From contig JAZDLN010000024.1 of the NCBI GenBank assembly GCA_043801965.1, positions 6,670 through 70,669 on the forward strand: a stretch of 64,000 bases of DNA, read 5' to 3'. Positions within the stretch are counted from its first letter, which is position 1. Each line of letters opens with the position of its first letter. The notes below the pieces were generated by a model. The model saw nothing but the letters and a program-made list of their open reading frames with translations, did no database searches and was not told the origin of the DNA. Shown piece by piece: positions 1-64,000 of the stretch. The DNA comes from Candidatus Falkowbacteria bacterium. Lineage in GTDB: Bacteria; Patescibacteriota; Patescibacteriia; Patescibacteriales; UBA12075. A program made the position numbers and the translations under genes.

Positions 1-1296
1 CATCTCGAATTTTAAAGCGCCCAGGGTGATCGCCGCCGCGGTGGTTTCTATCTTAACGGCGCTCCAATCGTCGTGCCTTTGTCCGGTCTCGCGAAGGGCT
101 TTTTTCATGAGCTCCCCGCGCAGATCTTCGTAGGTAATAACGTTGCCGGAACGCGACGACATCATGCCGCCGGGTAATTTCACGAACTCGTATCCCAGGT
201 TGATCATCTCGGCTTTAAGGCCGGAAAGTTCAAGTACTTTGAACAGCTGTTTAAAGTGGAGACTTTGCCGGGTATCAGTAACGTAAATAGACCTGTCCAA
301 TTCATAATTATTGACCTTGGTCCTGGCTAAGGCCAGATCGGCCACCGGATATAAGGCCGTGCCGTCCGACCGGAGGAACATAAGCACGCCCAGTTTATAT
401 TTTTCGAGATCAGCGATCACCGCTCCCTGGCTGACGTTAAGAAGCCCGCTTTTTATCATGGCGTTAACTTCCGCGCGCCCCCGGTCGATGTATTCGCTTT
501 CATAAAAAATATGAACGAATTTTATCCCTAATTCCTTGTAGATGCGATCGAACTGCTCTATCGTCCACTCTCTGGTTTTTTTCCACAACTCGTACTCTTC
601 TCCCTGACGGCTCTCGATCTTTTTCATGACGAGCTCGATCATCTGCTTGGCCAGTTTATCTTCTTTTTCCCTCTGGCAGGAAGCCGCGTACATCTCGCCT
701 AAAAAAGCTCCCCGTTTTTCCGGCTCAAGGTCGGCCAAAACCGCTTTGGCGTATTTATTATCCGGGTGGAATGTCCACCAGATCGTTTTGGCCGCGTGGA
801 TGCCGAAATCGTTAATATAGGAAACCGGCAGGCTTTTATATCCGTTGGCGGTAAGTATCCGCTGAACCGCGTCGCCAAAGCAAAGGTTGCGCAAATGTCC
901 GATATGATATTCCTTATGGGTGTTGGCGTTGGAATATTCGATCATCACCCGTCTGCTTTTTCCGGTATCGTTATTCCCGTACTTGTCCTTAAGTTTATTT
1001 ATCTCCGTGACGATTGTTTTGGAAAAATAGATTTTATCGAGTTTGAAATTAAGATACGGACCGGTAACGCTTACGGTGGCCACGGAATCTATTTTCGGAA
1101 ATTCCGACCCTAGTTTCCTGGCGGTTTCGACCGGACTTTTTTTAAGTTCCCTGGCCGGATTAAAGCAGGGCAGGCTCAAATCCCCCATGCCGGCATCAGG
1201 CGGATAAACCAGATCGGATGCCTGAATCAGGTCTTTACCTATCATCCGATTTATCTCCCCGGCGATTTCAATTTTTATTTTTTCCAGCGAATACAT
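1..1296 (-). CDS. argS: arginine--tRNA ligase, C-terminus cut by window edge (432 codons present)
   Basis: Absent from the ORF track because it runs off the window. Own minus-strand translation from ATG 1296-1294 gives MYSLEKIKIEIAGEINRMIGKDLIQASDLVYPPDAGMGDLSLPCF...MIEYSNANTHKEYHIGHLRN (class I HIGH motif)...KLPGGMMSSRSGNVITYEDL (ArgRS MSxR loop). The frame stays open to base 1. Confidence 0.88.
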   Translation of the reverse strand, partial: MYSLEKIKIEIAGEINRMIGKDLIQASDLVYPPDAGMGDLSLPCFNPARELKKSPVETARKLGSEFPKIDSVATVSVTGPYLNFKLDKIYFSKTIVTEINKLKDKYGNNDTGKSRRVMIEYSNANTHKEYHIGHLRNLCFGDAVQRILTANGYKSLPVSYINDFGIHAAKTIWWTFHPDNKYAKAVLADLEPEKRGAFLGEMYAASCQREKEDKLAKQMIELVMKKIESRQGEEYELWKKTREWTIEQFDRIYKELGIKFVHIFYESEYIDRGRAEVNAMIKSGLLNVSQGAVIADLEKYKLGVLMFLRSDGTALYPVADLALARTKVNNYELDRSIYVTDTRQSLHFKQLFKVLELSGLKAEMINLGYEFVKLPGGMMSSRSGNVITYEDLRGELMKKALRETGQRHDDWSAVKIETTAAAITLGALKFEM

Positions 1297-1302
1297 ATTT
1301 TT

Positions 1303-2520
1303 TTATTTCAAAACAACTTTTATAAACTGGCGCTTGCCTCTCTGTAATAATATTCCCCTTTTGGTAATTTTTATCTCCGCGTTAATATCGTTAACGGCCG
1401 CGCCATCCACCTTGACTCCATTCTGCTCAATCAGCCTCTTCGCCTCTCCCTTGCTGGCGGCCAATTTAACCTCGCATAACAAATCCGCCAATTTCCAGTT
1501 TCCAATTTCCAATTTCACTTCCGCGATTTCCTCCGGCGCTTCTTTTTTCTGTATCGTTTTCACAAAATATTCCTCCGCCTCCGCGGCCGCCTTAACGCCA
1601 TGAACGATGCCGGTTATCTCGCGCGCCAGTTTCATCTTCAGGTCGCGCGGATTTATTCCGGAAGCAAGCTGTTTTTTTATTTCTTCAACTTCTTTCATCG
1701 GCAATTTCGTCGCCAGCTCAAAGGCCGGAGCGATAAAACCGTCCGGCCAGCTCATGATTATGCCGTACATATTTTTCGGATCAGTGTCCAAAAACACGGC
1801 GTTCCCTTCGCTCTTGCCCATTTTATTTCCTTTTTCGTCCGCGAGAATTTTAAGTGTCATCACGAATTTATCTTTCATGCCCAGAGCTTTCATAAGGTCT
1901 CGGCCGCACATCATATTGAACATCTGGTCATTGCCGCCGATCTCCAGATCGACGTCCATTTTTACGCTGTCGTATGCCTGGGCCAGGGGGTATAAAAATT
2001 CATGAAAATAAATCGGCTTTTCTTCTTCCATGCGCTTCTGGAACATATCGCGCTGAATCATCTGCTGGACAGTAAAATGGGAAGATAATTCTATCAGATT
2101 CTTAAAAGACAATTTATCGTGCCAATCGCTGTTTTGCCTTATCGCGGCCGCGTTGCCGCCGCTAAAAGCCAGATAAGCCGAAGCCTGTTTTTTATAAGAC
2201 TTAGCGTTATTTTTTACCTCTTCCCGGGTCATCTTCTTGCGGACGGCCAGCTTATCGGTCGGGTCGCCGATTGCGGCCGTAAACGAACCGACTAAAAAAA
2301 TAACTTCATGCCCCAGAGCCTGGAATTGGGCTAATTTATTGATCGTGATGGCATTGCCGATATGGAGCGAGGGGGCGGTCGGATCATAGCCGCAATACAG
2401 CCGAATGCGTTTACCGGATAACAGTAATTTTTTGAATTCCGAGGCGTCCGGATAGATTTTTTCCACTCCTCGCGCCAATACTTCTTCGATTTTATCTTTA
2501 TCGGTAATGATTTTTTCCAC
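1303..2520 (-). CDS. tyrS: tyrosine--tRNA ligase
   Basis: 405 aa. YCGYDPTAPSLHIGN (HIGH), KMGKS (KMSKS), C-terminal S4-like tail (GEAKRLIEQNGVKVDG). Start is GTG at 2520. Confidence 0.92.
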   Translation of the reverse strand: MEKIITDKDKIEEVLARGVEKIYPDASEFKKLLLSGKRIRLYCGYDPTAPSLHIGNAITINKLAQFQALGHEVIFLVGSFTAAIGDPTDKLAVRKKMTREEVKNNAKSYKKQASAYLAFSGGNAAAIRQNSDWHDKLSFKNLIELSSHFTVQQMIQRDMFQKRMEEEKPIYFHEFLYPLAQAYDSVKMDVDLEIGGNDQMFNMMCGRDLMKALGMKDKFVMTLKILADEKGNKMGKSEGNAVFLDTDPKNMYGIIMSWPDGFIAPAFELATKLPMKEVEEIKKQLASGINPRDLKMKLAREITGIVHGVKAAAEAEEYFVKTIQKKEAPEEIAEVKLEIGNWKLADLLCEVKLAASKGEAKRLIEQNGVKVDGAAVNDINAEIKITKRGILLQRGKRQFIKVVLK

Positions 2521-2593
2521 ATTTCATTATTTTATGATTTGTTATTTTAATGCTTTTATTTTAACTTATTTTACCTGTTTTTGCAACTAACAA

Positions 2594-2623
2594 CGTAGGG
2601 GCGAATAACTATTCGCCCCTACG
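2594..2623 (-). terminator. perfect 14-bp stem hairpin downstream of the 2646 gene
   Basis: CGTAGGGGCGAATA-ac-TATTCGCCCCTACG. Lies 23 nt after the stop at 2646. The T-tract on the minus strand is weak (TTGTTAGTT). Confidence 0.5.
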
Positions 2624-2645
2624 GTTTATCTAGCCTGTATATTTT

Positions 2646-4397
2646 TTATTTCAGTATATCCTCAACGTCTTTCATCTCTTTTAAGATCTTTTTCTCTATC
2701 TGCGCTATCCTGTCTTCGATCTTTTTCTCGGTCTTTATTTCCTCCTCCTTGAATCCGGCCTTGCCTTTGTGTTTTTCCAGAGCCGTCAATTCCTCCTCGA
2801 TCATCTTCCGCAGATCCTTAAGGTTATTGTGCAGGACCACTTCCGCCTCCACGGTTTCTTTCTTTAACTTCCGCCTGACGAAGAACACGATCAGGAATAT
2901 CAGGGCGATGATGACGACGATCATGAAAATAAGGCTCACGAATACCACGAAATAGTTCAGCACGAAATTACCGATAGTCGCGAATACGGGCGGCGAAACA
3001 AGGAAGCTAGCTTTAGAGCTCGGTTCGCTCCGGAGTCCGTTCTTATTGATCGCTTCCGCCCAAGCCATGTGCCGTCCTTTTCCTAAGCCTTTGTCATAAG
3101 CGTAGAACCAGGAGCCGTTCGGATCGGATTGCGCGGTACCTTTTATTATATCGTTGTCCTTCTGGATAAAAACCTCGACGGAAGTATTTTCGATGGCCGT
3201 GCCGCTGATAAAGAATTCCCCCGAAGGCCTTATCTCTTCCGTATAGTTGGTTATGATCGGCGCGGGTATCGGATTTATCATGAAATCGATCGCTGCCACC
3301 TGATAATTGCCGGCCTTATCGAGCGCCCTGACCATGGCCAAATGCTCGCCGACGCTTAAATCCTCCAATCTGACGGATTTTTTATCCGGAGCGGCTTCAA
3401 AGGCCTGCTTTTCAAGACTGCCTATAAAAATCTCATATTTTTCCAAACCGGAATCTTCGTCAGTGGTTTCGAATTGTATCTCCGGCCATTCGCCCACTCC
3501 GACCTCCTTTATCACGGCCTCAAAAGGCTTGGGCGGTTTCGTGTCGATCATTATCCGGTAATGCGCGATCGTGCCCCATTTTTTATTATCATAGAATTTA
3601 ACGTGCAGATACGATACCCCGTGTCCGATGTCAGCGATTTCCTTGGTCGCCAAACGGCCGTCGAGCTTATTTCCTGGATCGCTCACTGGTAAATTATTCA
3701 AGCTGACGCTGACCTGGGTTATGTTATCAGGTAACGGCCATTCGAATTTGGCGGTCGTTTCGTTATACCATCGATTCTGATCCGGATGGGTCGAAGAGAT
3801 TATTTCCGGCTTATTATAATCTGTTTCCCGGGGGGTTTCGGAAATTTCCGCGGGCTTGGGTTTTTCCGTACTTGGTTTCGGAGTTTCCGGAGGAGTTACC
3901 TGGGGCGAAACGGTGTAAGAGCCGCTTCCCATGCTGGCTAAAATGTTAGTGCCTTTGCCGTCGTTGGCTAAAACCGCCCCGGCAGTAAACCTGACCTGAG
4001 CCGCACCGGCTTTTTTGGCTTTAAAAGTGATCGTGCAAACTCCGCCGGCCGCCCCGTTATACCCCGGCCGCGGCACGCCCCCGCCGAAACTTATCGTGCC
4101 GGCGGTATTGGAAAAAGTCGGTTCCGTGGTCCAAAGGCTGAATACCGATCCGCCTTTTGAGACCCCCGCCACTTCCAGAAGATTTTTGTCAAAACTGATC
4201 GTGCCCTCGGACGCGTTAATGACCGCTCCGCCGGTATTAACCTTTACGGCTACGGAGAATTTTCCGCCGATCACGTAAGTGCCGCTCCCGGGAGCTAAAT
4301 ACAGGGAGGCTCCGGCCGCTCTGGCCGGAAAAACAGGTAAAAGGCCCGATAAGAAAATAATCGGGATCAGAATAAGGCTAAGGCTTATTTTTCTCAT
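2646..4397 (-). CDS. membrane-anchored surface protein with N-terminal cohesin-like domain
   Basis: 583 aa. Signal peptide (MRKISLSLILIPIIFLSGLLPVFPARA). Cohesin-like segment LYLAPGSGTYVIGGKFSVAVKVNTGGAVINASEGTISFDKNLLEV...CTITFKAKKAGAAQVRF. Pro/Lys-rich linker, Ig-like region, C-terminal TM (FVVFVSLIFMIVVIIALIFLIVFFV) and charged coiled-coil tail. Overlaps the upstream gene by 20 nt. Confidence 0.6.
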   Translation of the reverse strand: MRKISLSLILIPIIFLSGLLPVFPARAAGASLYLAPGSGTYVIGGKFSVAVKVNTGGAVINASEGTISFDKNLLEVAGVSKGGSVFSLWTTEPTFSNTAGTISFGGGVPRPGYNGAAGGVCTITFKAKKAGAAQVRFTAGAVLANDGKGTNILASMGSGSYTVSPQVTPPETPKPSTEKPKPAEISETPRETDYNKPEIISSTHPDQNRWYNETTAKFEWPLPDNITQVSVSLNNLPVSDPGNKLDGRLATKEIADIGHGVSYLHVKFYDNKKWGTIAHYRIMIDTKPPKPFEAVIKEVGVGEWPEIQFETTDEDSGLEKYEIFIGSLEKQAFEAAPDKKSVRLEDLSVGEHLAMVRALDKAGNYQVAAIDFMINPIPAPIITNYTEEIRPSGEFFISGTAIENTSVEVFIQKDNDIIKGTAQSDPNGSWFYAYDKGLGKGRHMAWAEAINKNGLRSEPSSKASFLVSPPVFATIGNFVLNYFVVFVSLIFMIVVIIALIFLIVFFVRRKLKKETVEAEVVLHNNLKDLRKMIEEELTALEKHKGKAGFKEEEIKTEKKIEDRIAQIEKKILKEMKDVEDILK

Positions 4398-5445
4398 AAT
4401 TTTTGGATTTTTTTATCTTTTTTATGATCTTGACCATGATAATGATCACGATAAATATAAACACTAAAGCGGCAACCGTAAGCGACGCCCAGAACGCAAT
4501 TTCCCCGGGACTTCGCTTTGATACCGGTACCCGCATTGATTCCGGCGGAACGTATTCCTCTATTCTTTCGTTGCCGGCTTTATCGACCGCTTTTACCCTG
4601 ATAATAGAGAGAAGACTCTGGTCTTCCAGTAAATACGGGGTTTTAGCTCTTTTCCAGTCGGACGGCGATTTCGGCTCCATGAATAATCTCTCGTAAAGGC
4701 CGGGCTTATCCGTGATACCGGAAAGTTCTTCCGGAGTAATTTCTAAAACTTCAAAGTGATCCAAGCCGGTCTCCTTGTCGGTCGTCGAAAATATTATATA
4801 ATATTGTCCGTCGAAAATACCCGGGTCGCTTCTTAGTTCGATCACGAAAGGCAGGGGCGATATCGCGTCGCTTTTAATATCTTCTCTCCAGCTTTCATCC
4901 GGATCAGTGGACGCGCTGGAAAATTTATACAAAGCCCCCCTAGTGGTCACGACATCGGCTGTTCCCAGTCCGTCATGAAGCAGTACGCGGGAGGCGGCGG
5001 AAAAATCGACGCTAAGGGAATCCCGATCGAAGTCGCTTATGATCATACCAGGTATCTGGAACACTATCCGGCCGAGAATATTGCTTTCTCCCGGATCGCC
5101 CGGTATCTTGCCGCAATATCCGCCCGGGATTCCGCCGGAAAAATGCAATTCGCCTTTTTGATTGACTTCTCTTAAACCGGCTTTATCCGGCTTTTCCACC
5201 CAGAGATTAAGGATCGATTCCCCGATCAGGAAATCAATTATATTAAGATAATCATTCGGAAAACCTATAAAAGCCTCAACCGTGTTGACGCATTCACCGT
5301 CCACGTCGATCTTTATGTCGGCCGTAAAACTGTCTCCCGGACCGTATTCGCCTTCCGCGGGATCCAAATAAAGCACGGCCGCGTGAACATAAGCTGGAAA
5401 AAATAAAAATATAAAGACAACTATAAATTTTTTAACATGACTCAT
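4378..5445 (-). CDS. membrane-anchored surface protein with cohesin-like N-terminal domain
   Basis: 355 aa. Signal peptide, then VLYLDPAEGEYGPGDSFTADIKIDVDGECVNTVEAFIGFPNDYLNIIDF...GRIVFQIPG (same pattern as the 2646 gene). C-terminal TM (IAFWASLTVAALVFIFIVIIIMV) plus a Lys-rich tail. Confidence 0.5.
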   Translation of the reverse strand: MSHVKKFIVVFIFLFFPAYVHAAVLYLDPAEGEYGPGDSFTADIKIDVDGECVNTVEAFIGFPNDYLNIIDFLIGESILNLWVEKPDKAGLREVNQKGELHFSGGIPGGYCGKIPGDPGESNILGRIVFQIPGMIISDFDRDSLSVDFSAASRVLLHDGLGTADVVTTRGALYKFSSASTDPDESWREDIKSDAISPLPFVIELRSDPGIFDGQYYIIFSTTDKETGLDHFEVLEITPEELSGITDKPGLYERLFMEPKSPSDWKRAKTPYLLEDQSLLSIIRVKAVDKAGNERIEEYVPPESMRVPVSKRSPGEIAFWASLTVAALVFIFIVIIIMVKIIKKIKKSKNYEKNKP

Positions 5446-5450
5446 AAAAA

Positions 5451-5546
5451 GTATTTAGTATTTAGTATTTAGTATTTTGCAGGCCATTCTTTACGATTAA
5501 GCTTTTTAATCGCGTCCCTAAATACAAAATACTAAATACTATATAC
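5451..5546. repeat. intercistronic hairpin, GTATTTAG word family
   Basis: Left arm 5451-5479 is gtatttagtatttagtatttagtattttg. Right arm 5518-5546 is ctaaatacaaaatactaaatactatatac; its reverse complement matches the left arm at about 25 of 29 positions. Fills the gap between stop 5551 and start 5445. Same words as the hairpin at 42789-42868. Confidence 0.85.
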
Positions 5547-5550
5547 AAAA

Positions 5551-6819
5551 TCATCCCGTCCAATAATACATCATGATACTGAAGTCCACCAGATCGACGA
5601 CGCCGTTCTGATTCTGGTCGGCGCAGGCGTTATCGGTTCCCCACCAATATAAAAGAATTGAAAAGTCGGTCAGGTTGACCCGGCCGTCATGATTAAGATC
5701 GGCTTCGGGGCAGGGCACCTCGCCGCCGACCTTACCGACATAGAAACTCACTGACCGGGAAAAACCGCTATTCACGATATTTCCTTCCGTCGCTACCTGA
5801 AACAAGGCTTTGGCGGTGTGCAGATCTTCTTCCAGGGGGGCCGTATCGAAAGATAATTCCCAGCTGCCGGTTTCCGCGCTGTTTATTTTTTCTACGAACT
5901 CCGTTTCGGAATTGATATGAACATGCACTTCGGTCGAAGGAACGGTTTGGCCGAATATTTTTATGGGTTCGCCCTGTCTTACCGACTGCTTGTCGATATC
6001 GATGGTCGGAGCGATATAAACGCCGGAAATAGTGGTTACGGCCCCGGAGATGACGCGAAAGGTCAAAGTAAGAAGCGTCGATTTTAGGCCGTTTAAGTCG
6101 GTCGACCAGAATCCGAAACCGGCGACTCCGGGCTTTATGTCAACGGTTTCAAAATAAAAATTAGCCAGAGCGTCGGTCTTTACGATTCCGGTCACGACAC
6201 CGTCGACCAGTATGTGTACGTCGGCATGGGGGTATGATTTGCCCTGAGCTATGACCTTAGTGACCGACTCCGTATTAGATCCGGGAAGAAAACCGGAAGC
6301 ACTGCCGGAACCTCCGCCGTGGCTGCCGCCGCCGGGGATTCCGGGCTGCGTTTCCATAGGCACGCAGCCGGCGGTGCTTACCCGGCAATCGAGGCTGCAA
6401 ACCAGGGCTCCGCTCTGATATCCCAGGGTGATGCAGGTTTTCCCCGCGAAATCCGCGCCGTCGCATTCTTCCGCCACTTCTTTCGCTCCGTTGCCGCAGG
6501 TATAACACATATCGGAATCGAAGGCGGTGCAATCCGAGAGGCAATCAAGATTTCCGCTCGCGAACGGATTGTCGAAAATATCGTTAAAACTGGCGCAAGT
6601 AGTCGTGCCCAGGTCTTCGGGAACATCGGGTGGCGTGCCCGGATCGCAAACTTCTCCGCTCATGACCTCGGCGTAACCGTCTCCGCAGGACAGCTGCACT
6701 TCTATATAGGTAGGCAAAGAGCCGGCGGCAGACGCTTGTTCAGACAACAAAAAACCCGGCGAGAAAATCGCCATGGCAAAAAATATAAAAATAACTGACT
6801 TTGACAAGCATGGGGACAT
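5551..6819 (-). CDS. secreted Cys-rich-repeat protein with C-terminal dockerin
   Basis: 422 aa. Signal peptide. Two CGDG/CGNG...EECD Cys-rich repeats (Myxococcus-type cysteine-rich repeat pattern). Gly-rich linker, Ig-like region. C-terminal duplicated dockerin motif DLNHDGRVNLTDFSILLYWW...DQNQNGVVDLVDFSIMMYYW. Confidence 0.7.
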   Translation of the reverse strand: MSPCLSKSVIFIFFAMAIFSPGFLLSEQASAAGSLPTYIEVQLSCGDGYAEVMSGEVCDPGTPPDVPEDLGTTTCASFNDIFDNPFASGNLDCLSDCTAFDSDMCYTCGNGAKEVAEECDGADFAGKTCITLGYQSGALVCSLDCRVSTAGCVPMETQPGIPGGGSHGGGSGSASGFLPGSNTESVTKVIAQGKSYPHADVHILVDGVVTGIVKTDALANFYFETVDIKPGVAGFGFWSTDLNGLKSTLLTLTFRVISGAVTTISGVYIAPTIDIDKQSVRQGEPIKIFGQTVPSTEVHVHINSETEFVEKINSAETGSWELSFDTAPLEEDLHTAKALFQVATEGNIVNSGFSRSVSFYVGKVGGEVPCPEADLNHDGRVNLTDFSILLYWWGTDNACADQNQNGVVDLVDFSIMMYYWTG

Positions 6820-6825
6820 TTAGAT

Positions 6826-6892
6826 TTGAGCTTATAGCTGTTAGCTAATAGCTGTTAGGAGAGTCTAAAAGCCATAAGCTAAAACCTAAAAG
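6826..6892. repeat. intercistronic imperfect hairpin, TAGCT/TTAG word family
   Basis: Left is gagcttatagctgttagctaatagctgttagg, right is ctaaaagccataagctaaaacctaaaagcta. The arms are complementary word arrays and abut stop 6893. Related one-sided words occur at 10451-10482. Confidence 0.5.
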
Positions 6893-8062
6893 CTATTTGT
6901 CATCCTTCAAATTAACGACATCCTGCCGTTTTATTCTTGGATTGTTGCCAATTACACTTTGTGCCGGAGCCTTTCTTGGTTCCGTGGCAGTTTCTGTGTT
7001 TACTCCCTGATACTGCGCGGATTTCTTATGCATCCACTGCCAGAATTTAAGCTTCAGGGCGGCGGCGGCTTGTTTTATTTTCAGCCAGACGAATCGCGCC
7101 GGCCAGCTTAAAATAAATAATATTTTGAAGAGATTGCGCCAGATCTTTATTCTGATCAATACGAAAATTATCGCCAGAATAACGAAAACTATTGCTCCCA
7201 GCGTTACCCAGGCCCAGGCGCCGGGGCCGGTATCCCAGCCTTCGCTCGCGTAAGGGGCGATCTGGAAGAGAAGCTTATCTTTGCGTATTATCTCGTTGTC
7301 TTTATATATTTTTACCTGTCCCCAGTAGCCGCCGGGAGGCAGCTTCGTGGCGAAAGACGCGCTGACGGTTTCAGTCGAGAAGGGCGGGACTTTTTTGATC
7401 GAATCGTCTTCATAGGTTTCGATCACCTCTTTTTCCAATCTGTCATACACGTCCAGGACGACTTTAGTCGGCGCAACTTTGATATTGCCGGTATTTTCGA
7501 TCTTCATCGGAACTTTGATATGATAGAACAGCCGATCAAAAAGACCGGCGAATACTTTCCAATTCCAGGGTTTTCCCAATGTTTTAAAATCCGGGATCTC
7601 CACTTTACGGACCAGAAACTCCAAAAACGGTTCATCAGTAACGGTAATATCGATCTCGATCCGCGCGCCCAAAGCGATAGCTACGCCGCCGCCGCCGGAA
7701 CTTTCCTTAGGCACGACCTTAACGTTCATGTAGCCTTTATATTCGCCGATCTCGGCGTCTTTTGGTATGTCCACGATAACGATCATGGGCACGCGGGTAT
7801 TGCCTTTAGGAAGGTCAAATTCGAACCCCTGATCGATCTTGATCCATTCTTCCATTTCCGGCGCGTTCACGGTTATTTTAGCCGTCAGCACTTCTTCCGC
7901 CGAAGAACGCAGGAGGGTTATCTTTTGCTCAAAGTGAGAACCGGCAAATACGGGCTTACTGGTACGGACGTTGGGAGGGGAAATACCAAAACCAGCCAGG
8001 ACAGGGGTTGTCCAGGCTATAAACAAGAATAAAATAAGGCTGACTATACCGGCTCTTCTCAC
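6893..8062 (-). CDS. hypothetical surface protein (signal peptide, two beta-rich domains, C-terminal TM + basic tail)
   Basis: 389 aa. MRRAGIVSLILFLFIAWTTPVLAG signal. TM WAWVTLGAIVFVILAIIFVLI near the C-terminus. GTG start. No family recognised with confidence. Confidence 0.6.
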   Translation of the reverse strand: MRRAGIVSLILFLFIAWTTPVLAGFGISPPNVRTSKPVFAGSHFEQKITLLRSSAEEVLTAKITVNAPEMEEWIKIDQGFEFDLPKGNTRVPMIVIVDIPKDAEIGEYKGYMNVKVVPKESSGGGGVAIALGARIEIDITVTDEPFLEFLVRKVEIPDFKTLGKPWNWKVFAGLFDRLFYHIKVPMKIENTGNIKVAPTKVVLDVYDRLEKEVIETYEDDSIKKVPPFSTETVSASFATKLPPGGYWGQVKIYKDNEIIRKDKLLFQIAPYASEGWDTGPGAWAWVTLGAIVFVILAIIFVLIRIKIWRNLFKILFILSWPARFVWLKIKQAAAALKLKFWQWMHKKSAQYQGVNTETATEPRKAPAQSVIGNNPRIKRQDVVNLKDDK

Positions 8063-8304
8063 AATTTTGCCTTGTTTTTATACTAAAAACACTAAAACTA
8101 ATGATTTTAGTTTTTCTTTTAAAGCAATAATTAAATTAATTTATCCTTTATTTAGCAATTATCTTAATATTACTCTTTTTTAACACAAAAAATATCTGTG
8201 ATTGTTTTGTGGATAGATTACCAGATATACTTTAAGTATACAATATTTTGAAGTAAATTTCAAGTCTGACTTTCAAATCCTCTACCGTCGTTTATCTTCT
8301 CTCG

Positions 8305-8347
8305 AAAAAAAATAAAAAGCATCCCTTTTAATCAATAGGGATGCTTT
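8305..8347 (-). terminator. rho-independent terminator of the 8367 gene
   Basis: Minus strand reads AAAGCATCCCT-attgattaaa-AGGGATGCTTT followed by TTATTTTTTTTCGAG. Confidence 0.8.
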
Positions 8348-8366
8348 AGGTAAGAATTTTTATTTT

Positions 8367-10181
8367 TTACCACTGAGTCGGATCAACGGCGACAGAAAAA
8401 TAGTTTCTTCCCTCATAAATACCCGAGGTAGTGCCACCTGGGATGCCTATGCCCCAATATATTTCATCAGTAATATCTAAATTGCCGGTGGTCGGTTTTA
8501 TGATATCAGTATACACCAAGGTATAATCAGGAGCGGTTGTAGAAGCTTTTGTATAGGTGCCGGAACCGTAAGCGAAGGTGGTAGTGCCGAATTCCTGCTG
8601 GATAGCTTCGATATAATCCAGGAAATCATCCTTTACCATGTCGTCCAAATCTAATTCTGTATTCATCGGCACGTTGCCGAAATTCTCGACCGTGGTCGTG
8701 GCGTTATCAGAGCCCGTATTCTGGCCACCCCGAATCTGACCGTATTGGATTTCCGGTTCCTGTACGTCCAAACCTTCCGACTGATCGACGTCCGGCGCGG
8801 AACCGGCGTCGTTCGTATTATAGCCGAATGCGCTCTCATCAAAACCAGCCAGTCCAGCCATCCAGACGGTCCAGCCGTAAGGATTAGTATTATCAGAGGT
8901 TGAAGGAATAGCGTGGAAAGCCAAAGTAGTGGTGCATACATACCAGCTGGTATCATCCATGCCGCTGCAGCCGCCGTTATAAGTGCAGGCTGTCGTACCT
9001 ATGGGGTAGCAGTTATCGTCGTCGGCCGCGCAACCGATCGCGGTAGTGGTACCTAGGCCCGACCAATAAATCGTAGCGGTCGCGGAAGTAATATCCCAGC
9101 AGCCGTTCAGGTCAGCTATCGTGCCGGAGGCGGTTACTACTACTTCCGAGGCTTCTTTTAATGAAAGAGTAATAAGAGCATCATCATTCAACGATACGCC
9201 GGAAACCGTCGGCGCCACATTATTTACCGTATAAGTATTGGTTAAGGGGGTGGAAGTCGCTTTGAAAGAATGGCTGTCCATGACGAATCCCCAATAATTA
9301 TAAGTCCCGTCCGGCGTAACCCAGTTAAGCGGGGCCGTACTCGACGCGAACGAGCATTCGACGTAATTCGTGGAGGTGGCAGCGCCGCCGATACACCAAG
9401 TCTCTGCTGTGCAGCCGGTAGTTGTGGAAAAACCGTTAGAAGAACATACGTGCAAATAAACTCCGTCAGCCCCGCCTAAAACGTCTAAGTCGGTAGTGGT
9501 GGCGCGGACCGTAAAAGTCCCGCCCGGATCTTTATAGTTATCAGAGGTTATTAACCCGGTAAAAAACGGCGCGTGATTTATGTAAAACGGAGAGGAAGAC
9601 GCGTAATTTCCCGGAGCCGCGCCCTGAGAAGCGGTCTCCGAGCAATAAGCTTGCGTGGCATGAGTATCGCAGACGAAAGCATACCATTCGTCGGTTTCGG
9701 CGGAAGGTACGGTATTATTGACGTTATAGGTGCAGGTCGCTTCCGATCCGGAATTGGTCGCGTTGGAGCGGCAAAACTGAGTCGCGCCTACCGGACATTG
9801 CGGATTAGCCGCGTCAGGCTGGGCCGTGCCGCCGGCCGAACAGATCAACAAACGATACTGGTTATTTTCCGGGTCGCTCGCGGTCGCCGCGAAACCGAGG
9901 GCGTCACCGACGTTGACCGGAGAAGTTGAGGTCGAGGCCGGAACTTCTTTCGGTTCCCCGTTTACGACGTAAGCCGGCGGAGCGTTCAATACTTCAACAG
10001 TGGTCGTGGCCGAGCCGGCGGCCTGCGCTTCCGGCCGGAAATTAGAATTATCAAACGATTTGTAAAAACCGCTGAAATCAAAATTAAAAACGAGACCAAA
10101 AACCGTCGAGCTTACAAGAAGGCAAAAGATTAGAAACAACGGCAATGATCTCTTAATATGATGTTTTATTATTTTACTCAT
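8367..10181 (-). CDS. secreted protein, paralogue of the C-terminal ~520 aa of the giant protein
   Basis: 604 aa with an N-terminal signal-anchor. Collinear matches to the giant protein: INHAPFFTGLITSDNYKDPGGTFTVRATTTDLDVLGGADGVYLHVCSSNG vs INHPPVFTAATTTDNFKNPGGTFTVTAYATDTDVSGGADTLSLYVCTSNS; YTVNNVAPTVSGVSLND vs YTVNNAAPTIGSFFLND; C-termini YWGIGIPGG... vs YWGIGIPFL... Confidence 0.8.
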   Translation of the reverse strand: MSKIIKHHIKRSLPLFLIFCLLVSSTVFGLVFNFDFSGFYKSFDNSNFRPEAQAAGSATTTVEVLNAPPAYVVNGEPKEVPASTSTSPVNVGDALGFAATASDPENNQYRLLICSAGGTAQPDAANPQCPVGATQFCRSNATNSGSEATCTYNVNNTVPSAETDEWYAFVCDTHATQAYCSETASQGAAPGNYASSSPFYINHAPFFTGLITSDNYKDPGGTFTVRATTTDLDVLGGADGVYLHVCSSNGFSTTTGCTAETWCIGGAATSTNYVECSFASSTAPLNWVTPDGTYNYWGFVMDSHSFKATSTPLTNTYTVNNVAPTVSGVSLNDDALITLSLKEASEVVVTASGTIADLNGCWDITSATATIYWSGLGTTTAIGCAADDDNCYPIGTTACTYNGGCSGMDDTSWYVCTTTLAFHAIPSTSDNTNPYGWTVWMAGLAGFDESAFGYNTNDAGSAPDVDQSEGLDVQEPEIQYGQIRGGQNTGSDNATTTVENFGNVPMNTELDLDDMVKDDFLDYIEAIQQEFGTTTFAYGSGTYTKASTTAPDYTLVYTDIIKPTTGNLDITDEIYWGIGIPGGTTSGIYEGRNYFSVAVDPTQW

Positions 10182-10236
10182 GGGGATCTTTTTAATTATA
10201 TTGATTGCCGATTAACATCAACAATCTGCTGGTATT

Positions 10237-10271
10237 ATTATACCACATTTTCCGTAAAAAAAACAAATCGC
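10237..10271 (-). promoter_or_regulatory. putative sigma70-type promoter (extended -10) for the 8367-10181 gene
   Basis: Minus strand reads TTGTTT-17 nt-TATAAT with TGTGG immediately upstream (TGTGGTATAATAAT). The 14-mer is identical to the one at 15193-15206. Confidence 0.45.
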
Positions 10272-10482
10272 CGATATTTTATTAAAATGGTAAAATTGTT
10301 TAATATTAGATAATTTTATAAATATTATCCTTAAAAACTGTATTTTGTTTATTTAAAAAACATATATTTATAATATATGCTGTGGATAAACCTCATGTTT
10401 GGTTATAACTTATGACTTTTAACTGTCAGGGTCAGACTAAAATCAAAAATCTATAACCTAAAAGCTAAAAACTTACAGCTAA

Positions 10483-11679
10483 CTAGCTATACCTGATAGC
10501 ATCCAGCGGATTTAATGATCCCGCACGTTTAGAGGGGAATAAACCGGTAATATAGCCCATGATAGCGGAAAAAACAGCGATAAAAAGCAGAAAACCCATC
10601 GGAAAACGGAAAAGGGACATAGAGGTTCCGCCCAGCCTGGTAGCGATTGAATTAAGCAAAAAATTAATAGATAGTCCTCCGCCCACGCCGATACCGATTC
10701 CTACCACTCCGCCTAAAAATCCCATCAAAACCGATTCTGTCAAAAACATAACCTTGATCGATAAAGGTGAACCGCCGATCGTGCGCATAATACCGATCTC
10801 TTTGGTGCGTTCAAGCAAAGTTACCGTCATCGTATTGAACATGCCGATAGCAGATACAATGAGAGCGATGCCGCCGAAAAGCGCGAGCGTTACCTGGACC
10901 CCGCGGAAGATCTTATTCGCCTGATCTACGGTTTTCGACAAAGCGGTTACCACGAATCCCGACTCCAGTATCTTCGCTTCCACCGAATCCAGGAACTCCC
11001 TGCCGGTTACTTTGACCCTGGCTTTTTCATAGTATGGAATGGCGAAGCGGGAAGAAAATTCGGATAAAGGTATGTAAGCAAACAACGAGGCCTCATCTTC
11101 TATTATGCCCTTGACCTTGAACTCTTTATTTATCGGTATTTCCTGTATATCGCTGTTCTCGAGCGACGGCACGAAAACTTTAAAACTTATGGTTTTGCCG
11201 ATCACTTCGGCCGCTTCCATTTCGAATAATTTGAGTACCGCTGAGGACAGCACCGCGTAATCCTTCTCCCCCTCGTCGAATAATTCGCCTTCCTGGGTAA
11301 TAACACCGGCGTAACGGAAATAATCGGTCTCGACCCCGTTTAAGATTATCGAACTGGTGAGGTTGCCCTGGGTAATAAGCGACGTAAAACTGGCCAAAGC
11401 GGATACGTCTTCGACATTTTCGAGCTGCTGGAATTTGTCCAATTCGTCTTTATTGATCACTATTATGCGGGAAGGCGGCGTTATCACGTTTAAAGAGAGC
11501 ATCGCTTCCCCGAAAACGATCTTTTCGAGAAGTAACCCCTGCAGTCCGTAACCCAAACCTACCAGAACAACGACTGCCGCGATGCCGACGCCGATACCGG
11601 CGATCGTAAGCCAGGTCCGGGCGGGTCTTGTCCGAAACATTCTCGTCGCTAATTTTAATGTATCCTGTATTCTCATCAT
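10483..11679 (-). CDS. ABC transporter permease, FtsX/MacB family
   Basis: 398 aa. N-terminal LKLATRMFRTRPARTWLTIAGIGVGIAAVVVLVGLG, a large periplasmic-type loop, and a C-terminal FtsX-type 3-TM bundle (LLERTKEIGIMRTIGGSPLSIKVMFLTESVLMGFLGG). Confidence 0.85.
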   Translation of the reverse strand: MMRIQDTLKLATRMFRTRPARTWLTIAGIGVGIAAVVVLVGLGYGLQGLLLEKIVFGEAMLSLNVITPPSRIIVINKDELDKFQQLENVEDVSALASFTSLITQGNLTSSIILNGVETDYFRYAGVITQEGELFDEGEKDYAVLSSAVLKLFEMEAAEVIGKTISFKVFVPSLENSDIQEIPINKEFKVKGIIEDEASLFAYIPLSEFSSRFAIPYYEKARVKVTGREFLDSVEAKILESGFVVTALSKTVDQANKIFRGVQVTLALFGGIALIVSAIGMFNTMTVTLLERTKEIGIMRTIGGSPLSIKVMFLTESVLMGFLGGVVGIGIGVGGGLSINFLLNSIATRLGGTSMSLFRFPMGFLLFIAVFSAIMGYITGLFPSKRAGSLNPLDAIRYS

Positions 11680-11690
11680 ATAATTAACTT

Positions 11691-11758
11691 TTTAGGCGTT
11701 AGGCATTAGGGTTTTAGGCTTTAGCTAACGTCCTAACTCCTAAGGCCTAAAGCCTAAA
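11691..11758. repeat. intercistronic hairpin, TTAGGC heptad word family
   Basis: Left arm tttaggcgttaggcattagggttttaggctttagc (11691-11725). Right arm gtcctaactcctaaggcctaaagcctaaa (11730-11758). The arms are arrays of nTTAGGC and its complement. Abuts stop 11759. Confidence 0.8.
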
Positions 11759-13081
11759 TTAATGTCCATGTCCCGGGTCTTCGCTTCCCTGAATAAGTAT
11801 CTTTTCAAAATGATTCGTCAGTTTGCGGGAAGCATTCTTGCTTATTCCCACTCCCCCCTCGTCCAGAGAACGGCGCAAAGTCAGTTTAAATTCTTCCCGG
11901 GAGATCAAACCGGAGATCCGGTTATAGATAAGCTCCTTAAGCCTCTTTTTCTGCACGAACGCTAATTCATCTTCATGCTCTTCGGTTATATATCTGGTAA
12001 GTCTCGATATCAATTCCGGCTCCTCGGCAAAAAAATTATTGGACAAGAAGCGGCGCCGGAAGCGGCGCGCGTCCTCCGACTGCCGGATCACTTTATCGAC
12101 TTTGTCGGCCATCGTTTCTGCTAACGCCTCCGAAACACCGATGCCTCCGTCCGGATAATTCCGTTTTAAGATACGATGGAATTCCTTCTTATCCATTTTT
12201 CTTTCCATCACGTATTTAACGAGCTCTTCCAGTCTTTGCAACTGGTGGAAATTAAGATCCTGGGTCATGTAATTGACCAGGCTTTTTACCTTAAGTTCGG
12301 TTGGCGAATTATAAGGGAATATCTTTGACAACTGATCCATTTCGGTTACCAATATCTTCTGTTTGTCTATCTTGGCGATCTGCTTCTTGTCCGGATTAGG
12401 CACGACCCGCTCCAGAAGGCCGTCCTTCATGTAAAACACCCGGTGGCAGTAAGCCAGCTGGGCCGCGTTGTGGGTAATCATAATAACCGTTTTCTTGTCC
12501 GCGGAATTGATCTCGTCTAATGAGGTCATTACCTGTTTCGTGGAAACGCTGTCTAGGTTACCCGTAGGCTCATCCGCCAAAAGAATATCAGGATTATTAA
12601 CCATCGATCGGGCGACGGAAACTCTCTGCGATTGGCCGCCGGACAGGTTATCGGGATATTTTTCGCCCTGTCCTTCCATGCCGAAACGTTTTAAAAGCTG
12701 CCTGGCCCAGGCTTCCCGCCGGCTTGGATTAACTCCGTGGAATATTTGCGGCAAAACGACGTTGTCGATAACCGAGATCGAATTAATAAGATAGAAGGCT
12801 TGATATATAATGCCGATCGTCTTAGTCTGGAACCGGACCATCTCTTCCGGCGAATATGAATACGGATTCTGGCCCTTAACCAAAAGCTGTCCGCCGGAAG
12901 GCTCAAGAATCCCTAAAATACTGTAAAAAACGGTGGATTTGCCGCAGCCGGACGGACCGAAAAAAGCCACGAATTCTCCCGGGTAAATTTCCATATTCAT
13001 CCCCTTGGTAGCTTTATATTCGTTGACCTTTCCTAAATTATAGGTAATTTCCAGGTCTTTTAATTTGATGATTGGTTCCAT
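11759..13081 (-). CDS. ABC transporter ATP-binding protein with ~215-aa C-terminal extension
   Basis: 440 aa. Walker A GPSGCGKST, signature LSGGQSQRVSVARS, Walker B ILLADEPTGNLD, H-loop ITHN. The C-terminal extension carries an internal duplication (MDKKEFHRILKRNYPDGGIGVSEALAETMADKV / ISREEFKLTLRRSLDEGGVGISKNASRKLTNHF). Confidence 0.9.
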   Translation of the reverse strand: MEPIIKLKDLEITYNLGKVNEYKATKGMNMEIYPGEFVAFFGPSGCGKSTVFYSILGILEPSGGQLLVKGQNPYSYSPEEMVRFQTKTIGIIYQAFYLINSISVIDNVVLPQIFHGVNPSRREAWARQLLKRFGMEGQGEKYPDNLSGGQSQRVSVARSMVNNPDILLADEPTGNLDSVSTKQVMTSLDEINSADKKTVIMITHNAAQLAYCHRVFYMKDGLLERVVPNPDKKQIAKIDKQKILVTEMDQLSKIFPYNSPTELKVKSLVNYMTQDLNFHQLQRLEELVKYVMERKMDKKEFHRILKRNYPDGGIGVSEALAETMADKVDKVIRQSEDARRFRRRFLSNNFFAEEPELISRLTRYITEEHEDELAFVQKKRLKELIYNRISGLISREEFKLTLRRSLDEGGVGISKNASRKLTNHFEKILIQGSEDPGHGH

Positions 13082-13116
13082 GCTTAGGCTTTAGCTATTA
13101 GGCTTTAGGCGCTAGC
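13082..13116. repeat. left inverted arm (TTAGGC words) flanking four-helix-bundle gene 1
   Basis: gcttaggctttagctattaggctttaggcgctagc. Complementary in word content to 13490-13527. Confidence 0.75.
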
Positions 13117-13131
13117 CAATGTTTTTGACAC

Positions 13132-13485
13132 CTAATTATTACTAATAAGCTTGTTTAATATTCTCATGATTTCATTTAATAAACTATCAACCGCCTCATA
13201 TTCTTTAATGGCGCAATAGCGCAATTTTTTCGATATTTCAAGCTGAGTTTCTGTTTCAGCTCCGGAAGCATACGCAATCAGCAGGAAACGCCGAAATTCT
13301 CCCGGCGCTCCCCTCATTTTTCCTTCGGCGATGTTTGAAGGCATTGATACGGCCGCTCTTCTTAACTGCGAACTTAACCCGTATTTTTCGCATTCAGGGA
13401 AATTTTGAGTTAATTTATATACTTCCATTACCAAATCCATTGATTTCTGCCACACTATCAAATCTTTATATGTCTTCGTGTTCAT
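13132..13485 (-). CDS. four-helix-bundle protein (23S rRNA intervening-sequence protein / Avd-like family)
   Basis: 117 aa. YKDLIVWQKSMDLVMEVYKLTQNFPECEKYGLSSQLRRAAVSMPSNIAEG...AYASGAETETQLEIS is the characteristic pattern of this family (TIGR02436-like, from memory). Confidence 0.85.
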   Translation of the reverse strand: MNTKTYKDLIVWQKSMDLVMEVYKLTQNFPECEKYGLSSQLRRAAVSMPSNIAEGKMRGAPGEFRRFLLIAYASGAETETQLEISKKLRYCAIKEYEAVDSLLNEIMRILNKLISNN

Positions 13486-13489
13486 AAAG

Positions 13490-13527
13490 TGCTAATGCCT
13501 AACGCCCTAGAGCCTAATGCCTAAAAA
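13490..13527. repeat. right inverted arm (GCCTAA words) flanking four-helix-bundle gene 1
   Basis: gctaatgcctaacgccctagagcctaatgcctaaaaa. Its reverse complement tttttaggcattaggctctagggcgttaggcattagc pairs word-for-word with 13082-13116. Confidence 0.75.
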
Positions 13528-15114
13528 CTAAATCTTCAATTTTTTGACCCACCCGAACGAGCTTTCGAAGTTCTTTAGTATTATATCGATGATGCTTTCT
13601 TCCTGGGACGGGGTTAACATGGTAAAATCCTCTGATTTGGCTTTATTTTCCGCTTCATCCTCGCAGATTATCCAGAATTTATAAACCGTCGAGGGTATGA
13701 AGTTTGTTACCACCTGGACGTGCCTGGCCGCGAGATCGTTTTCAAGCGGTAACGTGCTCGGCTCGTCTATCGTAACGAGTCCCTGGTGGTAAAATAACTG
13801 GCACCTGGAGGGTTCATCGGTTTCCCAGCTGGCGATCGTCTGCACCTTATTGTCCGATCCGGGATAAAGGGTGGACTCGGTCTTTACCTTTGAAATTATC
13901 GGCGGGTATTCGTCTTTTGTCGTAATAAATGTCAGGGGTTCGCTTTCGGCCTTTTCCCCCTCTTCGCTTTCCACCCTGATTATAGCTGAATAATAAGTAT
14001 CGAAAACCAGGTTAGTGAGCTTCATGGAATGAATCGTCAGAAAACTTGAATTACCCTCTAGCTTCGTGTCACCGGAATTCAGGTTGGTATATTCTATGAT
14101 CGATGAACAGGGAACATTCGTTACCCACCTGATCGTAGCCGACTCCTCTTCGATCTTTATTATCTGGATATTGTAGATTTCCGGCAGAATCGACTTGGTT
14201 TTGAAGGTTTTATCGCCTGAAATGCCTTTAAGACCCAAGGATGATTCCGAGGAAACCTGAAAATGGTACGTGGTAGCCGGCGTCAAACCGGTAACTTCGA
14301 CGCGATGCTTAAGCACGAACTCATCCGGTTCGCCTTCTTTCCAGGTATACGGGTCCCCGGCCTGGTCTTCGTAATCGTATTCATCTTCTTCCGCTAAAGC
14401 TACCATAGTGTTGGATTCCTTGTCTGTATCCCAGGTAATAATCGCGTAATCGGTGCCCACCTCCACGTCCGCGTAATCAAGGATAATGGTCGGCGGAAGA
14501 AGCACGTCTTCGGCTTTTTCTTCGACTTTTTCCTTAACTTCTTCCAGGACTTCCTCGCTGGTGATGTTTTCGATAAGCTTCAATAGAACCTCTTCTCCCC
14601 GCTGGGAAAGTCCGCCGACCCCCTCTTCCGTAATCAGATCCTTCAAGCCTCCTTCTCCCGCTTCTATGATATCCTCCGACGGAACCTCGGAGATCAATTC
14701 TTCCTCTGTTTTAGGGGTTAAGAAACTGAAATCGTTCGATATGCTCTGGTTTCCGTCCGCGTCGGAAGAGGTTACCCGGAAATAATAAGTTTTCCCGGCC
14801 TCCAGATTATCAAGAAGTATGGCGTGCTCGGTTTTATCGGCCCGGGGATCCCTGGCTACGCCGTAAGATTTATCCAGGCCGTAATTCACGAGAGAATCGG
14901 CCGCTTCGTCGGTCTCCCAGGTTATTTCCGAGGAAGTGGCGCTTATTTTATCGACATTAATATTATATATGGCCGGCGGCGTAGCATCCGCCTCTTCTTC
15001 CGCGGCGAACAAAGCATCGGTCTTATGCATCACGAAAAAACCGGCCGCCATCACTCCGATGAGCGTCAGGAAAAACAGGAGAATATTGAAATAGAAAAAT
15101 TTATTTAATTTCAT
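13528..15114 (-). CDS. membrane-anchored protein with four Fn3-like domains
   Basis: 528 aa. N-terminal TM (FFYFNILLFFLTLIGVMAAGFFV). Repeated I(Y/T)N(I/V)...TW(E/D)TDE...Y(Y/H)F(R/Q)V modules (e.g. EITWETDEAADSLVNYG...GKTYYFRVTSSDADGN), typical of Fn3/purple-acid-phosphatase-N type domains. Confidence 0.75.
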   Translation of the reverse strand: MKLNKFFYFNILLFFLTLIGVMAAGFFVMHKTDALFAAEEEADATPPAIYNINVDKISATSSEITWETDEAADSLVNYGLDKSYGVARDPRADKTEHAILLDNLEAGKTYYFRVTSSDADGNQSISNDFSFLTPKTEEELISEVPSEDIIEAGEGGLKDLITEEGVGGLSQRGEEVLLKLIENITSEEVLEEVKEKVEEKAEDVLLPPTIILDYADVEVGTDYAIITWDTDKESNTMVALAEEDEYDYEDQAGDPYTWKEGEPDEFVLKHRVEVTGLTPATTYHFQVSSESSLGLKGISGDKTFKTKSILPEIYNIQIIKIEEESATIRWVTNVPCSSIIEYTNLNSGDTKLEGNSSFLTIHSMKLTNLVFDTYYSAIIRVESEEGEKAESEPLTFITTKDEYPPIISKVKTESTLYPGSDNKVQTIASWETDEPSRCQLFYHQGLVTIDEPSTLPLENDLAARHVQVVTNFIPSTVYKFWIICEDEAENKAKSEDFTMLTPSQEESIIDIILKNFESSFGWVKKLKI

Positions 15115-15146
15115 GTTTTATTAGACTGTTAGGGCAATATAAATTC

Positions 15147-15192
15147 TAATGCCTAATGCCTAATGCCTAATGCCTAATGCCTAATGCCTAAT
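15147..15192. repeat. perfect tandem heptamer array (TAATGCC) x6.5
   Basis: taatgcc repeated at 15147, 15154, 15161, 15168, 15175 and 15182, plus taat. On the transcribed minus strand this is (AUUAGGC)n, starting at about the predicted TSS of the Fn3 operon. Confidence 0.95.
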
Positions 15193-15195
15193 ATT

Positions 15196-15225
15196 ATTAT
15201 ACCACAAAACTCCCTCTTCTGCCAA
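15196..15225 (-). promoter_or_regulatory. putative sigma70-type promoter (extended -10) for the Fn3 / four-helix / ABC operon
   Basis: Minus strand reads TTGGCA (15225-15220), 18 nt, then TGgTATAAT (-10 at 15201-15196). Confidence 0.5.
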
Positions 15226-15251
15226 AACTCTGAATCCCCACCCCTAAAAGC

Positions 15252-15290
15252 AATGCCTAAGGCCTAAAGCCTAACGCCCTAACGCCTAAA
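15252..15290. repeat. GCCTAA word array directly after the giant-gene stop
   Basis: aatgcctaaggcctaaagcctaacgccctaacgcctaaa. Same orientation as the 15147-15192 array, with no complementary arm nearby. Confidence 0.85.
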
Positions 15291-18200
15291 TCAATTCCAA
15301 TCATCCTCATCGATCCATACAGTAAAAGTGTTTTCTCCGAAATAGTTGGCCGGCACGGCCAAGAACGGGATGCCGATGCCCCAATAAACGTCATCGGCGG
15401 AACCGGCGGTGCTCGTGGCCCGGGGGGCGAATAACTCTATGGGTTTCGGGTTAGCGACGGTATCCAGGGTGTTTGTTTCAAAAACGTAATTGAAATTTAT
15501 ATTATTGAATTTTATCTGGGTAACAGAGATATCGTATCCGGCCGGCGGACTCGAGAACATGGTCGTGCCGTAAACCTCGACGTCGATCGGCGAATTGCCG
15601 GCGTTCTCCACGGTGGTAGTGGAATTATTCATGCCGGTATTCTGTCCGGCCGCCCAGGTGCCGAAATCGATCGTGTCCTCCACGATATTCAAAGCCAGAT
15701 TAGTGCCTAGTTCCACTCCGCCGGATGTAGAGGCGGCTAAATTAACGCCGTCATTAAGTAGTATATAAGAGATCCAGTTATAGTCCTTCCAGGGATTAGA
15801 CTCGTAAACATCATCGGTGGGGACAGCGAAATATTTGAACGCGGCCGTACAGGTGGTAGAAGCCCGGGTAAGATCGGTCGGATCGCAGGCGATCGTACAG
15901 GTAGTGGTCGCGCCGGTATTGTAGGGAATCTGATAGCAATTACTGGGGTCGTCATCGCAGGTATTTTCCTCTTCGGACATATAGATCGTTCCGATCACGC
16001 TATCCAGGTCGGTACAGCCGTTCAAGTCCTGGATACTCCCGCCGATGGTCGATACGATCGTATCGGCGTCATCTTTTAAATTAAGCCCAATATCGTCACC
16101 ATCGTTTAAGAAGAAACTGCCGATCGTCGGCGCGGCGTTATTAACCGTATAAGTGTTCGTATGGGAATTGGCGGCGGCGGCGAGACCGTGGCTGTCGTAA
16201 ACGAAAGCGTAATAACCCCAATTCCCCGCCGGAGCCGGCGTAGTTGTGGCAAAAGAGCAGGAGGCGTTCGGCGAAGTAGAAGCCGCCTCCGAGCAATAAG
16301 TGCCGTCCGTACAGCCGGAGAAAGAAGCGCTATTGCTCGTGCAGACATAAAGACTTAAGGTATCGGCCCCGCCTGATACGTCGGTATCGGTGGCGTAAGC
16401 CGTCACCGTAAAGGTTCCGCCCGGATTCTTAAAATTATCGGTCGTCGTGGCGGCAGTAAAAACCGGCGGATGGTTGATCGTAAAAGGCGAACCGCTGGCC
16501 GTGGCGCCCCCCTGGGACATAACCGAGCACTTGGCCAGGCCGAAACCGGGAACTTTATCGCAGGCGTAAGCGAACCAATTATTATCTTCTACGCTTGTGA
16601 GGGTTGTAGTGGAACAACTCGCGCCCGCCCCGCTCGCGGCCGCGCCGGAAATGCACCATTGCCCGCCGGGACAGGTCGGCGCTCCGTCAAGTCCGGCGCT
16701 CGCTGCCGCGGTCTGGCAGACCGCCAGATAATAATTATTGCCGTCGGCATCGGTCGCGGTGGCGGTAAAATTAACCGGATCGCCGTAAACGGTCGGAGCG
16801 GTGGAAGCGGAACCATTGTCCGATGGACCTAAGGTAAAGACCGGCGCGTTATTCGTATTACCGGACAGAGTCACGATCGGATAAATATCGTAAGCGTCAA
16901 GCTCAGCCCCGCTATTAGTTACGCGGAAACAATAAGTACCGGCGTCAGACGCGTTATCGGTCACGGCTATCATATATTCGATCTCAGTATAGCGGTTTTC
17001 CGGCAGGCTGATAACGGCGGACGTATTGGACGAATCTTCAACCATTCGGCCATCCACGAAAGTATAGCCTTCGGGATTAGAGGTTGTCGCGGTCGTATTA
17101 TCATCGTCGTCAAAATAAGAGCTCGTAGCCATTTCGAAATCCTCGCCGCCGGCTGTAATCGGTACCGCGGCCCAATACGAGGGAGGCGTAGCGCAGCCGT
17201 CGGTAGAAGAAGCGTACTCTAAACGATATGCGTAATTAGCCGCGCCGCCGCCGATATTAACTACTGCGAGCCTCAAACGGGTAGTACTGCCTTTCCCGAT
17301 CTGCGGACCCAGTGTAGCACTGCCCGTGTCTTCGGCTTCAAGCCATGTAGCGGTGGTTTCAGTACCATCGTCTTTGCGCCAGCGATAATGGATCTGTTCC
17401 GTATTGGGTATGGGCGGAGCGAAATTAGCGCTATAGTGATCGGTTCTTAAGGACTCGCTCCCCGAGGATTGATAAACGCGCCAATATATCCAGTTGCCGG
17501 CGGCGTAATAATCGGATAAAGAGGAATTGACCGTGCCCTCCAGGGTAAAATCGGTATTAGCGCCAGCACCCGTTTCGGTATCCACTGTTACCCAGGCATT
17601 TGTCGAACCGAAACGGAAAACCTGAAGCACCACATTACTCCCTGACGGCGCCACGGAGGACTGGCCGTTCCAGGTCGAAGAGGCCGCGTCCGTAGCGTTC
17701 GTATGCTTGGTCGCGAAAAGTATCACTGGATATTGGGCCGTGGACGTCGCCGAATCGCGATTCGCATCGTCCGTTAAAACGTCATCATAGCCTTCCGGAT
17801 CCAGGAAATAAGTGAGATTGGCAGTAGTTAAGGGCGGTGACGCGTAAAATCCTTTGGAATAACGCTTAGTTTCACTTCCGACCGTAGAAAAGACGGGATA
17901 ATTATCGTAACCGCTCAAAGTCGTACCGTCGGTATTATTATAAAGCCGCAGGCGGTAAGTCGTGCCGGTAGCGGCATGGCTCGTATCCACGACAAATACT
18001 AATTCGGTAAACTCAGCGACCCCCAGGGTATAAGCGGCGGTCAGGTTGGTGTTCTCGTGCCATTTGCCGATCTTAAAGGTTGGAATGTGGAAAGCGGCCT
18101 TACTTGATATAACATCGTCGTTATTGGCGCCGGACAGGCCGAAATTATGGCTAATGGCCGTGGCCGCGCCGACATCGATCCATGTGCCGGTGGCATGGGA

Positions 18201-21200
18201 GTAATCTTCAAACTGCAATTTATAAACACGGTTACCTGCGCTGTCGCCGCCGCTATTCTCTATCTGTAGGCGGACATTCAGGCGTTCGCCTAAATGAAGT
18301 CCGGATAAAGTCGTGGAGGCGGCCACTTCGGCAGTATTAGAATTGACGTTTGCGCCGTCGTCGTTTTCCAATAAAAACGAAGTCTGCACAATATTGGCGA
18401 CGGCATTAGTGGTCGTGGATACGATCGAACTGCTGGCTTTATTGCCGGCCCGGTCATAGGCCCAGATATTGAAATAATAGAGAGTACTGGAAGACAGTCC
18501 GGTCACGACCGTATTGGCCGTGCCATTATAATTCCGGAAATTAAGGTCAGTATCAATCCATTCGGTATGCGTTTCCGCGACCGGAGTGCTGGTCGCGTAA
18601 AATATCCGATAACGGCTGAAACTGACGAGCGGTTCATCCGTGGCCGCCCCAAAGGTCAAAGTCACGGAATAACTGGTCTTCGCGGTCGGATTTAAAGCTC
18701 CCGGCGCTGATGGCGCTTCGGTATCGACATAAAAATTCGGGATCGTGGCGTTATAGGCTTTCCAGGTCGAACATTCGTTCTCGTCGTCGCAGGCGATCAC
18801 CTGCCATTTATAGCCGGTCGTAGAGCTCGCGATTGAATTTATCGTGGCCGTGGCCGTATAGGGCGTATAGCTATAATCGCCCGCACCGCTGGTTCCTATG
18901 GTCCATATCTTGGAATTACAGTTATCCCAATTAACGGTTCCGGCGCAGGCGTTAAAAGTGGATTCGTCGGTGGAGGTCGTAAAAGTATCGTTTGTCGGTA
19001 TTAATTGGAGATACAGGGTAACGACTTCGCTCGTGTCGTAATCGGTCGCTCCGGCCGTAAATTTTATAGTTGAGCTCGCCGCCCAGGTCTGGTTAGCCAT
19101 TGGATAAGTGGAAGTCGCCTGATAAAGATTCGCCGGCTGGTTCGGTCCGGAATTATATTTGGCGTAAGCGTAAGACGCGCATTCGTCGTCGCGGTCGAAA
19201 ACGGCGGCCGCGGCCGAACGCGCGGACCAGGCCTGCGCGCCGGAATTATAAAAATGTTCGGTGCCGCTGTCCCAGAAGACTGTCGTATAATCGACATTGT
19301 CGTTCTGCGCGACGGCCAAAAATTCGTCTCCGTTCGGATCCTTATAGAAACGGAGTCTAACCCATTGGTCCAGGGTCGCGCCTTCAATAGACGAAGTGGC
19401 CGAAAGGACGTTCGTCGTCGCATTTATAACGCTATAATAAGGCCGGGCCGCGGCCGAAGCGGCCGCGCCGGCGACCACGCCCTTGCCGCTCTTATAAAAC
19501 TCGATTGCGAACGGCTTCTGCGCGTCGTTGGTTTCGCTATAAAGACTGCCCGCGGAAATATTATCGCCGTTCGTGCTCGCGGTCCAGGCGATCGTCGGAG
19601 TACTGGCGTTCACCTTATAAACATTCAGCTCGCCGCCGGTATCGCGGCCGGCAAAATAGGCGATACCGGTGGAACCGGGATTAACCGCGAATTCGCCGTG
19701 CACGAAATCGTTCCCCCAGTCCGCGGGCGAAGTTGCCGGACTGGGCTCCGCCGTCAGATAATTTATGGAAGAATCGTTGCAGGTAAAATACTTGGCGTAG
19801 GCATAATTATTGGTAACGCTGTTCGAATAATAGATCGCGCCGCGGGTATTGCTCGACGGATCAAAATAAGCTTGCCCGACGTAATTATCCGTATCCGTCT
19901 CGTCGGACGCGTTCTCGGTCCAGGCGGTCCAGGCGCCGGCGCTATTATCATAAGCGGCGCCGCCGTAATAATACATACTGCCGACATCAGCGTCATCGTC
20001 AAAGGTTATTAGAAGATAATTGTCGGTATCCGGCCGGCGGATAAGCTCGCAGCCGTTCATAACACCCATCTTGCCGGACCCGGTCGTGCCCGGAATAATC
20101 CCTTCGTCGGTCCAGCCGTCAGCGGGGTTCCAGGAAAAAGCGAGCGCGCCGGTAGTTGAAGTGCTTCTGACCGCAAAAAATTCCGATCCGGATAAAGAGC
20201 CGAGACAACCGTTTATGAGCTGATTATTCGTGCCGTCCGTCTGGACCGCGCCCAGGCGTTCCGCGTCCACGAAATTATCGGCCCCGAAGCGGTACACGGT
20301 TCCCCACCACTCCTGATTCGTCCCGTCCCAGGTCCGGAATAATATCCCGACCTTGCCGCCGTCGTCCGATCTTAAGGTTTTAATATGGCGGATATTGTCG
20401 CTCGCGCCGGTCAGGTTGCCGCTGGATTGCTCTATTCCCCAGCCGGTCCCGGTCCAGACCTGGTAATAGATCGCCCGGTCGTTTTTCGTATAAAAAATCG
20501 CACCAGGAGTGGAGAGCGACTCCTCGGTCTCAACCATAGTGACAGTCGAGCTGGCCTTATGGCCCATAATATCGTAAGCCCAGATATTAAAATAATATGT
20601 CGTATTGGAATTAAGCCCGGAAACGGTCGTATCGGTCGTGCTGTTATAGTATTTATTATCAAGATCGGTGTCATTATGTTCGTCGTCTATTTCCATGACC
20701 GGCGAAGAAGTAGAGTAAAATATGCGGTATTCGGTAAAATTATCCTCGTCCGTGGCCGCGCCGAAATTCAGGGTCACGCTATTGGAATTTTTTGAAGCTT
20801 CTATTAGTTGACCAGGGGGCGAAGGATCGGTCGTATCGATCTTAAAATTCGGCGTCGTCGCGTTAAAAGGCGCCCAGGCGGTGCAGTCCGAGTCGTCGTC
20901 GCAGGCCATCACCTGCCACTTATAGCCGCTTGAATAATCCGGATTATCCGAAATAGTAACGACTAAAACGGATTCATGGAAAGACTGCACGGTTCCTTCG
21001 CTTCCGAAACTCAGGAAACTATCGACATCGTACTGGTTATTATAGGTTGTTTGAATAAAAGCCGAAGAACGGGCGACGCTGGAGAGGGTAAGCTCGTCAA
21101 TCGTGCCATTAAATATTTCCCCGATCCGAATCGGACTCGCATTGGTATTAATTGCCGTGGAATAATCAGCTGTGGCTGCGACTACGCCGTCGATATAGAG

Positions 21201-24200
21201 CTTTAATTCGGCCGTGCCGCCTGCCAAGCGGTCGTAAGAAAGAGTGACGTAATGCCAGCCGGAAGTGAGCGTCGCAGAAACGGCTTGGCTATTAATCTGG
21301 GCCGAAAGCTTTGAATCCGTATTATAATTTATCTGGAAAGCGTTACTACCCTTACCCGCGATCGTCACGGCTGGCGTAAATTCAATCACAACCCGGCCCG
21401 GATTGCCATTTGAACCGGCGCTTAAATAATCGCCGCCCAAGCCGCCTTGTCCGGCGGTACCGCTATAATCCTCGTCGTCGTTATTGCCGGCATTCCGGTT
21501 ACTTCCGGCCTCGGTGGAAGTCGCGCTCGCGGTCGAAGTCGCGAAAGACGAACCGCCTCCGCCGCCCGCGCCGGCGCTATAAGCTGCGCCTGATTCGCCG
21601 CCGCCACCGCCGCCGTAATAACCGGCGCCGCCGCCGCCCGCGCCGGCGTAACTATTAGTAACGCTGCCTAAACCGCCCGCGCCGCCGCCATTCGCACCGC
21701 CCGCGGCGCCGCCGCCGTCCGCGCCTTGGCCGCTAAGGCCATCAGCGCCCGCACCGCCAGTAAGGGAAGAACCGGCCGTACCGTTATTAGTGCCGGTACC
21801 GCCCGCGCCGCCGGCCGTTTGTGTACCGCCATCTCCGGCATCGGCGGAAGTGGAATCAGAACCGTCGAGTCCGCTTACGCCACCGCCCGGACCTCCGGGT
21901 GCGCCGGAAGTATATACCCTATTAGCGCCCGCGCCACCACCGCCACCGCCGGCGGCCACGACTAAAGGCATGGCGCCGCGGTTAACTCCGGAGCGGCCGC
22001 CGCCGCCGCCGCCGGAAGAAGCGTCCGCGATATAAGAGCCGCCCGTACCGCCGCCGCCGACCAGAATATCAAGGGTCTCTCCCGGAATCACGCTTAAAGT
22101 GGATAAAACGAAACCGCCGCCGGCGCCGGCGCCGCCCGTATTTCTTGTTTGAGTGCCGCCGCCATCGGCGCCGCCACCACCACCGCCACCGCCGCCCCAG
22201 CTTTTGACGGTAATAGAGGTAACGCCGGCCGGTACTGTAAAAGTGCCCGAACCGGCAGACGTATAAACCGAGGTGGATGCCGCCGGAGGATAAGTGATTT
22301 CCCCGTTCATCCAGAAGCTCATGGTCAGGGCGTCGGCCAAGTCCAGCGAATTATCGTCCGGGATGAACAAATAATCGTTAATCCCGTCAAAATCCTGACC
22401 GCGATAGATCAGGGCGGAAAGCTCATTATTGCCGTATTGATCGCCATCGTTGGCGTAAGAGCAGGAGTCCTTATGCGCGCCGATTGAAGTGCTTTCATCC
22501 ACGACGTTCTCGGGCAGATGCCAAACACCGCGGTAGGAAGAATCCCAAACGCCGGTCGTCGTGGCCGGATCGGCAGTGGATCCCGAATTGCCGTAATACA
22601 TATAGAGTTCCGTATCGGTCGTGGAAGAAATATTGGTTTTTATCCAGGCGACGAGCTCTCCCGTATTACTGTCGTAATTCTCCCGTTCGTAGGGAAGCGT
22701 GGTTGTGCCGCCGGAATCAGTAAAGATTATATCGTAACCGTCGGAACGCGCTTTAGCCGCAAGGTCGGAATCGACAGTCGCCGCCAGAACCGCGAAGCCG
22801 GACGCGTCCGCCACGACCTCCGAGGCGTTAATCGTGATCTTCTTGCGATAAAGCCAATTAGAGTCGTACCAATCGGCCGGCAGGACCGAAGTGGTCGTAG
22901 CCACGGCCCAGACCAGACTCTGGCAATTTAAATAATCCGTGCCGTAAGCGCAGGGGTTCGCGGGCGGGGTCAGGGCGGAGAGATAAGTGCCGGTCGCTGA
23001 AATTATCTGGTAATAAAAAGTGACAAGATCGGCCGCGTCCTGGTCGTGCGCGGACGCTTTTAGTTTCACGTTATTTTCGTCGATCCAGGAATTATTGGTT
23101 ATCGGCGTTACGCCATCGTCTAAGTATTGCCCGTCCGCGGAAATATTGGTCGGAGCGGCGTTCGTTTTGACCGTGACTTCGGTCACGGCTACGGCCTTAT
23201 TGCCGTAAGAATCGTAAGCCCAGATATTAAAGACGTAATCGGTGTTGGGATTAAGGCCGGAAATCGTGGTCGTAGCCGCCGTACCGTAATTCGCCCAATC
23301 AAGATTCGGATCATCGTCTTTGTCAAAAACCATATCAGACTCAGTCACGCCAGCCATCCCCTCTTTATAAAATATCTTATACTCGGTAAAATTAGTATCC
23401 GCGCTCGGATCCCCGAAGCGGAGATCAACGCTGTCGTAATGCTTGCTTTCCACCATAAGATCGCCGGGTGTATCCGGCACTTTATTATCGATATCGATCG
23501 CGACCGTATGGGTGGCGACCTGGTCATAGGTGCCGTCGTTAGTGACAAGTCCTAAGCAATAAGCGCCTTCAAATCCCGCAAGGTCGGTCATGGACAGCCA
23601 GTCAAAAAGCACGAAATTATCCGAAGCGCCGGAAGTTATTATCCAGCCGGTCGTAGTACCGATCTGGTACGGGTAATCGTTGTCAACATACGGATCGCCG
23701 TAAGTGGCGGTAATATTATCGTGATCGTCGTCGATTGTGGGGTCTAAGTAGCCGGACAGGAACTGGGCCGCGTTGCAGACCGCGGTCGCCTTATACATAA
23801 TCTTGGCCCGGACATGGTTATCGTTATCCGGATCGTCCACCTGGATCGTAATATCGACCGTGCCGGAACCGTCGGTCCGGGCGGTCGTGCCGCCGAAGGA
23901 AAAATAACCGGTCGGCGGGTTTGAAGACATAGAGGTCGAAGCGACCGTTTCCTGGGTGCAGGTGGCTTTGTTGCCGGCTAAGTCATAAGCCCAGATATTA
24001 AAAACGTAATCGGTACCGGCCGAGAGGTTTATAACCGTGGTCGTGCCGATATTATTATAATTTTTATATAAAAGGGTATTATTGTCGGTGTGCTGGCTGT
24101 CCGTTTCGGTGACTCCGGCGATCCCTTCCCGGTAATATATCCGGTAGCGGTAAAAATTGTCTTCGGTCGTCGAAGCGCCGAAAGTAAGGGCGATCATCGT

Positions 24201-27200
24201 CGGCGTGGACGAAGCGAAGGTGAGTTTGCCGGGCGGGCTTGGCGCCACCGTATCCACCTTGAAATTCGGTATGGTCAGATTGTATTTAGTCCAGACGGAT
24301 GAGCAGGCGCCGCCGTCGTCGCAGGCGAGCACCTGCCATTTATAGCCTTCCGCGGACTCCGGCAGACCCGCGATAGTAGCGGTCGCAGTAAAGGGGGTTG
24401 TGCGGTAATCGCCTAAACTTGAGGTCGCAGCCCAGATATGCGAAGGACAGGCGGACCAGGACGTACCGGGAAAGCACCAGCTTCCCGGCGAGGAAGTGGC
24501 GGTTGTAAAAGTCCCGGCGCTTGAAGAGGCGATCTCGAAATAAAGCGCGATCCGCTCGCTCATATTAACGTCAGTCGCGGCCGCCCGGACTTGGACAGTA
24601 TTTTCGTTTATCCAGGTATTATTGGAAATAGCGGTTGTGCCGTTACTCCGGTATTGCGCGAGCGTCGTCGGGGATACCGGCGCGGTATTGGAAGCGGCGG
24701 TCGTGAGTTTCGGGTAGCTGTCGGAGAGATAATCGTAAAAGACGGAGCCGTCGCTACCCACCATCCGGAAGCAATAATCCGCGGTCGAAGAAGCGGCGTT
24801 ATTATATATAACCCAGTCCCATTCGCCGTATTCGCCGACCGCAATCGCGTTCGGATTGCCCGCGGAATTATTGGCCTCTTCGTAAGTTCCGCCGATATCC
24901 GAAGAACTTAAAAGCACCGCGCTGATCGCCGTCCCGTCGATCGGGTTGGGATTATTGTATCCGCGCCAGGCGCCGCTCCCGGCGACGCTATCCGCGTCGA
25001 TCCAATCCGGTTCCGCGATCGCGGTACAATCGGAACCCTCTCCGTATTGCAGTTTGAATATCTTGTTTAAAGCCGCCAGATCCTCGGAAGTAATGCCGAT
25101 ATTCATCCGGATGCGCAAGATATCGCCTAAGTTAATATTACTGATCGCCGTTTTTTCAGCCGCCTTGGCCGCTCCGGGCGCCACCGCGTCCGCGTTTAAG
25201 TACCAGCGCCAGTCGCTTTGGGTAAGATTTGACGGCGGCGCGTCCCACTGGTAAGTGTAAAGCCAGCTGGCGTTCGTCTTGGCGCCGGCCGTCGCGTCGG
25301 AACCGTTGGTATTCGAGAAGCAGGCGGTATAAGCCGCGTCGTTCACGGCCGAAAGCGCCGATGTGATACTCCGGTAATACTCGGTAAAGCTGTTCACTGC
25401 ATCGTCGTGGTTATAAAAGGCGTTTGTGCAGACGGGGGTGCCGGTAGAAATATTGGCGTCCAAAGTGAACCAGGTAGAGGGCATCGTCGTGTCGCCTGCG
25501 GAAAAAGCGTAAGCGGCGAGCAAGGCCCCGGCGCGCACGGTTTTGGTACCCCGAAGCTCCGTAAAAACCGACGCGGAGGTGGAGGCTAAAACGGAACTCG
25601 TAGCCGGATTGACCGCGATCTGCCCGCCAAAAAGATTCAAGGAGCTTAAGTAACCGCTGTCCTCGCCGGTATAGGCGTAAGTGATCATAAGTTCAGCCGA
25701 GACCCCGCCCTGGTTAGCGCTTGAATTCGTCGTATAAAGCGTCACGGCTTTCGGGGTCGTAGCGTTCGCGGTTTCCAGTTCGCTGTAATCGGTATCCGGA
25801 ATGACGTGGATGATATTGAACGAGGGTTTTATCACCTGGTCGCCGGCGTTATAATTATAAACGGAATCCGTGGACTGGGAATTATCCCCGACTTCGGTCG
25901 CGATTGCAACCGTATTGGCGCCGCTTAAGTAATTATTGCTGACAATACGGAACCAGGCTTTTTTTACATCGACAATCCCTCCGCCGGTGCCGTTTTCCGG
26001 GAAATAGACCTCTGCCGTACCCGAGGCCTCGCCAGTACTCTGGCCGTTCGTCAAAACCCCTATCGGGAACGACACGGTCCTTATCTTCGTACCGGCCGAC
26101 TGCGCGGCCGTATAGGTTTCCGCGACCTCGCCGCCGATAAGCGAAGTCGTGGCCGCGCCCGGACTCGTCGAATAATATTCTAATATCTGCGCCGTATTCT
26201 CCGCGTATCCGAGAACGCCCGTAAACGATATTCTTCCTAAATTTCCCTGTTCCCCGCCTAAGGACGCTTCATGGATATAAGTGGCGCTGTCCACGTTCGT
26301 GCCCTCGATATTGACGCTGATACTTAAATCGTTCACGCCGTGCAGGTCGTTCATCCCGTACACCTGGAACCACTGCGATAATTTCGTGCCTAATTCGGGA
26401 ATGTCCATGTTGTAATCGAAAAGCGGACAATTGGATGATCCGGCCGGGCTCTTAACGCAATCGTCGCCCGTAAGCGCACGCAAAGTACCCCGGTCGCCGG
26501 AGGTTTTCGATTCTAAGGGGTAAATCACCGTATTGGTGAGATTCGTGGAGGCATCGCCGTCAAAACTATAGGTAACGATCAGGCGGGCGGAGGCTACGGA
26601 AATCGAGTTAGTCGCCGTATTGGTTTCGAGCCGATAGCCGACCTGCGCCTCTAAATCCGCGCCGTCGCCGGCATACGCGGCCAATTGCGCCTCGTCGGTT
26701 ACGTCCATTAAAAGCCTGATCCGATTACTGCTCCCCTCGTCATAAGAGAGAATTGTATTATCGTCGGCCAAGACGCGGCCGGTCCCGGAAAAAGCATCCG
26801 CCGTACAGGGCTCGTCGCAGACGTCAAAGGCCAAATTATAGCCAGTATAATTGCCGGAGTTCAAGTGGTAAGCCTCGTACTGGGCTTCAAATATAATATA
26901 AGCGTTTTTGATCTCGGCGCTCGTCTCGGCCAATTCAAAATTAAAAGCGGAAAAGGTCAGATCGGTATTGGTGAGGCCGCCGGAGAGTCCGTTGCTGCTC
27001 GAATAATTACCGGCCGCGAATTCGACGCTCCGGGCCCGGGCGTGCGGCGCCGGCGGGGTCCAGACCGCGATCTCCGTGGCCGCCGTCTTATTGCCGGCAA
27101 GGTCGTAAGCCCAGATATTGATAACGTACTGGGTTTCAGGTATTAAACCGGTAATAGTCGTGTTAGTAGTGGAATTATAATCGATAAAACCCAGATCCGT

Positions 27201-30200
27201 ATCCTCGTGCTCGGTATCATCCGTATCCACGCCGGAAATGCCGGCTTTATAGAATATCTTGTAATAACTGAAATTGATATCCGATGCCTGGTCGTGGAAC
27301 TCGACCGTGATCGAAGTCGTGGTCGTAGCGGACATAGTGAGGTTCCCGGGCGCGTCGGGTGCCGCCGTATCGACCTTAAAATTCGGCAAAGTCGAGTTAA
27401 ATTCATCCCAGAAAGAGCAGAGGCCGCTATCGTCGCAGGCGAGCGCCTGCCATTTGTACCCAAGAGAAGAATCGGTCGAGGAGCCGCGATCCGGGATAGC
27501 CGTAATGTTGGCTACGCCCTCATACTGGGGATCGATCATCGATTCTTCGCCGGCAAAACCTAAAAAGCCGGATACGTCCGACTGGTTATTATATTCGGTC
27601 TTGATCCAGCCGGCATCGCGATAAACATTCATTACGCGCAATTCATCCAAAATGCCGATAGCGCAATATTGATTATTGCCATAACCCATGATATTCAAGC
27701 TATTATTGTCATCAGCTCGAGCGGTTTGATTACTGGGGCCGACATTTAATGTGCCGTCAACATATAAAGATGCCTGAGCGCCGTTATAAACAAAAGTGAC
27801 ATAATGCCATTCGCCCGTCCCCGGATTAAAGGTGGAAGATATCTCCGGAGAGGCCACGCCGCCGCGATACTGATTGGGGCCGGTTTGAAGTTCGCTCCAA
27901 AGATGGTAGCCGTAAAAAGAAGGGGATTTGTCGGTTACAAGTTTATTCGCGCTGCCAACGCTTATATTTAACCAATAAGACCAGGTGCGAGGCTGACCTG
28001 GGCCAGTGGCGCTGTCTAAACTACTACCCGTACCGTCCGGTACGATAGCATAATCGCCGGTGCCGTCAAAATCCACGGCCCGGCCGATCTGGCCGGTAAC
28101 CAGCTGCGGATTGCCGTAATCGGTGGCGTTATTATTATTACTGGTCGAATCGTAAAGGATGCTGGTAGCCGGATTTTCGTTCATGTGCTGAATCATGACG
28201 TAATTAGAATCCCAGGTGCCGGTCCGGTTCTGCTGGTCCGCGACCAAAGTAGAATTGCCGTAATAAATATAAATGATCTTGTCGGTCGTGGAAGAAAGGG
28301 AAGTTTCGATCCAAAGCACAAGCTCGCCGGTCGTATTATCGTAATACTCCCGCTCGTAATCTAAGGGGGTAACGCCGTCCGTGTCAATGATCATGATATC
28401 GCCGCCTGTGGACGAAGCGACGTGCCCGCCATTGCCCGTATCGGCCAGATCCGCGTCGGTCGTAGTGGCAAGAACGACGAAAGCGGTTTCGGTCGTTTCG
28501 ACCTGGCTCGCGTTGATCGTGATCATCTTCCGATAGACCCAGTCCGTATTATACCAGGACGTGGTCGAAGCCGACGCGGTCCAGATTTTAGAACTACAGC
28601 CGCCATAAGCGTCGCCCGAGACGCAGGCGGTCCCCGGCTTAGCAGTACTCGTGGTATAAGTGCCGCTCTCGGTTAAAAGCTCGAAATAATAATCGTACTT
28701 GGTCGTAGTGGAGATACTGAGGGCCTCGGCCAAAGCCGACAGATTCACCTGGTTCTCATTCGTCCAGCCCTGATTACTGATCAACGTCGAGTTATCGCTC
28801 ATCCGCTGTTCGTCGGCGGTTACTATCGTATCCGGAACATAAATAGTCGTGGTATCGGGGAGCTCGATAGAAGTGGCTGGCTCAACCGTACCGGAACTTA
28901 ATACTACTTCAGTCGAAGGATCGCTGATCTCGATCTCGAGCGTTTCGTCCTTATTAGCATTAGAATTTACGTCCAGAACGGCGTAAACGCACATACTTGT
29001 GCTGGCACTTAAATTAACCGTGCCACTAAAATCCGCGGTACCGTTCGTATCGCTGAAATTAGTCGAGGTGGCGCCGAACTGCAATTCGTCGCCGTCATAA
29101 CTTTCGCTCCCGCAGTCGTAGGGGTCGCTCGAATCGATATCGTAATATAATCGGATATTTTCGAGGCTGGTATTAGCGTCCACAGTGCCATTTTCCGTGA
29201 TCGTGATGTCATTGACAGTCAGAGTACCGGTAGCCGTATTATTTAATACAAACGCGCCGCCGACGTAATTATCCTCGCTGTTTATATCAATAGTCGAAAC
29301 CTGCGTACCGGTGGCGCTTACGGTCATTTCGGTCGGGATAGTATAAATAATCACGACTCGGCCGGGATTACCGGCTACACCAGGATCATTATTGTTTGCT
29401 CCCCCCGTTCCACCTTGTCCGGCGTTGCCGGCATAATCCGGGTCAGTTGAAGAGCCGGTGGTCCGACCGCTGCCGGAATAGGTGCTGGTAGCCCAGGCGG
29501 TCGCTACGGCCCAACTCGAACCGCCGCCGCCGCCGCCGGCACCGTCAGTAGTTTGATCAGAACACCCACTGCCGCCGCCATAATAGCCGGCACCACCACC
29601 ACCACCACCACCAGAATCACTGCCAACACTCTGGTTATCGCCGCCCCGACCGCCGCCCGGAACACCGCCATTCGTACCGCCGCCGCCATCATCGTAACCA
29701 TTGCCACCAGTTAAAAACGAACCATTCTGACCAACATAATCACAGTTACCCCTAGCGCCGCCAGATGTCTGGGTGCCACCAGCTCCGCCTCTAGCATCAC
29801 CGGCGTTTCCACCAGTACCACCGATCACACCGCCACCAACACCGCCGTCGCCGCCGGGCATAGCCGTATTATCATCACCCCCACCACCGCCGGCGCCGGC
29901 ACCGGCTACGAATAAATAACTAACGCCGCGCCGCACAGCTGAATAACCGCCGCCGCCGCCGCCATCTCCGCCCTGATTTGATCCTCCGGTACCGCCACTA
30001 CCGCCTGTGCCAACATCAATATTCAAGGTTTCCCCCGGGGTAACCGTAATCGTGCCGGTAATGAATCCACCACCACCACCATTGCCGCCATCTGCCGGAT
30101 CATTATCGCATCCGCCGCCGCCGCCGCCGGCACCCCAAACTTTAGCCGTAATACTAGTTACCCCGGCCGGCACGTCAAAAGTATCGGAAGAGGTAAAAAT

Positions 30201-32672
30201 CACCTGGTCGTCGGACGCGATCTGCCACTGCCTAATCTCGGTAAAATCCGTCAATTCCTCATGCGCGCCAATTTCGTCCTCTGTCCAAAAACGTCCCAAT
30301 GCCTTAGCCGGACCCAAGAGATAAAATTCCGGCGAAATATTCGGCGCGTCAAAAGTGTAAGACAAAATATATTCTCGGTCTTTTTCCCAATTAACTCTCC
30401 AGATTATCTCCTGTTCGTCATTGCCGGCCGGATCGGTTTGTCGCCGTGTCATGGATTTCACGACCGCGCCGTCCCGTTTCTGCTCGACCACCTTAAAGCC
30501 GGGAGGTAAAACCTCAATAAAATTACCGCGAAAATCCACCCGGGGCCTTATTTTGAATTTCATCTCGTAATCGGCCCAGGGATAAATACGGGTCGGGCCG
30601 GTCCGCTCGATATCGAAAGGCACGGCTTCGGCCGCACGCACTTCAAAAACGTCCGTAATCTCGTACTCGCCGTTAGAGGTCTGCGCCTTCAGGGTCATTT
30701 TATACTCGCCTTCTTTGCCGGTATCATAAAAACCGAAATAATCCGGGGAATCGATTACGTTATTGGGGCCGCATTCCGGATTTTCCACTATAAGACCGTT
30801 GGTATTGCTTAAATAAACCGTTTCGCCGTCCGGATCGGTTAAGGCGAGTTCTAAATAATCAGCATGGCAGATAGTGTTACCGGTCTCGTCCAGGACCGCC
30901 ATCTGCAGATAAGCGGTCTCGCCCGGAGCGTAAATCGACTTATCGACGTTCAAGGCGAGTACCCCCCAGGTAAACTCCTCCGTATAATCAATATCCGTGC
31001 CCTGGGTCAGGGTTTCACTGCCGATCTTAATCTTTAGACGGTATTTCCCGGGCCGGAACCGCCGTCCGGTTTCCGGCAGGGAGAGTTCGAACTCGCCGTT
31101 GCCTTGATACCTGACGCCGAACCGCATATCTTCCAGCCTCTCCCCGGCTGGGCCGTAAACTTCGGTCTTAATTTCTATACCCTCGTATTCATCCCGGAAT
31201 ACGCTCATAAGTCCGGCTCCCAAACCCTCAAGAGTGCTTCGTTTTTTCTTAAAACGCAATTTCAGCTGCGGCTGTTCGCTGTTTTTAAAATCTTTTTTAT
31301 CGTCAAGAGAGGTTAGTTCAAAATCGGCACTGTAATCGATTACCGGCTCGTCCGATTCTTCTTCCATTATTTCTTCGGTCGTGGTCGCCTCTTCCTCTAT
31401 AAATTCAGACTCTTCCTCTTCCGCGCCCTCCTGCCTATCCGGCAGGCAGGCCTGTCCGATCTCAAGCCAGAGCGCGTCCAAGTAAATCTCAAGCTGTTTG
31501 CCGGCGCGCATCCCGGGCGCGTCCGTATTAATATAATTTACGCGTATTGCCAAATCCTTGATCTCGTCCCAGCCGACCGTCGCGGGCAAAGGGAAAGCGA
31601 AATAGCCGTTATTAAGGGAATTGGCTATGTCCGTCAGCGTATTGATTTCCCCTAAAAGCCGCCAGCCGTTGCCGGTCCGGTATTCTAAGCGGATATAATC
31701 GTCCGCAAAATCGCTCCGCGCGGCCAAAGACACGCGCAGATTCAAGTCTTTTATTTCATTATCCCGGTATTCGGCCGGCACGAAAAAGTCCGAGAAAACC
31801 AGGCTTTGCTTGATCAAATCCGACCCGACCGCGAAATTATTGTCGTCCGCGGGGGGCACTGAACCTGATTCTTCGTCCTCCGGTTCCGGATTAATAAAGC
31901 TATTCAGGTTTTCCTGCGCAAGAACCAACTTTGACCGAAAAAAGTCCAGATAAACAGCCAAAGATCTGATTTTATCCCATATTCGCCCCGTTTCTCCGCC
32001 GCTTCCGCTATCCGTTGCCGCCGACGCGCTTTCCGGCGCGGGCGCCAGGGATGCTTCCGGAGCAGATTCTGCGGCCGGAGTGTCCGCACTCTCCGGGGCC
32101 GACGTCGTTTCCGGATTATCAGCCGAAGTGGAATTACCACTCTCTTCGTTACCGCCCGAAACTTCGCCCGTTCCGTCCGGCGCATTATCCGGATCTACAA
32201 TCTCTACTATACCATCAGTTCCAACAGAATTGTCGTCATCCGTAATTAATTCGTCGGTATCGATCGTATCCATATTATCGTTATTATCTGATTCATCAGC
32301 CGGAATTTCTTCGGCGGTCGGTTCGTCGTTGTCATTTTTACCCGCCGAAGCCTCGGCGGAGGCGGGCGTAATTTCTTCAAAGGTCCGTAATGATATATAG
32401 GCCGAATTTTCAATATTAAACTCCCCGAATTGCGCGTTAGCGCCCAAGTCTTGAACAAAGGTATTTTCCGGATTCTGCCAGACGAATTCACTCGCCCCCC
32501 CTTCTACGGTAAAATTTCCCGGATAAATATTGATCTCGTTCGCGACCGCCTGCACAAAAATAAAACGGCCTTGGGTATAGCCGAAGACCGCCAATAAGAA
32601 CAATATCAACAAGCCTAATTTAACGAATAAATTAGAAAAATATCCTTTGATTTTTTGCATGGGGAAAGGCAT
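15291..32672 (-). CDS. giant (5,793 aa) N-terminally anchored surface protein
   Basis: Single uninterrupted ORF. N-terminal signal-anchor (LFVKLGLLILFLLAVFGY) and an acidic low-complexity region. Two glycine-rich domains, two DUF2341-like + LamG-like modules, five Fn3 modules (four preceded by the GYKWQxxACDD Cys motif). The C-terminal ~520 aa are paralogous to the 8367 gene. An alternative start is ATG 32660. Confidence 0.9.
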   Translation of the reverse strand: MPFPMQKIKGYFSNLFVKLGLLILFLLAVFGYTQGRFIFVQAVANEINIYPGNFTVEGGASEFVWQNPENTFVQDLGANAQFGEFNIENSAYISLRTFEEITPASAEASAGKNDNDEPTAEEIPADESDNNDNMDTIDTDELITDDDNSVGTDGIVEIVDPDNAPDGTGEVSGGNEESGNSTSADNPETTSAPESADTPAAESAPEASLAPAPESASAATDSGSGGETGRIWDKIRSLAVYLDFFRSKLVLAQENLNSFINPEPEDEESGSVPPADDNNFAVGSDLIKQSLVFSDFFVPAEYRDNEIKDLNLRVSLAARSDFADDYIRLEYRTGNGWRLLGEINTLTDIANSLNNGYFAFPLPATVGWDEIKDLAIRVNYINTDAPGMRAGKQLEIYLDALWLEIGQACLPDRQEGAEEEESEFIEEEATTTEEIMEEESDEPVIDYSADFELTSLDDKKDFKNSEQPQLKLRFKKKRSTLEGLGAGLMSVFRDEYEGIEIKTEVYGPAGERLEDMRFGVRYQGNGEFELSLPETGRRFRPGKYRLKIKIGSETLTQGTDIDYTEEFTWGVLALNVDKSIYAPGETAYLQMAVLDETGNTICHADYLELALTDPDGETVYLSNTNGLIVENPECGPNNVIDSPDYFGFYDTGKEGEYKMTLKAQTSNGEYEITDVFEVRAAEAVPFDIERTGPTRIYPWADYEMKFKIRPRVDFRGNFIEVLPPGFKVVEQKRDGAVVKSMTRRQTDPAGNDEQEIIWRVNWEKDREYILSYTFDAPNISPEFYLLGPAKALGRFWTEDEIGAHEELTDFTEIRQWQIASDDQVIFTSSDTFDVPAGVTSITAKVWGAGGGGGGCDNDPADGGNGGGGGFITGTITVTPGETLNIDVGTGGSGGTGGSNQGGDGGGGGGYSAVRRGVSYLFVAGAGAGGGGGDDNTAMPGGDGGVGGGVIGGTGGNAGDARGGAGGTQTSGGARGNCDYVGQNGSFLTGGNGYDDGGGGTNGGVPGGGRGGDNQSVGSDSGGGGGGGAGYYGGGSGCSDQTTDGAGGGGGGSSWAVATAWATSTYSGSGRTTGSSTDPDYAGNAGQGGTGGANNNDPGVAGNPGRVVIIYTIPTEMTVSATGTQVSTIDINSEDNYVGGAFVLNNTATGTLTVNDITITENGTVDANTSLENIRLYYDIDSSDPYDCGSESYDGDELQFGATSTNFSDTNGTADFSGTVNLSASTSMCVYAVLDVNSNANKDETLEIEISDPSTEVVLSSGTVEPATSIELPDTTTIYVPDTIVTADEQRMSDNSTLISNQGWTNENQVNLSALAEALSISTTTKYDYYFELLTESGTYTTSTAKPGTACVSGDAYGGCSSKIWTASASTTSWYNTDWVYRKMITINASQVETTETAFVVLATTTDADLADTGNGGHVASSTGGDIMIIDTDGVTPLDYEREYYDNTTGELVLWIETSLSSTTDKIIYIYYGNSTLVADQQNRTGTWDSNYVMIQHMNENPATSILYDSTSNNNNATDYGNPQLVTGQIGRAVDFDGTGDYAIVPDGTGSSLDSATGPGQPRTWSYWLNISVGSANKLVTDKSPSFYGYHLWSELQTGPNQYRGGVASPEISSTFNPGTGEWHYVTFVYNGAQASLYVDGTLNVGPSNQTARADDNNSLNIMGYGNNQYCAIGILDELRVMNVYRDAGWIKTEYNNQSDVSGFLGFAGEESMIDPQYEGVANITAIPDRGSSTDSSLGYKWQALACDDSGLCSFWDEFNSTLPNFKVDTAAPDAPGNLTMSATTTTSITVEFHDQASDINFSYYKIFYKAGISGVDTDDTEHEDTDLGFIDYNSTTNTTITGLIPETQYVINIWAYDLAGNKTAATEIAVWTPPAPHARARSVEFAAGNYSSSNGLSGGLTNTDLTFSAFNFELAETSAEIKNAYIIFEAQYEAYHLNSGNYTGYNLAFDVCDEPCTADAFSGTGRVLADDNTILSYDEGSSNRIRLLMDVTDEAQLAAYAGDGADLEAQVGYRLETNTATNSISVASARLIVTYSFDGDASTNLTNTVIYPLESKTSGDRGTLRALTGDDCVKSPAGSSNCPLFDYNMDIPELGTKLSQWFQVYGMNDLHGVNDLSISVNIEGTNVDSATYIHEASLGGEQGNLGRISFTGVLGYAENTAQILEYYSTSPGAATTSLIGGEVAETYTAAQSAGTKIRTVSFPIGVLTNGQSTGEASGTAEVYFPENGTGGGIVDVKKAWFRIVSNNYLSGANTVAIATEVGDNSQSTDSVYNYNAGDQVIKPSFNIIHVIPDTDYSELETANATTPKAVTLYTTNSSANQGGVSAELMITYAYTGEDSGYLSSLNLFGGQIAVNPATSSVLASTSASVFTELRGTKTVRAGALLAAYAFSAGDTTMPSTWFTLDANISTGTPVCTNAFYNHDDAVNSFTEYYRSITSALSAVNDAAYTACFSNTNGSDATAGAKTNASWLYTYQWDAPPSNLTQSDWRWYLNADAVAPGAAKAAEKTAISNINLGDILRIRMNIGITSEDLAALNKIFKLQYGEGSDCTAIAEPDWIDADSVAGSGAWRGYNNPNPIDGTAISAVLLSSSDIGGTYEEANNSAGNPNAIAVGEYGEWDWVIYNNAASSTADYCFRMVGSDGSVFYDYLSDSYPKLTTAASNTAPVSPTTLAQYRSNGTTAISNNTWINENTVQVRAAATDVNMSERIALYFEIASSSAGTFTTATSSPGSWCFPGTSWSACPSHIWAATSSLGDYRTTPFTATATIAGLPESAEGYKWQVLACDDGGACSSVWTKYNLTIPNFKVDTVAPSPPGKLTFASSTPTMIALTFGASTTEDNFYRYRIYYREGIAGVTETDSQHTDNNTLLYKNYNNIGTTTVINLSAGTDYVFNIWAYDLAGNKATCTQETVASTSMSSNPPTGYFSFGGTTARTDGSGTVDITIQVDDPDNDNHVRAKIMYKATAVCNAAQFLSGYLDPTIDDDHDNITATYGDPYVDNDYPYQIGTTTGWIITSGASDNFVLFDWLSMTDLAGFEGAYCLGLVTNDGTYDQVATHTVAIDIDNKVPDTPGDLMVESKHYDSVDLRFGDPSADTNFTEYKIFYKEGMAGVTESDMVFDKDDDPNLDWANYGTAATTTISGLNPNTDYVFNIWAYDSYGNKAVAVTEVTVKTNAAPTNISADGQYLDDGVTPITNNSWIDENNVKLKASAHDQDAADLVTFYYQIISATGTYLSALTPPANPCAYGTDYLNCQSLVWAVATTTSVLPADWYDSNWLYRKKITINASEVVADASGFAVLAATVDSDLAAKARSDGYDIIFTDSGGTTTLPYERENYDSNTGELVAWIKTNISSTTDTELYMYYGNSGSTADPATTTGVWDSSYRGVWHLPENVVDESTSIGAHKDSCSYANDGDQYGNNELSALIYRGQDFDGINDYLFIPDDNSLDLADALTMSFWMNGEITYPPAASTSVYTSAGSGTFTVPAGVTSITVKSWGGGGGGGGGADGGGTQTRNTGGAGAGGGFVLSTLSVIPGETLDILVGGGGTGGSYIADASSGGGGGGRSGVNRGAMPLVVAAGGGGGGAGANRVYTSGAPGGPGGGVSGLDGSDSTSADAGDGGTQTAGGAGGTGTNNGTAGSSLTGGAGADGLSGQGADGGGAAGGANGGGAGGLGSVTNSYAGAGGGGAGYYGGGGGGESGAAYSAGAGGGGGSSFATSTASATSTEAGSNRNAGNNDDEDYSGTAGQGGLGGDYLSAGSNGNPGRVVIEFTPAVTIAGKGSNAFQINYNTDSKLSAQINSQAVSATLTSGWHYVTLSYDRLAGGTAELKLYIDGVVAATADYSTAINTNASPIRIGEIFNGTIDELTLSSVARSSAFIQTTYNNQYDVDSFLSFGSEGTVQSFHESVLVVTISDNPDYSSGYKWQVMACDDDSDCTAWAPFNATTPNFKIDTTDPSPPGQLIEASKNSNSVTLNFGAATDEDNFTEYRIFYSTSSPVMEIDDEHNDTDLDNKYYNSTTDTTVSGLNSNTTYYFNIWAYDIMGHKASSTVTMVETEESLSTPGAIFYTKNDRAIYYQVWTGTGWGIEQSSGNLTGASDNIRHIKTLRSDDGGKVGILFRTWDGTNQEWWGTVYRFGADNFVDAERLGAVQTDGTNNQLINGCLGSLSGSEFFAVRSTSTTGALAFSWNPADGWTDEGIIPGTTGSGKMGVMNGCELIRRPDTDNYLLITFDDDADVGSMYYYGGAAYDNSAGAWTAWTENASDETDTDNYVGQAYFDPSSNTRGAIYYSNSVTNNYAYAKYFTCNDSSINYLTAEPSPATSPADWGNDFVHGEFAVNPGSTGIAYFAGRDTGGELNVYKVNASTPTIAWTASTNGDNISAGSLYSETNDAQKPFAIEFYKSGKGVVAGAAASAAARPYYSVINATTNVLSATSSIEGATLDQWVRLRFYKDPNGDEFLAVAQNDNVDYTTVFWDSGTEHFYNSGAQAWSARSAAAAVFDRDDECASYAYAKYNSGPNQPANLYQATSTYPMANQTWAASSTIKFTAGATDYDTSEVVTLYLQLIPTNDTFTTSTDESTFNACAGTVNWDNCNSKIWTIGTSGAGDYSYTPYTATATINSIASSTTGYKWQVIACDDENECSTWKAYNATIPNFYVDTEAPSAPGALNPTAKTSYSVTLTFGAATDEPLVSFSRYRIFYATSTPVAETHTEWIDTDLNFRNYNGTANTVVTGLSSSTLYYFNIWAYDRAGNKASSSIVSTTTNAVANIVQTSFLLENDDGANVNSNTAEVAASTTLSGLHLGERLNVRLQIENSGGDSAGNRVYKLQFEDYSHATGTWIDVGAATAISHNFGLSGANNDDVISSKAAFHIPTFKIGKWHENTNLTAAYTLGVAEFTELVFVVDTSHAATGTTYRLRLYNNTDGTTLSGYDNYPVFSTVGSETKRYSKGFYASPPLTTANLTYFLDPEGYDDVLTDDANRDSATSTAQYPVILFATKHTNATDAASSTWNGQSSVAPSGSNVVLQVFRFGSTNAWVTVDTETGAGANTDFTLEGTVNSSLSDYYAAGNWIYWRVYQSSGSESLRTDHYSANFAPPIPNTEQIHYRWRKDDGTETTATWLEAEDTGSATLGPQIGKGSTTRLRLAVVNIGGGAANYAYRLEYASSTDGCATPPSYWAAVPITAGGEDFEMATSSYFDDDDNTTATTSNPEGYTFVDGRMVEDSSNTSAVISLPENRYTEIEYMIAVTDNASDAGTYCFRVTNSGAELDAYDIYPIVTLSGNTNNAPVFTLGPSDNGSASTAPTVYGDPVNFTATATDADGNNYYLAVCQTAAASAGLDGAPTCPGGQWCISGAAASGAGASCSTTTLTSVEDNNWFAYACDKVPGFGLAKCSVMSQGGATASGSPFTINHPPVFTAATTTDNFKNPGGTFTVTAYATDTDVSGGADTLSLYVCTSNSASFSGCTDGTYCSEAASTSPNASCSFATTTPAPAGNWGYYAFVYDSHGLAAAANSHTNTYTVNNAAPTIGSFFLNDGDDIGLNLKDDADTIVSTIGGSIQDLNGCTDLDSVIGTIYMSEEENTCDDDPSNCYQIPYNTGATTTCTIACDPTDLTRASTTCTAAFKYFAVPTDDVYESNPWKDYNWISYILLNDGVNLAASTSGGVELGTNLALNIVEDTIDFGTWAAGQNTGMNNSTTTVENAGNSPIDVEVYGTTMFSSPPAGYDISVTQIKFNNINFNYVFETNTLDTVANPKPIELFAPRATSTAGSADDVYWGIGIPFLAVPANYFGENTFTVWIDEDDWN
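21010..22880 (-). other. DUF2341-like + LamG-like module 2, with glycine-rich domain 2 (21375-22262) inserted inside the LamG fold
   Basis: WYDSNWLYRKKITINASEV...LPYERENYDSNTGELVAWIKTNI...LYMYYGN. Then DFDGINDYLFIPDDNSLDLADALTMSFWMN. Then FTVPAGVTSITVKSWGGGGGG...GNPGRVVIEF. Then the rest of the LamG: SGWHYVTLSYDRLAGGTAELKLYIDGV...GTIDELTLSSVARSSAFIQTTYNNQYD. Confidence 0.6.
27560..28565 (-). other. DUF2341-like + LamG-like module 1 of the giant protein
   Basis: WYNTDWVYRKMITINASQV...LDYEREYYDNTTGELVLWIETSL...IYIYYGN (DUF2341 pattern). Followed by DFDGTGDYAIVPDG...GEWHYVTFVYNGAQASLYVDG...LDELRVMNVYRDAGWIKTEYNNQSD (LamG/concanavalin-like pattern). Confidence 0.65.
29345..30195 (-). other. glycine-rich domain 1 of the giant protein
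   Basis: TFDVPAGVTSITAKVWGAGGGGGG...(poly-G/GGxGG tracts)...GNPGRVVIIY. From memory this matches the Gly_rich (PF12810-like) pattern. Confidence 0.6.
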
Positions 32673-32746
32673 GGGGAATGCTCTTGACTTGTTTGATTAT
32701 TTAAATGTTTTTAGAATATTTTTGATGTTTAAATTCGTTTTTGTTG

Positions 32747-32842
32747 AAAATCCCAAATAACAAATTCCAAATTTCAAATAAATTTCAAATTCAAAATTCT
32801 AAATCTCAAACTAATACTCAAATCTAAAATTTTAAACTAAAA
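32747..32842. repeat. left inverted arm (CCAAAT/CAAAT words) flanking four-helix-bundle gene 2
   Basis: aaaatcccaaataacaaattccaaatttcaaataaatttcaaattcaaaattctaaatc... The block aaatcccaaat(a)acaaat pairs with atttgt(a)atttgggattt at 33239-33256. The block caaataaatttcaaa pairs with tttgaatttatttg at 33222-33235. Confidence 0.7.
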
Positions 32843-33196
32843 TTATTTGCACTTGTCCAGAATTGCGCTTAATATTTTCTTTAACTCTTGAGCCTCCTGG
32901 ATTAAAACTTCGTTTTCTTTAAAAAATCTATCATCATTATTAGCGGCGATTATTTTCAACCAATATTCAGTTTCCTTCGCTTCCTTACGCGCTATTTTCA
33001 CACGATGCTGAAAATCTTTTCTGCTTAACGCCTCATTGGCCTCAATATAATTAGCGCCGACTGAACCGCTGGACCGGACAACCTGTTTTCCGTCTTCTAT
33101 ATTACTGATGGATTTCGGCAATTTCTTTAAAAACATTCTGACTTTAATGGCAAATTCCCTGGTTCTATCTTCTAAATCATATTTTTTCTCAAACAT
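32843..33196 (-). CDS. four-helix-bundle protein (23S rRNA IVS protein / Avd-like family), second divergent copy
   Basis: 117 aa. DLEDRTREFAIKVRMFLKKLPKSISNIEDGKQVVRSSGSVGANYIEANEALSRKDFQHRVKIARKEAKETEYWLKII is the typical family pattern. Confidence 0.8.
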   Translation of the reverse strand: MFEKKYDLEDRTREFAIKVRMFLKKLPKSISNIEDGKQVVRSSGSVGANYIEANEALSRKDFQHRVKIARKEAKETEYWLKIIAANNDDRFFKENEVLIQEAQELKKILSAILDKCK

Positions 33197-33199
33197 TTG

Positions 33200-33262
33200 T
33201 TTTGAATTTTGGATTTAATATTTTGAATTTATTTGTTATTTGTAATTTGGGATTTGGAATTT
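33200..33262. repeat. right inverted arm (ATTTGG/GGAATTT words) flanking four-helix-bundle gene 2
   Basis: ttttgaattttggatttaatattttgaatttatttgttatttgtaatttgggatttggaattt. The related word gaatttggaatttca recurs at 33808-33822, upstream of the pilin gene. Confidence 0.7.
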
Positions 33263-33765
33263 CACCGGGTTACCATAATCTCCGGCACCGCCTCGTTACT
33301 ACCCAGCTCTTCACTGCAAACACCAACCGTAATCGTGTCATTTTCATTTTTTATCAAATAATAACGGGTCTCATTGTAATCTGCGTCGGGATCATTAGGA
33401 TCTATTGGAATCTCCTGTAAATAATCCGCGGATAAATAGCTATCAAGGTCAACACAATCATCCTCCAAATCAACCGTTGGATAAAGACAGGTGTCACCAC
33501 AATTACCGGCATCATCTTCACCAATTTGATAGACTAACCGTTCGGTTAAATCTAAAATTGCGTCATCATAAACACCCTGATTGTCGATTTGTTGAAGCTT
33601 GATTGCCTCAGCAATAATTTTTACATCATTCCACCGCTGGGCATTGCGCGAATCCTGAAAACGCGCCAAAGGATTTAAGGCCACAAAGGCCAAGGCCGAC
33701 AGGGCCGCGATAATAGCGATGACGATTAAGAGTTCAATAAGAGTGAAGCCTTTTATTTTTTTCAT
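33262..33765 (-). CDS. type IV pilin-like protein (prepilin N-terminal methylation motif)
   Basis: 167 aa. MKKIKG|FTLIELLIVIAIIAALSALAFVALNP, with G at -1 and E at +5. Paralogue of 42242-42748. Confidence 0.85.
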   Translation of the reverse strand: MKKIKGFTLIELLIVIAIIAALSALAFVALNPLARFQDSRNAQRWNDVKIIAEAIKLQQIDNQGVYDDAILDLTERLVYQIGEDDAGNCGDTCLYPTVDLEDDCVDLDSYLSADYLQEIPIDPNDPDADYNETRYYLIKNENDTITVGVCSEELGSNEAVPEIMVTR

Positions 33766-34098
33766 AATGGATTTTTAAAATTTATAAAGAATTTGGTGCT
33801 TGGAATTTGGAATTTCATAATAAAAAACGACCTTAAAGCTAACTTAAAAAGCCGTTTGAAAAATAAAAATATTCAAAATTTTTTGCACGGGGAAATGCAT
33901 GAGTAAATTAAAATTTGAAACTAATATTTTACCTTAATATAAGCTATATAAATACGTAAAATACCACACCTGTTTTTGGTGTGGATAAACTGGGTTTATC
34001 ATGTTTATTATAACATTTTTAGGGGGATAAATTCAAGGGGATAAGATTATAAACTTTTGACGATTAAAAAAGTTTCTAGTATAACAAGAACTGTAAAA

Positions 34099-34126
34099 TT
34101 GACAACATTTCTTAATATGGTATAAT
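34099..34126 (+). promoter_or_regulatory. putative sigma70-type promoter of the Fic gene
   Basis: TTGACA (34099-34104), 16 nt, then TGgTATAAT (-10 at 34121-34126). Lies 37 nt upstream of ATG 34163. Confidence 0.6.
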
Positions 34127-34153
34127 GTAAATAATTAGTTAAACCATATTAAG
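34111..34153. promoter_or_regulatory. perfect 11-bp inverted repeat spanning the -10 box and 5' UTR of the Fic gene (candidate operator or leader hairpin)
   Basis: CTTAATATGGT (34111-34121), 21 nt, then ACCATATTAAG (34143-34153). Confidence 0.5.
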
Positions 34154-34162
34154 CAATTTATT

Positions 34163-35110
34163 ATGACCTACCTATCGTCAATCATAAAAACCCGCATAAA
34201 AGAAAAACTCGCCAAGCTCAACAAACTCCGCCCTCTGCCGAAATCCGCGGTGCAAAAATTACGGGAAAAATTTCAGATAGAAATGACCTATAACTCAAAC
34301 GCGATTGAAGGCAATTCCCTGACCCTAAAAGAAACCTTTTTGGTTATCAATGAAGGGATAACTGTAAAAGGAAAGCCCCTAAAAGACCATCTGGAGGCGA
34401 AAGATCACCACGCCGCGCTGGACTACTTGTACGACCTTGTAGATAATAATAAAAAACATACTGTTTCCGAGATATTGATACGGAATTTGCACCAAATCAT
34501 CATCCGGGAAACTGATAAAGAGTGGGCCGGGAGATATAGAAATGCCAACGTCATTATCGGCGGCGCTGAACACACGCCGCCGGACGCACTCGTTGTGCCG
34601 CAAAAAATGCAAGAACTGATAAGCTGGTTAAGTTCACAAAAAAATAAAGCGAATATCGTTGAACTGGCCGCCCTATTGCATCACAAATTAGTGCACATCC
34701 ACCCGTTTTTTGACGGCAACGGCAGAACTGCGCGCCTGACGATGAACCTATTACTCATGCAAGCCGGTTATCCCCTTGTCATTATCCTAAAAAACGACCG
34801 CAAAAAATACTATGACACACTCTCAAGGGCGGACAACGGCAAATATGAACCTCTGATAAAATTCATCGCCCAACTAACGGAACGCTCGCTTGATATCTAT
34901 TTAAAAACCCTTACGCCCGCGGCTGAAAAAGGGGAGAAATTTATGCTACTCTCGGAAATATCCAAGACCATCCCCTTTTCCGCGAAATACCTGAACCTGC
35001 TCGCGCGACAGGGAAAACTGGAAGCACACAAAGAAGGCCGCGATTGGCTGACATCAAAAAAAGCGGTCGAACGATACCTGAAAAACAGACTGCGGAAGAG
35101 GAAAAAATAA
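34163..35110 (+). CDS. Fic family protein (class II, N-terminal inhibitory motif) fused to a C-terminal excisionase-type HTH
   Basis: 315 aa. Fic motif HPFFDGNGRTARL. Inhibitory (S/T)xxxE(G/N) motif in TYNSNAIEGN. C-terminal MLLSEISKTIPFSAKYLNLLARQGKLEAHKEGRDWLTSKKAVERYL resembles an HTH_17/excisionase domain. Confidence 0.9.
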   Translation: MTYLSSIIKTRIKEKLAKLNKLRPLPKSAVQKLREKFQIEMTYNSNAIEGNSLTLKETFLVINEGITVKGKPLKDHLEAKDHHAALDYLYDLVDNNKKHTVSEILIRNLHQIIIRETDKEWAGRYRNANVIIGGAEHTPPDALVVPQKMQELISWLSSQKNKANIVELAALLHHKLVHIHPFFDGNGRTARLTMNLLLMQAGYPLVIILKNDRKKYYDTLSRADNGKYEPLIKFIAQLTERSLDIYLKTLTPAAEKGEKFMLLSEISKTIPFSAKYLNLLARQGKLEAHKEGRDWLTSKKAVERYLKNRLRKRKK

Positions 35111-35122
35111 ATTTCAACGACA

Positions 35123-35159
35123 GAAGCCGAGCTTCCAATAGGAAGCTCGGCTTCTTTTT
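35123..35159 (+). terminator. rho-independent terminator of the Fic gene
   Basis: GAAGCCGAGCTTCC-aata-GGAAGCTCGGCTTC followed by TTTTT. Perfect 14-bp stem. Confidence 0.88.
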
Positions 35160-35172
35160 GAGGGCAACCAGG

Positions 35173-35338
35173 CAAAAAAACGGAGAAATTATTTTCTCCG
35201 CCTCAGCCCTCACCCGGCCCGGCATTCGCCGGGCCACCCTCTCCGGAATCGGAGAGGGGGTAAGGGGGTGAGGAAGGGGGCATGGGGTGTTCGGGCCAAC
35301 AAAAAAACGGAGTCCCGAGTACTCGGGATTCTCCGTTT
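35173..35338. repeat. composite GC-rich repeat, copy A
   Basis: Modules in order: terminator-type hairpin 35174-35200, GGCCCGGC-attc-GCCGGGCC hairpin 35216-35235, CCCTCTCCG-gaat-CGGAGAGGG hairpin 35237-35258, G-run block 35256-35287, terminator-type hairpin 35301-35337. 35173-35235 is identical to 40368-40430. 35236-35338 is about 97 percent identical to 40471-40572. An extra hairpin copy lies at 35396-35421. Confidence 0.9.
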
Positions 35339-35449
35339 AAGATTATCAAATGAACTATCGCCGATCAATGCCTCTCGCCCTACTCGCTTCAGATTCCCCC
35401 TCTCCGGAATCGGAGAGGGGGTGAGGAAAGCGAAGAGGCAGGAGGGGGA

Positions 35450-37567
35450 TTATTCCCTAAGCTCCTCAATCGCGGCCAGGATCAAAGGGTAAACAAGCGC
35501 CTGGGCAGCGCAATTATCAATCCAATCCTTTTTGTCGTCGTCAGCCACGTTGTCCGGTTCGCCCCTAAGGGCGCAACCATCCACGCGCGCGATCGCGCGA
35601 TTTTCAAGGATATTCAGGGCCTGATCGATCTTGCCTTTGTCAATTTTTTTCAAGGCGTTGTTGATTTTTTTTGTCAGTTTGTCGCGCTGTTCATCTTTGC
35701 GGAAATCGTCGTCCGCCAGGCCGTTGATCGCCGCGAGTGCGAATTGCAGGTAGTCGGTCGCCGTATAATCGTTGGCGATCGCCACGATTGTCACGATCGC
35801 GGGCGCGCTTGAAAGAAGGCCGTCATTGACGACGAGGCTCACGACGTATTCGCCGGCGAGATCGGCCGTAAAAACTGGGTTGACCGCTGTGGAATCGGAA
35901 ATCGCGGCGTTTGAACCCTCGGGTACGGACACGAGACTCCAGCTGTAAGTCAGAGAATCGCCATTCGCGTCGTGACTCCCGCTCCCGTCAAGGTAAACCG
36001 TTTCGCCGATAACAACGCTCTGGTTCCCGCCCACGTCTGCGACCGGAGCCGCGTTTTCAAAAGTAACCGTAACAGTATCCGGCTCGCTGTCGGCATAACC
36101 GTCGTTTACAACCAATTCAAAAACGTAGCTGCCGTAGAGGTCGGCCGTAAATTGCGGCTGGGCCGCGTGCTCATCGGATAAAACGGCGCTGCTGCCACCG
36201 GGAACGGATACTACCGTCCAAGTATAGGTGAGATCATTGTCTTCCGGGTCACTCGACTGCGTACCGTCTAAAGCAATGACCGTCCCGGCCTGCGTGACGG
36301 CCTGGTCCGGTCCGGCGTTGGCGGTCGGCGGATTATTGACCGAGGTGACAGTGACGGTCACCGGCGCGCTCGCGCTCCCAAGGCTGTCAGCCACGACCAA
36401 CTCAAAAACATAAGCGCCGGGCAGGTCGGGCGTAAACGAAGGGCTAACCGCAGTCGGGTCGTCCAAGCTTACGCTTGATCCGGCCGGAGCCGACACGAGT
36501 GTCCAGGTGTAGGTCAGGGGATAATTCTCTTCCGGGTCCGAACTCGCGGATGCGTCCAAAGTCGTCACTACACCCGGCGTTGCCGTCTGATCGCCGCAAG
36601 TAGTGGCGGTGGGGGGTTGGTTGATGGGGGTGAGGAGGTAGGCGCTGTAACTATCTTGAACTGCATCATAGTTCATTACAATAATCTGCCCTTTGTTATT
36701 TAGACAACCCACTGAGACCCATGGATCGCTAAAACTAAAAAATTCATTTAAATTAGTTACTTCTCCATTCAACCACAGAAAAATACGATTTTCACCACCA
36801 ACAACAAAACTCCCTACTATCTGCGATGCATTGTTAATTGCATAAGCAAAAGACTCATTACCCAAACCTAAATCTTGCAGAGTGTTATTAACCCAAAGAA
36901 AGGCAAACTCTATACTACCATCATCTAAGGCGCCTACAACTTGCTTATTATCATTGATACCGTGCGCCTCTCCCTGAATAATAGTAATAGTACCATTTTC
37001 CCAAAGAAAACCAGTGCCGTCGCCAGTTTCTCCCACAATATGACCAAAATTATTTATATCCCATGGATCATAATAACCACCAGTTAAAACGGTTAAACTA
37101 CCGTTTTCCCATAAATAAGCGGTATAATCGTCGATATAAACATATCCGGCAATCTGATTATTGTCATTGATGGCTACTGGTATAAAGAGGCCGAGATCCG
37201 TAATTACACCATTATCCCAAATAAAACCATGTTGATCGCCGGAGATATATGAATATCCAATAACTCTTCCTGAATTATTTATACCCTCGGGGTAAATATC
37301 ACCAAGGTATGTTGTTGCGTTGGTTGTACTATCCCAAATAAAACCACCTCTGATTTCTGGATTATTTTTACTATAGTACGAACCTACGATTTGTCCCGTA
37401 TCATTAATACTGCCAACAGAAACATCACAATCATCCGGAAAATTTCCGATCTTCGTAACCGTATAGCCAGTAGCCGGTGGATCGGCGGTGGCCCCGGCCA
37501 AACCGGAAAACGCCAGGCAAAAAATCAGGGCCAAAACCAGGGCGCTGAAAATTTTTGTTGTTTTCAT
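35450..37567 (-). CDS. secreted protein: HAF-family extracellular repeats + three PKD-like domains + C-terminal helical domain
   Basis: The track ORF (to 37906) is trimmed to ATG 37567, preceded by AAGGAGAAAAAG. This gives MKTTKIFSALVLALIFCLAFSGLAGA (signal peptide). Repeats such as GINNSGRVIGYSYISGDQHGFIWDNGVITDLG fit the HAF repeat pattern. There are three ~95-aa units of the form PPTA..G.DQ...G..V.LDGS.S.DP..D.LTY.W.LVS.P.GS. Confidence 0.8.
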   Translation of the reverse strand: MKTTKIFSALVLALIFCLAFSGLAGATADPPATGYTVTKIGNFPDDCDVSVGSINDTGQIVGSYYSKNNPEIRGGFIWDSTTNATTYLGDIYPEGINNSGRVIGYSYISGDQHGFIWDNGVITDLGLFIPVAINDNNQIAGYVYIDDYTAYLWENGSLTVLTGGYYDPWDINNFGHIVGETGDGTGFLWENGTITIIQGEAHGINDNKQVVGALDDGSIEFAFLWVNNTLQDLGLGNESFAYAINNASQIVGSFVVGGENRIFLWLNGEVTNLNEFFSFSDPWVSVGCLNNKGQIIVMNYDAVQDSYSAYLLTPINQPPTATTCGDQTATPGVVTTLDASASSDPEENYPLTYTWTLVSAPAGSSVSLDDPTAVSPSFTPDLPGAYVFELVVADSLGSASAPVTVTVTSVNNPPTANAGPDQAVTQAGTVIALDGTQSSDPEDNDLTYTWTVVSVPGGSSAVLSDEHAAQPQFTADLYGSYVFELVVNDGYADSEPDTVTVTFENAAPVADVGGNQSVVIGETVYLDGSGSHDANGDSLTYSWSLVSVPEGSNAAISDSTAVNPVFTADLAGEYVVSLVVNDGLLSSAPAIVTIVAIANDYTATDYLQFALAAINGLADDDFRKDEQRDKLTKKINNALKKIDKGKIDQALNILENRAIARVDGCALRGEPDNVADDDKKDWIDNCAAQALVYPLILAAIEELRE

Positions 37568-37880
37568 CTTTTTCTCCTTCTTCTTTGGGTTGGATTGGGA
37601 TTTTTGGTTCGTGGTTCTCGTCATTTCCCCCTCCCGCTCGCTATCGCTCGCCCCCTCCCCAAGCTTGGGGAGGGCCGGGGTGGGGGTAATTTCAATTTTC
37701 AAAGACCCGCAATAATCATCGCCTCCTTTCTCTCGAAAAATAAAAACCGCCTCGCGCGCGTTCAGCCGTATTATCTCGTCCGGATTTTGAGCGGTAAATC
37801 CATTTAAGCACAGGGGGGGGGATAAAGTCAAGGGGGATAAAAAATCGCCAGAAAAGACAGTTTTTGCTATACTTGATAAT

Positions 37881-38862
37881 ATGATCAAGAAACCAATAAA
37901 CAACAAAGGCGAAATTATTATTTATCAGGATAAACCGGGCGAAAAGGCCGTTGATGTTCGCCTGGAAAACGACACGATTTGGCTAAATTCACATCAAACA
38001 GCCGAAATTTTTAACATTGATAGAACCGGTATAGTCAGGCATATTTCAAATGTGTATAAAACAGGCGAATTAGATAAAAATTCAACCTGTGCAAAAATTA
38101 CACAGGTTGCCAGGGATGGGAAAATGAGAGAAATCGACTATTATAATTTAGATATGATAATATCGGTCGGCTACCGCATTAATTCAAAAAAGGCCACCCG
38201 GTTCAGGATTTGGGCGACAAATATTCTAAAAAAATATTTGACAGAGGGGTATGTTGTCAATAAAAAAACGATCGCCGAAAATTATGACAAATTCCTCAAA
38301 ACCGTTGAAGACATAAAAAGCCTTTTACCGGCCGGCAAGAATCTGGATAATAAAGATATTTTGGAACTGATCAAAACTTTCGCCGACACCTGGCTATCGC
38401 TTGACGCTTATGATAAAGACAAGCTGGAAACTAAAAAAATAACCAAGCGCGGAATCAGATTGACGGCCGCTGAATTAAGCGCGGCCATTTCTGATTTTAA
38501 AAACGCGCTAACCGGAAAAAAAGAAGCGACGGAAATTTTCGCCCGGGAAAGATCAAGCGGTAGTCTTGAGGGCATTATCGGAAACGTCATGCAGAAATTC
38601 GGCGGCCATGACCTTTATCCCGGTCTGGAAGAAAAAAGCGGCTCATCTTCTCTATTTCATAGTTAAAAACCATCCCTTCATTGACGGCAACAAGCGCTGC
38701 GGGGCGTATTCTTTTATTTGGTTTTTAAGAAAAGCAAGGCTTCTGGATATTAAAACCATTTCTCCGGCCGCTTTGACCGCGATTACGCTCCTGATTGCGT
38801 AGAGTCGGCCCAAAGACAAAGACCGGCTGACGACTTTAACGGCGAAAATGCTCAAAAAATAG
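37881..38862 (+). pseudogene. decayed RhuM-family / Doc (Fic-fold) fusion gene: +1 frameshift in an A6 run plus an in-frame TAG
   Basis: N-terminal IIIYQDKPGEKAVDVRLENDTIWLNSHQTAEIFNIDRTGIVRHISNVY...DMIISVGYRINSKKATRFRIWATNILKKY fits the RhuM pattern. The frame breaks at A6 (38632-38637); removing one A restores ...PGLEEKAAHLLYFIVKNHPFIDGNKRCGAY (Doc motif HxFxDGNKR). TAG at 38800-38802 interrupts ...AITLLIA*SRPKDKDRLTTLTAKMLKK, which then runs to TAG 38862. Confidence 0.75.
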
Positions 38863-39245
38863 GCAGCGAATTTAGCTTTTACATAAAAAAGACCTGATTT
38901 TCCGGGTCCTTTTTAGTGTGGTTTTATTTATCCCTCCGCCGGCAGGCGGGGGGGGGTCGCGGCGTCCAAGGGCGAGGGAACTAGAGTAAAACGTTTTTAG
39001 TAGGTGAGGGTAATAAAAAAATAGTGGGGGTAAATATTGACGGGTGAATATTCACCCGGTCCATCTCTAGTCTTATATAATCGGATACAATTTAACATGG
39101 TTAAAATAAAAAATATAATGATATGAAAATAATTACTGAAATTAGCCATTATACCTCAAAAATCAATAATTTAGTTGATTTTTCGTATCATAAATGATGT
39201 GAAAATTTATGCTAAAAAAATTAAAAAAAGGTAATCCCGGGCAAC

Positions 39246-39273
39246 AAAAAAACGGAGAATGTTTTCTCTCCGT
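39246..39273 (-). terminator. rho-independent terminator of the 39300 gene (CAACAAAAAAACGGAG family)
   Basis: Minus strand reads AACGGAGAGAA-aacat-TCTCCGTT followed by TTTTTTGTTGC. Same lead-in as the four terminator hairpins inside the composite repeats. Confidence 0.75.
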
Positions 39274-39299
39274 TCAAATATTTCTAAAAAATCTAAAAA

Positions 39300-40313
39300 C
39301 TATTTCCCCGTATTAAGATGCCCATAAACCATTCCCGATATCTCGCCGATCAATTTTTCCGCCTGTTCGATCTTTTCATTTTTAAACAAAGTCATGATGC
39401 AAAGAATATACGGTTTATCAGTGTAAATAATCCCGCAGTCATGAAGCTGGGAAATATCTTCTCCTCCGTAATGGCCGAACTTATGGGCAATCGCTGTTTC
39501 CGGCGGCAAACCGGCTTTAAGACCGTTTTTATACGTACTTTCCGCCAATAGAGCCAGGGCTTTTTCCGAATTCCCGCGGCTTAAAAAAGAAGCGTTGAAA
39601 AGCACGCGGAACATCGAAGCATAAGACTTAGCCGATACGCGGTTATTCTCATCTTCTTCCGTGGGCATGATAAGATCAATATCGGCTGCTATTTTCGTTA
39701 AATATTCGCCGCTAACTTCCGTGTTAAGATATTTTTTCAGGAGGTCCTTGGAAGTATTGTCCGAATAGACGATCATCTTATAGATGAGATCATAAATAGT
39801 ATAAACCTCTCCGGCTATAAGGGTCGTGGCCGGATCATAAAGGTTAGTGGTGGAGGCGAATTCTCCCGAATAAGTTACTTGCCGCTCCATAATGCCGGGA
39901 TATTCCTCTGATAGTTTCAAGAAAGCGATCAACATGGGGATTTTCAAAAGGCTGGCCGGATTGAATTTTTCCCGCTCTTCGATCCCCATCCAGGGGCCGT
40001 TTACGAGATCCCGATAATAGACCGCGGCTTTTTCGATATGGCCTTGTTTTTTCCGACCCTCTATTAAAGTATTAATCTTAGCCTTCAATTCTTTTAAGGG
40101 AGTAATCTCCGTATCGCCCATTATCTCGCATTCAAGGAGCGGATTTATATATTCATAACCGCCGGCCCGCAACTCATATACGGCTTTTTCTTCCGGTAAA
40201 ACCGCCTTTTCCGCGGACGGGTTTTTAAACAAAAATCCGCGAATGAACCAGCCGGCTAAAAACATAACGGCAGCCGTTAAAAATACCAGGATTATTAATT
40301 TTTTCTTTGTCAT
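39300..40313 (-). CDS. serine hydrolase, class A beta-lactamase-related, N-terminally anchored
   Basis: 337 aa. N-terminal TM. SxxK (ASLLKIP), SDN (VYSDNTS), KxG (HKFGH) in the expected order and spacing. Confidence 0.7.
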   Translation of the reverse strand: MTKKKLIILVFLTAAVMFLAGWFIRGFLFKNPSAEKAVLPEEKAVYELRAGGYEYINPLLECEIMGDTEITPLKELKAKINTLIEGRKKQGHIEKAAVYYRDLVNGPWMGIEEREKFNPASLLKIPMLIAFLKLSEEYPGIMERQVTYSGEFASTTNLYDPATTLIAGEVYTIYDLIYKMIVYSDNTSKDLLKKYLNTEVSGEYLTKIAADIDLIMPTEEDENNRVSAKSYASMFRVLFNASFLSRGNSEKALALLAESTYKNGLKAGLPPETAIAHKFGHYGGEDISQLHDCGIIYTDKPYILCIMTLFKNEKIEQAEKLIGEISGMVYGHLNTGK

Positions 40314-40367
40314 ATATAAATAAGAATAATATAATTATATCCCAGCGGATAAAATCGGGCAAGACAA

Positions 40368-40572
40368 CAAAAAAACGGAGAAATTATTTTCTCCGCCTCA
40401 GCCCTCACCCGGCCCGGCATTCGCCGGGCCCCCCTCTCCGATTCCGGAGAGGGTACGGTTTGTACGATTCCCTCTCTCCGGAATCGGAGAGGGGGTAAGG
40501 GGGTGAGGAAAGGGGCATGGGGTGTTCGGGCCAACAAAAAAACGGAGTCCCGAGTACTCAGGATTCTCCGTT
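40368..40572. repeat. composite GC-rich repeat, copy B
   Basis: Same modules as copy A, plus an inserted hairpin with a flipped loop (CCCCTCTCCG-attc-CGGAGAGGG, 40431-40453). G-run block at 40491-40522. Terminator hairpins at 40369-40395 and 40536-40571. Starts 8 nt after the stop of the 40580 gene. Confidence 0.9.
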
Positions 40573-40579
40573 AACTTAT

Positions 40580-41491
40580 TTATAGATTTTTCCGAGCCCA
40601 ATCCAGAAATTCCCGTTTTCGGCTTTCGTGAATCACTAGAATTTCATAATCGCGCTTATAAATCTTCTCGATCGGCTTCGGATTTATCTCCCGGATATTT
40701 TTCGGGTCGTAGGGGTCGAGCGCGAAGAACTTGAAACCCATTTTTTTCGATATGCCGATTACCGGCGCCGAATCCCAGGGGGTCTCATAACTGGTTCCCA
40801 AAAGCAAGGCGCCGAACACCCCTTTCCAGAGCTGCGAAAACGACAACCCGATGCTCCCGCCGATGACGTTAAGGCTTTTAAAAAGAGGCTTGGCCGTATC
40901 CAGGGCGATGATCTTCCGGGAAACCTCGGAATACCTGTTAGGCGGCTTGCGCAATAGTATGTATTGCCCCTTAAGCGGGCGATTGGGATCAATCGCGAGT
41001 CTTCTCTTTTCCATCCGGGCCGAACCGTTATCCAATAGCTCCACTACGTCCGATCCAGGCCAAAGGAAAAATATCTCATCCGTGTTTATATCGCCTACGA
41101 AAGCGGCCACGATCTCTATTTCGACCGCCACGGCGATCATGGTGGATACGCCGAAAGACTGCCCTCGCTCAAAACCGTCCGAGCCGTCCAGGGGATCGAT
41201 CGTAATGTAAACCTTGCGCTTCGTAGCGTGCGGCCGGCGAAATTTTTCCTCTTCGGCGATAATACCGAAATCCGGCAGAAGCTTCCGGAACACGTTAAGA
41301 TAGATCTCCTGAGCTTTGAGGTCGGCGCTCGTGACGATATCGCGCGCCTTGCCGGTTTCGCTCGCCTTGGTTTCGCTCGTAAACACGTAACGTTCCTGCC
41401 TGATGGCGTTCATGGCTTTAATAACCGCCGTTTTCATGATATGGCCCAGCATATTCCGGTTTACGCCCAGGATATTTTCCAATTCGTTCAT
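40580..41491 (-). CDS. inositol monophosphatase / FBPase-superfamily protein
   Basis: The track ORF starts at TTG 41548. I prefer ATG 41491 (MNELENILG...), preceded by AAAGAGGAGAAACGGC. Motifs: IIAEEE, ITIDPLDGSDGF (DPxDGT-type), WDSAP (WDxAA-type). Confidence 0.75.
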   Translation of the reverse strand: MNELENILGVNRNMLGHIMKTAVIKAMNAIRQERYVFTSETKASETGKARDIVTSADLKAQEIYLNVFRKLLPDFGIIAEEEKFRRPHATKRKVYITIDPLDGSDGFERGQSFGVSTMIAVAVEIEIVAAFVGDINTDEIFFLWPGSDVVELLDNGSARMEKRRLAIDPNRPLKGQYILLRKPPNRYSEVSRKIIALDTAKPLFKSLNVIGGSIGLSFSQLWKGVFGALLLGTSYETPWDSAPVIGISKKMGFKFFALDPYDPKNIREINPKPIEKIYKRDYEILVIHESRKREFLDWARKNL

Positions 41492-41626
41492 GCCGTTTCT
41501 CCTCTTTAGATAGTTTAAAATGTGCAAATCTTTACTTAATATTAGCAACCGTAAAGGAAAAAGTCAATCATTAAAAGCAAAAGGAGCTTATTTTAAGCCC
41601 CTTGTTTAAAAGAACGGTTTTATTAC

Positions 41627-42052
41627 TTAATCGGAATCTGCGCTTCGGGGAAGATATTCCCAGTCGTCAATACTTAAATTCTGCTCGCTCATCACGTTAT
41701 ATATAAGATGGGCGGCAAAGAGCTTGGCGAATTTCCTCGCTCCTTCGGGCGCTTCGGAATAAAAGAAACAATCCGCGTCAACGTCATCGTCATAACAGAA
41801 TCCTTTTACTTTATAAATACCCCGATTGATCCTGACCGTAAAGATTATTTCCTTGTACGAACCATTTATCTTTTCCCCGCCCTCTTCCCATTCCTTGCTG
41901 ACGGTTCTAACCTCCATCTCCAGTACTTTGGGAAAATTCTTTTTTCTTTTCTTTTGGGGAAGTTTCATGTCTGGATTCCGCCGGCGCATCGATCTGTAAT
42001 GCGCCGGGAAACTTTCCTCCGCCAGCCTTATCAAATCCTCTTTGTTCGGCAT
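41627..42052 (-). CDS. hypothetical protein
   Basis: 141-aa ORF in line with its neighbours. No recognisable motif. Confidence 0.55.
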   Translation of the reverse strand: MPNKEDLIRLAEESFPAHYRSMRRRNPDMKLPQKKRKKNFPKVLEMEVRTVSKEWEEGGEKINGSYKEIIFTVRINRGIYKVKGFCYDDDVDADCFFYSEAPEGARKFAKLFAAHLIYNVMSEQNLSIDDWEYLPRSADSD

Positions 42053-42130
42053 CGCGCCCCTCCCTGGTCGAACGTTTATTGATTTTAACTTACACTACCA
42101 AGATATTTAACTTAAATTAAAATAAAATTA

Positions 42131-42152
42131 AAAAACGGCTTAAAGCCGTTTT
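42131..42152 (-). terminator. terminator-type hairpin downstream of pilin gene 2
   Basis: AAAACGGCTT-AAGCCGTTTT, with a T-run on the minus strand. A second GC hairpin, CCGCCCGAGGCGGA/TCCGCCTTGGGCGG at 42207-42234, sits directly after the stop. Confidence 0.6.
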
Positions 42153-42241
42153 AATATCTTATGTATATTAAAATTTTAACCGACAAAACCCAAAAGCTAT
42201 AAGCTTCCGCCCGAGGCGGATCCGCCTTGGGCGGAAAAAAC

Positions 42242-42748
42242 CTACCTCGTGATCTCAATGGCGGGCAAAGATTCGTTCGAGCCCAGCTCGGCGGCGCAGG
42301 CCCCCGTGATGATCCGGCCGTAAGAATCCTTAACCAAGTAATAACGGGTCTCGTCGGACGAAGCGTCCTCCGCGTTCGGGTCGATCGGCCATTCCGGCAT
42401 ATAAGCCGCGTCAATAAGGCCCTCGAGATCGACGCAATTGGTTTGCAGGGTAATGCTATTTTCACCGCTGACGCAGGTATCATTGCAGGCGTCGCCGGCT
42501 CCGATCTGATAATAAAGATCGTTGGTCATATCAGTGGCAATCGCGTCCAGATAAATCCCGCCGTTATCTACCTGGTGGAGCTTTATAGCTGACATGATCA
42601 TGTTTATATCGGCCCATCTCTGCGCGTTCCGAGAATCCTGAAACCGCGCCACCGGATTTAAAGCCACGAAAGCCAGAGCTGACAGCGCGGCGATTATGGC
42701 GATCACGATCAAAAGTTCGATTAAAGTAAAGCCTTTTTGCTTATTCAT
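42242..42748 (-). CDS. type IV pilin-like protein (prepilin N-terminal methylation motif)
   Basis: 168 aa. MNKQKG|FTLIELLIVIAIIAALSALAFVALNPVARFQDSRNAQRW. C-terminus ...ELGSNESLPAIEITR parallels pilin 1 (...ELGSNEAVPEIMVTR). Confidence 0.85.
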   Translation of the reverse strand: MNKQKGFTLIELLIVIAIIAALSALAFVALNPVARFQDSRNAQRWADINMIMSAIKLHQVDNGGIYLDAIATDMTNDLYYQIGAGDACNDTCVSGENSITLQTNCVDLEGLIDAAYMPEWPIDPNAEDASSDETRYYLVKDSYGRIITGACAAELGSNESLPAIEITR

Positions 42749-42773
42749 AATGATTATATTATTTATATTTTAT

Positions 42774-42784
42774 ATTATAACACA
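42774..42784 (-). promoter_or_regulatory. putative extended -10 element for pilin gene 2
   Basis: Minus strand reads TGTGTTATAAT, about 26 nt upstream of ATG 42748 and immediately downstream of the 30-bp hairpin. Confidence 0.45.
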
Positions 42785-42788
42785 TTTT

Positions 42789-42868
42789 GTATTTAGTATA
42801 TAGTATTTTGTATTTAGCGAAGCGGTATTCAATTTTTTGCTAAATACAAAATACTATATACTAAATAC
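42789..42868. repeat. perfect 30-bp inverted repeat (GTATTTAG word family) between pilM-like stop and pilin promoter
   Basis: gtatttagtatatagtattttgtatttagc (42789-42818), 20 nt, then gctaaatacaaaatactatatactaaatac (42839-42868). The right arm ends on the first base of the stop triplet 42868-42870. Confidence 0.95.
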
Positions 42869-44394
42869 TATTCAACCTTATCCGCGTACTCTCCGAACAC
42901 CCAGCCTTCGCCGCCGCCCGGCAGGCTGATTTTTATCCATCCCTCCGCCTCTTCAAGTTGCGCGTATGTCTCGCCGGCCCCGGCCTTGCCGACAACCTTG
43001 AAACTTGTCCCCGGCCCCTGACGGACATTAAGAGGAGAACTTATATTTTTTATGATTATCTTTATTTCCCGGGAAGAGGTGGCGGCGATCTCCGTCGCGG
43101 GCGCTGGAGTGATCGCGGTTTCGATCCGGAGTTCCGAAGCTGGCGGCAAGGGCGCGGCCGCGCGGTTCACGCTGCCCAAAAAATAATCGAAAAAAACGTA
43201 AAAGCCGGCCAATACCGATAGTAGGCTCAAGGCGACGACGATATGCCGACGATCAGTAACTATCGGCCGAATAGTTTTAGCGAGTTCCCGTGCCCGTTCG
43301 AGCCAGACCTTTAGATCTGCCGATCTTTCGGACTTAACGGCCGCCGCCGGCACCGGGATCGAGGGGTCGGTTTTATCCCAATGGTCCTCCAGGGCGCGCG
43401 CTGCCAGGCCGATAGCCTCGACATATTCGATGCCGACGCTTTTATAGAGCGGTTGCCCGACGCGGATATGAACGCCCAGGTCCAGGGTATTTATATATTC
43501 CGAAAATCCGGCCAGCCTGCTCGTGCCGCCGGTCACGATTATATCCTTGACCGGCGGAAAACCGTACTCATTATTAAAATAATCTATATTATTTTTTATC
43601 TCTTTAAAAATTTTTTCCAAAATATTCCTGATTATGCCGGCCGCGGCCGGATAATCTCCCCTTGGAGACAGGCCGTATTCAACCTTGATCTTTTCCGCTT
43701 CCGTAAAGCCGATATCAAGTCCGCTCGCGAGCTGATAGCTTATATTCTTGCCGGCCGCGTTAATTATATACGAATAGGTAAGGCCCAGAGAAGTAAAAAT
43801 CGAGACCAATGACGTGACCGCTCCGATATCGACCAGACAAACCGGCTCCTCGGGATATCTTTCGAACATTCCCCGGAAGACCGCCAAAGATTCAATATCG
43901 AAAATTTTTGCGCTCTGGCCCGCTTTTTCGAAAAATGACCGCCATTCCGAAATCTCTTCTTTCGGGGCGGCGGCAATAAAGGCCGTGGTTTTATTTCCGG
44001 GCGACGCGCCCGCGAACGTTTTATAAGAATAGACAAGATCGCTCTTTCGAAAGGGAATAGCGTTTTCGATCTCCTGGGCCATGATCTTATCAGCCTCGCG
44101 TTCATTGAAGTTTTCGATCGCGAAAACATGCGTAAAAACCAATGATTCCGGCAAGCCGAAAACCCACTCCCGCGATTCCGACGGATCTAAACCGGCTTTG
44201 GCTAAAACCTCGGCCAGCGCCTTTTTTAATTTTTCACCGTCTTTTATCCGCCCCCGTTCGACAATCCCCGGTTCAAGCGTTATCCTTCCTGAAGCGGAGA
44301 CGCCGATTCCGGAGGCGGTCTCCTCCAGAACGACCGCTTCGATAGAATAATCGGAAATATCGAGTCCGAAAGATTTTTTGTTCATATTCAGCAT
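42868..44394 (-). CDS. pilM: PilM-like actin-fold pilus assembly protein fused to a TM helix and a C-terminal SH3b-like domain
   Basis: 508 aa. FGLDISDYSIEAVVLEE..., VDIGAVTSLVSIF, IIVTGGTSRLAGF (actin-like ATPase signatures of PilM). TM IVVALSLLSVLAGFYVFFDYF. C-terminal LNVRQGPGTSFKVVGKAGAGETYAQLEEAEGWIKISLPGGGEGWVFGEY (SH3b pattern). Confidence 0.72.
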   Translation of the reverse strand: MLNMNKKSFGLDISDYSIEAVVLEETASGIGVSASGRITLEPGIVERGRIKDGEKLKKALAEVLAKAGLDPSESREWVFGLPESLVFTHVFAIENFNEREADKIMAQEIENAIPFRKSDLVYSYKTFAGASPGNKTTAFIAAAPKEEISEWRSFFEKAGQSAKIFDIESLAVFRGMFERYPEEPVCLVDIGAVTSLVSIFTSLGLTYSYIINAAGKNISYQLASGLDIGFTEAEKIKVEYGLSPRGDYPAAAGIIRNILEKIFKEIKNNIDYFNNEYGFPPVKDIIVTGGTSRLAGFSEYINTLDLGVHIRVGQPLYKSVGIEYVEAIGLAARALEDHWDKTDPSIPVPAAAVKSERSADLKVWLERARELAKTIRPIVTDRRHIVVALSLLSVLAGFYVFFDYFLGSVNRAAAPLPPASELRIETAITPAPATEIAATSSREIKIIIKNISSPLNVRQGPGTSFKVVGKAGAGETYAQLEEAEGWIKISLPGGGEGWVFGEYADKVE

Positions 44395-44438
44395 ATCTTA
44401 TTTGCTTTGACGCTCAAATTATAGAGGCTAAAACCCAT

Positions 44439-44843
44439 CTATTCCCAGCTCTCTAAAACTATTCCTTCGTCAGTCAGGCTTATGGCCGCGTTAACGGTCC
44501 GGTAAAAATTATCCGTCCGGCCGACCGCCCTGATCTCGCGAACGATCCCGTTCGCCACCGTATCTATTACGCAATCGCCTGAGCCTAAGGATAAATTTAA
44601 ACCGCTGGCGCTATAATCAGGATCAAGAGTAAAACGCCGGATGGTCTCTTCGACGCATCCTTCGGCTATCATAAAAGCCTCTTCACCCCGGTTAAAAGCC
44701 AGGGCCTCGTCGATCTCCCCTAGATCCAAAATTGTCGCGTTCTTGGCCATGACGAGCGAGACCGCGCCGATTATGATCACGGCAACCAAAGTAGCGAAGC
44801 CGGAATTATTATTCTTAAAGTCAGTTCCGTTTGTTTGCCGCAT
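44439..44843 (-). CDS. putative PilX-like minor pilin / pilus-associated protein
   Basis: 134 aa. NNSGFATLVAVIIIGAVSLVMA is a hydrophobic N-terminus without E at +5. Located inside the pilus cluster. Confidence 0.45.
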   Translation of the reverse strand: MRQTNGTDFKNNNSGFATLVAVIIIGAVSLVMAKNATILDLGEIDEALAFNRGEEAFMIAEGCVEETIRRFTLDPDYSASGLNLSLGSGDCVIDTVANGIVREIRAVGRTDNFYRTVNAAISLTDEGIVLESWE

Positions 44844-44885
44844 AAATGATCGGGTATAAAAACTTTATATTAGAAAATAATATAA

Positions 44886-45386
44886 TCACTTTCTTAAACT
44901 GACCGCTGTTTCATAACCGCGGCTATAACCGAATTCCCGGCTATCCGCGTTCTCATTAGCTATGTTAAAATTTATTTTAACGCTGCCGCTTTCCCCGCTT
45001 CCCAGATTGGTGAAATTAAGACCGCTCACGGATATTCCGTCCGCGGTAATATTAGTGATCTCGCCGGAAAGATCAAGGACGAGCCTTTCTCCGGAAACAT
45101 AAACGGATAAAGAAGCGCCATCGGCCATTCTTAATGACAGGGTGCCGCCGGAAGCGCCGGCCGCGGGACTTTCGATACTATCAGCCGCGTTTATTCGGCG
45201 CGCCATAAGATCGAGAACCTGGCGGGCACCGGCATTGGTCTCCCCCATGGCGTAACTTTTTGTCTTAAGACCGGCGACGACAAGCGCGAAAGTTACGAAG
45301 CCGGTAAGCGCGATTCCGGCCAAAGCGGCGTAAATAGCGGTTTCTATCAAGGTAAAACCATTGTTATTTTTAAAAATAAACGGCAT
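44886..45386 (-). CDS. minor (pseudo)pilin with prepilin N-terminal motif
   Basis: 166 aa. NNNG|FTLIETAIYAALAGIALTGFVTFALV. Confidence 0.65.
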   Translation of the reverse strand: MPFIFKNNNGFTLIETAIYAALAGIALTGFVTFALVVAGLKTKSYAMGETNAGARQVLDLMARRINAADSIESPAAGASGGTLSLRMADGASLSVYVSGERLVLDLSGEITNITADGISVSGLNFTNLGSGESGSVKINFNIANENADSREFGYSRGYETAVSLRK

Positions 45387-45430
45387 ACGTACTTTAATAT
45401 TAATAATTTATCACGTTCCGGATCATTAAA

Positions 45431-45829
45431 CTATATGTATTTTCTGATTTCCGACACGACGCCCTCTATCCCCTGGTCGGATTTAACTAAATAGCCGCAG
45501 GCGCCAAGCTTGGTCGCTTTGGCGAATATCTTCTCGTGGCTTAAATTCGACAGCATCAAAACCGGAATATCCTTTATCTTCGGATCAGCCTTGATCTCGG
45601 TTAAAAATTCAAAACCATCCTTGTCGGGCATGATAATATCAAGAAGAATAATCGCCGGCCGCAGGGTTTTTAATTTTTTTTCCGCTTCATTCCCGTTAAA
45701 GGCCGGTATGATCTCGAAACCGGCTTTGGACAGTCCGTCCCGGTAAGCCCGGGAAATAAACTGATCGTCTTCAACCAGAAGAATGGTTTGTTTTTGGCTC
45801 TTATCCTTAGCCGCGTTTTTTTCTGGCAT
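45431..45829 (-). CDS. single-domain response regulator (CheY-like)
   Basis: 132 aa. ILLVEDDQF...AIILLDIIMPDKDGFEF...PVLMLSN...GYLVK. No output domain. Confidence 0.9.
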   Translation of the reverse strand: MPEKNAAKDKSQKQTILLVEDDQFISRAYRDGLSKAGFEIIPAFNGNEAEKKLKTLRPAIILLDIIMPDKDGFEFLTEIKADPKIKDIPVLMLSNLSHEKIFAKATKLGACGYLVKSDQGIEGVVSEIRKYI

Positions 45830-45888
45830 ATGATTTTACTATAGTTATGATTTAAAAATAAATTAATTGCATGATCTTTCTCGAAATC

Positions 45889-46374
45889 TTAACGCCAGTC
45901 CGTCAGATAGGTGGTTCTTTCCACTGACTCGGTTGTCCCCTGTCCGGTTTCCCAGGAGATACCGACGGTGATTTTAACGCTGGAAGCGTCCAAAGACGCT
46001 CCCGGATCTTCCGCGGCCGCGATATTTCCGCTCCCGTCCCGGTAAACCGGGTAAAAATCTATCACGCGGATATAATCTCCGATCGTTTCCGTCGTTCCCT
46101 CGCCGGCCAGCGCCCATTGTCCGCCGGAAACGGCTACGGCGCTACGGCTGTAAGCGAGTTCGTCCCAATCCCGGTCACGAACAGACCGTACCGCCTCGAC
46201 CCCCTCCCGGGCCAGGGCGGATGCTATCGTATATTCTTCTCCGCGCTTAAGTAAAGAAAATCCCCCCAGGATCAAAGCCGCGGTGCTGGCCGCGAACATC
46301 ACGAAAACCGCCAAGGCGATCACGATTTCCATTACTGACTGGCCTTTATTTGAGATTTTTCTTGATTTGTCCAT
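45889..46374 (-). CDS. minor (pseudo)pilin-like protein
   Basis: 161 aa. NKG|QSVMEIVIALAVFVMFAAS, with E at +5. Confidence 0.55.
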   Translation of the reverse strand: MDKSRKISNKGQSVMEIVIALAVFVMFAASTAALILGGFSLLKRGEEYTIASALAREGVEAVRSVRDRDWDELAYSRSAVAVSGGQWALAGEGTTETIGDYIRVIDFYPVYRDGSGNIAAAEDPGASLDASSVKITVGISWETGQGTTESVERTTYLTDWR

Positions 46375-46490
46375 TACAATTCACAAATTTTATCACAAAT
46401 ACGCGATTAGTCGTCAGAAATATCCTTATTGTATTTTAGCATTTGTGTTTTTGATTCGTAATCATTGTAAAATTATAAATTTCGATACAC
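46375..46490. repeat. intercistronic imperfect hairpin, CACAAAT word family (member 1)
   Basis: Left is attacaattcacaaattttatcacaaatac, right is gcatttgtgtttttgattcgtaatcattgtaa. Confidence 0.6.
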
Positions 46491-46940
46491 TCATTCTATG
46501 ATCCCTAAATTATTTACAGTGATCCGGGCCGCTTCCCCGCTTCCGATGTGCGTAATCGTGATCGTACCGGCCGCGTCCGGCTCTCCGGAGCCGTTGGAAA
46601 AATTAATCTCGTTGCTGCCGTCAAAAACGATCTCCAGGGAACCGGGTAGAGCCGTTTCAAGATCATGCCCCGTTTCCCGGGTAGCGTAACTGCTTCCCTG
46701 GTAAAGGACGAAGGCATCGGCTCCGGCGGGATCGATCGAAAAATAGATTCCATGCGCGGAATCGTTTTTTCCGGCTATGCTAAACGTCCGCGCCCGCCGT
46801 AAACCGGACACGGTCTCCGCGATCGCCGCGTCCAGCTGAGCGGCCGATAGCCAACCGCCGTAAACGGGCATGGCCACGGACGCCAAAACGACGAAAATGC
46901 CCATCACTATGAATAATTCGATTAGGGTAAAGCCCTTCAT
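46491..46940 (-). CDS. prepilin-type N-terminal cleavage/methylation domain protein (GspH/FimT-like minor pilin)
   Basis: 149 aa. MKG|FTLIELFIVMGIFVVLASVAMPVY. Confidence 0.8.
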   Translation of the reverse strand: MKGFTLIELFIVMGIFVVLASVAMPVYGGWLSAAQLDAAIAETVSGLRRARTFSIAGKNDSAHGIYFSIDPAGADAFVLYQGSSYATRETGHDLETALPGSLEIVFDGSNEINFSNGSGEPDAAGTITITHIGSGEAARITVNNLGIIE

Positions 46941-47054
46941 TTCATTATGATTACAAATTCACAAATTTAATCACAGATAACACAAATTTTCGGCTGATAT
47001 GAAAGTATATCTTGTATTTGTGAATTCGTGTCCTGATTTGTGTATATGTAATTA
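46941..47054. repeat. intercistronic hairpin, CACAAAT word family (member 2)
   Basis: Left arm 46950-46987 is attacaaattcacaaatttaatcacagataacacaaat. Right arm 47015-47052 is tatttgtgaattcgtgtcctgatttgtgtatatgtaat. Fills the whole gap between start 46940 and stop 47055. Confidence 0.85.
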
Positions 47055-48089
47055 TTACCGGTAAACATTCCCCGTGATCTTATAGATCGGCGTGATAATG
47101 GACAGGGCCAATCCCCCCACGACGGCGCCGATTATTATGAGCAAAACCGGCTCCACGGCGTTCGCCAGGTTCTTGCCGGCGTTTTCCACTTCTTCGCCGT
47201 ATATTCTGGCCAGATTAAAAAGCTCGTCTTCCAGCCGGCCGGACTTCTCTCCTACGCGGATCATGCTTATCGCCATCTTCGGATAATATTCGGGGAATTT
47301 CGCCAGACTTTCGGCTATCGTTGTTCCCCGGCTTATCTCTTGGCGTATCCCTGCGACGCTCTTCTTGTAATAGTAGTTCTCCATCGTATCTGCGGTAATG
47401 GCCAAAGCCTCCGTGACCGGAAGACCGCTCTTTAAAAGCGTACCCAGGGTATGGCTGAACTGGGACATATTCTTGTGCCGGCTGATCCTGTCCACCACTG
47501 GGACATGGAGAAAGAAAAAGTGCAGTATCGGTTTGAAGAATTTGCGGCGGCAGAGCCATACCGAGAATACGATCGCGGCCGCCATGGCCGCCAAAAGCAT
47601 GAAACCGTGTGTTTCCACGATGCCGGAAAACCAGATAAGAAACCTCGTCGAAGCGGGCAGATCAACCTTAAGACCCTTAAAGATCGGCGTGATCTTGGGT
47701 AGAATTAAAAAGGCCATCCCCAGGCCTAATACAAAACTTAAAGTCAGGACGATCACGGGATAAAGCATCGCCCCCCTGATCTTAGTCGATAGCTCCTGTT
47801 CGCGCGTCAGACGTTCGGCGATATTTTCCAGATTATTCTCTAAATTTCCCGATGATTCCCCGGCGCGCACGACATTGGTTAAAAAAGGCGAAAACAACCG
47901 AGGAAAACGCTCGTAGGACGAGGCTAAAGAATTGCCGGACGCGACCGAAGCCAATATCGCGTTAAGCGTTTTTTTAAACCGGCCGCCGGCCTCATCAGTG
48001 AGAATATCGAGCGCCTCCGTAATGGTCAAGCCGGATTTAAGCATGATCGCTAAATTCCGGAAAAAAATAGCTTTGTCTTTTAAATTCAT
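47055..48089 (-). CDS. pilC: type II secretion system F-family platform protein (PilC)
   Basis: 344 aa. Two T2SSF repeats (FFRNLAIMLKSGLTITEALDIL... / FSHTLGTLLKSGLPVTEALAI...) and three TM segments. Confidence 0.9.
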   Translation of the reverse strand: MNLKDKAIFFRNLAIMLKSGLTITEALDILTDEAGGRFKKTLNAILASVASGNSLASSYERFPRLFSPFLTNVVRAGESSGNLENNLENIAERLTREQELSTKIRGAMLYPVIVLTLSFVLGLGMAFLILPKITPIFKGLKVDLPASTRFLIWFSGIVETHGFMLLAAMAAAIVFSVWLCRRKFFKPILHFFFLHVPVVDRISRHKNMSQFSHTLGTLLKSGLPVTEALAITADTMENYYYKKSVAGIRQEISRGTTIAESLAKFPEYYPKMAISMIRVGEKSGRLEDELFNLARIYGEEVENAGKNLANAVEPVLLIIIGAVVGGLALSIITPIYKITGNVYR

Positions 48090-48201
48090 ATTTTTATTAC
48101 AAATTCACAAATTTAATCACAAATAACACAAATACACGATCAGCGCGATATAGAGTATTTGTGAATTTGTGTTCTGATTTGTGTATTTGTAATATTATAA
48201 A
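48090..48201. repeat. intercistronic hairpin, CACAAAT word family (member 3)
   Basis: Left arm 48096-48135 differs from member 2's left arm at 1 position over the shared 38 nt. Right arm 48155-48193 is gtatttgtgaatttgtgttctgatttgtgtatttgtaat. The loop is unrelated to member 2's loop. Confidence 0.9.
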
Positions 48202-49878
48202 TCATTCTTTCGCCACTCTTAAAACCTCCGTCATTGTCGTGACACCGTTTAAAACCTTATCCACGCCGTCGGAAAGCATTGTGGACATACCGCCCGCTAC
48301 GGCCTCCTTTTTTATCGCGTCATTCGATTCTTTGGCCAATATAAGTTTTCTGATACCTTCCTTTGTTTCTAAAACTTCATATATGCCGATCCGTCCGCTA
48401 AATCCCGTTTCGCCGCAAACCTTGCACCCCTTGCCCCTGTATAATCTTAACTTATCAAGATCGCCATATCCGCCGGTCTTTAGTATTTCCAAAAGCGCGG
48501 ATTCGCTCCGGATCGTATCTTTCTCCTCCGCGGAGAGTTCGTAAGAAACGCGGCATTTCGCGCAGATCTTCCGGACGAGGCGCTGGGCGATGATCACCTT
48601 TACCGTGGCGGCAACCAGGAACGGTTCGATTCCCATATCGATCAAACGGGGCAAAGCCGAGATCGCGTCATTAGCGTGAAGGGTCGACAACACGAGGTGG
48701 CCGGTCATGGCCGAATTGACGGCGATTTCGGCGGTCTCGGAATCCCTCACTTCTCCGACCATGATGATATCCGGATCCTGGCGGACGATGGCCCGAAGGC
48801 CCTCGGCGAACGTCAGATTGGTCTTAGGGTTGACCTGGATCTGGCTGACGCCGGCGATATCGTATTCAACGGGATCTTCGATGGTCGAAATATTAACTTC
48901 TTTGGTGTTAAGGATCTTAAGCATCGCGTAAACGGTCGTGGTCTTGCCGCAGCCGGTCGGGCCGGTAACCAGAAGCATACCATGAGGATTTTTGACGGCG
49001 CGTTCTATTTTCCGAAGATCATTGGCCGAGAGGCCGAGATCATTAAGATCAATATCCCTGTTCTCGGCTACCAGAAGACGTATGACGATATTTTCCCCCT
49101 GGGTCACCGGCACTATGGAGACTCTGACATCGATCGTCTTTTCGCTGGTTTTAAACCGGAATTTGCCGTCCTGGGCCGATCGGTGCTCGTCAATCCGCAT
49201 TTTAGCCATTATTTTAATGCGCGACAAAACCGGTTCGCTTAAAACTTTCGGCATTTCCAGGACATCGTGCAATATTCCGTCTATCCTGAACCGCACCACT
49301 AGTTTATCGCGATAAGGCTCTACGTGGATATCCGAAGCCTTGCTTAAGAAACCGTTCTCGAGAAGAAGGTCGACTATGGCGACGTTCACCCGGCTCCCGT
49401 CCTGCTCTTCGCCTTTTTTAAGAAGGCCGGAAAATTCTTCCTCTAAACTTATCCGATAAGCGGATAATGCCTCTTTAAGATCGCCCGGGGTAATATAATA
49501 GACTTTGGCCGGTTTACCGAAACGTTTTTCCAGGAGGTGCTTCATTTCAAGGTCTTCCGGGTCCGACATGCCGACTTTTATGTTTTCCTGATCCGCCGCG
49601 AAAACGATCACTCTCCGCGCCCGGGCCACCGGCTCCGGTATTCCGTTAAGGATGTTTTCATCGATCTTTTCGTTCCTTAAATTTATGAAAGCATAATTAA
49701 AAGCATTAGCGATAAGTTGCCCCAATTGTTCGTCCTTTATGAGGTTCTTTTCCGTCAGCCATTCGCTTAAAGAGATCTTTTTGGCCTCCGCCTCCTTGGC
49801 CGCGATATCGAAATCGTCCTTAAGGATATGGCCGGGAGATACTAAAAGTTCCTCTAATTTTTTTTTATCTATATTCAT
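48202..49878 (-). CDS. pilB: type IV pilus assembly ATPase (GspE/PilB family)
   Basis: 558 aa. N-terminal T2SSE_N-like domain, Walker A GPTGCGKTT, Asp/His boxes, tetracysteine motif CAKC...CKVC. Confidence 0.93.
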   Translation of the reverse strand: MNIDKKKLEELLVSPGHILKDDFDIAAKEAEAKKISLSEWLTEKNLIKDEQLGQLIANAFNYAFINLRNEKIDENILNGIPEPVARARRVIVFAADQENIKVGMSDPEDLEMKHLLEKRFGKPAKVYYITPGDLKEALSAYRISLEEEFSGLLKKGEEQDGSRVNVAIVDLLLENGFLSKASDIHVEPYRDKLVVRFRIDGILHDVLEMPKVLSEPVLSRIKIMAKMRIDEHRSAQDGKFRFKTSEKTIDVRVSIVPVTQGENIVIRLLVAENRDIDLNDLGLSANDLRKIERAVKNPHGMLLVTGPTGCGKTTTVYAMLKILNTKEVNISTIEDPVEYDIAGVSQIQVNPKTNLTFAEGLRAIVRQDPDIIMVGEVRDSETAEIAVNSAMTGHLVLSTLHANDAISALPRLIDMGIEPFLVAATVKVIIAQRLVRKICAKCRVSYELSAEEKDTIRSESALLEILKTGGYGDLDKLRLYRGKGCKVCGETGFSGRIGIYEVLETKEGIRKLILAKESNDAIKKEAVAGGMSTMLSDGVDKVLNGVTTMTEVLRVAKE

Positions 49879-49888
49879 GATAATACGG

Positions 49889-50317
49889 CTATTTTTTCAT
49901 CCCACCTGGATCGACAATGCCCAGATATTTTCTGATCTTCTTTATGACCTCTTCCAGAGAAATATTGGCCTTGATCAGATATTCCCGGGCTCCCAGGTCA
50001 ATGGCTTTTTTCATGTCCTGGTCCTGATCCAGGTTCGTGAAAACTATGATCGGTATGCTTCCGTTGTTCTGTCCGCTTATGGCCTCTCTGGTCTCTTCGC
50101 GGTTAAGTTCTTCCAAGACCTCGAACCCGTCCTTCTTCGGCATGATAAGATCAAGAAGGATAATATCCGGTTTTACGGTCTTGATCTTACTTAAAGCCTC
50201 ATCTCCGTCGTAGGCCGCCACCACTTCGAATCCCGCCCGGGAAAGGCTTTCGCTTAAAGCCATCGAGATGAACTTATCGTCTTCGGCCAATAAAATACGA
50301 TATTTCTTATTGGGCAT
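49889..50317 (-). CDS. single-domain response regulator (CheY-like)
   Basis: 142 aa. ILLAEDDKF...DIILLDLIMPKKDGFEV...IIVFTN...EYLIK. Confidence 0.9.
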   Translation of the reverse strand: MPNKKYRILLAEDDKFISMALSESLSRAGFEVVAAYDGDEALSKIKTVKPDIILLDLIMPKKDGFEVLEELNREETREAISGQNNGSIPIIVFTNLDQDQDMKKAIDLGAREYLIKANISLEEVIKKIRKYLGIVDPGGMKK

Positions 50318-50325
50318 ATCTTTTT

Positions 50326-50715
50326 CTATTTTAAATATGTTTTAATTTTTTCTATGACCTCGTTCATGGAGAAATTTGATTTTATCAGGTAATCGGCGGC
50401 TCCCAATTCCCGCCCCTTTTCAATATCCGAATCTTGACCCAAATTCGAAAGAATTATGATGGGGATATTCTTTATGGCTTCATCGGCCTTGATATCCTTT
50501 AATACTTCAAAGCCGTTCTTTACCGGCATAATCAGGTCCAATAATACCATATCCGGTTTTTCCTGTTTTATTTTTTCCAGGGCCATGACTCCGTCCATGA
50601 CCGGAATGACGGTAAAACCGGCGCGCTCCAATCCGTCTTTATAAGCGCGGGAGATGAACTTATCGTCTTCCGCTAAAATGATCTTAAATTTTTTTTGTTC
50701 GGTTGCGTCTGGCAT
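50326..50715 (-). CDS. single-domain response regulator (CheY-like)
   Basis: 129 aa. IILAEDDKF...DMVLLDLIMPVKNGFEV...IIILSN...DYLIK. Confidence 0.9.
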   Translation of the reverse strand: MPDATEQKKFKIILAEDDKFISRAYKDGLERAGFTVIPVMDGVMALEKIKQEKPDMVLLDLIMPVKNGFEVLKDIKADEAIKNIPIIILSNLGQDSDIEKGRELGAADYLIKSNFSMNEVIEKIKTYLK

Positions 50716-50805
50716 ATTTTTGTATTAAGTATAAAGTATTTGTATTAAGTAAAACGCGAATCGATCGATCCCTTCGGCGCAAAACGCCCTGAACTTGATA
50801 CTGTT

Positions 50806-53634
50806 TTATGAATAGCTAACCTCGCTGATGGCTCCAGGCAGGGTCTTACTCCCCTGCTTTTCCACCATCCCCTTCGTGGGCAGGGCCACGTAAAAAACAG
50901 TGCCCTCGCCCTGTGCCGACTTAAACCATATCCGTCCTCCGGAATTTTCCACTATCATTTTAGAGACATAAAGCCCCAATCCAGTTCCCTCGGTTTCGTT
51001 CTTGATGGCGTTATCGGCACGGAAGAATTTTTCGAAAATCCTGCCCTGCGCTTTTTCGGGAATGCCGATGCCGCTGTCCTTGATCGTTAACAAGTATTCG
51101 CCGTTATCTTTTTTAATCTCCACGTTGACCCGGCCGCCGCTTTTGGAATAACGCACGGCGTTAGTGATAAGATTGTGTATTACCTGGCGGATTAAATTTA
51201 CGTCAACTGCCAAAGGGGGAAGATTCTTGCTCGCGCCGCCAAAAATTATGCTGACGCCCTTTACCTGGGCTAACGGCTCTATTTCTTTTATTATATTAAG
51301 GGTAAATTCGTGCAGATCCGTGGATTTCGGTTCGACCCTTAAACTACCCGACTCGAGCCTCGATAGGCTTAAGAGGTCGTTTACGAGCCTTACCATCCTT
51401 TCGGTGGATTCATAGATATTATCGAGATATTCCCGCTGTTCTTTTTTTAGCTTGCCCACCTGTTCATTGAGCATCATTTCCGTAAAAAGCTTAATGGCGG
51501 TCAGGGGCGTCCTTAACTGGTGCGACGCGACCGAGACGAATTCCGTTTTCATCCGATCGACCTCTTTAAGGTGGGTGATATCATGGAGGATTACGGCTCC
51601 TCCGAAAACTTTTCCCTGATTGTCCTTTACCGGGATGGCGGATATCTCAAAAACATACCTCTCGCTCAGCTGAGCTTCTTTTTTAAAAAGCCCTTCGCCC
51701 CCCTCCAGAGCCTCGTTGATCGTGGCGTTCATGTCGAAACCGCTGAATAGTTTATAAAAAGAGGATAAAACGAAACCGCTCCGGGAAAGACCGGTAAACT
51801 TCGTGGCGGCGGCGTTAACGAGGGTAATTTCTTTTTCGGCATCGAACATGATAACGCCGTCGCTTAAATTCTCGACAAGCGATATCGTCCGGGAATGCTG
51901 GGAGCGCATAAGGGCGCCTATCCTCGCCAAAGAAAGGGAGAAAGTGGCCAGCATCGCGTCGGCCAGACCGCTGATCTTTTTATCCGCCAAGCCGGTTCCG
52001 CCGGAAGACAGATGGATTATTCCCATGATATCGTCGCCGACCCTTAGGGGCAGGACAACGGTTGACTCCGCTTTGCCGGCCCTATTATTATTGATTTTTT
52101 CGCCTATTATAGAAGGCTGGATATTCCTTATTATCTTAACCGCTTTTTTCAATTCTTTATTATCGCTCTTTTGCAGGAACCCGATAATATCCTCGCTCGC
52201 TCCCGCCAGAAAGCTATCACTAACCTCGTCACGCAAAAATATTTTATACACGAATTCGCCCTCCTTTACCGGATCGATTATAAGATAGACGGCGGCGCTG
52301 TGTTCGATGACCCCGCCTAAATAACTATTTATGAAATTCACCGCCTTATCGATATCGAGGACGCCAGCGAGCTCATCGCTCAGGGCTTTTAACGCGACCA
52401 GCTCCTGGCTTCTTTTTTCAAGAGCGTCGTTGGCCTCCTTAAGTTTTAACTGCGACTCGGACACGTCATCAAGAATATTCAGGGTCGCCGATCGCTGCTC
52501 CTTCAGATAAACCTGATCCCTTTTCATGCTGGCCAAAGTCGCCGATAACTCTTCCGTTTTGGCGGCCACCTCTTTCTCAAGTTCCAGGTAATATTTTTTT
52601 TCCTTTTCCCGCGCGGCCAGCAAATCGCTTCCGGCCTTATTCACTGCTTTACCTAAAGCTCCCAGTTCATCTCCAGGAGAAATATCGACCCGATAACCGT
52701 AATCCCCGCGGCCCCAGGCCTCGGCCGCTTTAGCCAGGCTGCGGATGGGCTTAATGAAGGTATCAGCCACAACGGCGGCCATAAGCACCACTAAAAAAAG
52801 CATCAATCCGGCCAGAAGAAAGGGTTCCAGCCGCGATCCGGAAGGTTCGAACTGGTTTATTTTGTTAGTGAAAAATATCGTAAAAAGAATGGAGATGGCC
52901 GCGACCGCCACGAAAGAAATTATGAATTTATTCCTGATAGAAAACGGCCGAAAATGGATATCCAAAAAATGCAGACGATACATGCTGTATAGGATCGAAC
53001 CGAGGAATATCGTCGCTCCGATGCCGCCGGCCGGAAAAATAAAAATACCCAGGCGGGGAAAAATTATTTCGGTCGTAGACGCTAAGACGGTCGCCGCTAA
53101 AGCACCGAGAGAAATGATCTTCCGCTGCTGCTTTACGGCTTCAGTGGGTTCATTGCGGCGGGGCCCGACCAATATCATGATTATGCCGGCAAACAAAGCC
53201 AGCTCCCAAATATTTACCGCTAAATAAGCCGGACCGGGCATATAATTCAGATACTGAGTGCTTATATAACCCTCCTGATAGGCGCCGGGCATGAACATAA
53301 GTATCGTAGTTATTGTCGAAATCGCGAAAATCAACCGGCAGCGACGCCGGTTTTCGGAACCGGTAAAGCTCAAAAACAAAAAACAATAACAACTGGCTAG
53401 CGCAAAAGTAGCGGCGGATGTCTCAAACGCCCAAAGCCATTTCAAATACGGTTCAATCACCTGAAAACCCGACCTTATAAGCTCTCCCGCCTGCCACAAG
53501 ATCACGAATATAATAGCGGCAAACAGATATCGCAACAACCTCTTTCCCTTGATCCGGCCGGCTAAAAATCTGAGAGAAAACAGATTAACGATAATAACAA
53601 GGGCGGTAACGACAAAATAAATGCTTAGTTCCAT
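50806..53634 (-). CDS. multi-TM sensor histidine kinase (HAMP-GAF-PAS-HisKA-HATPase_c)
   Basis: 942 aa. About 7 N-terminal TM helices, HAMP (IKPIRSLAKAAEAWGRGDYGYRV), H-box SHQLRTPLTAIK, and N/G boxes (NLITNAVRYS, DSGIGIP, GTGLGLYVSK). Confidence 0.9.
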   Translation of the reverse strand: MELSIYFVVTALVIIVNLFSLRFLAGRIKGKRLLRYLFAAIIFVILWQAGELIRSGFQVIEPYLKWLWAFETSAATFALASCYCFLFLSFTGSENRRRCRLIFAISTITTILMFMPGAYQEGYISTQYLNYMPGPAYLAVNIWELALFAGIIMILVGPRRNEPTEAVKQQRKIISLGALAATVLASTTEIIFPRLGIFIFPAGGIGATIFLGSILYSMYRLHFLDIHFRPFSIRNKFIISFVAVAAISILFTIFFTNKINQFEPSGSRLEPFLLAGLMLFLVVLMAAVVADTFIKPIRSLAKAAEAWGRGDYGYRVDISPGDELGALGKAVNKAGSDLLAAREKEKKYYLELEKEVAAKTEELSATLASMKRDQVYLKEQRSATLNILDDVSESQLKLKEANDALEKRSQELVALKALSDELAGVLDIDKAVNFINSYLGGVIEHSAAVYLIIDPVKEGEFVYKIFLRDEVSDSFLAGASEDIIGFLQKSDNKELKKAVKIIRNIQPSIIGEKINNNRAGKAESTVVLPLRVGDDIMGIIHLSSGGTGLADKKISGLADAMLATFSLSLARIGALMRSQHSRTISLVENLSDGVIMFDAEKEITLVNAAATKFTGLSRSGFVLSSFYKLFSGFDMNATINEALEGGEGLFKKEAQLSERYVFEISAIPVKDNQGKVFGGAVILHDITHLKEVDRMKTEFVSVASHQLRTPLTAIKLFTEMMLNEQVGKLKKEQREYLDNIYESTERMVRLVNDLLSLSRLESGSLRVEPKSTDLHEFTLNIIKEIEPLAQVKGVSIIFGGASKNLPPLAVDVNLIRQVIHNLITNAVRYSKSGGRVNVEIKKDNGEYLLTIKDSGIGIPEKAQGRIFEKFFRADNAIKNETEGTGLGLYVSKMIVENSGGRIWFKSAQGEGTVFYVALPTKGMVEKQGSKTLPGAISEVSYS

Positions 53635-53732
53635 ATTGATTTATTAGGTTCTATAGATTGTTCCGCGGTAATGCGCATCGGTTTTTCTTGCCGCAGCCTC
53701 TAGAAAACCAGAATCATCTGCCAGCTTGGCGG

Positions 53733-55007
53733 TTATTTTTTAAGTTCGGCCGCTTGGCCCTCAAGCTCTTTGATCCGATTTTTAAGTTCGATCATTTTAG
53801 TCTCCCGGCCGACAGTGAGCTCATTGAACCTTTCGAGCTCCCGGTTTCTCTCAATAAGGCTTTCTTCGACTTTTTTCTCCCTGGTTATGTCCCGTCCGGT
53901 AACTAGAATCCCGACGATCTTTCCGTCCTTTTTGATCAGATCGGAACCCTCGTATATTTGCAGAACTTTGGTTTCGCCGGACTTACTTTCTAAATTTACC
54001 TCAAATTCCAAATGATGATGGCCCAGGAACTCCTGTGCTAAGGCGGTCAGGGCGACCTTAACAGAATCTTTGCTTAAAAATTTTGTAATAGACTCTCCGA
54101 TTATTTCTTTTTCGTCATAACCGGATATTACCTGGGCGCTATGGTTGGCGAAGACTATTTTTCCGGTTTTGGAAAGTATCAATACTATTTCTTTCATTTT
54201 GCTCAGGATAAATTCATATCTGGCCTCGCTTTCCTTAAGCGCCGTTTCTTTTTCTTTATACTCGGAAACGTCCTGAAAAACGGCCACTATTTCTCCTGAA
54301 GGCAGCTTAAATACGTGGTTGTCCATCCATTGAACTATCCGTTTATCTTCATAAAAAGTGGGCGGTTGAGTTTCCGGCTGGCCGGTTTTCCAAACCCTTT
54401 GAAAAACCGCCGCTAACCCCATTTTAGCGATCCCGGGAAACGCCTCGAATACGCTTCGCCCGACAACCTCTTCTTTTTTAATCCGGCATATTTTTTCTCC
54501 GGCCGTGTTTATGTCCTTAAAAATAAAATCCGCTCCGTCATCCGCCGCCTCGTAAACGGCTACGCCGTTATACATATGATCGAAAAGATCCTTGAACCTT
54601 ACTTCGCTTTCTTCAAGCTTACTTTCGACTTCCCGGCGGTAAAAAGCGGTTTCGATGGCCGCGTAAAGCTCACGCTCGTTAAAGGGCTTGCTCAGGTAGC
54701 CGTAAGGCCGCGCCTTTTTCGCCCTTTTTACCATGTCATCGTCGGTATAAGCGGTCAGGAAGATTATCGGACTTAGATCGCCGATCGCTTCCGCCGCCTG
54801 GATGCCGTCGAAATCACCCGGCAGCTTTATGTCCATCAAAACCAGATCCGGCTTCTCTTTTTTGCATATTTCGACCGCTTCTTTTCCGGAAGATGAATAT
54901 CCGGCTATTTCATAGCCGAATTTTTTCAAAGTCTCTTTTATGTCCTGGACCACGATATTTTCGTCCTCCACGATCAAAATTGATTTTTTCGATGATAGCT
55001 TTTTCAT
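53733..55007 (-). CDS. response regulator receiver + two PAS domains + C-terminal coiled coil (no DNA-binding output)
   Basis: 424 aa. ILIVEDENIV...DLVLMDIKLPGDFDGI...IIFLTAY...GYLSKP. PAS-like segments. Coiled-coil tail NRELERFNELTVGRETKMIELKNRIKELEGQ. Confidence 0.85.
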   Translation of the reverse strand: MKKLSSKKSILIVEDENIVVQDIKETLKKFGYEIAGYSSSGKEAVEICKKEKPDLVLMDIKLPGDFDGIQAAEAIGDLSPIIFLTAYTDDDMVKRAKKARPYGYLSKPFNERELYAAIETAFYRREVESKLEESEVRFKDLFDHMYNGVAVYEAADDGADFIFKDINTAGEKICRIKKEEVVGRSVFEAFPGIAKMGLAAVFQRVWKTGQPETQPPTFYEDKRIVQWMDNHVFKLPSGEIVAVFQDVSEYKEKETALKESEARYEFILSKMKEIVLILSKTGKIVFANHSAQVISGYDEKEIIGESITKFLSKDSVKVALTALAQEFLGHHHLEFEVNLESKSGETKVLQIYEGSDLIKKDGKIVGILVTGRDITREKKVEESLIERNRELERFNELTVGRETKMIELKNRIKELEGQAAELKK

Positions 55008-55025
55008 ATATTTATTTAATTCGGA

Positions 55026-56048
55026 TTAAATCGTTTTGGGAAATTTTATGACGCACTTCGTTCCTTTATCTTTTTCGGAAACCACCCTGATGCTTCCGTA
55101 TATCTGCTGTGAGAGGGTATTGACGAGCGTCATGCCCAATGAGTTGGCGGAATTGACGCTTGTCATATCGAAGCCGACGCCGTTATCGCTCACGGTCAAT
55201 TCATAATTTAATTCATCGGCTGATTTTAAGCCGATATTTATTTCACCGGTCCTCTTATCGGGAAAAGCGTATTTAAGGGAATTAGTAACGAGTTCGTTTA
55301 TGATCAAAGCGCAGGGAATGGCCCCGCTGATGTTCAGTTCGGCTTTAATAACGTCTATTTTATAAGAGACCAGGTTTCTGTCCACCAAAAAAAGATTGAA
55401 CAGATTTATGATCAAATTTTTGATATATTCGCCGAAGTCGATCCGGCCGATATCCGGCGATTGATAAAGACTCTCGTGCACGAGAAGGATTGACTTTATC
55501 TGCCCCTTGCTCTCTTCGATCAATTTTCTGGCCGATCCATCCTTGATGTTGCGGGATTGCATGTTAAGCAGGCTATAGATCACCTGCATGTTGTTCTTTA
55601 CCCGATGCTGTATTTCCTTTAAAAGTACTTCCTTTTCGACAAGATCGGCCTTGATCCGCTCCTGGTTGTTGCGATTTTCAGTAATATCTTCGACTATGCA
55701 AAGAAGTTTTTGGGTTTCTCCGTCTTTATTTTTTACGGGAATGCCGTAGTAGCTGCGGAAGCTTTCTTTTTTTCCGATAAAAGAAATATATTTTATCCCC
55801 TCGATCCGAAATGACTCCCCGGAGAGGCCTTTTTCAATATATTCCAAAAGTCCGTATTCTTTATAAGTCGGTATTTCCCGTATATTCTGCCCCTCTATTT
55901 CCCCGGCTTCTTTTACTCCGCTTATTTTTACCATTTCCGAATTAAAAAATTCAACCTGCCCTTCCTTATTGATTATATAGGCGCCGAAGGGAAGATTGTT
56001 TAAGGCCTCTTTTGACATGGCCGGCAAAATAAAAATGTTGTCTGTCAT
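55026..56048 (-). CDS. cytoplasmic PAS sensor histidine kinase, HisKA_2/HWE-type
   Basis: 340 aa. H-box EIQHRVKNNMQVIYSLLNMQ. ATPase motifs ELVTNSLKYAF, DNGVGF. Confidence 0.8.
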   Translation of the reverse strand: MTDNIFILPAMSKEALNNLPFGAYIINKEGQVEFFNSEMVKISGVKEAGEIEGQNIREIPTYKEYGLLEYIEKGLSGESFRIEGIKYISFIGKKESFRSYYGIPVKNKDGETQKLLCIVEDITENRNNQERIKADLVEKEVLLKEIQHRVKNNMQVIYSLLNMQSRNIKDGSARKLIEESKGQIKSILLVHESLYQSPDIGRIDFGEYIKNLIINLFNLFLVDRNLVSYKIDVIKAELNISGAIPCALIINELVTNSLKYAFPDKRTGEINIGLKSADELNYELTVSDNGVGFDMTSVNSANSLGMTLVNTLSQQIYGSIRVVSEKDKGTKCVIKFPKTI

Positions 56049-56124
56049 AAATAAAGATATAATTTTCTGATAAAACCTCTCTTTGTCATTGACTTGATAC
56101 CTGTTATTATAACATTTTTCGCTG

Positions 56125-56171
56125 AATAAATAAAATAAAACACAGGAACAGGAAAATCCTGTTCCTGTGTT
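56125..56171 (-). terminator. rho-independent terminator of ssb
   Basis: Minus strand reads AACACAGGAACAGG-atttt-CCTGTTCCTGTGTT followed by TTATTTTATTTATT. A TGTTATAAT element (56104-56112, minus) follows and could drive the 55026 kinase gene. Confidence 0.88.
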
Positions 56172-56179
56172 AAAAAACC

Positions 56180-56644
56180 TTAAAACGGTATATTTTCAAC
56201 CTTGATCTCCTCTTCGTCCGGCTCGTCGCTTCCGCCGCTTTCCACGGTAATGACGGCGGAGGCTTCTTCCATCGGCAACGGCGGTTCTTCCGCGCCCCGG
56301 GAAGCGGTAACGCCTCCGGCCCGGTCAAGCATGATCATGTTGTCGGCAATGATCTCCGTGCGGTAACGCTTGACTCCGTCCTGCCCGAGCCAATCGCGGG
56401 TTTGCAGGCGTCCTTCGATATAAACCTTCGAGCCTTTGCGCAGATATTGGCCGCAAATTTCGGCCAATTTTCGCCAGGCGATCACGTTGTGGTAATCGGC
56501 CCTTTGCTGCTTATTGCCGGCCGCGTCCCGCCAGACAAGGTTAGTGGCGACGCTGAATGACGCGACGGCCAAACCGGCTGGAGTATTCCTGATCTCCGGA
56601 TCGCGGGTCAGGTTGCCGATAAGCATGGCTTTGTTAAGATTCAT
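56180..56644 (-). CDS. ssb: single-stranded DNA-binding protein
   Basis: 154 aa. MNLNKAMLIGNLTRDPEIRNTPAGLAVASFSVATN...YHNVIAWRKLAEICGQYLRKGSKVYIEGRLQTRDW. Acidic C-terminal tip ...EEEIKVENIPF. Confidence 0.93.
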   Translation of the reverse strand: MNLNKAMLIGNLTRDPEIRNTPAGLAVASFSVATNLVWRDAAGNKQQRADYHNVIAWRKLAEICGQYLRKGSKVYIEGRLQTRDWLGQDGVKRYRTEIIADNMIMLDRAGGVTASRGAEEPPLPMEEASAVITVESGGSDEPDEEEIKVENIPF

Positions 56645-56711
56645 GCGATTTTTCTTATCCGGTATGAATTTTAAAAAATCATCATCGGATATAGGATAAA
56701 TGTTAATTAGA

Positions 56712-56845
56712 AGCTGTCCCGAGCATCCCTCTTAAAGCCGCTTTAAGAATCCGCGTGGTTACCCTGGGCGCGCGTCCGCGCGGGCGCGAACGCGGATAAA
56801 AAATTCGGATCAGCTGAACACCTGGGGACAACTCTAATTATTATA
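56712..56845 (-). ncRNA. candidate structured GC-rich RNA element (5' leader of ssb, or a small RNA), class unknown
   Basis: TATAAT at 56845-56840 (minus), with the predicted TSS at about 56833. Closing stem AGUUGUCCC (56833-56825) / GGGACAGCU (56720-56712) includes one U-G pair, which is only compatible with the minus strand. Inner stems: AUCCGCG/CGCGGAU and UCUUAAAG/CUUUAAGA. It is a GC-rich patch inside AT-rich spacer. Confidence 0.3.
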
Positions 56846-56928
56846 CCTTATTGCCGATGAAAAAATTATAAAAAAAATATAAAGAAACCATAAAAAAAAT
56901 ATAAAAAATTTATGAAGTCTGGCGTTTT

Positions 56929-59067
56929 TTACGAAGAACGAACGGGAAGTTCGATGATAAATTTAGTGCCTTTCCCTAGACGGCTCTCCGCCCGTATCGC
57001 GCCGCCGTGTTTTTCCACTATTTTTTTGCATATCGCCAATCCCAGTCCGGTTCCTTTTTTGTCTGGAAATGATTCGTTGCTGATCCGGTACATCTTTTCG
57101 AAAATATGGGAAATATGTTTTTTATCTATGCCGATGCCGTCATCAGCCACTATTAAAACGGCTTCTTTCCTTTTTCGGTAAAGATCAAGGATTATCTTGC
57201 CTCTTTGCCCGGGTTTCATGAATTTAAGGCTGTTCGAGGCCAGGTTCATGAGCAGCTCCTCAACCTCGGACTTGTCCCCGAAAATATCGATATCCGGTTC
57301 GATGTTTCCGGCGACATCGATGTTTTTATCCTCGGTGATTATCTTTATGTTATCGATCGATTCCTCGAGAAGTTCGCTTAAGCTGAAAACGGTTTTTCTC
57401 TCCTCCCCGTCCCTTTCCTGCCTGACGAGCCGGAGCATATCGTAGATAAAGCGGGAGATGTGATCGATATTGTGCTCAAGCCGGCCGATCTCCTTCTTGT
57501 CCTTTATCTGGTTATTAAGCAGGCTTAATTCGCCCCTGATTATCGTAAGCGGCGTCTGCAGGCCGTGGGCGATCTCCATCATCATCTGCCTCTGCTCTTC
57601 CTGCAGGCTTTTTATGTTCTCCGTCCTTTCCACCACCTTTTTTTCCAGTTCTTTGGAATGGTTTTTTACCTTTTCGTACAGCTGGGCGTTTTCGAAGGCT
57701 ACCGCCGCCTGGCAGGCGAATGTTTTTAAAAGATTGATGTCTTCGCTCGTATAATAATCGCCGGATAATTTTTTCCCTAAAGCGACCAGACCGATTAGAT
57801 GGGTGCCGGATTTTATCGCTATCGCCATCTCAATGCCGTAATCGGCGCCGAAAGACCGCGCCTGCTCTAAGGAACGCCGTCGTTCGCCGGTTTCGTCCTT
57901 AGGTAGCGAGTCTAATTCCTGCTGGAGATCGGATATGACCAATACCGTATCCGGATGGATCTCGATCGCCCGCTTTAATTCGGCCGACAATCCGACCTTG
58001 GTCTTCCTGACTATTTTATCGTGGCTGAATATAAGATTCTGTCCAGGCACTATTATGTATAAGCTTTCCGGCCTTAAAATGTCCAGCAGCTTATCAGTAA
58101 TTTTCTGCAGCAAGGCTGATAAATTAAGATTCTTGTTGAGTATGTCGCTAAGCTCGTAGATCGCTTCGGAATAGTCGTATTTATCTTTGAAAAAAAACCT
58201 ATCGGTGGCCCGCCGGAAAAACCTGTCCAGGGGAGGTATTCCGTATATGCCGGCCGCGGTCGTCAAGAGTCCGACTATTATCATGGTCAGGTTGGTAATT
58301 TCCTGGAAGATCAGGCCCAGGATCAGGACGCCCAGGATATACACGACCGCCACGAAGCTAAAAAGGACCGAATAGATCAATCCGCGCTGAATCACGATCT
58401 TTATGTCCAAAAGCTGGTGCCGGATTATGGCGTAGGAGGTAAAACCGATGAAAAAAACTGAAAACTGTGGCCCCAAATTAAAAAATTTTAGAATTCCTAC
58501 CGCTGGCAACAAAACGCTAAAAACAATTCCCCCTATCAACAGCATAAAAAATCCAATTTCCAAATATAATATTTGAGCTCTTTTTTTTGCGTCAGAATGC
58601 CGATAACTTAAGCCCAATTTTATTGCGCCATACACTAAACCAACAAAACTAAAAACTAAAAAGAACCAATATAAAACTCCCGGAATAAATTGCGCCGGTG
58701 TATTTTCTGAAAAAAATGCTTCACCAACGTCATATTTTGAAAAAGCGAATAAACCGACAACTAGGGTAGGAATAAAAAATACACTGAACTTTAATTTTGT
58801 TAGCTTATTATTAATGAATAACTCAACAAAACAAAGATAGAGGCTGATAAAAATTGATCCGCTGATCAGAGCCAAGCCACTCCACAACACCAAGGAAAAG
58901 CGCTCAGAAGCTATATCTGCTAACGCATTGGACCCCAGCCAAACGGCATCTGCGATAATTATTAAACCTAAATATCGTGCTAAATTTTTTTTCTGCTTTA
59001 AAATAAAAGCCGCAAATCCAAAACAGATTATTGTAAGGATCGCGGCTGTGTAAGTAAAAATAAACAT
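56929..59067 (-). CDS. multi-TM sensor histidine kinase (membrane domain-GAF-HisKA-HATPase_c)
   Basis: 712 aa. About 8 TM helices. H-box AHGLQTPLTIIRGE. NLASNSLKF, DDGIGID, GTGLGLAICKKIVEKHGG. Confidence 0.9.
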   Translation of the reverse strand: MFIFTYTAAILTIICFGFAAFILKQKKNLARYLGLIIIADAVWLGSNALADIASERFSLVLWSGLALISGSIFISLYLCFVELFINNKLTKLKFSVFFIPTLVVGLFAFSKYDVGEAFFSENTPAQFIPGVLYWFFLVFSFVGLVYGAIKLGLSYRHSDAKKRAQILYLEIGFFMLLIGGIVFSVLLPAVGILKFFNLGPQFSVFFIGFTSYAIIRHQLLDIKIVIQRGLIYSVLFSFVAVVYILGVLILGLIFQEITNLTMIIVGLLTTAAGIYGIPPLDRFFRRATDRFFFKDKYDYSEAIYELSDILNKNLNLSALLQKITDKLLDILRPESLYIIVPGQNLIFSHDKIVRKTKVGLSAELKRAIEIHPDTVLVISDLQQELDSLPKDETGERRRSLEQARSFGADYGIEMAIAIKSGTHLIGLVALGKKLSGDYYTSEDINLLKTFACQAAVAFENAQLYEKVKNHSKELEKKVVERTENIKSLQEEQRQMMMEIAHGLQTPLTIIRGELSLLNNQIKDKKEIGRLEHNIDHISRFIYDMLRLVRQERDGEERKTVFSLSELLEESIDNIKIITEDKNIDVAGNIEPDIDIFGDKSEVEELLMNLASNSLKFMKPGQRGKIILDLYRKRKEAVLIVADDGIGIDKKHISHIFEKMYRISNESFPDKKGTGLGLAICKKIVEKHGGAIRAESRLGKGTKFIIELPVRSS

Positions 59068-59199
59068 GTTAAATTCGTAGTATCCCCCGATGCCTTGCTC
59101 CGGGGATCCCTTTAGCGAAGCGTTAAAAACCGCAGCGGTTTTTAAAATAATGACTTCCCCAGGATACCTCGCAACTTTGCTGCGGGGTGGTTAATTTTA

Positions 59200-59910
59200 T
59201 TATATTTTTATTATCGTAAGGGCGGCATAGCCCAAACTTTCAGGATCATGCATATAATTTCTGAAAATACCGTACAAACAGACCTTGTTATTTTTGTAAA
59301 AACCCGTAAGAACGGGATCGGGTATTACTGGAGATGGCAATAAAGAATTGGTCTTAAGAGAGAGGGCTTTGCTCAATCGGCCGCCTACTTTTTCTACGCT
59401 CCTTATTGCGTACCACAATACGATTTCTTCCTGATTTTGGATTAATCCCGAAAAGCTATTGTTTATTCGTGTGCTCTCAATGTATTTTTTTAAACCAGGC
59501 ATACGAACCATGCCAACGGCATATTTCTTACCATATTTTATCATGAAACCGTATAATTCATCCATTAAGTTTTTGCCAGCACCTGGACTTTCAGAGCAAA
59601 TACTTACTACATATAAAGAGCTACCCATGGAATTGTGCGTCTTTTTCGTAAATCCGAAATCCGTATCGTGATCGAATGAAACTAAATTCGGATTAGCTAA
59701 ATCGAAATCAATGAGCTGAAAATAAACATAACCTTTTATGTTGTTGTCTTTTTCCGCGACCAGAAATCCCTGGGGGTGGGTTTTAAACCAGGCGTTAAAA
59801 TACTTTTTACCGAAAATAGCGGTTCCGGCTTTTCCCCAAATTCGCTTTTCGATCAAGGCGAGTTTCTTGAAATCAGCCGGTTGCGCGTTCCTGATTATAT
59901 AATTTTCCAT
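59200..59910 (-). CDS. putative GNAT-family acetyltransferase
   Basis: 236 aa. IIRNAQPADFKKLALIEKRIW...FLVAEKDNNIKGYVYF...ICSESPGAGKNLMDELYGFMIKYG fits GNAT motif A/B order. A hairpin AAAACCGC-a-GCGGTTTT at 59125-59141 lies downstream. Confidence 0.5.
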   Translation of the reverse strand: MENYIIRNAQPADFKKLALIEKRIWGKAGTAIFGKKYFNAWFKTHPQGFLVAEKDNNIKGYVYFQLIDFDLANPNLVSFDHDTDFGFTKKTHNSMGSSLYVVSICSESPGAGKNLMDELYGFMIKYGKKYAVGMVRMPGLKKYIESTRINNSFSGLIQNQEEIVLWYAIRSVEKVGGRLSKALSLKTNSLLPSPVIPDPVLTGFYKNNKVCLYGIFRNYMHDPESLGYAALTIIKI

Positions 59911-59963
59911 TGAGACTCCTATCCATAATAATTATAGCTGAAAATGGCTGAATAATAAACGGC

Positions 59964-60374
59964 TTAGGGATAAATATTCTTAACCGGGAAACGTTTGCCC
60001 CGAAGTTTAAGTTCTTGGTCGATGTTCTCGTCTTCGATCTCAAAGGTATTTTTTATGTAATCGATCGCTTTTTGAGCCTCAAAGTCCTTGCAGGAAAAAA
60101 TATCGATCGCGATAAAGCCCTTTTTCGAATACGTGTGGAAAGCGATGTGCGATTCCTTGATAAAGACGAATCCGGAAACGCCGGCAATGGCCGCTTCCTT
60201 AAATTTCCCTAATTGCGGCACGCTGAATTTATGCATGCCGATAACTTCGGGAAAACCGTCCAAAAAATCGAATAGAAGCCCGATATCGTCAAGCTTTTTC
60301 GGATCGATGCCGTAAGCTTCGACCATAAGATGCGGTCCGTAATATCCAGTCTTGGCCAGTCGTTTTTTTCCCAT
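59964..60374 (-). CDS. S-adenosylmethionine decarboxylase-family pyruvoyl proenzyme (class 1b, SpeH-like)
   Basis: 136 aa. GPHLMVEAYGIDPKKLDD...GVSGFVFIKESHIAFHTYSKKGFIAIDIFSC parallels the SpeH pattern [31 protein letters not shown], including the ES self-cleavage site. Confidence 0.8.
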   Translation of the reverse strand: MGKKRLAKTGYYGPHLMVEAYGIDPKKLDDIGLLFDFLDGFPEVIGMHKFSVPQLGKFKEAAIAGVSGFVFIKESHIAFHTYSKKGFIAIDIFSCKDFEAQKAIDYIKNTFEIEDENIDQELKLRGKRFPVKNIYP

Positions 60375-60385
60375 CTTCCCCCTCC

Positions 60386-61687
60386 TTATTTAAGGATGAT
60401 TGGCGCTAAAATACGATCGCTTTGCCAGTACTCACAGCCTTTTTGCGGGCAAACCCGGCAGATCCGGCTGTCTATATTCCGAAAACCGGCCTCGCCCAGC
60501 TTCTTTAGGTGTTCCGGAGAAAAACGGTCTATTTCGTCAGAGTAGTACGTAAGGATACCGCCGCTCCTAAGGAGGCGATAAGCTTCCTTAAAGAAAAAAA
60601 AGTGGTTTTTGTGAACCTCTTCTTCCGTCAAAGGATAAGTATCGAACAAAATGCCATCAAAACTGCCGTCTTTAAGAGTCGGGGTAACTTCCTGCCAGAA
60701 TCCGAAAAGCGGTTTAACCGGGCGCGAAGCGGAACGGGCGAAAGATAAAAGATCGTCATAGATCTTTTTATTGGCCTCGATCACGGCATGGCTCGAGATG
60801 GCGTGTTTTTGGATATAACCCGCCGATATTCCCATGCCGAATCCCACCTCAAGGATATCGCCGCCCCGAGCACAAACGATCTCCGCCAGATCTTTCATGT
60901 AGTTATCTTCCCAGTCTTCCATTACCGGGTGGTTTTCGATCTTAAGGTTATGACCGTTGCATGAAACGGATGAATTTTTCCATTTATCATAGCAATAGCT
61001 GAACCCTATCCTTAAACGGTTTCTGAAAGTCGCGTCCCGCGCGTCGCCGAAAAAACCGGCGGATGTCGCTTTTTTCCGATAATAAAGCCCGGCGATACCG
61101 GCCAGAATAACGGTAGAGGCGAGCGTAACGGCAAAGAGCGGCCAATCCGCGAACCACCAGGCGTAAACCGTCCAGGCGGCGTTTATGAAGCCGTAAAAAA
61201 TAACGAGATGGATATCGATCGCGCCTACGCTAGGACTGCGGCGCAATTCCCACAGCTGGAATAATAAAAATACGACATTGGCGAACGCGAACAAGGAATA
61301 AAAAAATAGCTTAACCGGAAGAACGATCATCGCGAAGAGAGCGCAGCCGCATAAAAACAATAACGCGATATGCCTTCGTGAAAGACCGTTGAATTTAGCC
61401 AATCCGATGACGATCGGGATCGTAAAAATAAAAAGCAGCCCGTTTATCGCTAAGGCGCCTTCATGCCGTTCCAGTCCGTAGACGAAAAGGGAAGCGAAAA
61501 GGAAGGGCAGGAACAGGAACAGATCGACGGACAAAGACCGTCCGGATCGATTCCGCCAGATTATCCGGTTCTGTCTCAAGAACAGGATCGCCTCAACAAT
61601 CGTGAATAAAATTACGACCCCGGCGCAGATGGTTTCAAAATTTAAACCAAACTGCCGCCATTCGAGAAAACTTTCGATCCAATCCAT
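60386..61687 (-). CDS. fusion: ~7-TM domain (PQ-loop-like, tentative) + guanidinoacetate N-methyltransferase (GAMT/RMT2)-like class I methyltransferase
   Basis: 433 aa. C-terminal half PVMEDWEDNYMKDLAEIVCARGGDILEVGFGMGISAGYIQ...FDGILFDTYPLTEEE...LLRSGGILTY...EAGFRNI is collinear with human GAMT as I recall it ([40 protein letters not shown]...FDGILYDTYPLSEET...LLKPGGVLTY...EAGFRRE). The N-terminal half has about 7 hydrophobic helices. Confidence 0.75.
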   Translation of the reverse strand: MDWIESFLEWRQFGLNFETICAGVVILFTIVEAILFLRQNRIIWRNRSGRSLSVDLFLFLPFLFASLFVYGLERHEGALAINGLLFIFTIPIVIGLAKFNGLSRRHIALLFLCGCALFAMIVLPVKLFFYSLFAFANVVFLLFQLWELRRSPSVGAIDIHLVIFYGFINAAWTVYAWWFADWPLFAVTLASTVILAGIAGLYYRKKATSAGFFGDARDATFRNRLRIGFSYCYDKWKNSSVSCNGHNLKIENHPVMEDWEDNYMKDLAEIVCARGGDILEVGFGMGISAGYIQKHAISSHAVIEANKKIYDDLLSFARSASRPVKPLFGFWQEVTPTLKDGSFDGILFDTYPLTEEEVHKNHFFFFKEAYRLLRSGGILTYYSDEIDRFSPEHLKKLGEAGFRNIDSRICRVCPQKGCEYWQSDRILAPIILK

Positions 61688-62130
61688 CTTAGAGCTCCTT
61701 TCCGCTGTTTATGCTTTAATTTTTTAAAGAACAATAAATTATTTGCGTCTGATTATTGATATAACTATAGCACAATCGATATGAAATTTTTATAAAAAAA
61801 ATATAAAGAACAAATTAAACTTACTTACCTTAAACAAAATAAAGCATTAAAAATATTTAAAAATATGAAGAATAAATTAAAAATAATAAATTTAAGTCGG
61901 TAAAAAAATAATTGTGTATAAAAACAGCCCTGGAGAAAAAGGCTGTTTTGTGATTGGGGAAATTTTATATCTTTTTTCAGAATCTTTCAACTAATTTCTT
62001 TACATGGGCTTTCGTATTTTAAAATCGCCAAACTCTTTATTTCCAACCGCCCGAATTTATCCCGGGATTTTTTTATTTTTCCCGCGACATGTTATAATAT
62101 TACTATACTTAATTTTTCTAAATTTTTTTA

Positions 62131-62513
62131 TGACTGACGACAAACAAATTACTACTAACGAAATCCCCTGGTACTTCGGCCGTAAATTCTGGGGACTAAT
62201 GATCGGGCTATCGGCTTTGCCGGGTTTATTTATGACGGTATCCTATGCCCATCTATGGGGTATAATTATGTTCATTTTAGGTATATCGGAAGGATTTGTC
62301 CACTTGGTATTATCCAAGCTAAGTCTATGGGGTGCTGTCAAATTAACTACTATACTGTATTATGATATATTATACTATATTATATTATTGTTGCTTTTTT
62401 ATTTGTCATTCAGAAAAAAAAGGGTTAATATCGTGCTTTCTATAATAATAATAATAATAATAATAATAAGTACTTATGGATTAACTGTAATTGCCGTCGC
62501 TTCCAAATTTTAA
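62131..62513 (+). CDS. small AT-rich hypothetical membrane protein
   Basis: The track ORF starts at 62004. I prefer ATG 62131 (MTDDKQITTNEIPWYF...), preceded by catgTTATAATatt. 3-4 TM helices. Contains a poly-Ile run. Its stop overlaps the stop of the convergent 62510 gene. Confidence 0.45.
62442..62468 (+). repeat. (ATA)9 trinucleotide microsatellite inside the small membrane ORF
   Basis: Nine consecutive in-frame ATA codons encoding I9. Confidence 0.95.
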
Positions 62514-64000
62514 TTACCTAATTTGAATATACTTACCTCAAAGCCAAAATCCAAAAACTCTGGAATATGAATATCGCCCCATCCGGTATGAATAATTTTT
62601 TTATCGGGCACTCTGAATTCTAATTTGATCGCGTCCGTAAATCTGTCCGGCGCAAAGACGTATTCTATAAATTCCTCAATTTCGGGGAATTTTTTTATGA
62701 TTTGCGCGCAGACCGGCTTAAGCATCGGCTCGTCTTTGAGCAATATCTTTTTCATGAGCCAGGGCATATTAGCGGGCAGATCCGATTCCGTGCCGGTGAA
62801 TACACACTGGTTATACGGACTGGCGATTTCCAGATAGGGCGTTCCGTCCGTAGTCGTGCCGGTAAAATTCAGCCACTGAACATCTTCTTTGTTTATATCT
62901 TTGATCTCTATTCGGAGCGGACCGGAAATATTTTCAGTTGTCGTGTTCTTAAGTCTGATATTCGTGTGCTTAATGCCGGTTTTGGGGTCGTAATGCCGCC
63001 AAGTTTTGTGCGTTTCAACACTTTCTGTTATATCCTGCCATCTTGGCGCGCCGATGGCGTAGCGGGAGAAATGATTAGTGGTAATAGTTAGAATGTTATT
63101 GAAAGTATTTATAATCGTAGGCAATTTTTCCCAAATATCAGTATCTTCATTATAGAGATACGCGCTTAAATACTCCTCCTCTATTCCAAGCTCGTCTACC
63201 AGCTGCTGGTCATATTTCAGGCTGACTTCGGCCGCAAATTCGTAATTGGTCAGGCTGGAAAAGATGTCCCAATAAGCCGGCAACATTATTAAATCGTTCA
63301 AATTTTCTCCTTGTGTTATAATCTCGTCGTATTTATTCACTTCAAGGGTGTGTCCGGCAATCGGGCTTTCCGCGAACTGTAAAATGATATCGGATTTGTC
63401 CAGATCGAAAAAATATTCGTTGTTATTTATCGTGAATACCGGCGTGATGGCGGTAACACCGGACCATTCAATCGGGTTTTGGAACATAACACCGTCCTCC
63501 CGATAATACGGGCCTTGTGGGCCGCTATTATCGATAAATAAATCACTTGCATCAACTCCCCATCTTCCCTCATAACCCTTAAGCCATCCCGGATTACTAT
63601 CTAAATCAAACTTTATATCCCAAACAGTGCTGCTGGCAACATCGCCACTATCCGAAGTGTGATCACTATAACCGAGTATACCATGCAAACCGTTATCTCC
63701 GTTATTCGGATAATTGGCGTGCGAACCGCGGGCCACGAACGATTTGACTCGATCTCCCTCTTTTTCTATTTCCTCACTATCCCAGGAGTGGCGCACCGAA
63801 CCGTATTGAAACGGCGGATTTACTTCGCCCTCGTTATGATGTTGAGAATAAGCCACATACTTGGGTTCTTCGGTGTCTTTATCTAAAAACACCATGACCG
63901 TTTCCCAGTCGCCTTCGTGGTTATTTATTCCGCCCCAGGCTTCCCAGTCGTTGAACGCGTAAAAATACCAGTACTGCAAAACAATGAATTCGTGCGTGTA
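62510..64000 (-). CDS. Vps62/DUF946-like domain protein, N-terminus beyond window edge
   Basis: YWYFYAFNDWEAWGGINNHEGDWETVMVFLDKD matches the DUF946/Vps62 signature (YW.FY..N......HEGDWE). The frame is still open upstream of the track's TTG start (YTHEFIVLQYWYFY), so the gene is 5'-partial. Confidence 0.55.
   Translation of the reverse strand, partial: YTHEFIVLQYWYFYAFNDWEAWGGINNHEGDWETVMVFLDKDTEEPKYVAYSQHHNEGEVNPPFQYGSVRHSWDSEEIEKEGDRVKSFVARGSHANYPNNGDNGLHGILGYSDHTSDSGDVASSTVWDIKFDLDSNPGWLKGYEGRWGVDASDLFIDNSGPQGPYYREDGVMFQNPIEWSGVTAITPVFTINNNEYFFDLDKSDIILQFAESPIAGHTLEVNKYDEIITQGENLNDLIMLPAYWDIFSSLTNYEFAAEVSLKYDQQLVDELGIEEEYLSAYLYNEDTDIWEKLPTIINTFNNILTITTNHFSRYAIGAPRWQDITESVETHKTWRHYDPKTGIKHTNIRLKNTTTENISGPLRIEIKDINKEDVQWLNFTGTTTDGTPYLEIASPYNQCVFTGTESDLPANMPWLMKKILLKDEPMLKPVCAQIIKKFPEIEEFIEYVFAPDRFTDAIKLEFRVPDKKIIHTGWGDIHIPEFLDFGFEVSIFKLGN

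Follow-up and report, generated by a model that had tools for sequence, protein, structure and literature searches.

Four-helix-bundle proteins of the intervening-sequence (IVS) family, here called IVPs, form a family of thousands of members whose function is unknown, and their genes often lie between the genes of operons (cas, RNR, ABC transporter and DGR genes among them). One such gene occurs in the stretch of 64,000 nucleotides of a Candidatus Falkowbacteria contig that we analysed (the 64-kb window), where it is bounded on both sides by arrays of a short repeat in opposite orientations. Does this gene belong to the operon in which it is found, or do the gene and its repeats together form an element that the operon merely carries? 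The original prediction for this locus held that the open reading frame (ORF) occupies the loop of a hairpin between two cistrons, as in the intervening sequences of 23S rRNA for which the family was named. The positions that it gave for the ORF, the arms, the gap and a plain hairpin nearby all hold.

A cassette between two operon genes

By ORF call, the genes of the cassette region all lie on the minus strand. The IVP gene (13132–13485; 354 nt, 117 amino acids) follows a gene for a 528-amino-acid protein with Fn3 and purple-acid-phosphatase-N domains (13528–15114) and precedes the operon genes for an ABC ATPase (11759–13081) and a MacB-like permease (10483–11679). The region has a single strong promoter-like site (TTGGCA-18-TG-TATAAT), at 15225–15196 on the minus strand. 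No promoter and no terminator is predicted within the cassette, which is co-oriented with the operon and is therefore part of the predicted Fn3–IVP–ABC–permease transcript. The extended −10 box TGTGGTATAAT occurs at 10220–10240 and 15196–15225 of the window, as well as in spacers of three related loci (L002, L003 and L007), and is probably the standard promoter form of these CPR bacteria. Directly upstream of the operon is a single ORF of 5793 amino acids (15291–32672) for a giant surface-type protein, which has a partial orthologue in L002.

The identification of the 354-nt ORF as a four-helix-bundle gene is borne out by profile searches. The protein matches PF05635 (23S_rRNA_IVP) with 134 bits (cutoff 33.8, E = 2.9e-39) over residues 7–112 of 117, and TIGR02436 ('four helix bundle protein') with 126 bits (cutoff 24); among known structures it matches 2GSC (E = 5.5e-23) and 2RLD (E = 1.3e-7), both of which have five chains per entry. 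It carries R43-x3-S47-x3-N51-x2-E54, the conserved helix motif of the IVP family (PMC3936711), and these four residues are invariant in our IVP alignment. An identical protein sequence is annotated in a Candidatus Falkowbacteria MAG, whereas an exact-sequence look-up of the window IVP matched no contig. Comparison with its homologue in locus L012 gives a pN of 0.131 and a pS of 0.755; the window IVP is under purifying selection.

The cassette makes up the complete 446-nt spacer from the Fn3 stop to the ABC ATPase start, and the fit is exact: the Fn3 stop codon TAG (13530–13528) is part of the first 5′-arm unit, and the ATG of the ABC ATPase (13081) lies 2 nt past the last paired base of the 3′ arm. 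The 5′ arm (13486–13531, minus strand) reads on the mRNA strand as some six TTAGGCN units, has a period of 7 according to TRF and runs to 2 nt before the IVP ATG. The 3′ arm (13082–13131, minus strand) combines GCCTAA-type units at 13084–13117 with a paired spacer. Read as TTAGGCN-type 7-nt arrays, the two arms are in plus sense at 13084–13117 and in minus sense at 13490–13531. The sequence TTAGGCNTTAGGC, with at most two mismatches, has 26 matches in the window where 5.7 ± 2.3 are expected, a number that none of 100 shuffles reached, and all but one of the matches in the 64-kb window lie at three intergenic sites of the Fn3–IVP–ABC operon.

Folding of 13075–13535 (minus strand) with RNAfold pairs the arms in the minimum-free-energy and centroid structures alike. 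The arm–arm duplex of 37 bp has an energy of −39.0 kcal/mol, compared with −19.0 ± 3.6 kcal/mol for shuffled arms (z = −5.6; 0 of 300 shuffles), so that the check proposed with the original prediction returned a thermodynamically meaningful stem; the fold z-score of the whole 461-nt region is modest (−2.3). Neither the cassette arms nor the plain hairpin nearby (11680–11758) contains a terminator-like site or a U-tract, and they have A-rich tails instead. A reading of the hairpins as terminators or promoters was rejected on the basis of the prediction scan. Rfam and tRNA scans of the 64-kb window returned nothing, including no rRNA, and a scan of viral contigs returned no relative.

Further repeats and hairpins in the window

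The same repeat family recurs within the operon. A TTAGGC-family hairpin that has no ORF (11680–11758, minus strand; −28.4 kcal/mol, z = −6.4) lies directly after the ABC ATPase stop and ahead of the MacB-like permease gene; it has a 14-mer in common with the arms of the cassette, which it matches over 43 nt at 81%, confirming the expected plain hairpin of the same arms. An orthologue of this hairpin is present in L002 at 7324–7395. Two further TTAGGC arrays on the minus strand, in direct orientation (15255–15289 and 15146–15192, the latter a perfect (TTAGGCA)x6.7), flank the promoter-like site at 15225–15196. The perfect array begins close to where transcription of the operon is predicted to start and is without a nearby partner arm.

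The window also contains a second, unrelated IVP cassette (32745–33265, minus strand), between a pilin-like gene and the start of the giant gene. It comprises a 5′ arm of CAAATnn units (33197–33265), an ORF for 117 amino acids (32843–33196) and a 3′ arm (about 32745–32842), and its arm duplex reaches 56 bp and −42 kcal/mol. Its IVP (PF05635, E = 3e-16) belongs to a divergent clade, clade 2.

Other hairpins of heptamer units have no ORF. On the minus strand these are 5446–5550 (UAGUAUU units; −31.2 kcal/mol, z = −5.8), 6820–6892 (UUAGCU/UUAGGU units; −23.5 kcal/mol, z = −5.9) and 42749–42867 (UAGUAUn units; 29 perfect bp, −37.4 kcal/mol, z = −10.4), the last between PilM and pilin-like genes; a partial one lies at 10400–10482. 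Each starts right after the stop codon of an operon gene. No cognate IVP for the UAGUAUU- or UUAGCU-type hairpins is present within the 64-kb window. A period-7 array of a different kind, CCAATTT x4.1 on the plus strand (1488–1516), falls within the coding sequence of TyrRS, in the part for the linker that precedes the S4 domain. Genes for a Fic/DOC protein (34163–35110) and a RhuM-family protein (37881–38666), both on the plus strand, opposite to their surroundings, lie in a stretch of lower GC content between pilin and PKD-domain genes that may be a small island.

The same slot in related genomes

The Fn3–ABC operon is kept in ten Patescibacteria loci, and the junction from Fn3 stop to ABC start differs among them. 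It measures 1–4 nt in L003, L008, L009 and L010 (..KKMGK* TAA-A-ATG), and in L001, L004, L005 and L007 it holds unrelated hairpins of 85–222 nt, such as (CAGATAA)n in L001. The L005 junction (5773–5994 of that locus) is a GC-rich, near-perfect long inverted repeat of 222 nt (−111 kcal/mol) without heptamer periodicity, and is another kind of hairpin element.

In the closest relative, L002, the slot holds a different IVP gene with different arms. The flanks are 88–91% identical to those of the window at the DNA level, and the ABC ATPases are 98% identical; the two cassettes have no nucleotide similarity. The L002 IVP (119 amino acids; PF05635, E = 3e-15) sits between nearly perfect GATTGnC heptamer arms that form 46 bp (−63.8 kcal/mol). 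An HMM built from close homologues misses such divergent IVPs, and this one was found by reading the locus and by Pfam. Given that it holds an unrelated IVP cassette in L002, the Fn3–ABC slot is a site of element turnover. More distant orthologous operons lack an IVP altogether. The refuting case named with the original prediction, an ORF without inverted arms at an orthologous locus, was not borne out in the closest relative, whose slot holds an IVP gene that has such arms.

Periodic inverted arms flank most of the surveyed IVP genes

We surveyed 80 metagenomic loci with IVPs 46–77% identical, using the other genes of the same loci as controls. A flanking inverted-repeat score of at least 25 was found at 70% of 69 testable IVP loci and at 5.6% of 125 control genes (P = 3e-17), a 12-fold enrichment that shows the arms to be something other than generic AT-rich filler; about 30% of the IVP loci have no clear inverted repeat. 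Periodicity is similarly widespread. In the 60 nt upstream of the IVP, the best autocorrelation lag was 7 in 49 of 78 loci and 8 in another 23 (together 72 of 78, 92%), and downstream flanks had a lag of 7 or 8 in 56 of 76 cases, compared with 31 of 93 control spacers (33%).

The fit between cassette and spacer is also general: relative to the stop codon upstream, the 5′ arm starts at −0.5 nt (median), and the median distance between the end of the 3′ arm and the following start codon is 8.5 nt. In 33 of 37 loci whose two neighbouring genes run in one direction, the IVP gene lies on their strand. Arm units vary around a common core, with AG present in the consensus unit of the 5′ arm in 52 of 57 cassettes, preceded by T more often than A, C and G, in that order.

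The 5′ arm has more G than C in 51 of 60 cassettes, and stop codons occur in all three of its frames in 26 of 60, against about 8 of 60 after shuffling. Stop codons as the sole cause of the nAG core were rejected, as only half of the units are TAG. We also dropped the idea that a purine-rich 5′ arm marks the orientation of the ORF: the 5′ arm of an inverted repeat is identical on both strands, so that the asymmetry of the arms is a property of the repeat.

Arms and gene form one unit

Arms and ORF are inherited and have moved together as one discrete unit. In L012, an IVP 78% identical to that of the window lies between TTAGGC arms in a different setting, the gap between rubrerythrin and desulfoferrodoxin genes. 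Similarity of the two loci begins at the 5′ arm, where 24 of 27 positions are identical, compared with 51% of third codon positions and 33% of the outside flank. Relatives within clade 2 (74–91% identity) agree in their CAAATnn arms and internal spacer and lie in four unrelated contexts: a pilin operon, a DGR, a gap between glycosyltransferase and radical-SAM genes, and a gap between ABC ATPase and MacB permease genes. Their homology starts and stops at the arms, with arm identities of 0.77 and 0.65 (values somewhat inflated by the repeats), against 0.51 for third codon positions and 0.31 beyond the element. More generally, the sharing of arm 6-mers rises with protein identity (0 of 200 permutations), and 9-mers of the arms of an IVP cassette occur six times more often in nearby ORF-less spacers of the same locus (12 of 83) than in those of other loci (103 of 4067).

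How ORF-less hairpins can arise is illustrated by L105 (1450–2090; GCA_018900415.1, JAHIGI010000028.1), in which an IVP cassette interrupts a DGR, with the target gene on one side and the true Avd gene on the other. This full copy, itself without a clear 3′ arm, is followed by an internally deleted copy of itself that retains both arms and, between them, 13 codons and the last codons of the ORF. Internal deletion can therefore yield ORF-less hairpins. The proposal that the ORF of the window occupies the loop of such a hairpin is upheld by the long-range stem and by the common repeat family, and it needs amendment in its direction: it is more likely that the empty hairpin derives from a cassette by internal deletion, as in L105, than that an ORF dropped into a pre-existing hairpin. 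The suggested search for empty and filled versions turned up junctions of 1–4 nt, ORF-less hairpins, the filled slot of L002 and the deleted copy of L105.

No target-site duplication is visible at the ends of the cassettes in the window, L002, L111 and L112, where the boundaries are fuzzy since the arms are repeats; no transposase, nuclease or reverse transcriptase (RT) is encoded among the window ORFs scanned; and no near-identical copies occur among the surveyed pairs, the best pair being 78% identical. We therefore infer mobility from the distribution of the cassettes alone.

The same architecture in other phyla and in rRNA

The build extends beyond CPR bacteria, to cyanobacteria and Bacteroidota. 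Plasmid IVP genes of Nostoc (between RNR subunits), Anabaena (cas6>cas4), Geminocystis, Picosynechococcus (cmr2>cmr3), Leptolyngbya and Riemerella share it. Earlier papers report IVP genes that lie within cas operons (PMC3936711) or within insertions of CPR rRNA (PMC11270868). Exceptions are a Pseudanabaena galeata plasmid (L095, cas6>cas4), in which the arrays are direct ((AAAGCTA)x15 upstream, (AAAGCCA)n downstream), and loci of Calothrix (L093) and Gemmatirosa (L099), which have no inverted repeat at the IVP gene.

On the Azospirillum lipoferum plasmid AZO_p2 (L100), an IVP copy with GGACRGA arms is within an LSU rRNA gene and is thus a genuine 23S rRNA IVS. The published IVS of Coxiella has a 28-bp stem in which RNase III cuts, and tandem GACAGAT heptamers before its S23p ORF (PMC4990558). 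The window cassette matches both in build, and the proposed rRNA-IVS-like architecture between protein-coding cistrons is therefore supported. In the full-text literature searched, heptamer or periodic inverted arms were not linked to IVP genes outside the Coxiella IVS.

Interpretation

We consider it likely that 13082–13531 is an IVS-type selfish cassette, an IVP gene within heptamer inverted arms that is carried on the operon transcript. Although it is not in rRNA, it has the structural features of an IVS, and we class it accordingly as an IVS-type IVP cassette in an mRNA spacer. By analogy with rRNA IVSs, the stem would form on the transcript and serve as a substrate of RNase III. Cleavage would leave the message in separately translatable pieces and would free the start region of the IVP, which is otherwise buried in the stem; if RNase III cuts in this way, the insertion would be tolerated by the host. 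The IVP, Avd-like and putatively pentameric, probably recognizes its own periodic arms, and ORF-less hairpins of the same repeat families in neighbouring spacers can arise by internal deletion.

A different, in our estimate unlikely, explanation places the element at the level of DNA: a non-autonomous cassette resembling a transposon, whose enzyme is encoded elsewhere, would have the arms as terminal inverted repeats or as arrays to which a protein binds, parallel to MITEs or REPIN/RAYT (PMC3116915 provides the precedent for the latter), and the stem in the RNA would be incidental, without a role in processing. Among arm mismatches, G·U (77) is not in excess over A·C (89), a symmetry that speaks against an RNA helix under strand-specific selection and fits maintenance of the DNA or arrays of protein sites in which pairing is incidental. 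The arms are mostly arrays of complementary units with no strict mirror order; unit order was significantly mirrored in only 7 of 32 informative cassettes, in a test that is mostly uninformative because the units are near-identical. The discrete ends of elements in unrelated contexts, the clustering of same-family ORF-less copies near IVP genes, the deletion derivative in L105 and the conservation of the arm unit motif above synonymous sites also fit a DNA element. However, the window ORFs scanned include no candidate enzyme, the (fuzzy) boundaries are without target-site duplications and near-identical copies are missing. Moreover, the rRNA counterpart is demonstrably processed as RNA (PMC4990558), and the co-orientation with host transcription in 33 of 37 loci suggests that the transcript matters.

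Domestication is very improbable. The IVP would then be an RNA-binding regulator that binds the UUAGGC repeats (those of the 5′ UTR at 15146–15192, the arms and 11680–11758) and controls the operon, the arrays being its regulatory sites. The perfect array at the predicted transcription start, the confinement of four TTAGGC sites to the Fn3–ABC operon, the purifying selection on the IVP and the binding of structured RNA by Avd would all suit such a role. Yet L002 keeps the operon with a different IVP and different arms, and its 5′-UTR hairpin differs as well and does not match the arms of its own IVP; the same cassettes are found in unrelated operons, and more distant orthologous operons do without any IVP.

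Coincidence, by which an ordinary small gene would happen to lie between two generic spacer structures (mRNA stabilizers or terminators), has next to no chance of being correct: several ORF-less heptamer hairpins do occur at other junctions, and a third of the control spacers in the surveyed loci also have a period of 7–8, but the upstream flank contains the sense arm only and the downstream flank the antisense arm only, U-tracts and terminator predictions are lacking, and the enrichment of inverted repeats at IVP genes and the movement of the arms with the ORF largely refute it.

If the IVS-type cassette is the preferred reading, a wider one can be built on it, which we offer tentatively and regard as doubtful when its four parts are taken together: that IVPs with AG-cored arms of period 7–8 nt are widespread, previously unrecognized selfish elements free of nucleases; that the pentameric ring binds one arm unit per subunit, as TRAP does its repeats; that through this binding the protein controls how its own cassette is folded, processed by RNase III or copied as DNA; and that internal deletions seed the CPR heptamer hairpins, ORF-less rRNA IVSs and cyanobacterial STRR repeats. 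Were it true, three old puzzles would come under one mechanism.

Our results indicate that IVP genes are not ordinary members of operons but cargo, carried in a cassette that a hairpin bounds and that has a conserved rRNA-IVS architecture across phyla. This gives a testable handle on the function of the family, in the form of putative binding to periodic nAG repeats, and suggests where ORF-less rRNA IVSs, CPR heptamer hairpins and possibly cyanobacterial STRR repeats come from. Annotators, and those who screen for CRISPR or defence genes by guilt by association, should be cautious, as IVP genes in such operons are probably hitch-hikers. The pattern of AG-cored arms, cassette turnover and deletion derivatives is relevant to research on mobile elements, CPR genomics and DGR/Avd systems.

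Comparison with known systems

One parallel is of working principle only. TRAP is a ring-shaped homo-oligomer of 11 subunits that binds (G/U)AG repeats with a period of 5–6 nt, and has in common with the IVP cassette a ring homo-oligomer and a short conserved core (nAG) at fixed spacing. The two proteins are not homologous, the periods (5–6 versus 7–8 nt) and oligomers (11-mer versus putative pentamer) differ, and binding of the arms by the IVP is hypothetical.

The STRR repeats of cyanobacteria are, like the arms described here, tandem 7-nt units in operon spacers, and arrays of exactly this kind flank the cyanobacterial IVP genes that we examined; their hosts are cyanobacteria, whereas the window organism is a CPR bacterium. 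To our knowledge, STRRs have been described as repeats of unknown origin, with no link to IVP genes.

The Avd protein of DGRs belongs to the same superfamily as the window IVP, which has weak matches to the models PF22296 (bAvd) and NF033474 (29 bits for the latter, far below its cutoff of 80). Pentamers of Avd form a basic barrel, to which a specific RNA stem-loop binds (bioRxiv 10.1101/2023.10.23.563531). In DGRs the RT, TR and VR are adjacent to Avd, whereas the window cassette is accompanied by no RT, TR or VR, with no RVT domain among the window ORFs scanned, and in L105 an IVP cassette and a genuine Avd gene are neighbours but distinct.

REPIN–RAYT systems (PMC3116915) resemble the cassette in that inverted repeats able to form hairpins flank one gene, that doublets of the same family without an ORF are scattered through nearby extragenic space and that flavours of repeat are each matched to their own gene. 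The RAYT gene, however, encodes an IS200-like Y1 transposase, whereas the window gene matches PF05635 only and encodes a 117-amino-acid four-helix bundle without the HUH/Y1 fold. A REPIN is a fixed palindrome of about 20 nt, in contrast to arms that are periodic arrays of 7–8-nt units, and no large population of near-identical repeats is known for the cassette.

The window cassette is also like the 23S rRNA IVSs with an S23p/IVP ORF (Leptospira, Coxiella burnetii and Azospirillum L100). Both have an IVP-family ORF in the loop, in sense orientation to the host transcript, complementary termini that form a stem of 26–46 bp, and a 5′ arm with heptamers in tandem (the unit being GACAGAT for Coxiella, GGACRGA for L100 and TTAGGCN for the window), and ORF-less hairpin versions exist of both. 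They differ in location, with the rRNA IVSs in helix 25 or 45 of 23S rRNA and the window cassette in an intercistronic mRNA spacer. Excision by RNase III has been shown for rRNA IVSs and, by analogy, may apply to the window cassette. Finally, whereas the ORF of the Coxiella IVS is decaying (PMC4990558), the IVP of the window is clearly maintained by purifying selection.

Follow-up and report, generated by a model that had tools for sequence, protein, structure and literature searches.

The 64,000-nt stretch of Candidatus Falkowbacteria DNA analysed here (the window) contains two copies of a GC-rich composite element, each bounded by predicted intrinsic terminators and each located just downstream of a gene. 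An initial reading from sequence alone (hereafter the sequence-only reading) had proposed that this element is either a small-RNA gene or a MITE-like repeat. Does either description apply, or did the two copies arise in another way? We find it probable that they represent a recently duplicated 3'-intergenic terminator-palindrome module, copied by local recombination, that is neither an sRNA gene nor a classical MITE.

Copy A (35162-35338, minus strand, 177 nt) and copy B (40357-40572, minus strand, 216 nt) are direct repeats. In a global alignment they are identical at 170 of 174 positions (97.7%) and differ by one 40-nt indel, and the sequences beyond both of their ends are unrelated. A repeat search of the window aligned 35239-35337 with 40474-40572 at 98% identity and 35162-35258 with 40357-40453 at 90%. 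The latter pair includes an exact 63-mer (35173-35235 and 40368-40430), which is the longest exact run common to the two copies; the reported 63-nt identity and the second block of about 97% identity were thus both recovered. Given the k-mer sizes used by assemblers, a shared run of 63 nt is an unlikely source of the two copies as an assembly artefact. Read on the minus strand, copy A consists of a terminator (T1), a C-rich spacer, two hairpins (hp1 and then hp2), the segment GGGTGAGGGCTGAGG and a second terminator (T2). Copy B has the same order plus an extra, inverted hp1 copy and a spacer, which account for the indel. Copy B begins, with its T1, 7 nt past the stop codon of an IMPase-like gene, and copy A begins 112 nt past the stop of a PKD gene, with the stop of a convergent Fic gene 52 nt away. 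The gene context therefore bears out the earlier statement that each copy follows an unrelated minus-strand gene, and the terminator scan and the predicted folds likewise uphold the anatomy that had been described (a terminator, a C-rich segment with perfect hairpins and another terminator).

T1 of copy A (35301-35338, minus strand) is predicted to form a nested hairpin, AACGGAG-AA-[TCCCGAGTACTCGGGA]-CTCCGTT, followed by U7, and T2 of copy A (35173-35203, minus strand) a hairpin, CGGAGAAA-ATAA-TTTCTCCG, also followed by U7. Their counterparts in copy B are located at 40536-40572 (T1) and 40369-40398 (T2), again on the minus strand and again recognised by both scan and fold; the minus-strand terminator-like matches include all four of these. 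A further predicted terminator, T3 (39242-39275, minus strand; CGGAGAG-loop-TCTCCG-U7-GTTGCCC), is of the same sequence type and is found downstream of a serine-hydrolase gene. T1, T2 and T3 resemble tandem intrinsic (Rho-independent) terminators in that each is a predicted GC-rich hairpin with a U-run directly downstream of a gene. Unlike ordinary tandem terminators, they form a small sequence family (CGGAGA-loop-TCTCCG-U7-GTTG) and belong to a duplicated unit, and the loop of T1 holds a second, nested palindrome. The terminator string CTCCGTTTTTTTG occurs at five sites versus 0.28 expected in the window; these five are T1 and T2 of copy A, T1 and T2 of copy B and T3, all within 35173-40547.

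Between the terminators lies a core of palindromes. In copy A, hp1 (35237-35258) is a polypyrimidine/polypurine hairpin, CCCTCTCCG-GAAT-CGGAGAGGG, and hp2 (35216-35235; GGCCCGGC-ATTC-GCCGGGCC, or GGCCCGGC-GAAT-GCCGGGCC on the minus strand) is situated between hp1 and a CCTCACCC tail (35208-35215). The minus-strand segment GGGTGAGGGCTGAGG that precedes T2 is able to pair with the upstream CCTCACCC. The plus-strand G-tract segment GGGGGTAAGGGGGTGAGGAAGGGGGCATGGGG (35256-35287), which includes a GGGTGAGG tail, matches the canonical G-quadruplex motif and is one of only three such predicted motifs in the 64 kb. On the minus strand this tract corresponds to the C-rich spacer, which is about 50 nt long with about 58% C and 10% G by hand count.

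A search for hp1 in the form CCCTCTCCG-ATTC-CGGAGAGGG found four sites in the window, at 35237-35258 (minus), 35398-35419 (minus), 40432-40453 (plus) and 40472-40493 (minus, with one mismatch), versus none in 100 shuffles. The second of these belongs to a solo third copy of hp1 (35392-35426), which lies between copy A and the stop codon of the PKD gene and abuts a GGTGAGG tail; this solo copy had not been listed by the sequence-only reading. Another, variant unit, CCCTCCCC-AAGCTT-GGGGAGGG-CCG-GGGTGGGGG, lies upstream of the PKD gene in a divergent intergenic region (37653-37686). All window copies of the motif are intergenic and both orientations are represented, with an inverted pair in copy B and another in the sister genome described below. 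All five perfect GC-rich polypyrimidine/polypurine hairpins of the 64 kb fall within 35112-40578, and shuffled sequences give none.

The extra hairpin of copy B had been noted for its inverted loop, as if the hairpin module could flip or duplicate. The hairpin is real, since two hp1 copies of opposite orientation are found in copy B. They form an inverted doublet (40432-40493, composed of 40432-40453 and 40472-40493 with an 18-nt spacer) that could fold as one long hairpin. The stretch that is present in copy B and deleted in copy A maps to 40441-40480, and its 40 nt are exactly ATTC-CGGAGAGGG-spacer-CCTCTCTCCG, i.e. the interval between the two direct CTCTCCG arms of the doublet. The hp1 of copy A accordingly has the perfect 5' arm of the first hairpin of copy B, and its loop and 3' arm are those of the second. 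The junction of this deletion is thus readable base by base. A loss of 40 nt by slippage or recombination between the direct arms explains the apparent flip, and an inversion of the hairpin is unnecessary.

Comparison with related genomes places copy B at a conserved site. One Candidatus Falkowbacteria MAG encodes a protein 100% identical to the IMPase-like protein, and that of Falkowbacteria RIFOXYB2_FULL_47_14 (L140) is 89% identical to it. The gene order in L140 is IMPase, one composite, a Fic gene, pilin and a giant protein. The L140 composite comprises a terminator nearly identical to T2, a C-rich tract, a hairpin, an inverted hp1 doublet (CCCTCTCCA-ATTC-TGGAGAGGG) and a G-rich tract. In a more distant relative (L141), the IMPase gene is likewise followed by a terminator and then by GC-rich hairpins. 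Copy B is therefore the positional orthologue of the composite that follows IMPase in sister genomes; over the alignable part, its identity to the L140 orthologue is only about 78%. At the top of the hp1 stem, all four window hairpins have a G:C pair (CCG/CGG), whereas both L140 hairpins have A:T (CCA/TGG). Because this swap involves both arms, the double change has left hp1 paired, and the variant is specific to the genome. Neither T2 nor hp2 is conserved in L140 or L141.

Between 51235 and 40579 the window is homologous to L140 at the nucleotide level (83-91%), and this homology breaks off at the IMPase stop codon; the Fic protein of L140 is only 28.6% identical to the Fic-HTH protein of the window. 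In a third strain, represented by a Logan contig (L143, from SRR22388213), the Fic-HTH protein is 96% identical to that of the window. Starting at the pilin gene, this contig and the window share 90.7% nucleotide identity as far as the Fic stop codon (35111); beyond it they diverge completely, and L143 has no composite next to its Fic gene. Since homology ends at the stop codons of IMPase in one comparison and of Fic in the other, the segment 35112-40578 (about 5.5 kb) is strain-variable and lies between the stops of two conserved, convergent genes, Fic-HTH (34163-35110, plus strand) and the IMPase-like gene (40580-41548, minus strand). Within it are the gene for a PKD-domain surface protein (35450-37567, with its true start at 37567), a frameshifted RhuM-Fic gene (37881-38802) and the serine-hydrolase gene (39300-40313), whose best relative in a protein search was only 47% identical. 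Copy A is 52 nt from one end of the segment and copy B 7 nt from the other, and the solo hp1 also lies inside.

A simple model of one island flanked by repeats was considered for this segment and dropped, because two of its pieces are orthologous to the relatives' own locus. An orphan promoter segment (143 nt; 39108-39228), which now faces the 3' end of the hydrolase gene, matches sequence upstream of the L140 Fic gene at 86-90% identity, and a promoter at 37784-37838 is common to the window and L141. The block is therefore not one foreign insert, and the history of the locus is more complex than a single insertion. A conserved stretch at 37735-37802 was also considered as a possible sRNA; its predicted fold is no more stable than those of shuffles (z = +0.68), and it represents a conserved promoter.

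Beyond the Falkowbacteria, the hp1 core is a member, at the level of the motif, of a very widespread cross-phylum family, and the suggestion that the modules belong to an interspersed repeat family was correct. The pattern CCCTCTCCG-N4-CGGAGAGGG was found at 120 or more genome loci, at least, in a scan of one genome per species. Among the matches listed are Chloroflexota, Armatimonadota, Cyanobacteria, Acidobacteriota, Gemmatimonadota, Myxococcota, Actinomycetota, CPR (Candidatus Buchananbacteria) and others. The same hairpin unit was present at 21 viral-contig loci in a viral scan, and a viral scan for the genome-specific hairpin with the ATTC loop gave no match. Among the matches listed, 108 of the 128 sites with full flanks (84%) carry GG[GT]GAGG downstream and/or CCTC[AC]CC upstream within 70 nt, compared with a background of 4.4% for these tails in comparable windows of the same loci. 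In the same set the gap between hairpin and tail is most often 6-8 nt and the hairpin loops vary freely, and the conserved motifs are strand-symmetric palindromes that occur in either orientation across genomes. A metagenome scan with the core 20-mer GCCGGGCCGGGTGAGGGCTG returned chance matches only, inside high-GC coding sequence.

Two of the CPR loci merit separate description. At a Buchananbacteria locus (L017), the order CCTCACCC, hp2, hp1 is the same as in the window, although the sequence of hp2 differs and no terminators flank the core; the palindrome core can therefore exist apart from T1 and T2. At another Falkowbacteria locus (L144), a small DUF559 endonuclease-like gene lies between two canonical units that are inverted relative to each other, an association that is suggestive only, as the loci had been picked for carrying the hairpin.

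The closest described relative of the core hairpin, as judged by motif resemblance, appears to be the BoxC or PIT element of E. coli, which is the triplex motif TM_ECO with the pattern CCCTCNCCC-N3-6-GGGNGAGGG-N3-GGGNGAGGG (Holder et al. 2015, PMC4666352). TM_ECO was reported at 3610 positions in 262 proteobacterial genomes, always intergenic, without strand bias and at times in inverted pairs; earlier tests of PIT/BoxC showed neither promoter nor terminator activity, and no transposase or integrase is associated with it (PMC4666352). Its loci are far more rearranged between strains than control loci, and partial deletion of paired motifs leaves a single stable hairpin, termed the 'palindrome effect' (PMC4666352). 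The same motif has also been read as a switch between G-quadruplex, hairpin and duplex (Kaplan et al. 2016, PMC5100583), and both motif halves are found together in PMC4666352 and PMC5100583.

The window motif shares much with these elements. It combines a GC-rich polypyrimidine/polypurine hairpin (CCCTCTCC.../...GGAGAGGG) with a subsequent GGGTGAGG-type third segment, it is intergenic in either orientation and sometimes in inverted pairs, and its G-rich strand has predicted G-quadruplex potential. Its locus differs between close strains, and a paired motif has been partly deleted to leave one hairpin. In contrast to TM_ECO, the G:C pair at the top of the hp1 stem is inverted (CCCTCTCCG/CGGAGAGGG versus CCCTCNCCC/GGGNGAGGG), and hairpin and GGGTGAGG tail are separated by 7 nt in copies A and B and by none in the solo copy, versus 3 nt in TM_ECO. 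The window also has a second hairpin (hp2) between hp1 and the opposite tail, its motifs sit between two intrinsic terminators, and its host is a CPR bacterium with few copies in the sampled DNA, at one locus only. hp1 is a near miss to the strict TM_ECO pattern, the variant at 37653-37686 comes closer and the L144 locus has a canonical unit. Because hp1 falls outside the strict pattern, we treat it as a relative by motif and not as a proven homologue.

Might the composite nevertheless encode an RNA or be mobile in its own right? An sRNA gene or structured 3'-UTR RNA would correspond to a C-rich transcript of about 130 nt, extending from T1 to T2 or produced by read-through of T1, that acts in trans or stabilises the upstream mRNA. 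The minus-strand folds of copies A and B are indeed strong (z about -8 versus shuffles), the T1-to-T2 unit has its own predicted terminator at its end, and the pairing of hp1 is kept by the compensatory change between genomes. The plus strand folds equally well, however, as expected for palindromic DNA, so the folds reveal no strand preference, and the conserved motifs occur in either orientation across genomes. The promoter scan detected no sigma-70-like promoter in the interval from T1 to the core, the T1-to-T2 unit lacks conservation in L140 and L141, where T2 and hp2 are absent, and the E. coli PIT/BoxC elements showed neither promoter nor terminator activity in the earlier tests (PMC4666352). 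An Rfam scan of the whole window at gathering thresholds yielded no matches. A DUF1874 match in copy A (22.7 bits versus a cut-off of 42, and absent from copy B) and the generic long-hairpin matches to miRNA precursors in permissive scans, all below threshold, were taken as chance. We thus consider it very unlikely that the element is a discrete sRNA gene, as one branch of the sequence-only reading had it. The other branch supposes that the composite, or the hp1 doublet, was inserted independently after the PKD and IMPase genes as a MITE- or REPIN-like element, by a transposase encoded elsewhere (e.g. a RAYT-like Y1 enzyme). In line with REP, BIME and REPIN elements mobilised by RAYT, hp1 is a short, multi-copy intergenic palindrome found at gene 3' ends in both orientations; the inverted doublets of copy B and L140 fold as one long hairpin, and the CCG/CGG and CCA/TGG variants define genome-specific sequence families. 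The occurrence of the family in viral contigs and the inverted canonical units around the DUF559 gene of L144 also point in this direction. Against it, the flanks of copies A and B show no target-site duplication, and the sole terminal inverted repeat, the 10-nt AAACGGAGAA, merely reflects the similarity of the two terminators. The 64-kb window holds only two full copies, both in one 5.5-kb locus, rather than a high number of dispersed copies; its remaining 58 kb lack the pattern, as do the other parts of L140, L141 and L143. A single locus is seen in about 117 kb of Falkowbacteria DNA, and L140 and L141 carry the motif at the orthologous site only. Copy B, moreover, is orthologous to the L140 composite at the same site, where L141 has related structures. 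No transposase gene was seen in the segment, and no transposase-like domain among the window proteins scanned. hp1 also differs from REP sequences in having no GTAG head, in the absence of a known RAYT gene here and in being common to many phyla, whereas REPs are species-specific. Insertion of a MITE or REPIN therefore appears unlikely.

The position of the two copies at the ends of the variable segment raises the further possibility that the direct repeats are the duplicated attachment site (attL and attR) of an island inserted by a site-specific recombinase, or that they resemble the flanking copies of IS26-like translocatable units. Direct repeats at both ends of a segment that is absent from relatives are what such models predict. 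The adjacent Fic gene has an excisionase-type HTH_17 domain, and its Fic-HTH family is 82-96% identical across CPR classes in changing contexts, including beside a TraG/TrwB-like gene. Yet no integrase, recombinase or transposase gene is present in or beside the segment, the repeat is a terminator-palindrome module whose length of 177-216 nt would be unusually great for an att core, and ancestral pieces of the relatives' locus (39108-39228 and 37784-37838) make the block a mosaic. The window has no tRNA or tmRNA genes, so the site is not a tRNA-linked att site. We consequently give the attachment-site account little credence. It is similarly improbable that gene conversion has kept two older paralogous copies alike, in which case there was no recent duplication and the resemblance of the copies would be uninformative about the origin of the block. 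Copies A and B are far closer to each other than copy B is to its orthologue, and palindromic repeats are prone to templated repair, but conversion tracts would need to extend over all 177 nt, with both terminators inside, and to end abruptly on either side, and L143, the nearest strain with the same Fic gene, has no copy beside it. Two other types of element were also tried and rejected. The ends of copies A and B do not match the RYYYAAC/GTTRRRY sequences of integron attC sites, and the copy density is far too low, with one locus only, for a DNA-uptake sequence.

We return to the probable recent duplication of a terminator-palindrome module by local recombination. The two levels of identity (97.7% between copies A and B versus about 78% between copy B and its L140 orthologue) indicate that the second copy arose, or the copies were homogenised, after the lineages split. 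The ancestral copy would be the one just after the IMPase-like gene, as in the sister genomes, and recombination at the module itself may have produced the second copy recently in this lineage. Likely routes are unequal crossing-over or single-crossover integration, involving divergent alleles or incoming DNA that shared the module. In the most economical account, the module would have acted as a homology patch, leaving one copy at each end of the variable block. As L140 has the doublet, the doublet is ancestral, and copy A would later have lost 40 nt between the direct CTCTCCG arms. This outcome is close to the case that the sequence-only reading had named as its own refutation, a local duplication of 3' intergenic DNA. 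It goes beyond a simple 3' duplication in that the duplicates lie at both ends of a strain-variable block and are built from palindromes of the BoxC/PIT/TM type.

What the module does can be proposed from its predicted parts. T1 and T2 might terminate transcription of, and insulate, the genes that end at the module, and the C-rich tract may add fail-safe termination of the Rho type as a possible Rho entry site. The GC-rich palindromes, with their potential to form hairpins, cruciforms, G-quadruplexes or triplexes, would be expected to make the site recombinogenic. A more far-reaching and doubtful idea is that the module is a dedicated recombination site for the exchange of gene cassettes at convergent gene ends in CPR, or that the motif CCTCACCC / CCCTCTCC-GGAGAGGG / GGGTGAGG is a mark of the termini or targets of a mobilisation system not yet recognised. 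Two observations hint at this: the two copies at the ends of the variable block here and the inverted units around the DUF559 gene in L144. If true, this idea would offer a mechanism for the unexplained strain-variability around BoxC/TM motifs; on present evidence, the locus is an ordinary, if neat, case of repeat-associated plasticity.

The composite is best seen as a set of predicted intrinsic terminators and BoxC/PIT/TM-like palindromes that was locally duplicated in a hypervariable CPR locus, and a candidate sRNA or MITE can be taken off the list. Palindromes of this type have been studied mainly in proteobacteria and noted in cyanobacteria; they also occur in the genomes of CPR (Patescibacteria) and in viral contigs, and in the present case they lie in a hypervariable locus, as they do in E. 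coli. Should these motifs be a cause of gene-block turnover, this would be relevant to the way in which very small CPR genomes exchange genes for surface proteins and toxin-like proteins. One further feature of the module concerns a neighbouring gene: the TTGCCC at the end of copy B (40357-40362) is also the -35 box of the predicted serine-hydrolase promoter, which is the sole promoter call at the element in the promoter scan.

The variable block between the stop codons of the Fic-HTH gene and the IMPase-like gene (35112-40578) contains a non-coding segment, 39108-39228, that shares 86-90% identity with the region upstream of the Fic gene in the sister Falkowbacteria genome RIFOXYB2_FULL_47_14 (L140; positions 12379-12521). 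Belonging to this segment is a near-consensus predicted promoter on the plus strand, TTAACA-16-TATAAT (39092-39119). In the window this promoter faces the serine-hydrolase gene (39300-40313) from its 3' side, which makes the segment an orphan promoter left as a relic of gene replacement. A second predicted promoter, CTTGAC-N17-TGCTTAAAT, lies on the minus strand upstream of the PKD gene (37784-37838) and is conserved with a more distant relative (L141, 11857-11908). The 68 nt downstream of it did not fold better than shuffled sequences.

Also within the block, positions 37881-38802 of the plus strand are a frameshifted RhuM-Fic gene, which is a pseudogene unless the frameshift stems from a sequencing error. 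Its first part is a RhuM/Bro-N-type ORF (37881-38666, plus strand), and the C-terminus of a Fic domain with an HPFIDGNKR motif follows in a different frame of the same strand (38566-38802). Between this remnant and the orphan promoter is a degenerate GC-rich hairpin, CCCTCCGCC-GGCA-GGCGGGGGG (38932-39010), with GGTGAGGG located about 50 nt downstream of it. This hairpin may be a further eroded unit of the BoxC/TM-like palindrome family.

The gene that borders the block (34163-35110, plus strand) encodes a Fic protein with an excisionase-type HTH_17 domain and is also present in a third strain (Logan contig L143) and at another Falkowbacteria locus (L144). A protein search returned 7344 proteins at E<=1e-30, and identity among the matches listed was 82-96%, which is unusually strong conservation. 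The listed matches span many CPR classes, namely Parcubacteria, Magasanikbacteria, Uhrbacteria, Buchananbacteria, Doudnabacteria and Falkowbacteria. Gene neighbors vary from genome to genome, and at L144 a gene for a TraG/TrwB-like coupling protein is close by. The Fic-HTH_17 gene looks like a horizontally mobile gene.

At the same L144 locus, a gene for a 121-aa DUF559 protein (Vsr-like endonuclease fold) is located between two canonical TM-type units in inverted orientation (15260-15292 and 15714-15780). The left unit reads CCTCACCCC-AA-CCCTCTCCC-AAA-GGGAGAGG and the right unit consists of the GC-rich hairpins hp1 and hp2 followed by GGGGGTGAGGGGG. DUF559 homologs also occur about 30-110 nt from motif clusters at L036 (about 3727) and L107 (about 700-800), but 2.2 kb from the motif at L118. 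Since these loci were selected for carrying the hairpin, the association of DUF559 with the TM-type motif is suggestive only.

A second palindrome family, GTAGAGACGCGATTAATCGCGTCTCTAC, directly follows the IMPase gene in L140 (10980-11007) and recurs identically at the extreme contig end of L143 (2216-2243), with variants in L141 at about 11045-11100; it is absent from the window. It has a GTAG head in common with REP elements and may be a cause of assembly breaks.

The 5793-aa ORF on the minus strand (15291-32672) contains internal repeats (families D4-D8 of the repeat search) and has an L140 ortholog of 5896 aa, from position 13623 onward. The first ~360 nt of the two are 83% identical, but later alignable blocks reach only about 67-69%; neighboring genes are 83-91% identical between the genomes at the nucleotide level. 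The predicted product is a fast-evolving giant surface protein, adjoining type IV pilus genes.

The window repeat search also showed CCTAA(A/T)G-type heptamers, tandem or inverted, in the intergenic DNA that separates the minus-strand genes lying upstream of this giant gene (10434-10481, 11676-11757, 13499-13547, 15152-15191 and 15246-15290), as well as mutually inverted copies of AT-rich GTATTTA-type repeats in two distant spacers (5445-5551 and 42765-42872). Elsewhere, in an Anaerolineae contig (L030, 1472-2389), a multi-hairpin unit closed by CCTCACCCC/GGGGTGAGG is present five times, with start-to-start distances of 209, 209, 269 and 209 nt.

Follow-up and report, generated by a model that had tools for sequence, protein, structure and literature searches.

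A conserved bacterial gene module combining a membrane-fused GAMT-like methyltransferase, a SpeD-like decarboxylase and a GNAT-like protein

The window analyzed here comprises 64,000 nt from Candidatus Falkowbacteria bacterium (GCA_043801965.1 JAZDLN010000024.1:6670-70669). Three open reading frames on its minus strand follow one another in the same direction and encode proteins of 433 aa (60386..61687), 136 aa and 236 aa, each preceded by a Shine-Dalgarno-like sequence (Table 1). The first two genes are separated by 11 nt rather than by the 12 nt of the original prediction, and a gene for a sensor histidine kinase follows 132 nt downstream of the third. A promoter-like site in the AT-rich spacer of 316 nt that precedes the first gene is, by its match to the consensus, a candidate promoter for the operon.

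Table 1. Features of the locus, with positions counted from the first nucleotide of the window
Feature	Position	Strand	Evidence
Candidate operon promoter, TTGAAA-17-TAAAAT	61962..61990	-	Scan, 10/12 consensus matches
7-TM SWEET/SemiSWEET-like domain, residues 1-211 of the 433-aa protein	61055..61687	-	Profile, Pfam, AF2, Foldseek, hhalign
GAMT/RMT2-family (PF27704) class I SAM methyltransferase domain, residues 212-433	60386..61054	-	PDB GAMT match, PF27704, residue conservation
SpeD-like class 1b pyruvoyl decarboxylase proenzyme	59964..60374	-	PF02675, TIGR03330, PDB alignments, motif comparison
Putative divergent GNAT-superfamily protein, CurA/GphF 'GNAT-like' type	59200..59910	-	PF00583, profile vs PDB, ortholog alignment, position
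Sensor histidine kinase: HisKA_7TM N-terminal domain, GAF, HisKA, HATPase_c	56929..59067	-	Pfam

The C-terminal half of the 433-aa protein had been described as collinear with guanidinoacetate N-methyltransferase (GAMT), and residues 242-433 indeed match the chains of the rat and human enzymes (1xcj, E=5.9e-41; 3orh, E=3.8e-40), with an identity of approximately 45-50% across a collinear class I SAM methyltransferase domain of about 190 residues. The family PF27704 was assigned to a protein identical to that of the window (P0001). In GAMT, Asp134 has been proposed as the proton acceptor (PMC12471008). In the window protein this residue corresponds to D349, while E260 is the equivalent of rat E45, E304 that of rat E89, the acidic residue following beta-2, and G282 and G284 belong to the SAM-binding motif I (E-x-G-x-G). 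All of these positions are conserved among 83 prokaryotic homologues (D134 and E89 in 83/83, E45 as well as G67 and G69 of motif I in 82/83), and neither motif I nor D-T-Y-P differs from mammalian GAMT. The proteins differ from GAMT in that the 13 residues 168-180 of the rat enzyme are missing in 83/83 prokaryotic homologues, the window protein included, where T380-Y381 is followed directly by Y382-S383-D384-E385 at the place of the deletion. In GAMT the pair of D134 and E45 reportedly grips the guanidino group of the substrate, and segment 168-180, with Leu170 and Thr171, is said to hold the carboxylate of guanidinoacetate. From the retention of the pair and the loss of the loop we infer that the substrate of the prokaryotic enzymes is probably a guanidino compound devoid of a carboxylate.

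Automatic annotation by JGI labels many of the homologues 'guanidinoacetate N-methyltransferase', and the match to GAMT (E=6e-41) would agree with a true GAMT that makes creatine. We nevertheless find this barely credible, as the segment reported to hold the carboxylate is gone and the conserved partner of the enzyme is a decarboxylase, that is, an enzyme that removes a carboxylate. No amidinotransferase-labelled gene was present among the recurrent neighbour clusters, which likewise counts against creatine synthesis; instead of the upstream amidinotransferase of the GAMT pathway the methyltransferases have decarboxylases as partners or fused domains, and the one studied here also carries a membrane domain.

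For this membrane domain, predicted previously to have about seven transmembrane segments, an AlphaFold2 model of residues 1-211 (pLDDT 84, pTM 0.79) showed seven helices (17-46, 54-73, 77-100, 104-122, 126-150, 159-178, 182-210) in a 3+1+3 architecture, with two triple-helix bundles joined by the linker helix TM4. Two of its segments had been likened to the duplicated PQ-loop of cationic-amino-acid exporters. The internal duplication is genuine as judged by hhalign, where residues 12-101 align with 122-208 at 95.8% probability (E=6.6e-9) and LFLRQNRIIWRNRSGRSLSV pairs with LLFQLWELRRSPSVGAIDI, but the nearest sequence relatives are SemiSWEET and MtN3 proteins. Gln39 and Gln144 are conserved at the 'PQ' positions, and in profile searches against the PDB repeat 1 matched SemiSWEET 4rng (E=8.8e-6), with Q39 opposite the Q of its 'PQ', and repeat 2 matched 9kax (E=0.021); the profile also matched 4x5m (E=0.002). 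Pfam MtN3_slv matched 4/4 members, the best at 8.7e-6; the window protein scored 16.6 bits, below the gathering threshold of 23.7 bits, and reached E=0.0069 with NCBIfam SemiSWEET_2, far under the cut-off. As evidenced by the Foldseek analysis the fold is that of the SWEET/PQ-loop superfamily, with OsSWEET2b as the top match (5ctg, TM-score 0.64-0.66 over ~210 columns), followed by AtSWEET13, the KDEL receptor and cystinosin; 5xpd gave a TM-score of 0.64. Membership in the PQ-loop exporters of cationic amino acids (PQLC2/LAAT-1/Ypq) was considered and rejected: the domain had no match to the Pfam PQ-loop family at E<=10, and only cystinosin was among the fold matches, ranking below the SWEETs. 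Note that the substrate is not readable from a SWEET-family fold.

Bacterial proteins of the SWEET superfamily usually are SemiSWEETs with three transmembrane helices. The present domain shares with SWEETs, SemiSWEETs and the PQ-loop clan the helix arrangement, the two homologous bundles and the conserved glutamine, but is a bacterial full 7-TM form with a sub-threshold Pfam score that is joined to an enzyme. At E<=1e-10 the full 7-TM family counts 388 representative clusters. Of 496 relatives of the domain, nearly all exist as stand-alone proteins of ~200-225 aa; the fusion to the methyltransferase was seen only in a few Falkowbacteria-like sequences and is, given this rarity, dispensable for the pathway. 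The positive-inside rule is obeyed by the Arg/Lys-rich loops 1, 3 and 5 as well as by the tail after TM7, and the predicted topology has the N-terminus outside and the C-terminus inside, with the methyltransferase domain in the cytoplasm.

The assignment of the 136-aa protein as a proenzyme of the AdoMetDC family held in our analysis, with matches to PF02675 (E=6.5e-24, 84.8 bits) and TIGR03330 (78.1 bits, cut-off 75.65). In alignments to PDB entries 2iii and 1tlu, E74-S75-H76, H80 and C95 correspond to T. maritima S63, H68 and C83, and Ser75, in the motif ESH, is the predicted precursor of the pyruvoyl group. The sequence continues as HTYSKKG, with Ser83 in place of the proline in HTWPE, and in a motif comparison this proline was lacking in 19/20 type-A cassette SpeD-like sequences. 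A proline of the central region is fully conserved in true AdoMetDCs, but not in SpeD-derived ADCs (PMC10407285), and we take it to be P71 of HTWPE because neither reference sequence has another proline between S63 and C83. The proline is kept in the methyltransferase-linked SpeD-like proteins L015, L037, L054, L072, L021 and L034 and also in P0128, the nearest relative outside the cassette (44% identity), whose gene adjoins an agmatinase gene (TIGR01230, 249.5 bits), and the test is therefore one-directional. In a rough NJ tree with two bona fide AdoMetDC references only, those of T. maritima and Aquifex, the cassette clade was placed nearer to P0128 than to either SpeD. The spermidine-synthase motif GGG[DE]G was absent from all six frames of the 64-kb window and from the ORFs within +/-6 kb at 82 loci that encode the methyltransferase. 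A grouping with bona fide SpeD/SpeH, as envisaged in the original prediction as a counterargument, is thus found neither in the motif, nor in the rough tree, nor in the gene neighbourhood. The substrate of the SpeD-like enzyme is probably not SAM but arginine (or ornithine), two alternatives between which its sequence does not discriminate.

The protein resembles the SpeD-derived pyruvoyl decarboxylases of arginine (SpeDA) and ornithine (SpeDC) described by Li et al. 2023 (PMC10407285) in its small class 1b AdoMetDC fold, in the Ser/His/Cys residues for processing and catalysis, in the loss of the AdoMetDC proline, in the lack of a spermidine synthase partner, here across the window and the 82 loci, and in its occurrence in the candidate phyla radiation as well as in DPANN archaea. 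The published genes cluster with agmatinase, AguA/B, SpeY, HSS or SpeE and lead to putrescine, spermidine and homospermidine, whereas genes of the present clade are found clustered with or fused to that of a GAMT-like methyltransferase, an arrangement not mentioned in that work (PMC10407285).

The third gene had been proposed to encode a GNAT, and this could be upheld only in part. The single 236-aa protein remains below the PF00583 threshold (E=0.044, 14.5 bits, cut-off 20.7), but 8/18 orthologues match this family (best E=2.3e-4), and a profile of all 18 matched GphF (6mfc, E=6.4e-5), CurA (2ree) and other GNATs in the PDB, with weak matches to PaiA and diamine acetyltransferase. The GphF match extends over the N-terminal half as well as the DPVLxF motif in the C-terminal part; within the family, the PDPVL motif and a putative CoA-binding GAG(K/R) turn with a nearly invariant glycine are conserved, the latter reading P-G-A-G-K in the window, where the pyrophosphate-binding turn of GNATs has the pattern Q/R-x-x-G-x-G/A. 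Structure prediction from the single sequence was unusable (pLDDT 31). The assignment to the GNAT superfamily is thus a weak one, and closest in size (~220-240 aa) and in profile matches are the 'GNAT-like' loading-module domains of CurA, GphF and SxtA, from which the protein differs in being stand-alone, outside any PKS. The histidine after DPVLxF, the catalytic residue in CurA and in the decarboxylating GNATs of its type, is not conserved across the 18 orthologues, and for this reason we regard a role as a decarboxylase as doubtful and assume acyl transfer. The protein may thus act as an N-acyltransferase on the amine product.

The three genes form a real module. Their order, methyltransferase, SpeD-like, GNAT-like, recurs in 17/82 loci from Falkowbacteria, other Parcubacteria, Doudnabacteria, Yanofskybacteria, MAGs labelled 'Gammaproteobacteria' and a Thermoanaerobaculia MAG, so that the co-conservation presumed at the outset extends over several lineages. 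The methyltransferase and SpeD-like genes are adjacent or overlapping in ~20 loci and are fused into a single chain in L013, L016 and P0007/8/10/11/16/18/24. The GNAT-like gene is present in 17/25 loci of the SpeD type and in each case follows immediately downstream of the SpeD-like gene. The pyruvoyl enzyme is replaced in Saccharibacteria by an ODC-like PLP decarboxylase, a protein that also occurs in fusion with the methyltransferase (P0058/61/74/81/101/106/112/113). This PLP partner is a decarboxylase of basic amino acids as judged from its best PDB matches, which are the Lys/Orn decarboxylase 5gjm (8e-49), ODCs and the ADC of chlorella virus. Adjacency and two kinds of fusion suggest that methyltransferase and decarboxylase are functionally coupled, and the two types of decarboxylase appear to be interchangeable. 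About half of the 82 methyltransferase loci contained no decarboxylase within 6 kb. The kinds of enzyme are already known; for their combination in one module no description was found in the searchable literature.

Spermidine synthase takes as its substrates the products of an AdoMetDC and an ODC, and here each type of decarboxylase is found fused to the same methyltransferase-fold domain. If spermidine were made by a non-canonical route, the SpeD-like protein would be a real AdoMetDC, as its score just above the TIGR03330 cut-off might indicate, the ODC-like fusions would supply putrescine, and the GAMT-like domain would serve as aminopropyltransferase for dcSAM where a canonical SpeE is not found nearby, in the window or at the 82 loci. 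We hold this to be very unlikely. The SpeD-like enzyme is encoded in 25 of the loci and the ODC-like enzyme in 15, but both together in none, and since the two never co-occur, replacement fits better than cooperation. The proline diagnostic of AdoMetDCs is absent. Users of dcSAM are marked by an acidic substitution of the GGGDG kind, as in SpeE, and the domain shows no such substitution, retaining motif I and D-T-Y-P of mammalian GAMT.

For the product of the operon we return to a modified, decarboxylated basic amino acid, for which we see about an even chance, with an N-methylated, N-acylated agmatine as the most likely form. The SpeD-like enzyme would cleave itself at Ser75 and convert L-arginine to agmatine, the GAMT-like domain would methylate the chain-proximal guanidino nitrogen with SAM as the donor, using the Asp/Glu pair of GAMT in a pocket that has lost the loop for the substrate carboxylate, and the CurA/GphF-type GNAT would acylate the primary amine that is still free. 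The second and third steps could be swapped, and so could the first and second. In the fusion protein the methyltransferase would be located at the cytoplasmic end of the 7-TM SWEET-fold, uniporter-like domain, at the opening of a channel through which either the precursor might be admitted or the product released. A bacterial precedent is BlsL, the GAMT-like delta-N guanidino methyltransferase of blasticidin S biosynthesis, which methylates efficiently only when the amine of its substrate is acylated (PMC5572114), a parallel to the pairing of methyltransferase and putative acyltransferase found here. Likened by description and not by sequence, both are bacterial and GAMT-like, with an arginine-derived guanidino group in a substrate other than guanidinoacetate, but BlsL acts on a peptidyl-nucleoside, belongs to a Streptomyces antibiotic cluster and has neither a decarboxylase partner nor a membrane domain. 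N-methylagmatine units are contained in saskemycin (PMC12637814).

Ornithine decarboxylases derived from SpeD occur widely in the candidate phyla radiation (PMC10407285), and Lys/Orn decarboxylases and ODCs are the best matches of the PLP partner. The pathway might accordingly start from ornithine or lysine, with the GAMT-like enzyme N-methylating a primary amine of the resulting putrescine or cadaverine and the GNAT acetylating the diamine; polyamine N-acetyltransferases are GNATs, in keeping with the weak PaiA and diamine-acetyltransferase matches. We consider this unlikely in view of the high identity to GAMT across the methyltransferase domain and the near-complete conservation of the D134/E45 pair reported to grip the guanidino group. 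To our knowledge, moreover, all characterized members of the family, namely GAMT, BlsL and yeast Rmt2, methylate a guanidino nitrogen.

A further element of the locus is the histidine kinase, a partner conserved with the cassette and found at the same position in L001, L002, L003-L019, L027 and L084. A kinase gene adjoins that of the methyltransferase in 47/82 loci, with a 7TM N-terminus in 38, and a response regulator does so in 30/82; the full-order loci usually have both on their flanks, the kinase being of the HisKA_7TM type. The pairing of methyltransferase and kinase is kept through three different gene orders, and many methyltransferase loci are without any two-component system. This tight link to a two-component system had no part in the original prediction. 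With yeast Rmt2 in the same family, the neighbourhood could point to a protein-arginine methyltransferase that acts on a two-component or other protein, the decarboxylase and GNAT genes being unrelated neighbours. This appears highly improbable: the covalent fusions to two unrelated amino-acid decarboxylase folds favour small-molecule metabolism, and the loci devoid of a two-component system speak against it as well.

For an operon that makes a modified agmatine, the adjacent 7TM-GAF histidine kinase, accompanied in relatives by an OmpR-type regulator beside the cassette, may control the genes or respond to their product. We also entertain, as a rather improbable extension, that ultra-small (CPR) bacteria use the cassette for small-molecule signalling and that its cationic, autoinducer-like product, such as N-acyl-N-methylagmatine, would be exported through the fused SWEET-like channel in Falkowbacteria and sensed by the HisKA_7TM kinase with the OmpR-type regulator. 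The persistence of the methyltransferase-kinase pairing is consistent with such a role, in which kinase and regulator would feed back on the operon after sensing the product. The phcB-phcS-phcR operon of Ralstonia uses another methyltransferase family and another chemistry and is alike in architecture only; there, too, the gene for a SAM methyltransferase shares its operon with those for a membrane histidine kinase and a response regulator, and the methyltransferase makes a signal, a fatty-acid methyl ester, that is sensed by the adjacent two-component system.

The three genes at 59200-61687 that the original prediction placed in one module are all present as ORFs and lie co-directionally on the minus strand. 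The gap between the first two, previously given as 12 nt, was measured at 11 nt, and the second gap is 53 nt. Every gene of the trio is preceded by a Shine-Dalgarno-like GGAG, and a 316-nt AT-rich spacer upstream contains a promoter-like site (consensus match). A histidine kinase gene begins 132 nt past the GNAT-like gene, and no convincing minus-strand terminator was found between the trio and the first strong one downstream of the SSB gene. Rfam families, guanidine and SAM riboswitches included, gave zero matches across the whole window and around the operon. The 433-aa fusion has an identical database entry, a hypothetical protein from a Candidatus Falkowbacteria MAG. Most relatives with the type A gene order described below have an OmpR-type regulator immediately before the methyltransferase gene; in the window it is missing from this position, and two other ORFs are found upstream of the operon.

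Features of the window, with coordinates
Feature	Position	Strand	Basis or remark
SWEET-fold/GAMT-like fusion protein, 433 aa	60386..61687	-	ORF call
SpeD-like proenzyme, 136 aa	59964..60374	-	ORF call
GNAT-like protein, 236 aa	59200..59910	-	ORF call
Histidine kinase, 712 aa	56929..59067	-	HisKA_7TM-GAF-HisKA-HATPase_c (Pfam)
Genes downstream of cassette kinase	53733-56644	-	
SSB	56180-56644	-	
First strong terminator	56171-56139	-	
PAS-HisKA_2 kinase	55026-56048	-	
Receiver-PAS protein	53733-55007	-	
Second large sensor kinase, 942 aa	50806-53634	-	HAMP, PAS, HisKA, HATPase_c
489-aa protein upstream of operon	62510-63979	-	weak NPP1-like match only (E=0.025)
169-aa hydrophobic ORF upstream of operon	62004-62513	+	no family match
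Type IV pilus gene cluster	~39300-50720	-	
PilB-like ATPase	48202-49878	-	pilus cluster
PilC-like T2SSF	47055-48089	-	pilus cluster
PilM with SH3 domain	42868-44394	-	pilus cluster
Fic-domain protein	34163-35110	+	
Giant ORF, 5,793 aa	15291-32672	-	fibronectin-III, Laminin_G_3, DUF2341 domains
Arginyl-tRNA synthetase (cut by window edge), tyrosyl-tRNA synthetase, MacB/FtsX permease and ABC ATPase	1-2520 and 10483-13081	-	

The C-terminal half of the fusion protein had been described as collinear with guanidinoacetate N-methyltransferase (GAMT), and residues 242-433 indeed align with the rat and human enzymes at E=5.9e-41 and 3.8e-40, respectively; the identical database entry is assigned to Pfam family PF27704 (GuanidinoAc_N-MeTrfase). 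In GAMT, Glu45 and Asp134 reportedly grip the guanidino group of the substrate and the backbone of Leu170/Thr171 is said to hold its carboxylate, as Komoto et al. are said to have described in 2004. We aligned the rat and human enzymes with 83 homologues from prokaryotes and found rat D134 and E89 (D349 and E304 in the window protein) in 83/83 of the prokaryotic sequences, E45 (E260) and the glycines of motif I in 82/83 each, and D-T-Y-P essentially invariant, while rat residues 168-180 are missing from 83/83. For the guanidino nitrogen that becomes methylated, Asp134 has been proposed to act as the proton acceptor (PMC12471008). As judged from this alignment, the family appears to have retained its guanidino- and SAM-binding machinery and lost the carboxylate-binding element, so that the window enzyme fails the carboxylate-loop test for GAMT. 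In combination with a carboxylate-removing partner this points to a decarboxylated guanidino compound as the substrate, with agmatine the obvious candidate. Genuine creatine synthesis, the role for which the GAMT relative in such species is currently annotated automatically, is extremely improbable. BlsL, another GAMT-like enzyme, methylates the delta-N of a beta-arginine moiety, and the neighbouring amine must be acylated for efficiency (PMC5572114); the actinomycete antibiotic saskemycin contains N-methylagmatine units that derive from a different methyltransferase (PMC12637814). The motif TYYSDE was considered as a new acidic pocket and rejected, as the aligned positions of rat GAMT are already occupied by Y-T-D; new in this region are just a Glu in place of Ile184 and the loop deletion. 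One database protein, P0107 (586 aa), has two tandem GAMT-like domains joined by an Asn-rich low-complexity linker and looks eukaryotic, not bacterial.

The second gene was predicted to encode a pyruvoyl AdoMetDC-family proenzyme, in agreement with the scores of its 136-aa product for PF02675 (84.8 bits) and TIGR03330 (78.1 bits vs a cut-off of 75.65). The product belongs to class 1b, with the processing residue S75 and a His and a Cys aligned with S63, H68 and C83 of the T. maritima enzyme. According to Li et al. 2023, many class 1b proteins are arginine or ornithine decarboxylases, and a central-region proline is completely conserved in true AdoMetDCs, but not in SpeD-derived arginine decarboxylases (PMC10407285). 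Between S63 and C83, two solved AdoMetDCs have one Pro only, that of HTWPE; at this position the window protein reads HTYSKKG and thus fails the proline test for a true AdoMetDC, and the residue is also missing from 19/20 type-A cassette proteins. Among the 20 matches listed in a homologue search, the closest non-cassette relative is P0128 from Woesearchaeota (44% identity), whose gene is followed by one for agmatinase (TIGR01230, 249.5 bits), the arrangement described for the verified Woesearchaeota arginine decarboxylase (PMC10407285). A rough neighbour-joining tree, calculated without bootstrap and with only two bona fide references, unites all methyltransferase-linked SpeD-like proteins with the window protein in one clade; the T. 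maritima and Aquifex enzymes lie farther from it than the P0128 group does. Grouping with bona fide SpeD, which would have spoken against the original prediction, was not seen. The spermidine-synthase motif GGG[DE]G occurs neither in the six frames of the window nor in the ORFs of the 82 related loci. In other loci with the membrane fusion (L001 1452-1943, L002 6684-7160 and P0125), the SpeD-like proteins carry an insertion of ~28 residues directly before the ESH self-processing site that is absent from the window protein.

We further studied the conservation of the trio in a scan of one genome per species, in which methyltransferase relatives were present in 159 species. From these, 80 loci were fetched, and ORF calling and iterative searches served to define locus types, with counts over 82 loci. 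The loci span Patescibacteria, DPANN archaea, Gemmatimonadota, Acidobacteriota, Desulfobacterota, Xanthomonadales, actinomycetes and small-genome 'Gammaproteobacteria' and 'Bdellovibrionales' MAGs; in about 30 of them no partner of types A to D lies within 6 kb of the methyltransferase gene.

Architectures of the methyltransferase (MT) loci (RR, response regulator; c8, c10, c11, c12, recurrent neighbour-gene clusters)
Type	Gene order	Loci	Hosts
A	RR > MT > SpeD-like > GNAT-like > 7TM kinase	17 with full trio, 2 without GNAT-like	several candidate phyla, some 'Gammaproteobacteria' MAGs, one Thermoanaerobaculia MAG, metagenome locus L084
B	c11 > c8 (weak EamA-like membrane protein) > GARS-like ATP-grasp > MT > kinase (> RR)	about 13 (SpeD-like gene inserted in 2)	Magasanikbacteria and 'Bdellovibrionales' MAGs
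C	kinase < c10 (membrane protein) < MT > PLP decarboxylase <	15	mainly Saccharibacteria
D	c12 > MFS transporter > MT	6 (L066, L067, L071, L074, L078; L030 similar)	Silanimonas, Aquimonas

Co-conservation, on which the predicted module depended, was found across several lineages. Single-chain fusions of the methyltransferase with a SpeD-like protein occur in seven database clusters and in L013 and L016, and with a PLP decarboxylase in eight clusters; these fusions and the recurrent synteny rule out a chance juxtaposition. SpeD-like genes are present in 25 loci and PLP decarboxylase genes in 15, with both together in 0, and the GNAT-like gene accompanies only the SpeD-like partner (17/25 vs 0/15 loci). 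A non-canonical spermidine synthase using dcSAM is very unlikely in the light of this mutual exclusion, of the missing AdoMetDC proline and of the unchanged SAM motifs of GAMT. The PLP partners are of the ODC, Lys/Orn-decarboxylase and chlorella-virus-ADC types. Diamines derived from ornithine or lysine are an unlikely alternative substrate. In nine loci (L033, L035, L037, L041, L045, L046, L055, L072 and L076), c11, a small Cys- and acid-rich protein, c8, a membrane protein of 313 aa that weakly matches EamA, and the GARS-like ATP-grasp protein are encoded ~1-6 kb upstream of the methyltransferase, and this set may be an alternative means of acylating the same product.

Unlike orthodox GNATs, the 236-aa protein is recognizable by profile only. 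Alone it yields only sub-threshold GNAT matches, and a homologue search retrieved only the protein itself. A search from its gene returned two short metagenome contigs, one with a 7TM kinase directly downstream. A profile of 18 orthologues (25-33% identity) matches the GNAT-like domain of GphF in the PDB (E=6.4e-5) over the N-terminal half and a C-terminal DPVLxF motif, and also CurA, an SxtA-like protein and assorted acetyltransferases; PF00583 is matched by 8/18 orthologues. In their alignment a GAG(K/R) turn is nearly invariant at the expected CoA-binding position, and the orthologues do not conserve the His found after DPVLxF in decarboxylating domains of the CurA type. On these grounds we treat the protein, with low confidence, as a putative acyl-CoA-dependent acyltransferase. 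Its single-sequence structure model reached a pLDDT of 31.

The membrane half was predicted to have about seven TM segments with two tentative PQ-loop-like motifs. The AlphaFold2 model does contain seven helices (pLDDT 84, pTM 0.79), and Foldseek ranks rice SWEET2b first in the PDB (TM-score 0.64-0.66, about 210 columns), followed by AtSWEET13 and then the KDEL receptor and cystinosin, 7-TM members of the same superfamily. An hhalign comparison of the two halves in a 32-sequence family alignment gave 95.8% probability (E=6.6e-9) for an internal duplication that pairs exactly the two predicted motifs. A four-sequence profile of residues 1-211 matched SemiSWEET 4rng on repeat 1 (E=8.8e-6) and 9kax on repeat 2 (E=0.021); Pfam MtN3_slv matches 4/4 profile members (best 8.7e-6), the window protein alone remaining under the curated threshold. 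The duplication and the SWEET-type fold thus stand, but the domain differs from the 3-TM SemiSWEETs and falls outside the Pfam PQ-loop family. Arg and Lys are enriched in loops 1, 3 and 5 and in the tail after TM7, which suggests an N-out, C-in topology that would place the SAM-dependent domain in the cytoplasm. A single-protein metagenome scan for stand-alone 7-TM homologues found nothing. An exhaustive profile search recovered 496 relatives (388 at E<=1e-10), nearly all stand-alone proteins of about 200-225 aa; of the names given to their clusters, one is informative ('uncharacterized protein with PQ loop repeat'). The fusion was seen only in the window, P0002-P0005, L001 and L002 and is a recent, lineage-specific joining of two otherwise independent families. 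As a clear example of an enzyme covalently fused to a prokaryotic 7-TM domain of SWEET fold, the window protein provides a convenient entry point to the transport substrates of this large, uncharacterised family of bacterial 7-TM proteins.

Every cassette component appears to be of a known protein kind, and none seems orthodox in its functional family. The best-supported model, to which we assign about an even chance, leads from arginine through decarboxylation and guanidino N-methylation to acylation of the amine. The pyruvoyl SpeD-like enzyme would decarboxylate arginine, the cytoplasmic GAMT-like domain would methylate the guanidino group and the GNAT-like protein would acylate the primary amine, in an order that the data leave unconstrained; the ATP-grasp ligase of type B loci may take on an equivalent amide-forming role. 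In the Falkowbacteria lineage, the SWEET-fold domain would tether the methyltransferase to a probable facilitator and so couple modification to precursor import (trapping) or product export, and the different membrane proteins near the methyltransferase in other lineages (c8, c10, MFS) fit a transported small molecule. The hedged interpretation of the original prediction, a module handling an arginine- or agmatine-like compound, is thereby supported by the tests it had itself proposed; what goes beyond it is the linkage with a two-component system, the PLP enzyme as an alternative decarboxylase and the finding that the membrane fusion is rare. We found no description of GAMT-like/decarboxylase fusions or of the trio operon in the searchable literature, and the study on SpeD neofunctionalisation by Li et al. 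2023 (PMC10407285) mentions no methyltransferase partner. If the model is true, many Patescibacteria, some DPANN archaea and scattered bacteria make a methylated guanidino amine outside textbook metabolism, and, for SpeD-derived decarboxylases, a methyltransferase joins the putrescine and spermidine routes as a third type of partner acting downstream.

A histidine kinase adjoins the methyltransferase in 47/82 loci, with a HisKA_7TM-type N-terminus in 38, and a response regulator does so in 30/82. The pairing with the kinase persists through three different gene orders, which makes inherited synteny alone unlikely and suggests that the product is sensed or regulated. The kinase may sense the substrate or the product, or simply regulate the operon; that the trio synthesizes a signal for the adjacent kinase is improbable, and protein-arginine methylation linked to the two-component system is very improbable. 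Sensing or regulation of the product would be of interest with regard to communication between such host-dependent bacteria or to how they handle arginine-rich niches. In L001, a 49%-identical relative, the order of kinase, HisKA_2 kinase and receiver-PAS gene recurs at 5018-6939 without SSB, so the downstream signalling genes may belong with the cassette in the window lineage. The N-terminus of the 942-aa kinase is matched by a profile from the 7TM region of the cassette kinase.

Elsewhere in the window, the giant ORF probably encodes a surface protein, and its stretch has 52-56% G+C vs 39-48% in the remainder. The Fic, tRNA synthetase and MacB/FtsX genes are ordinary housekeeping context. 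In the pilus cluster, several small ORFs have N-termini of the pilin type (GFTLIEL), and there are also two stand-alone receiver proteins.
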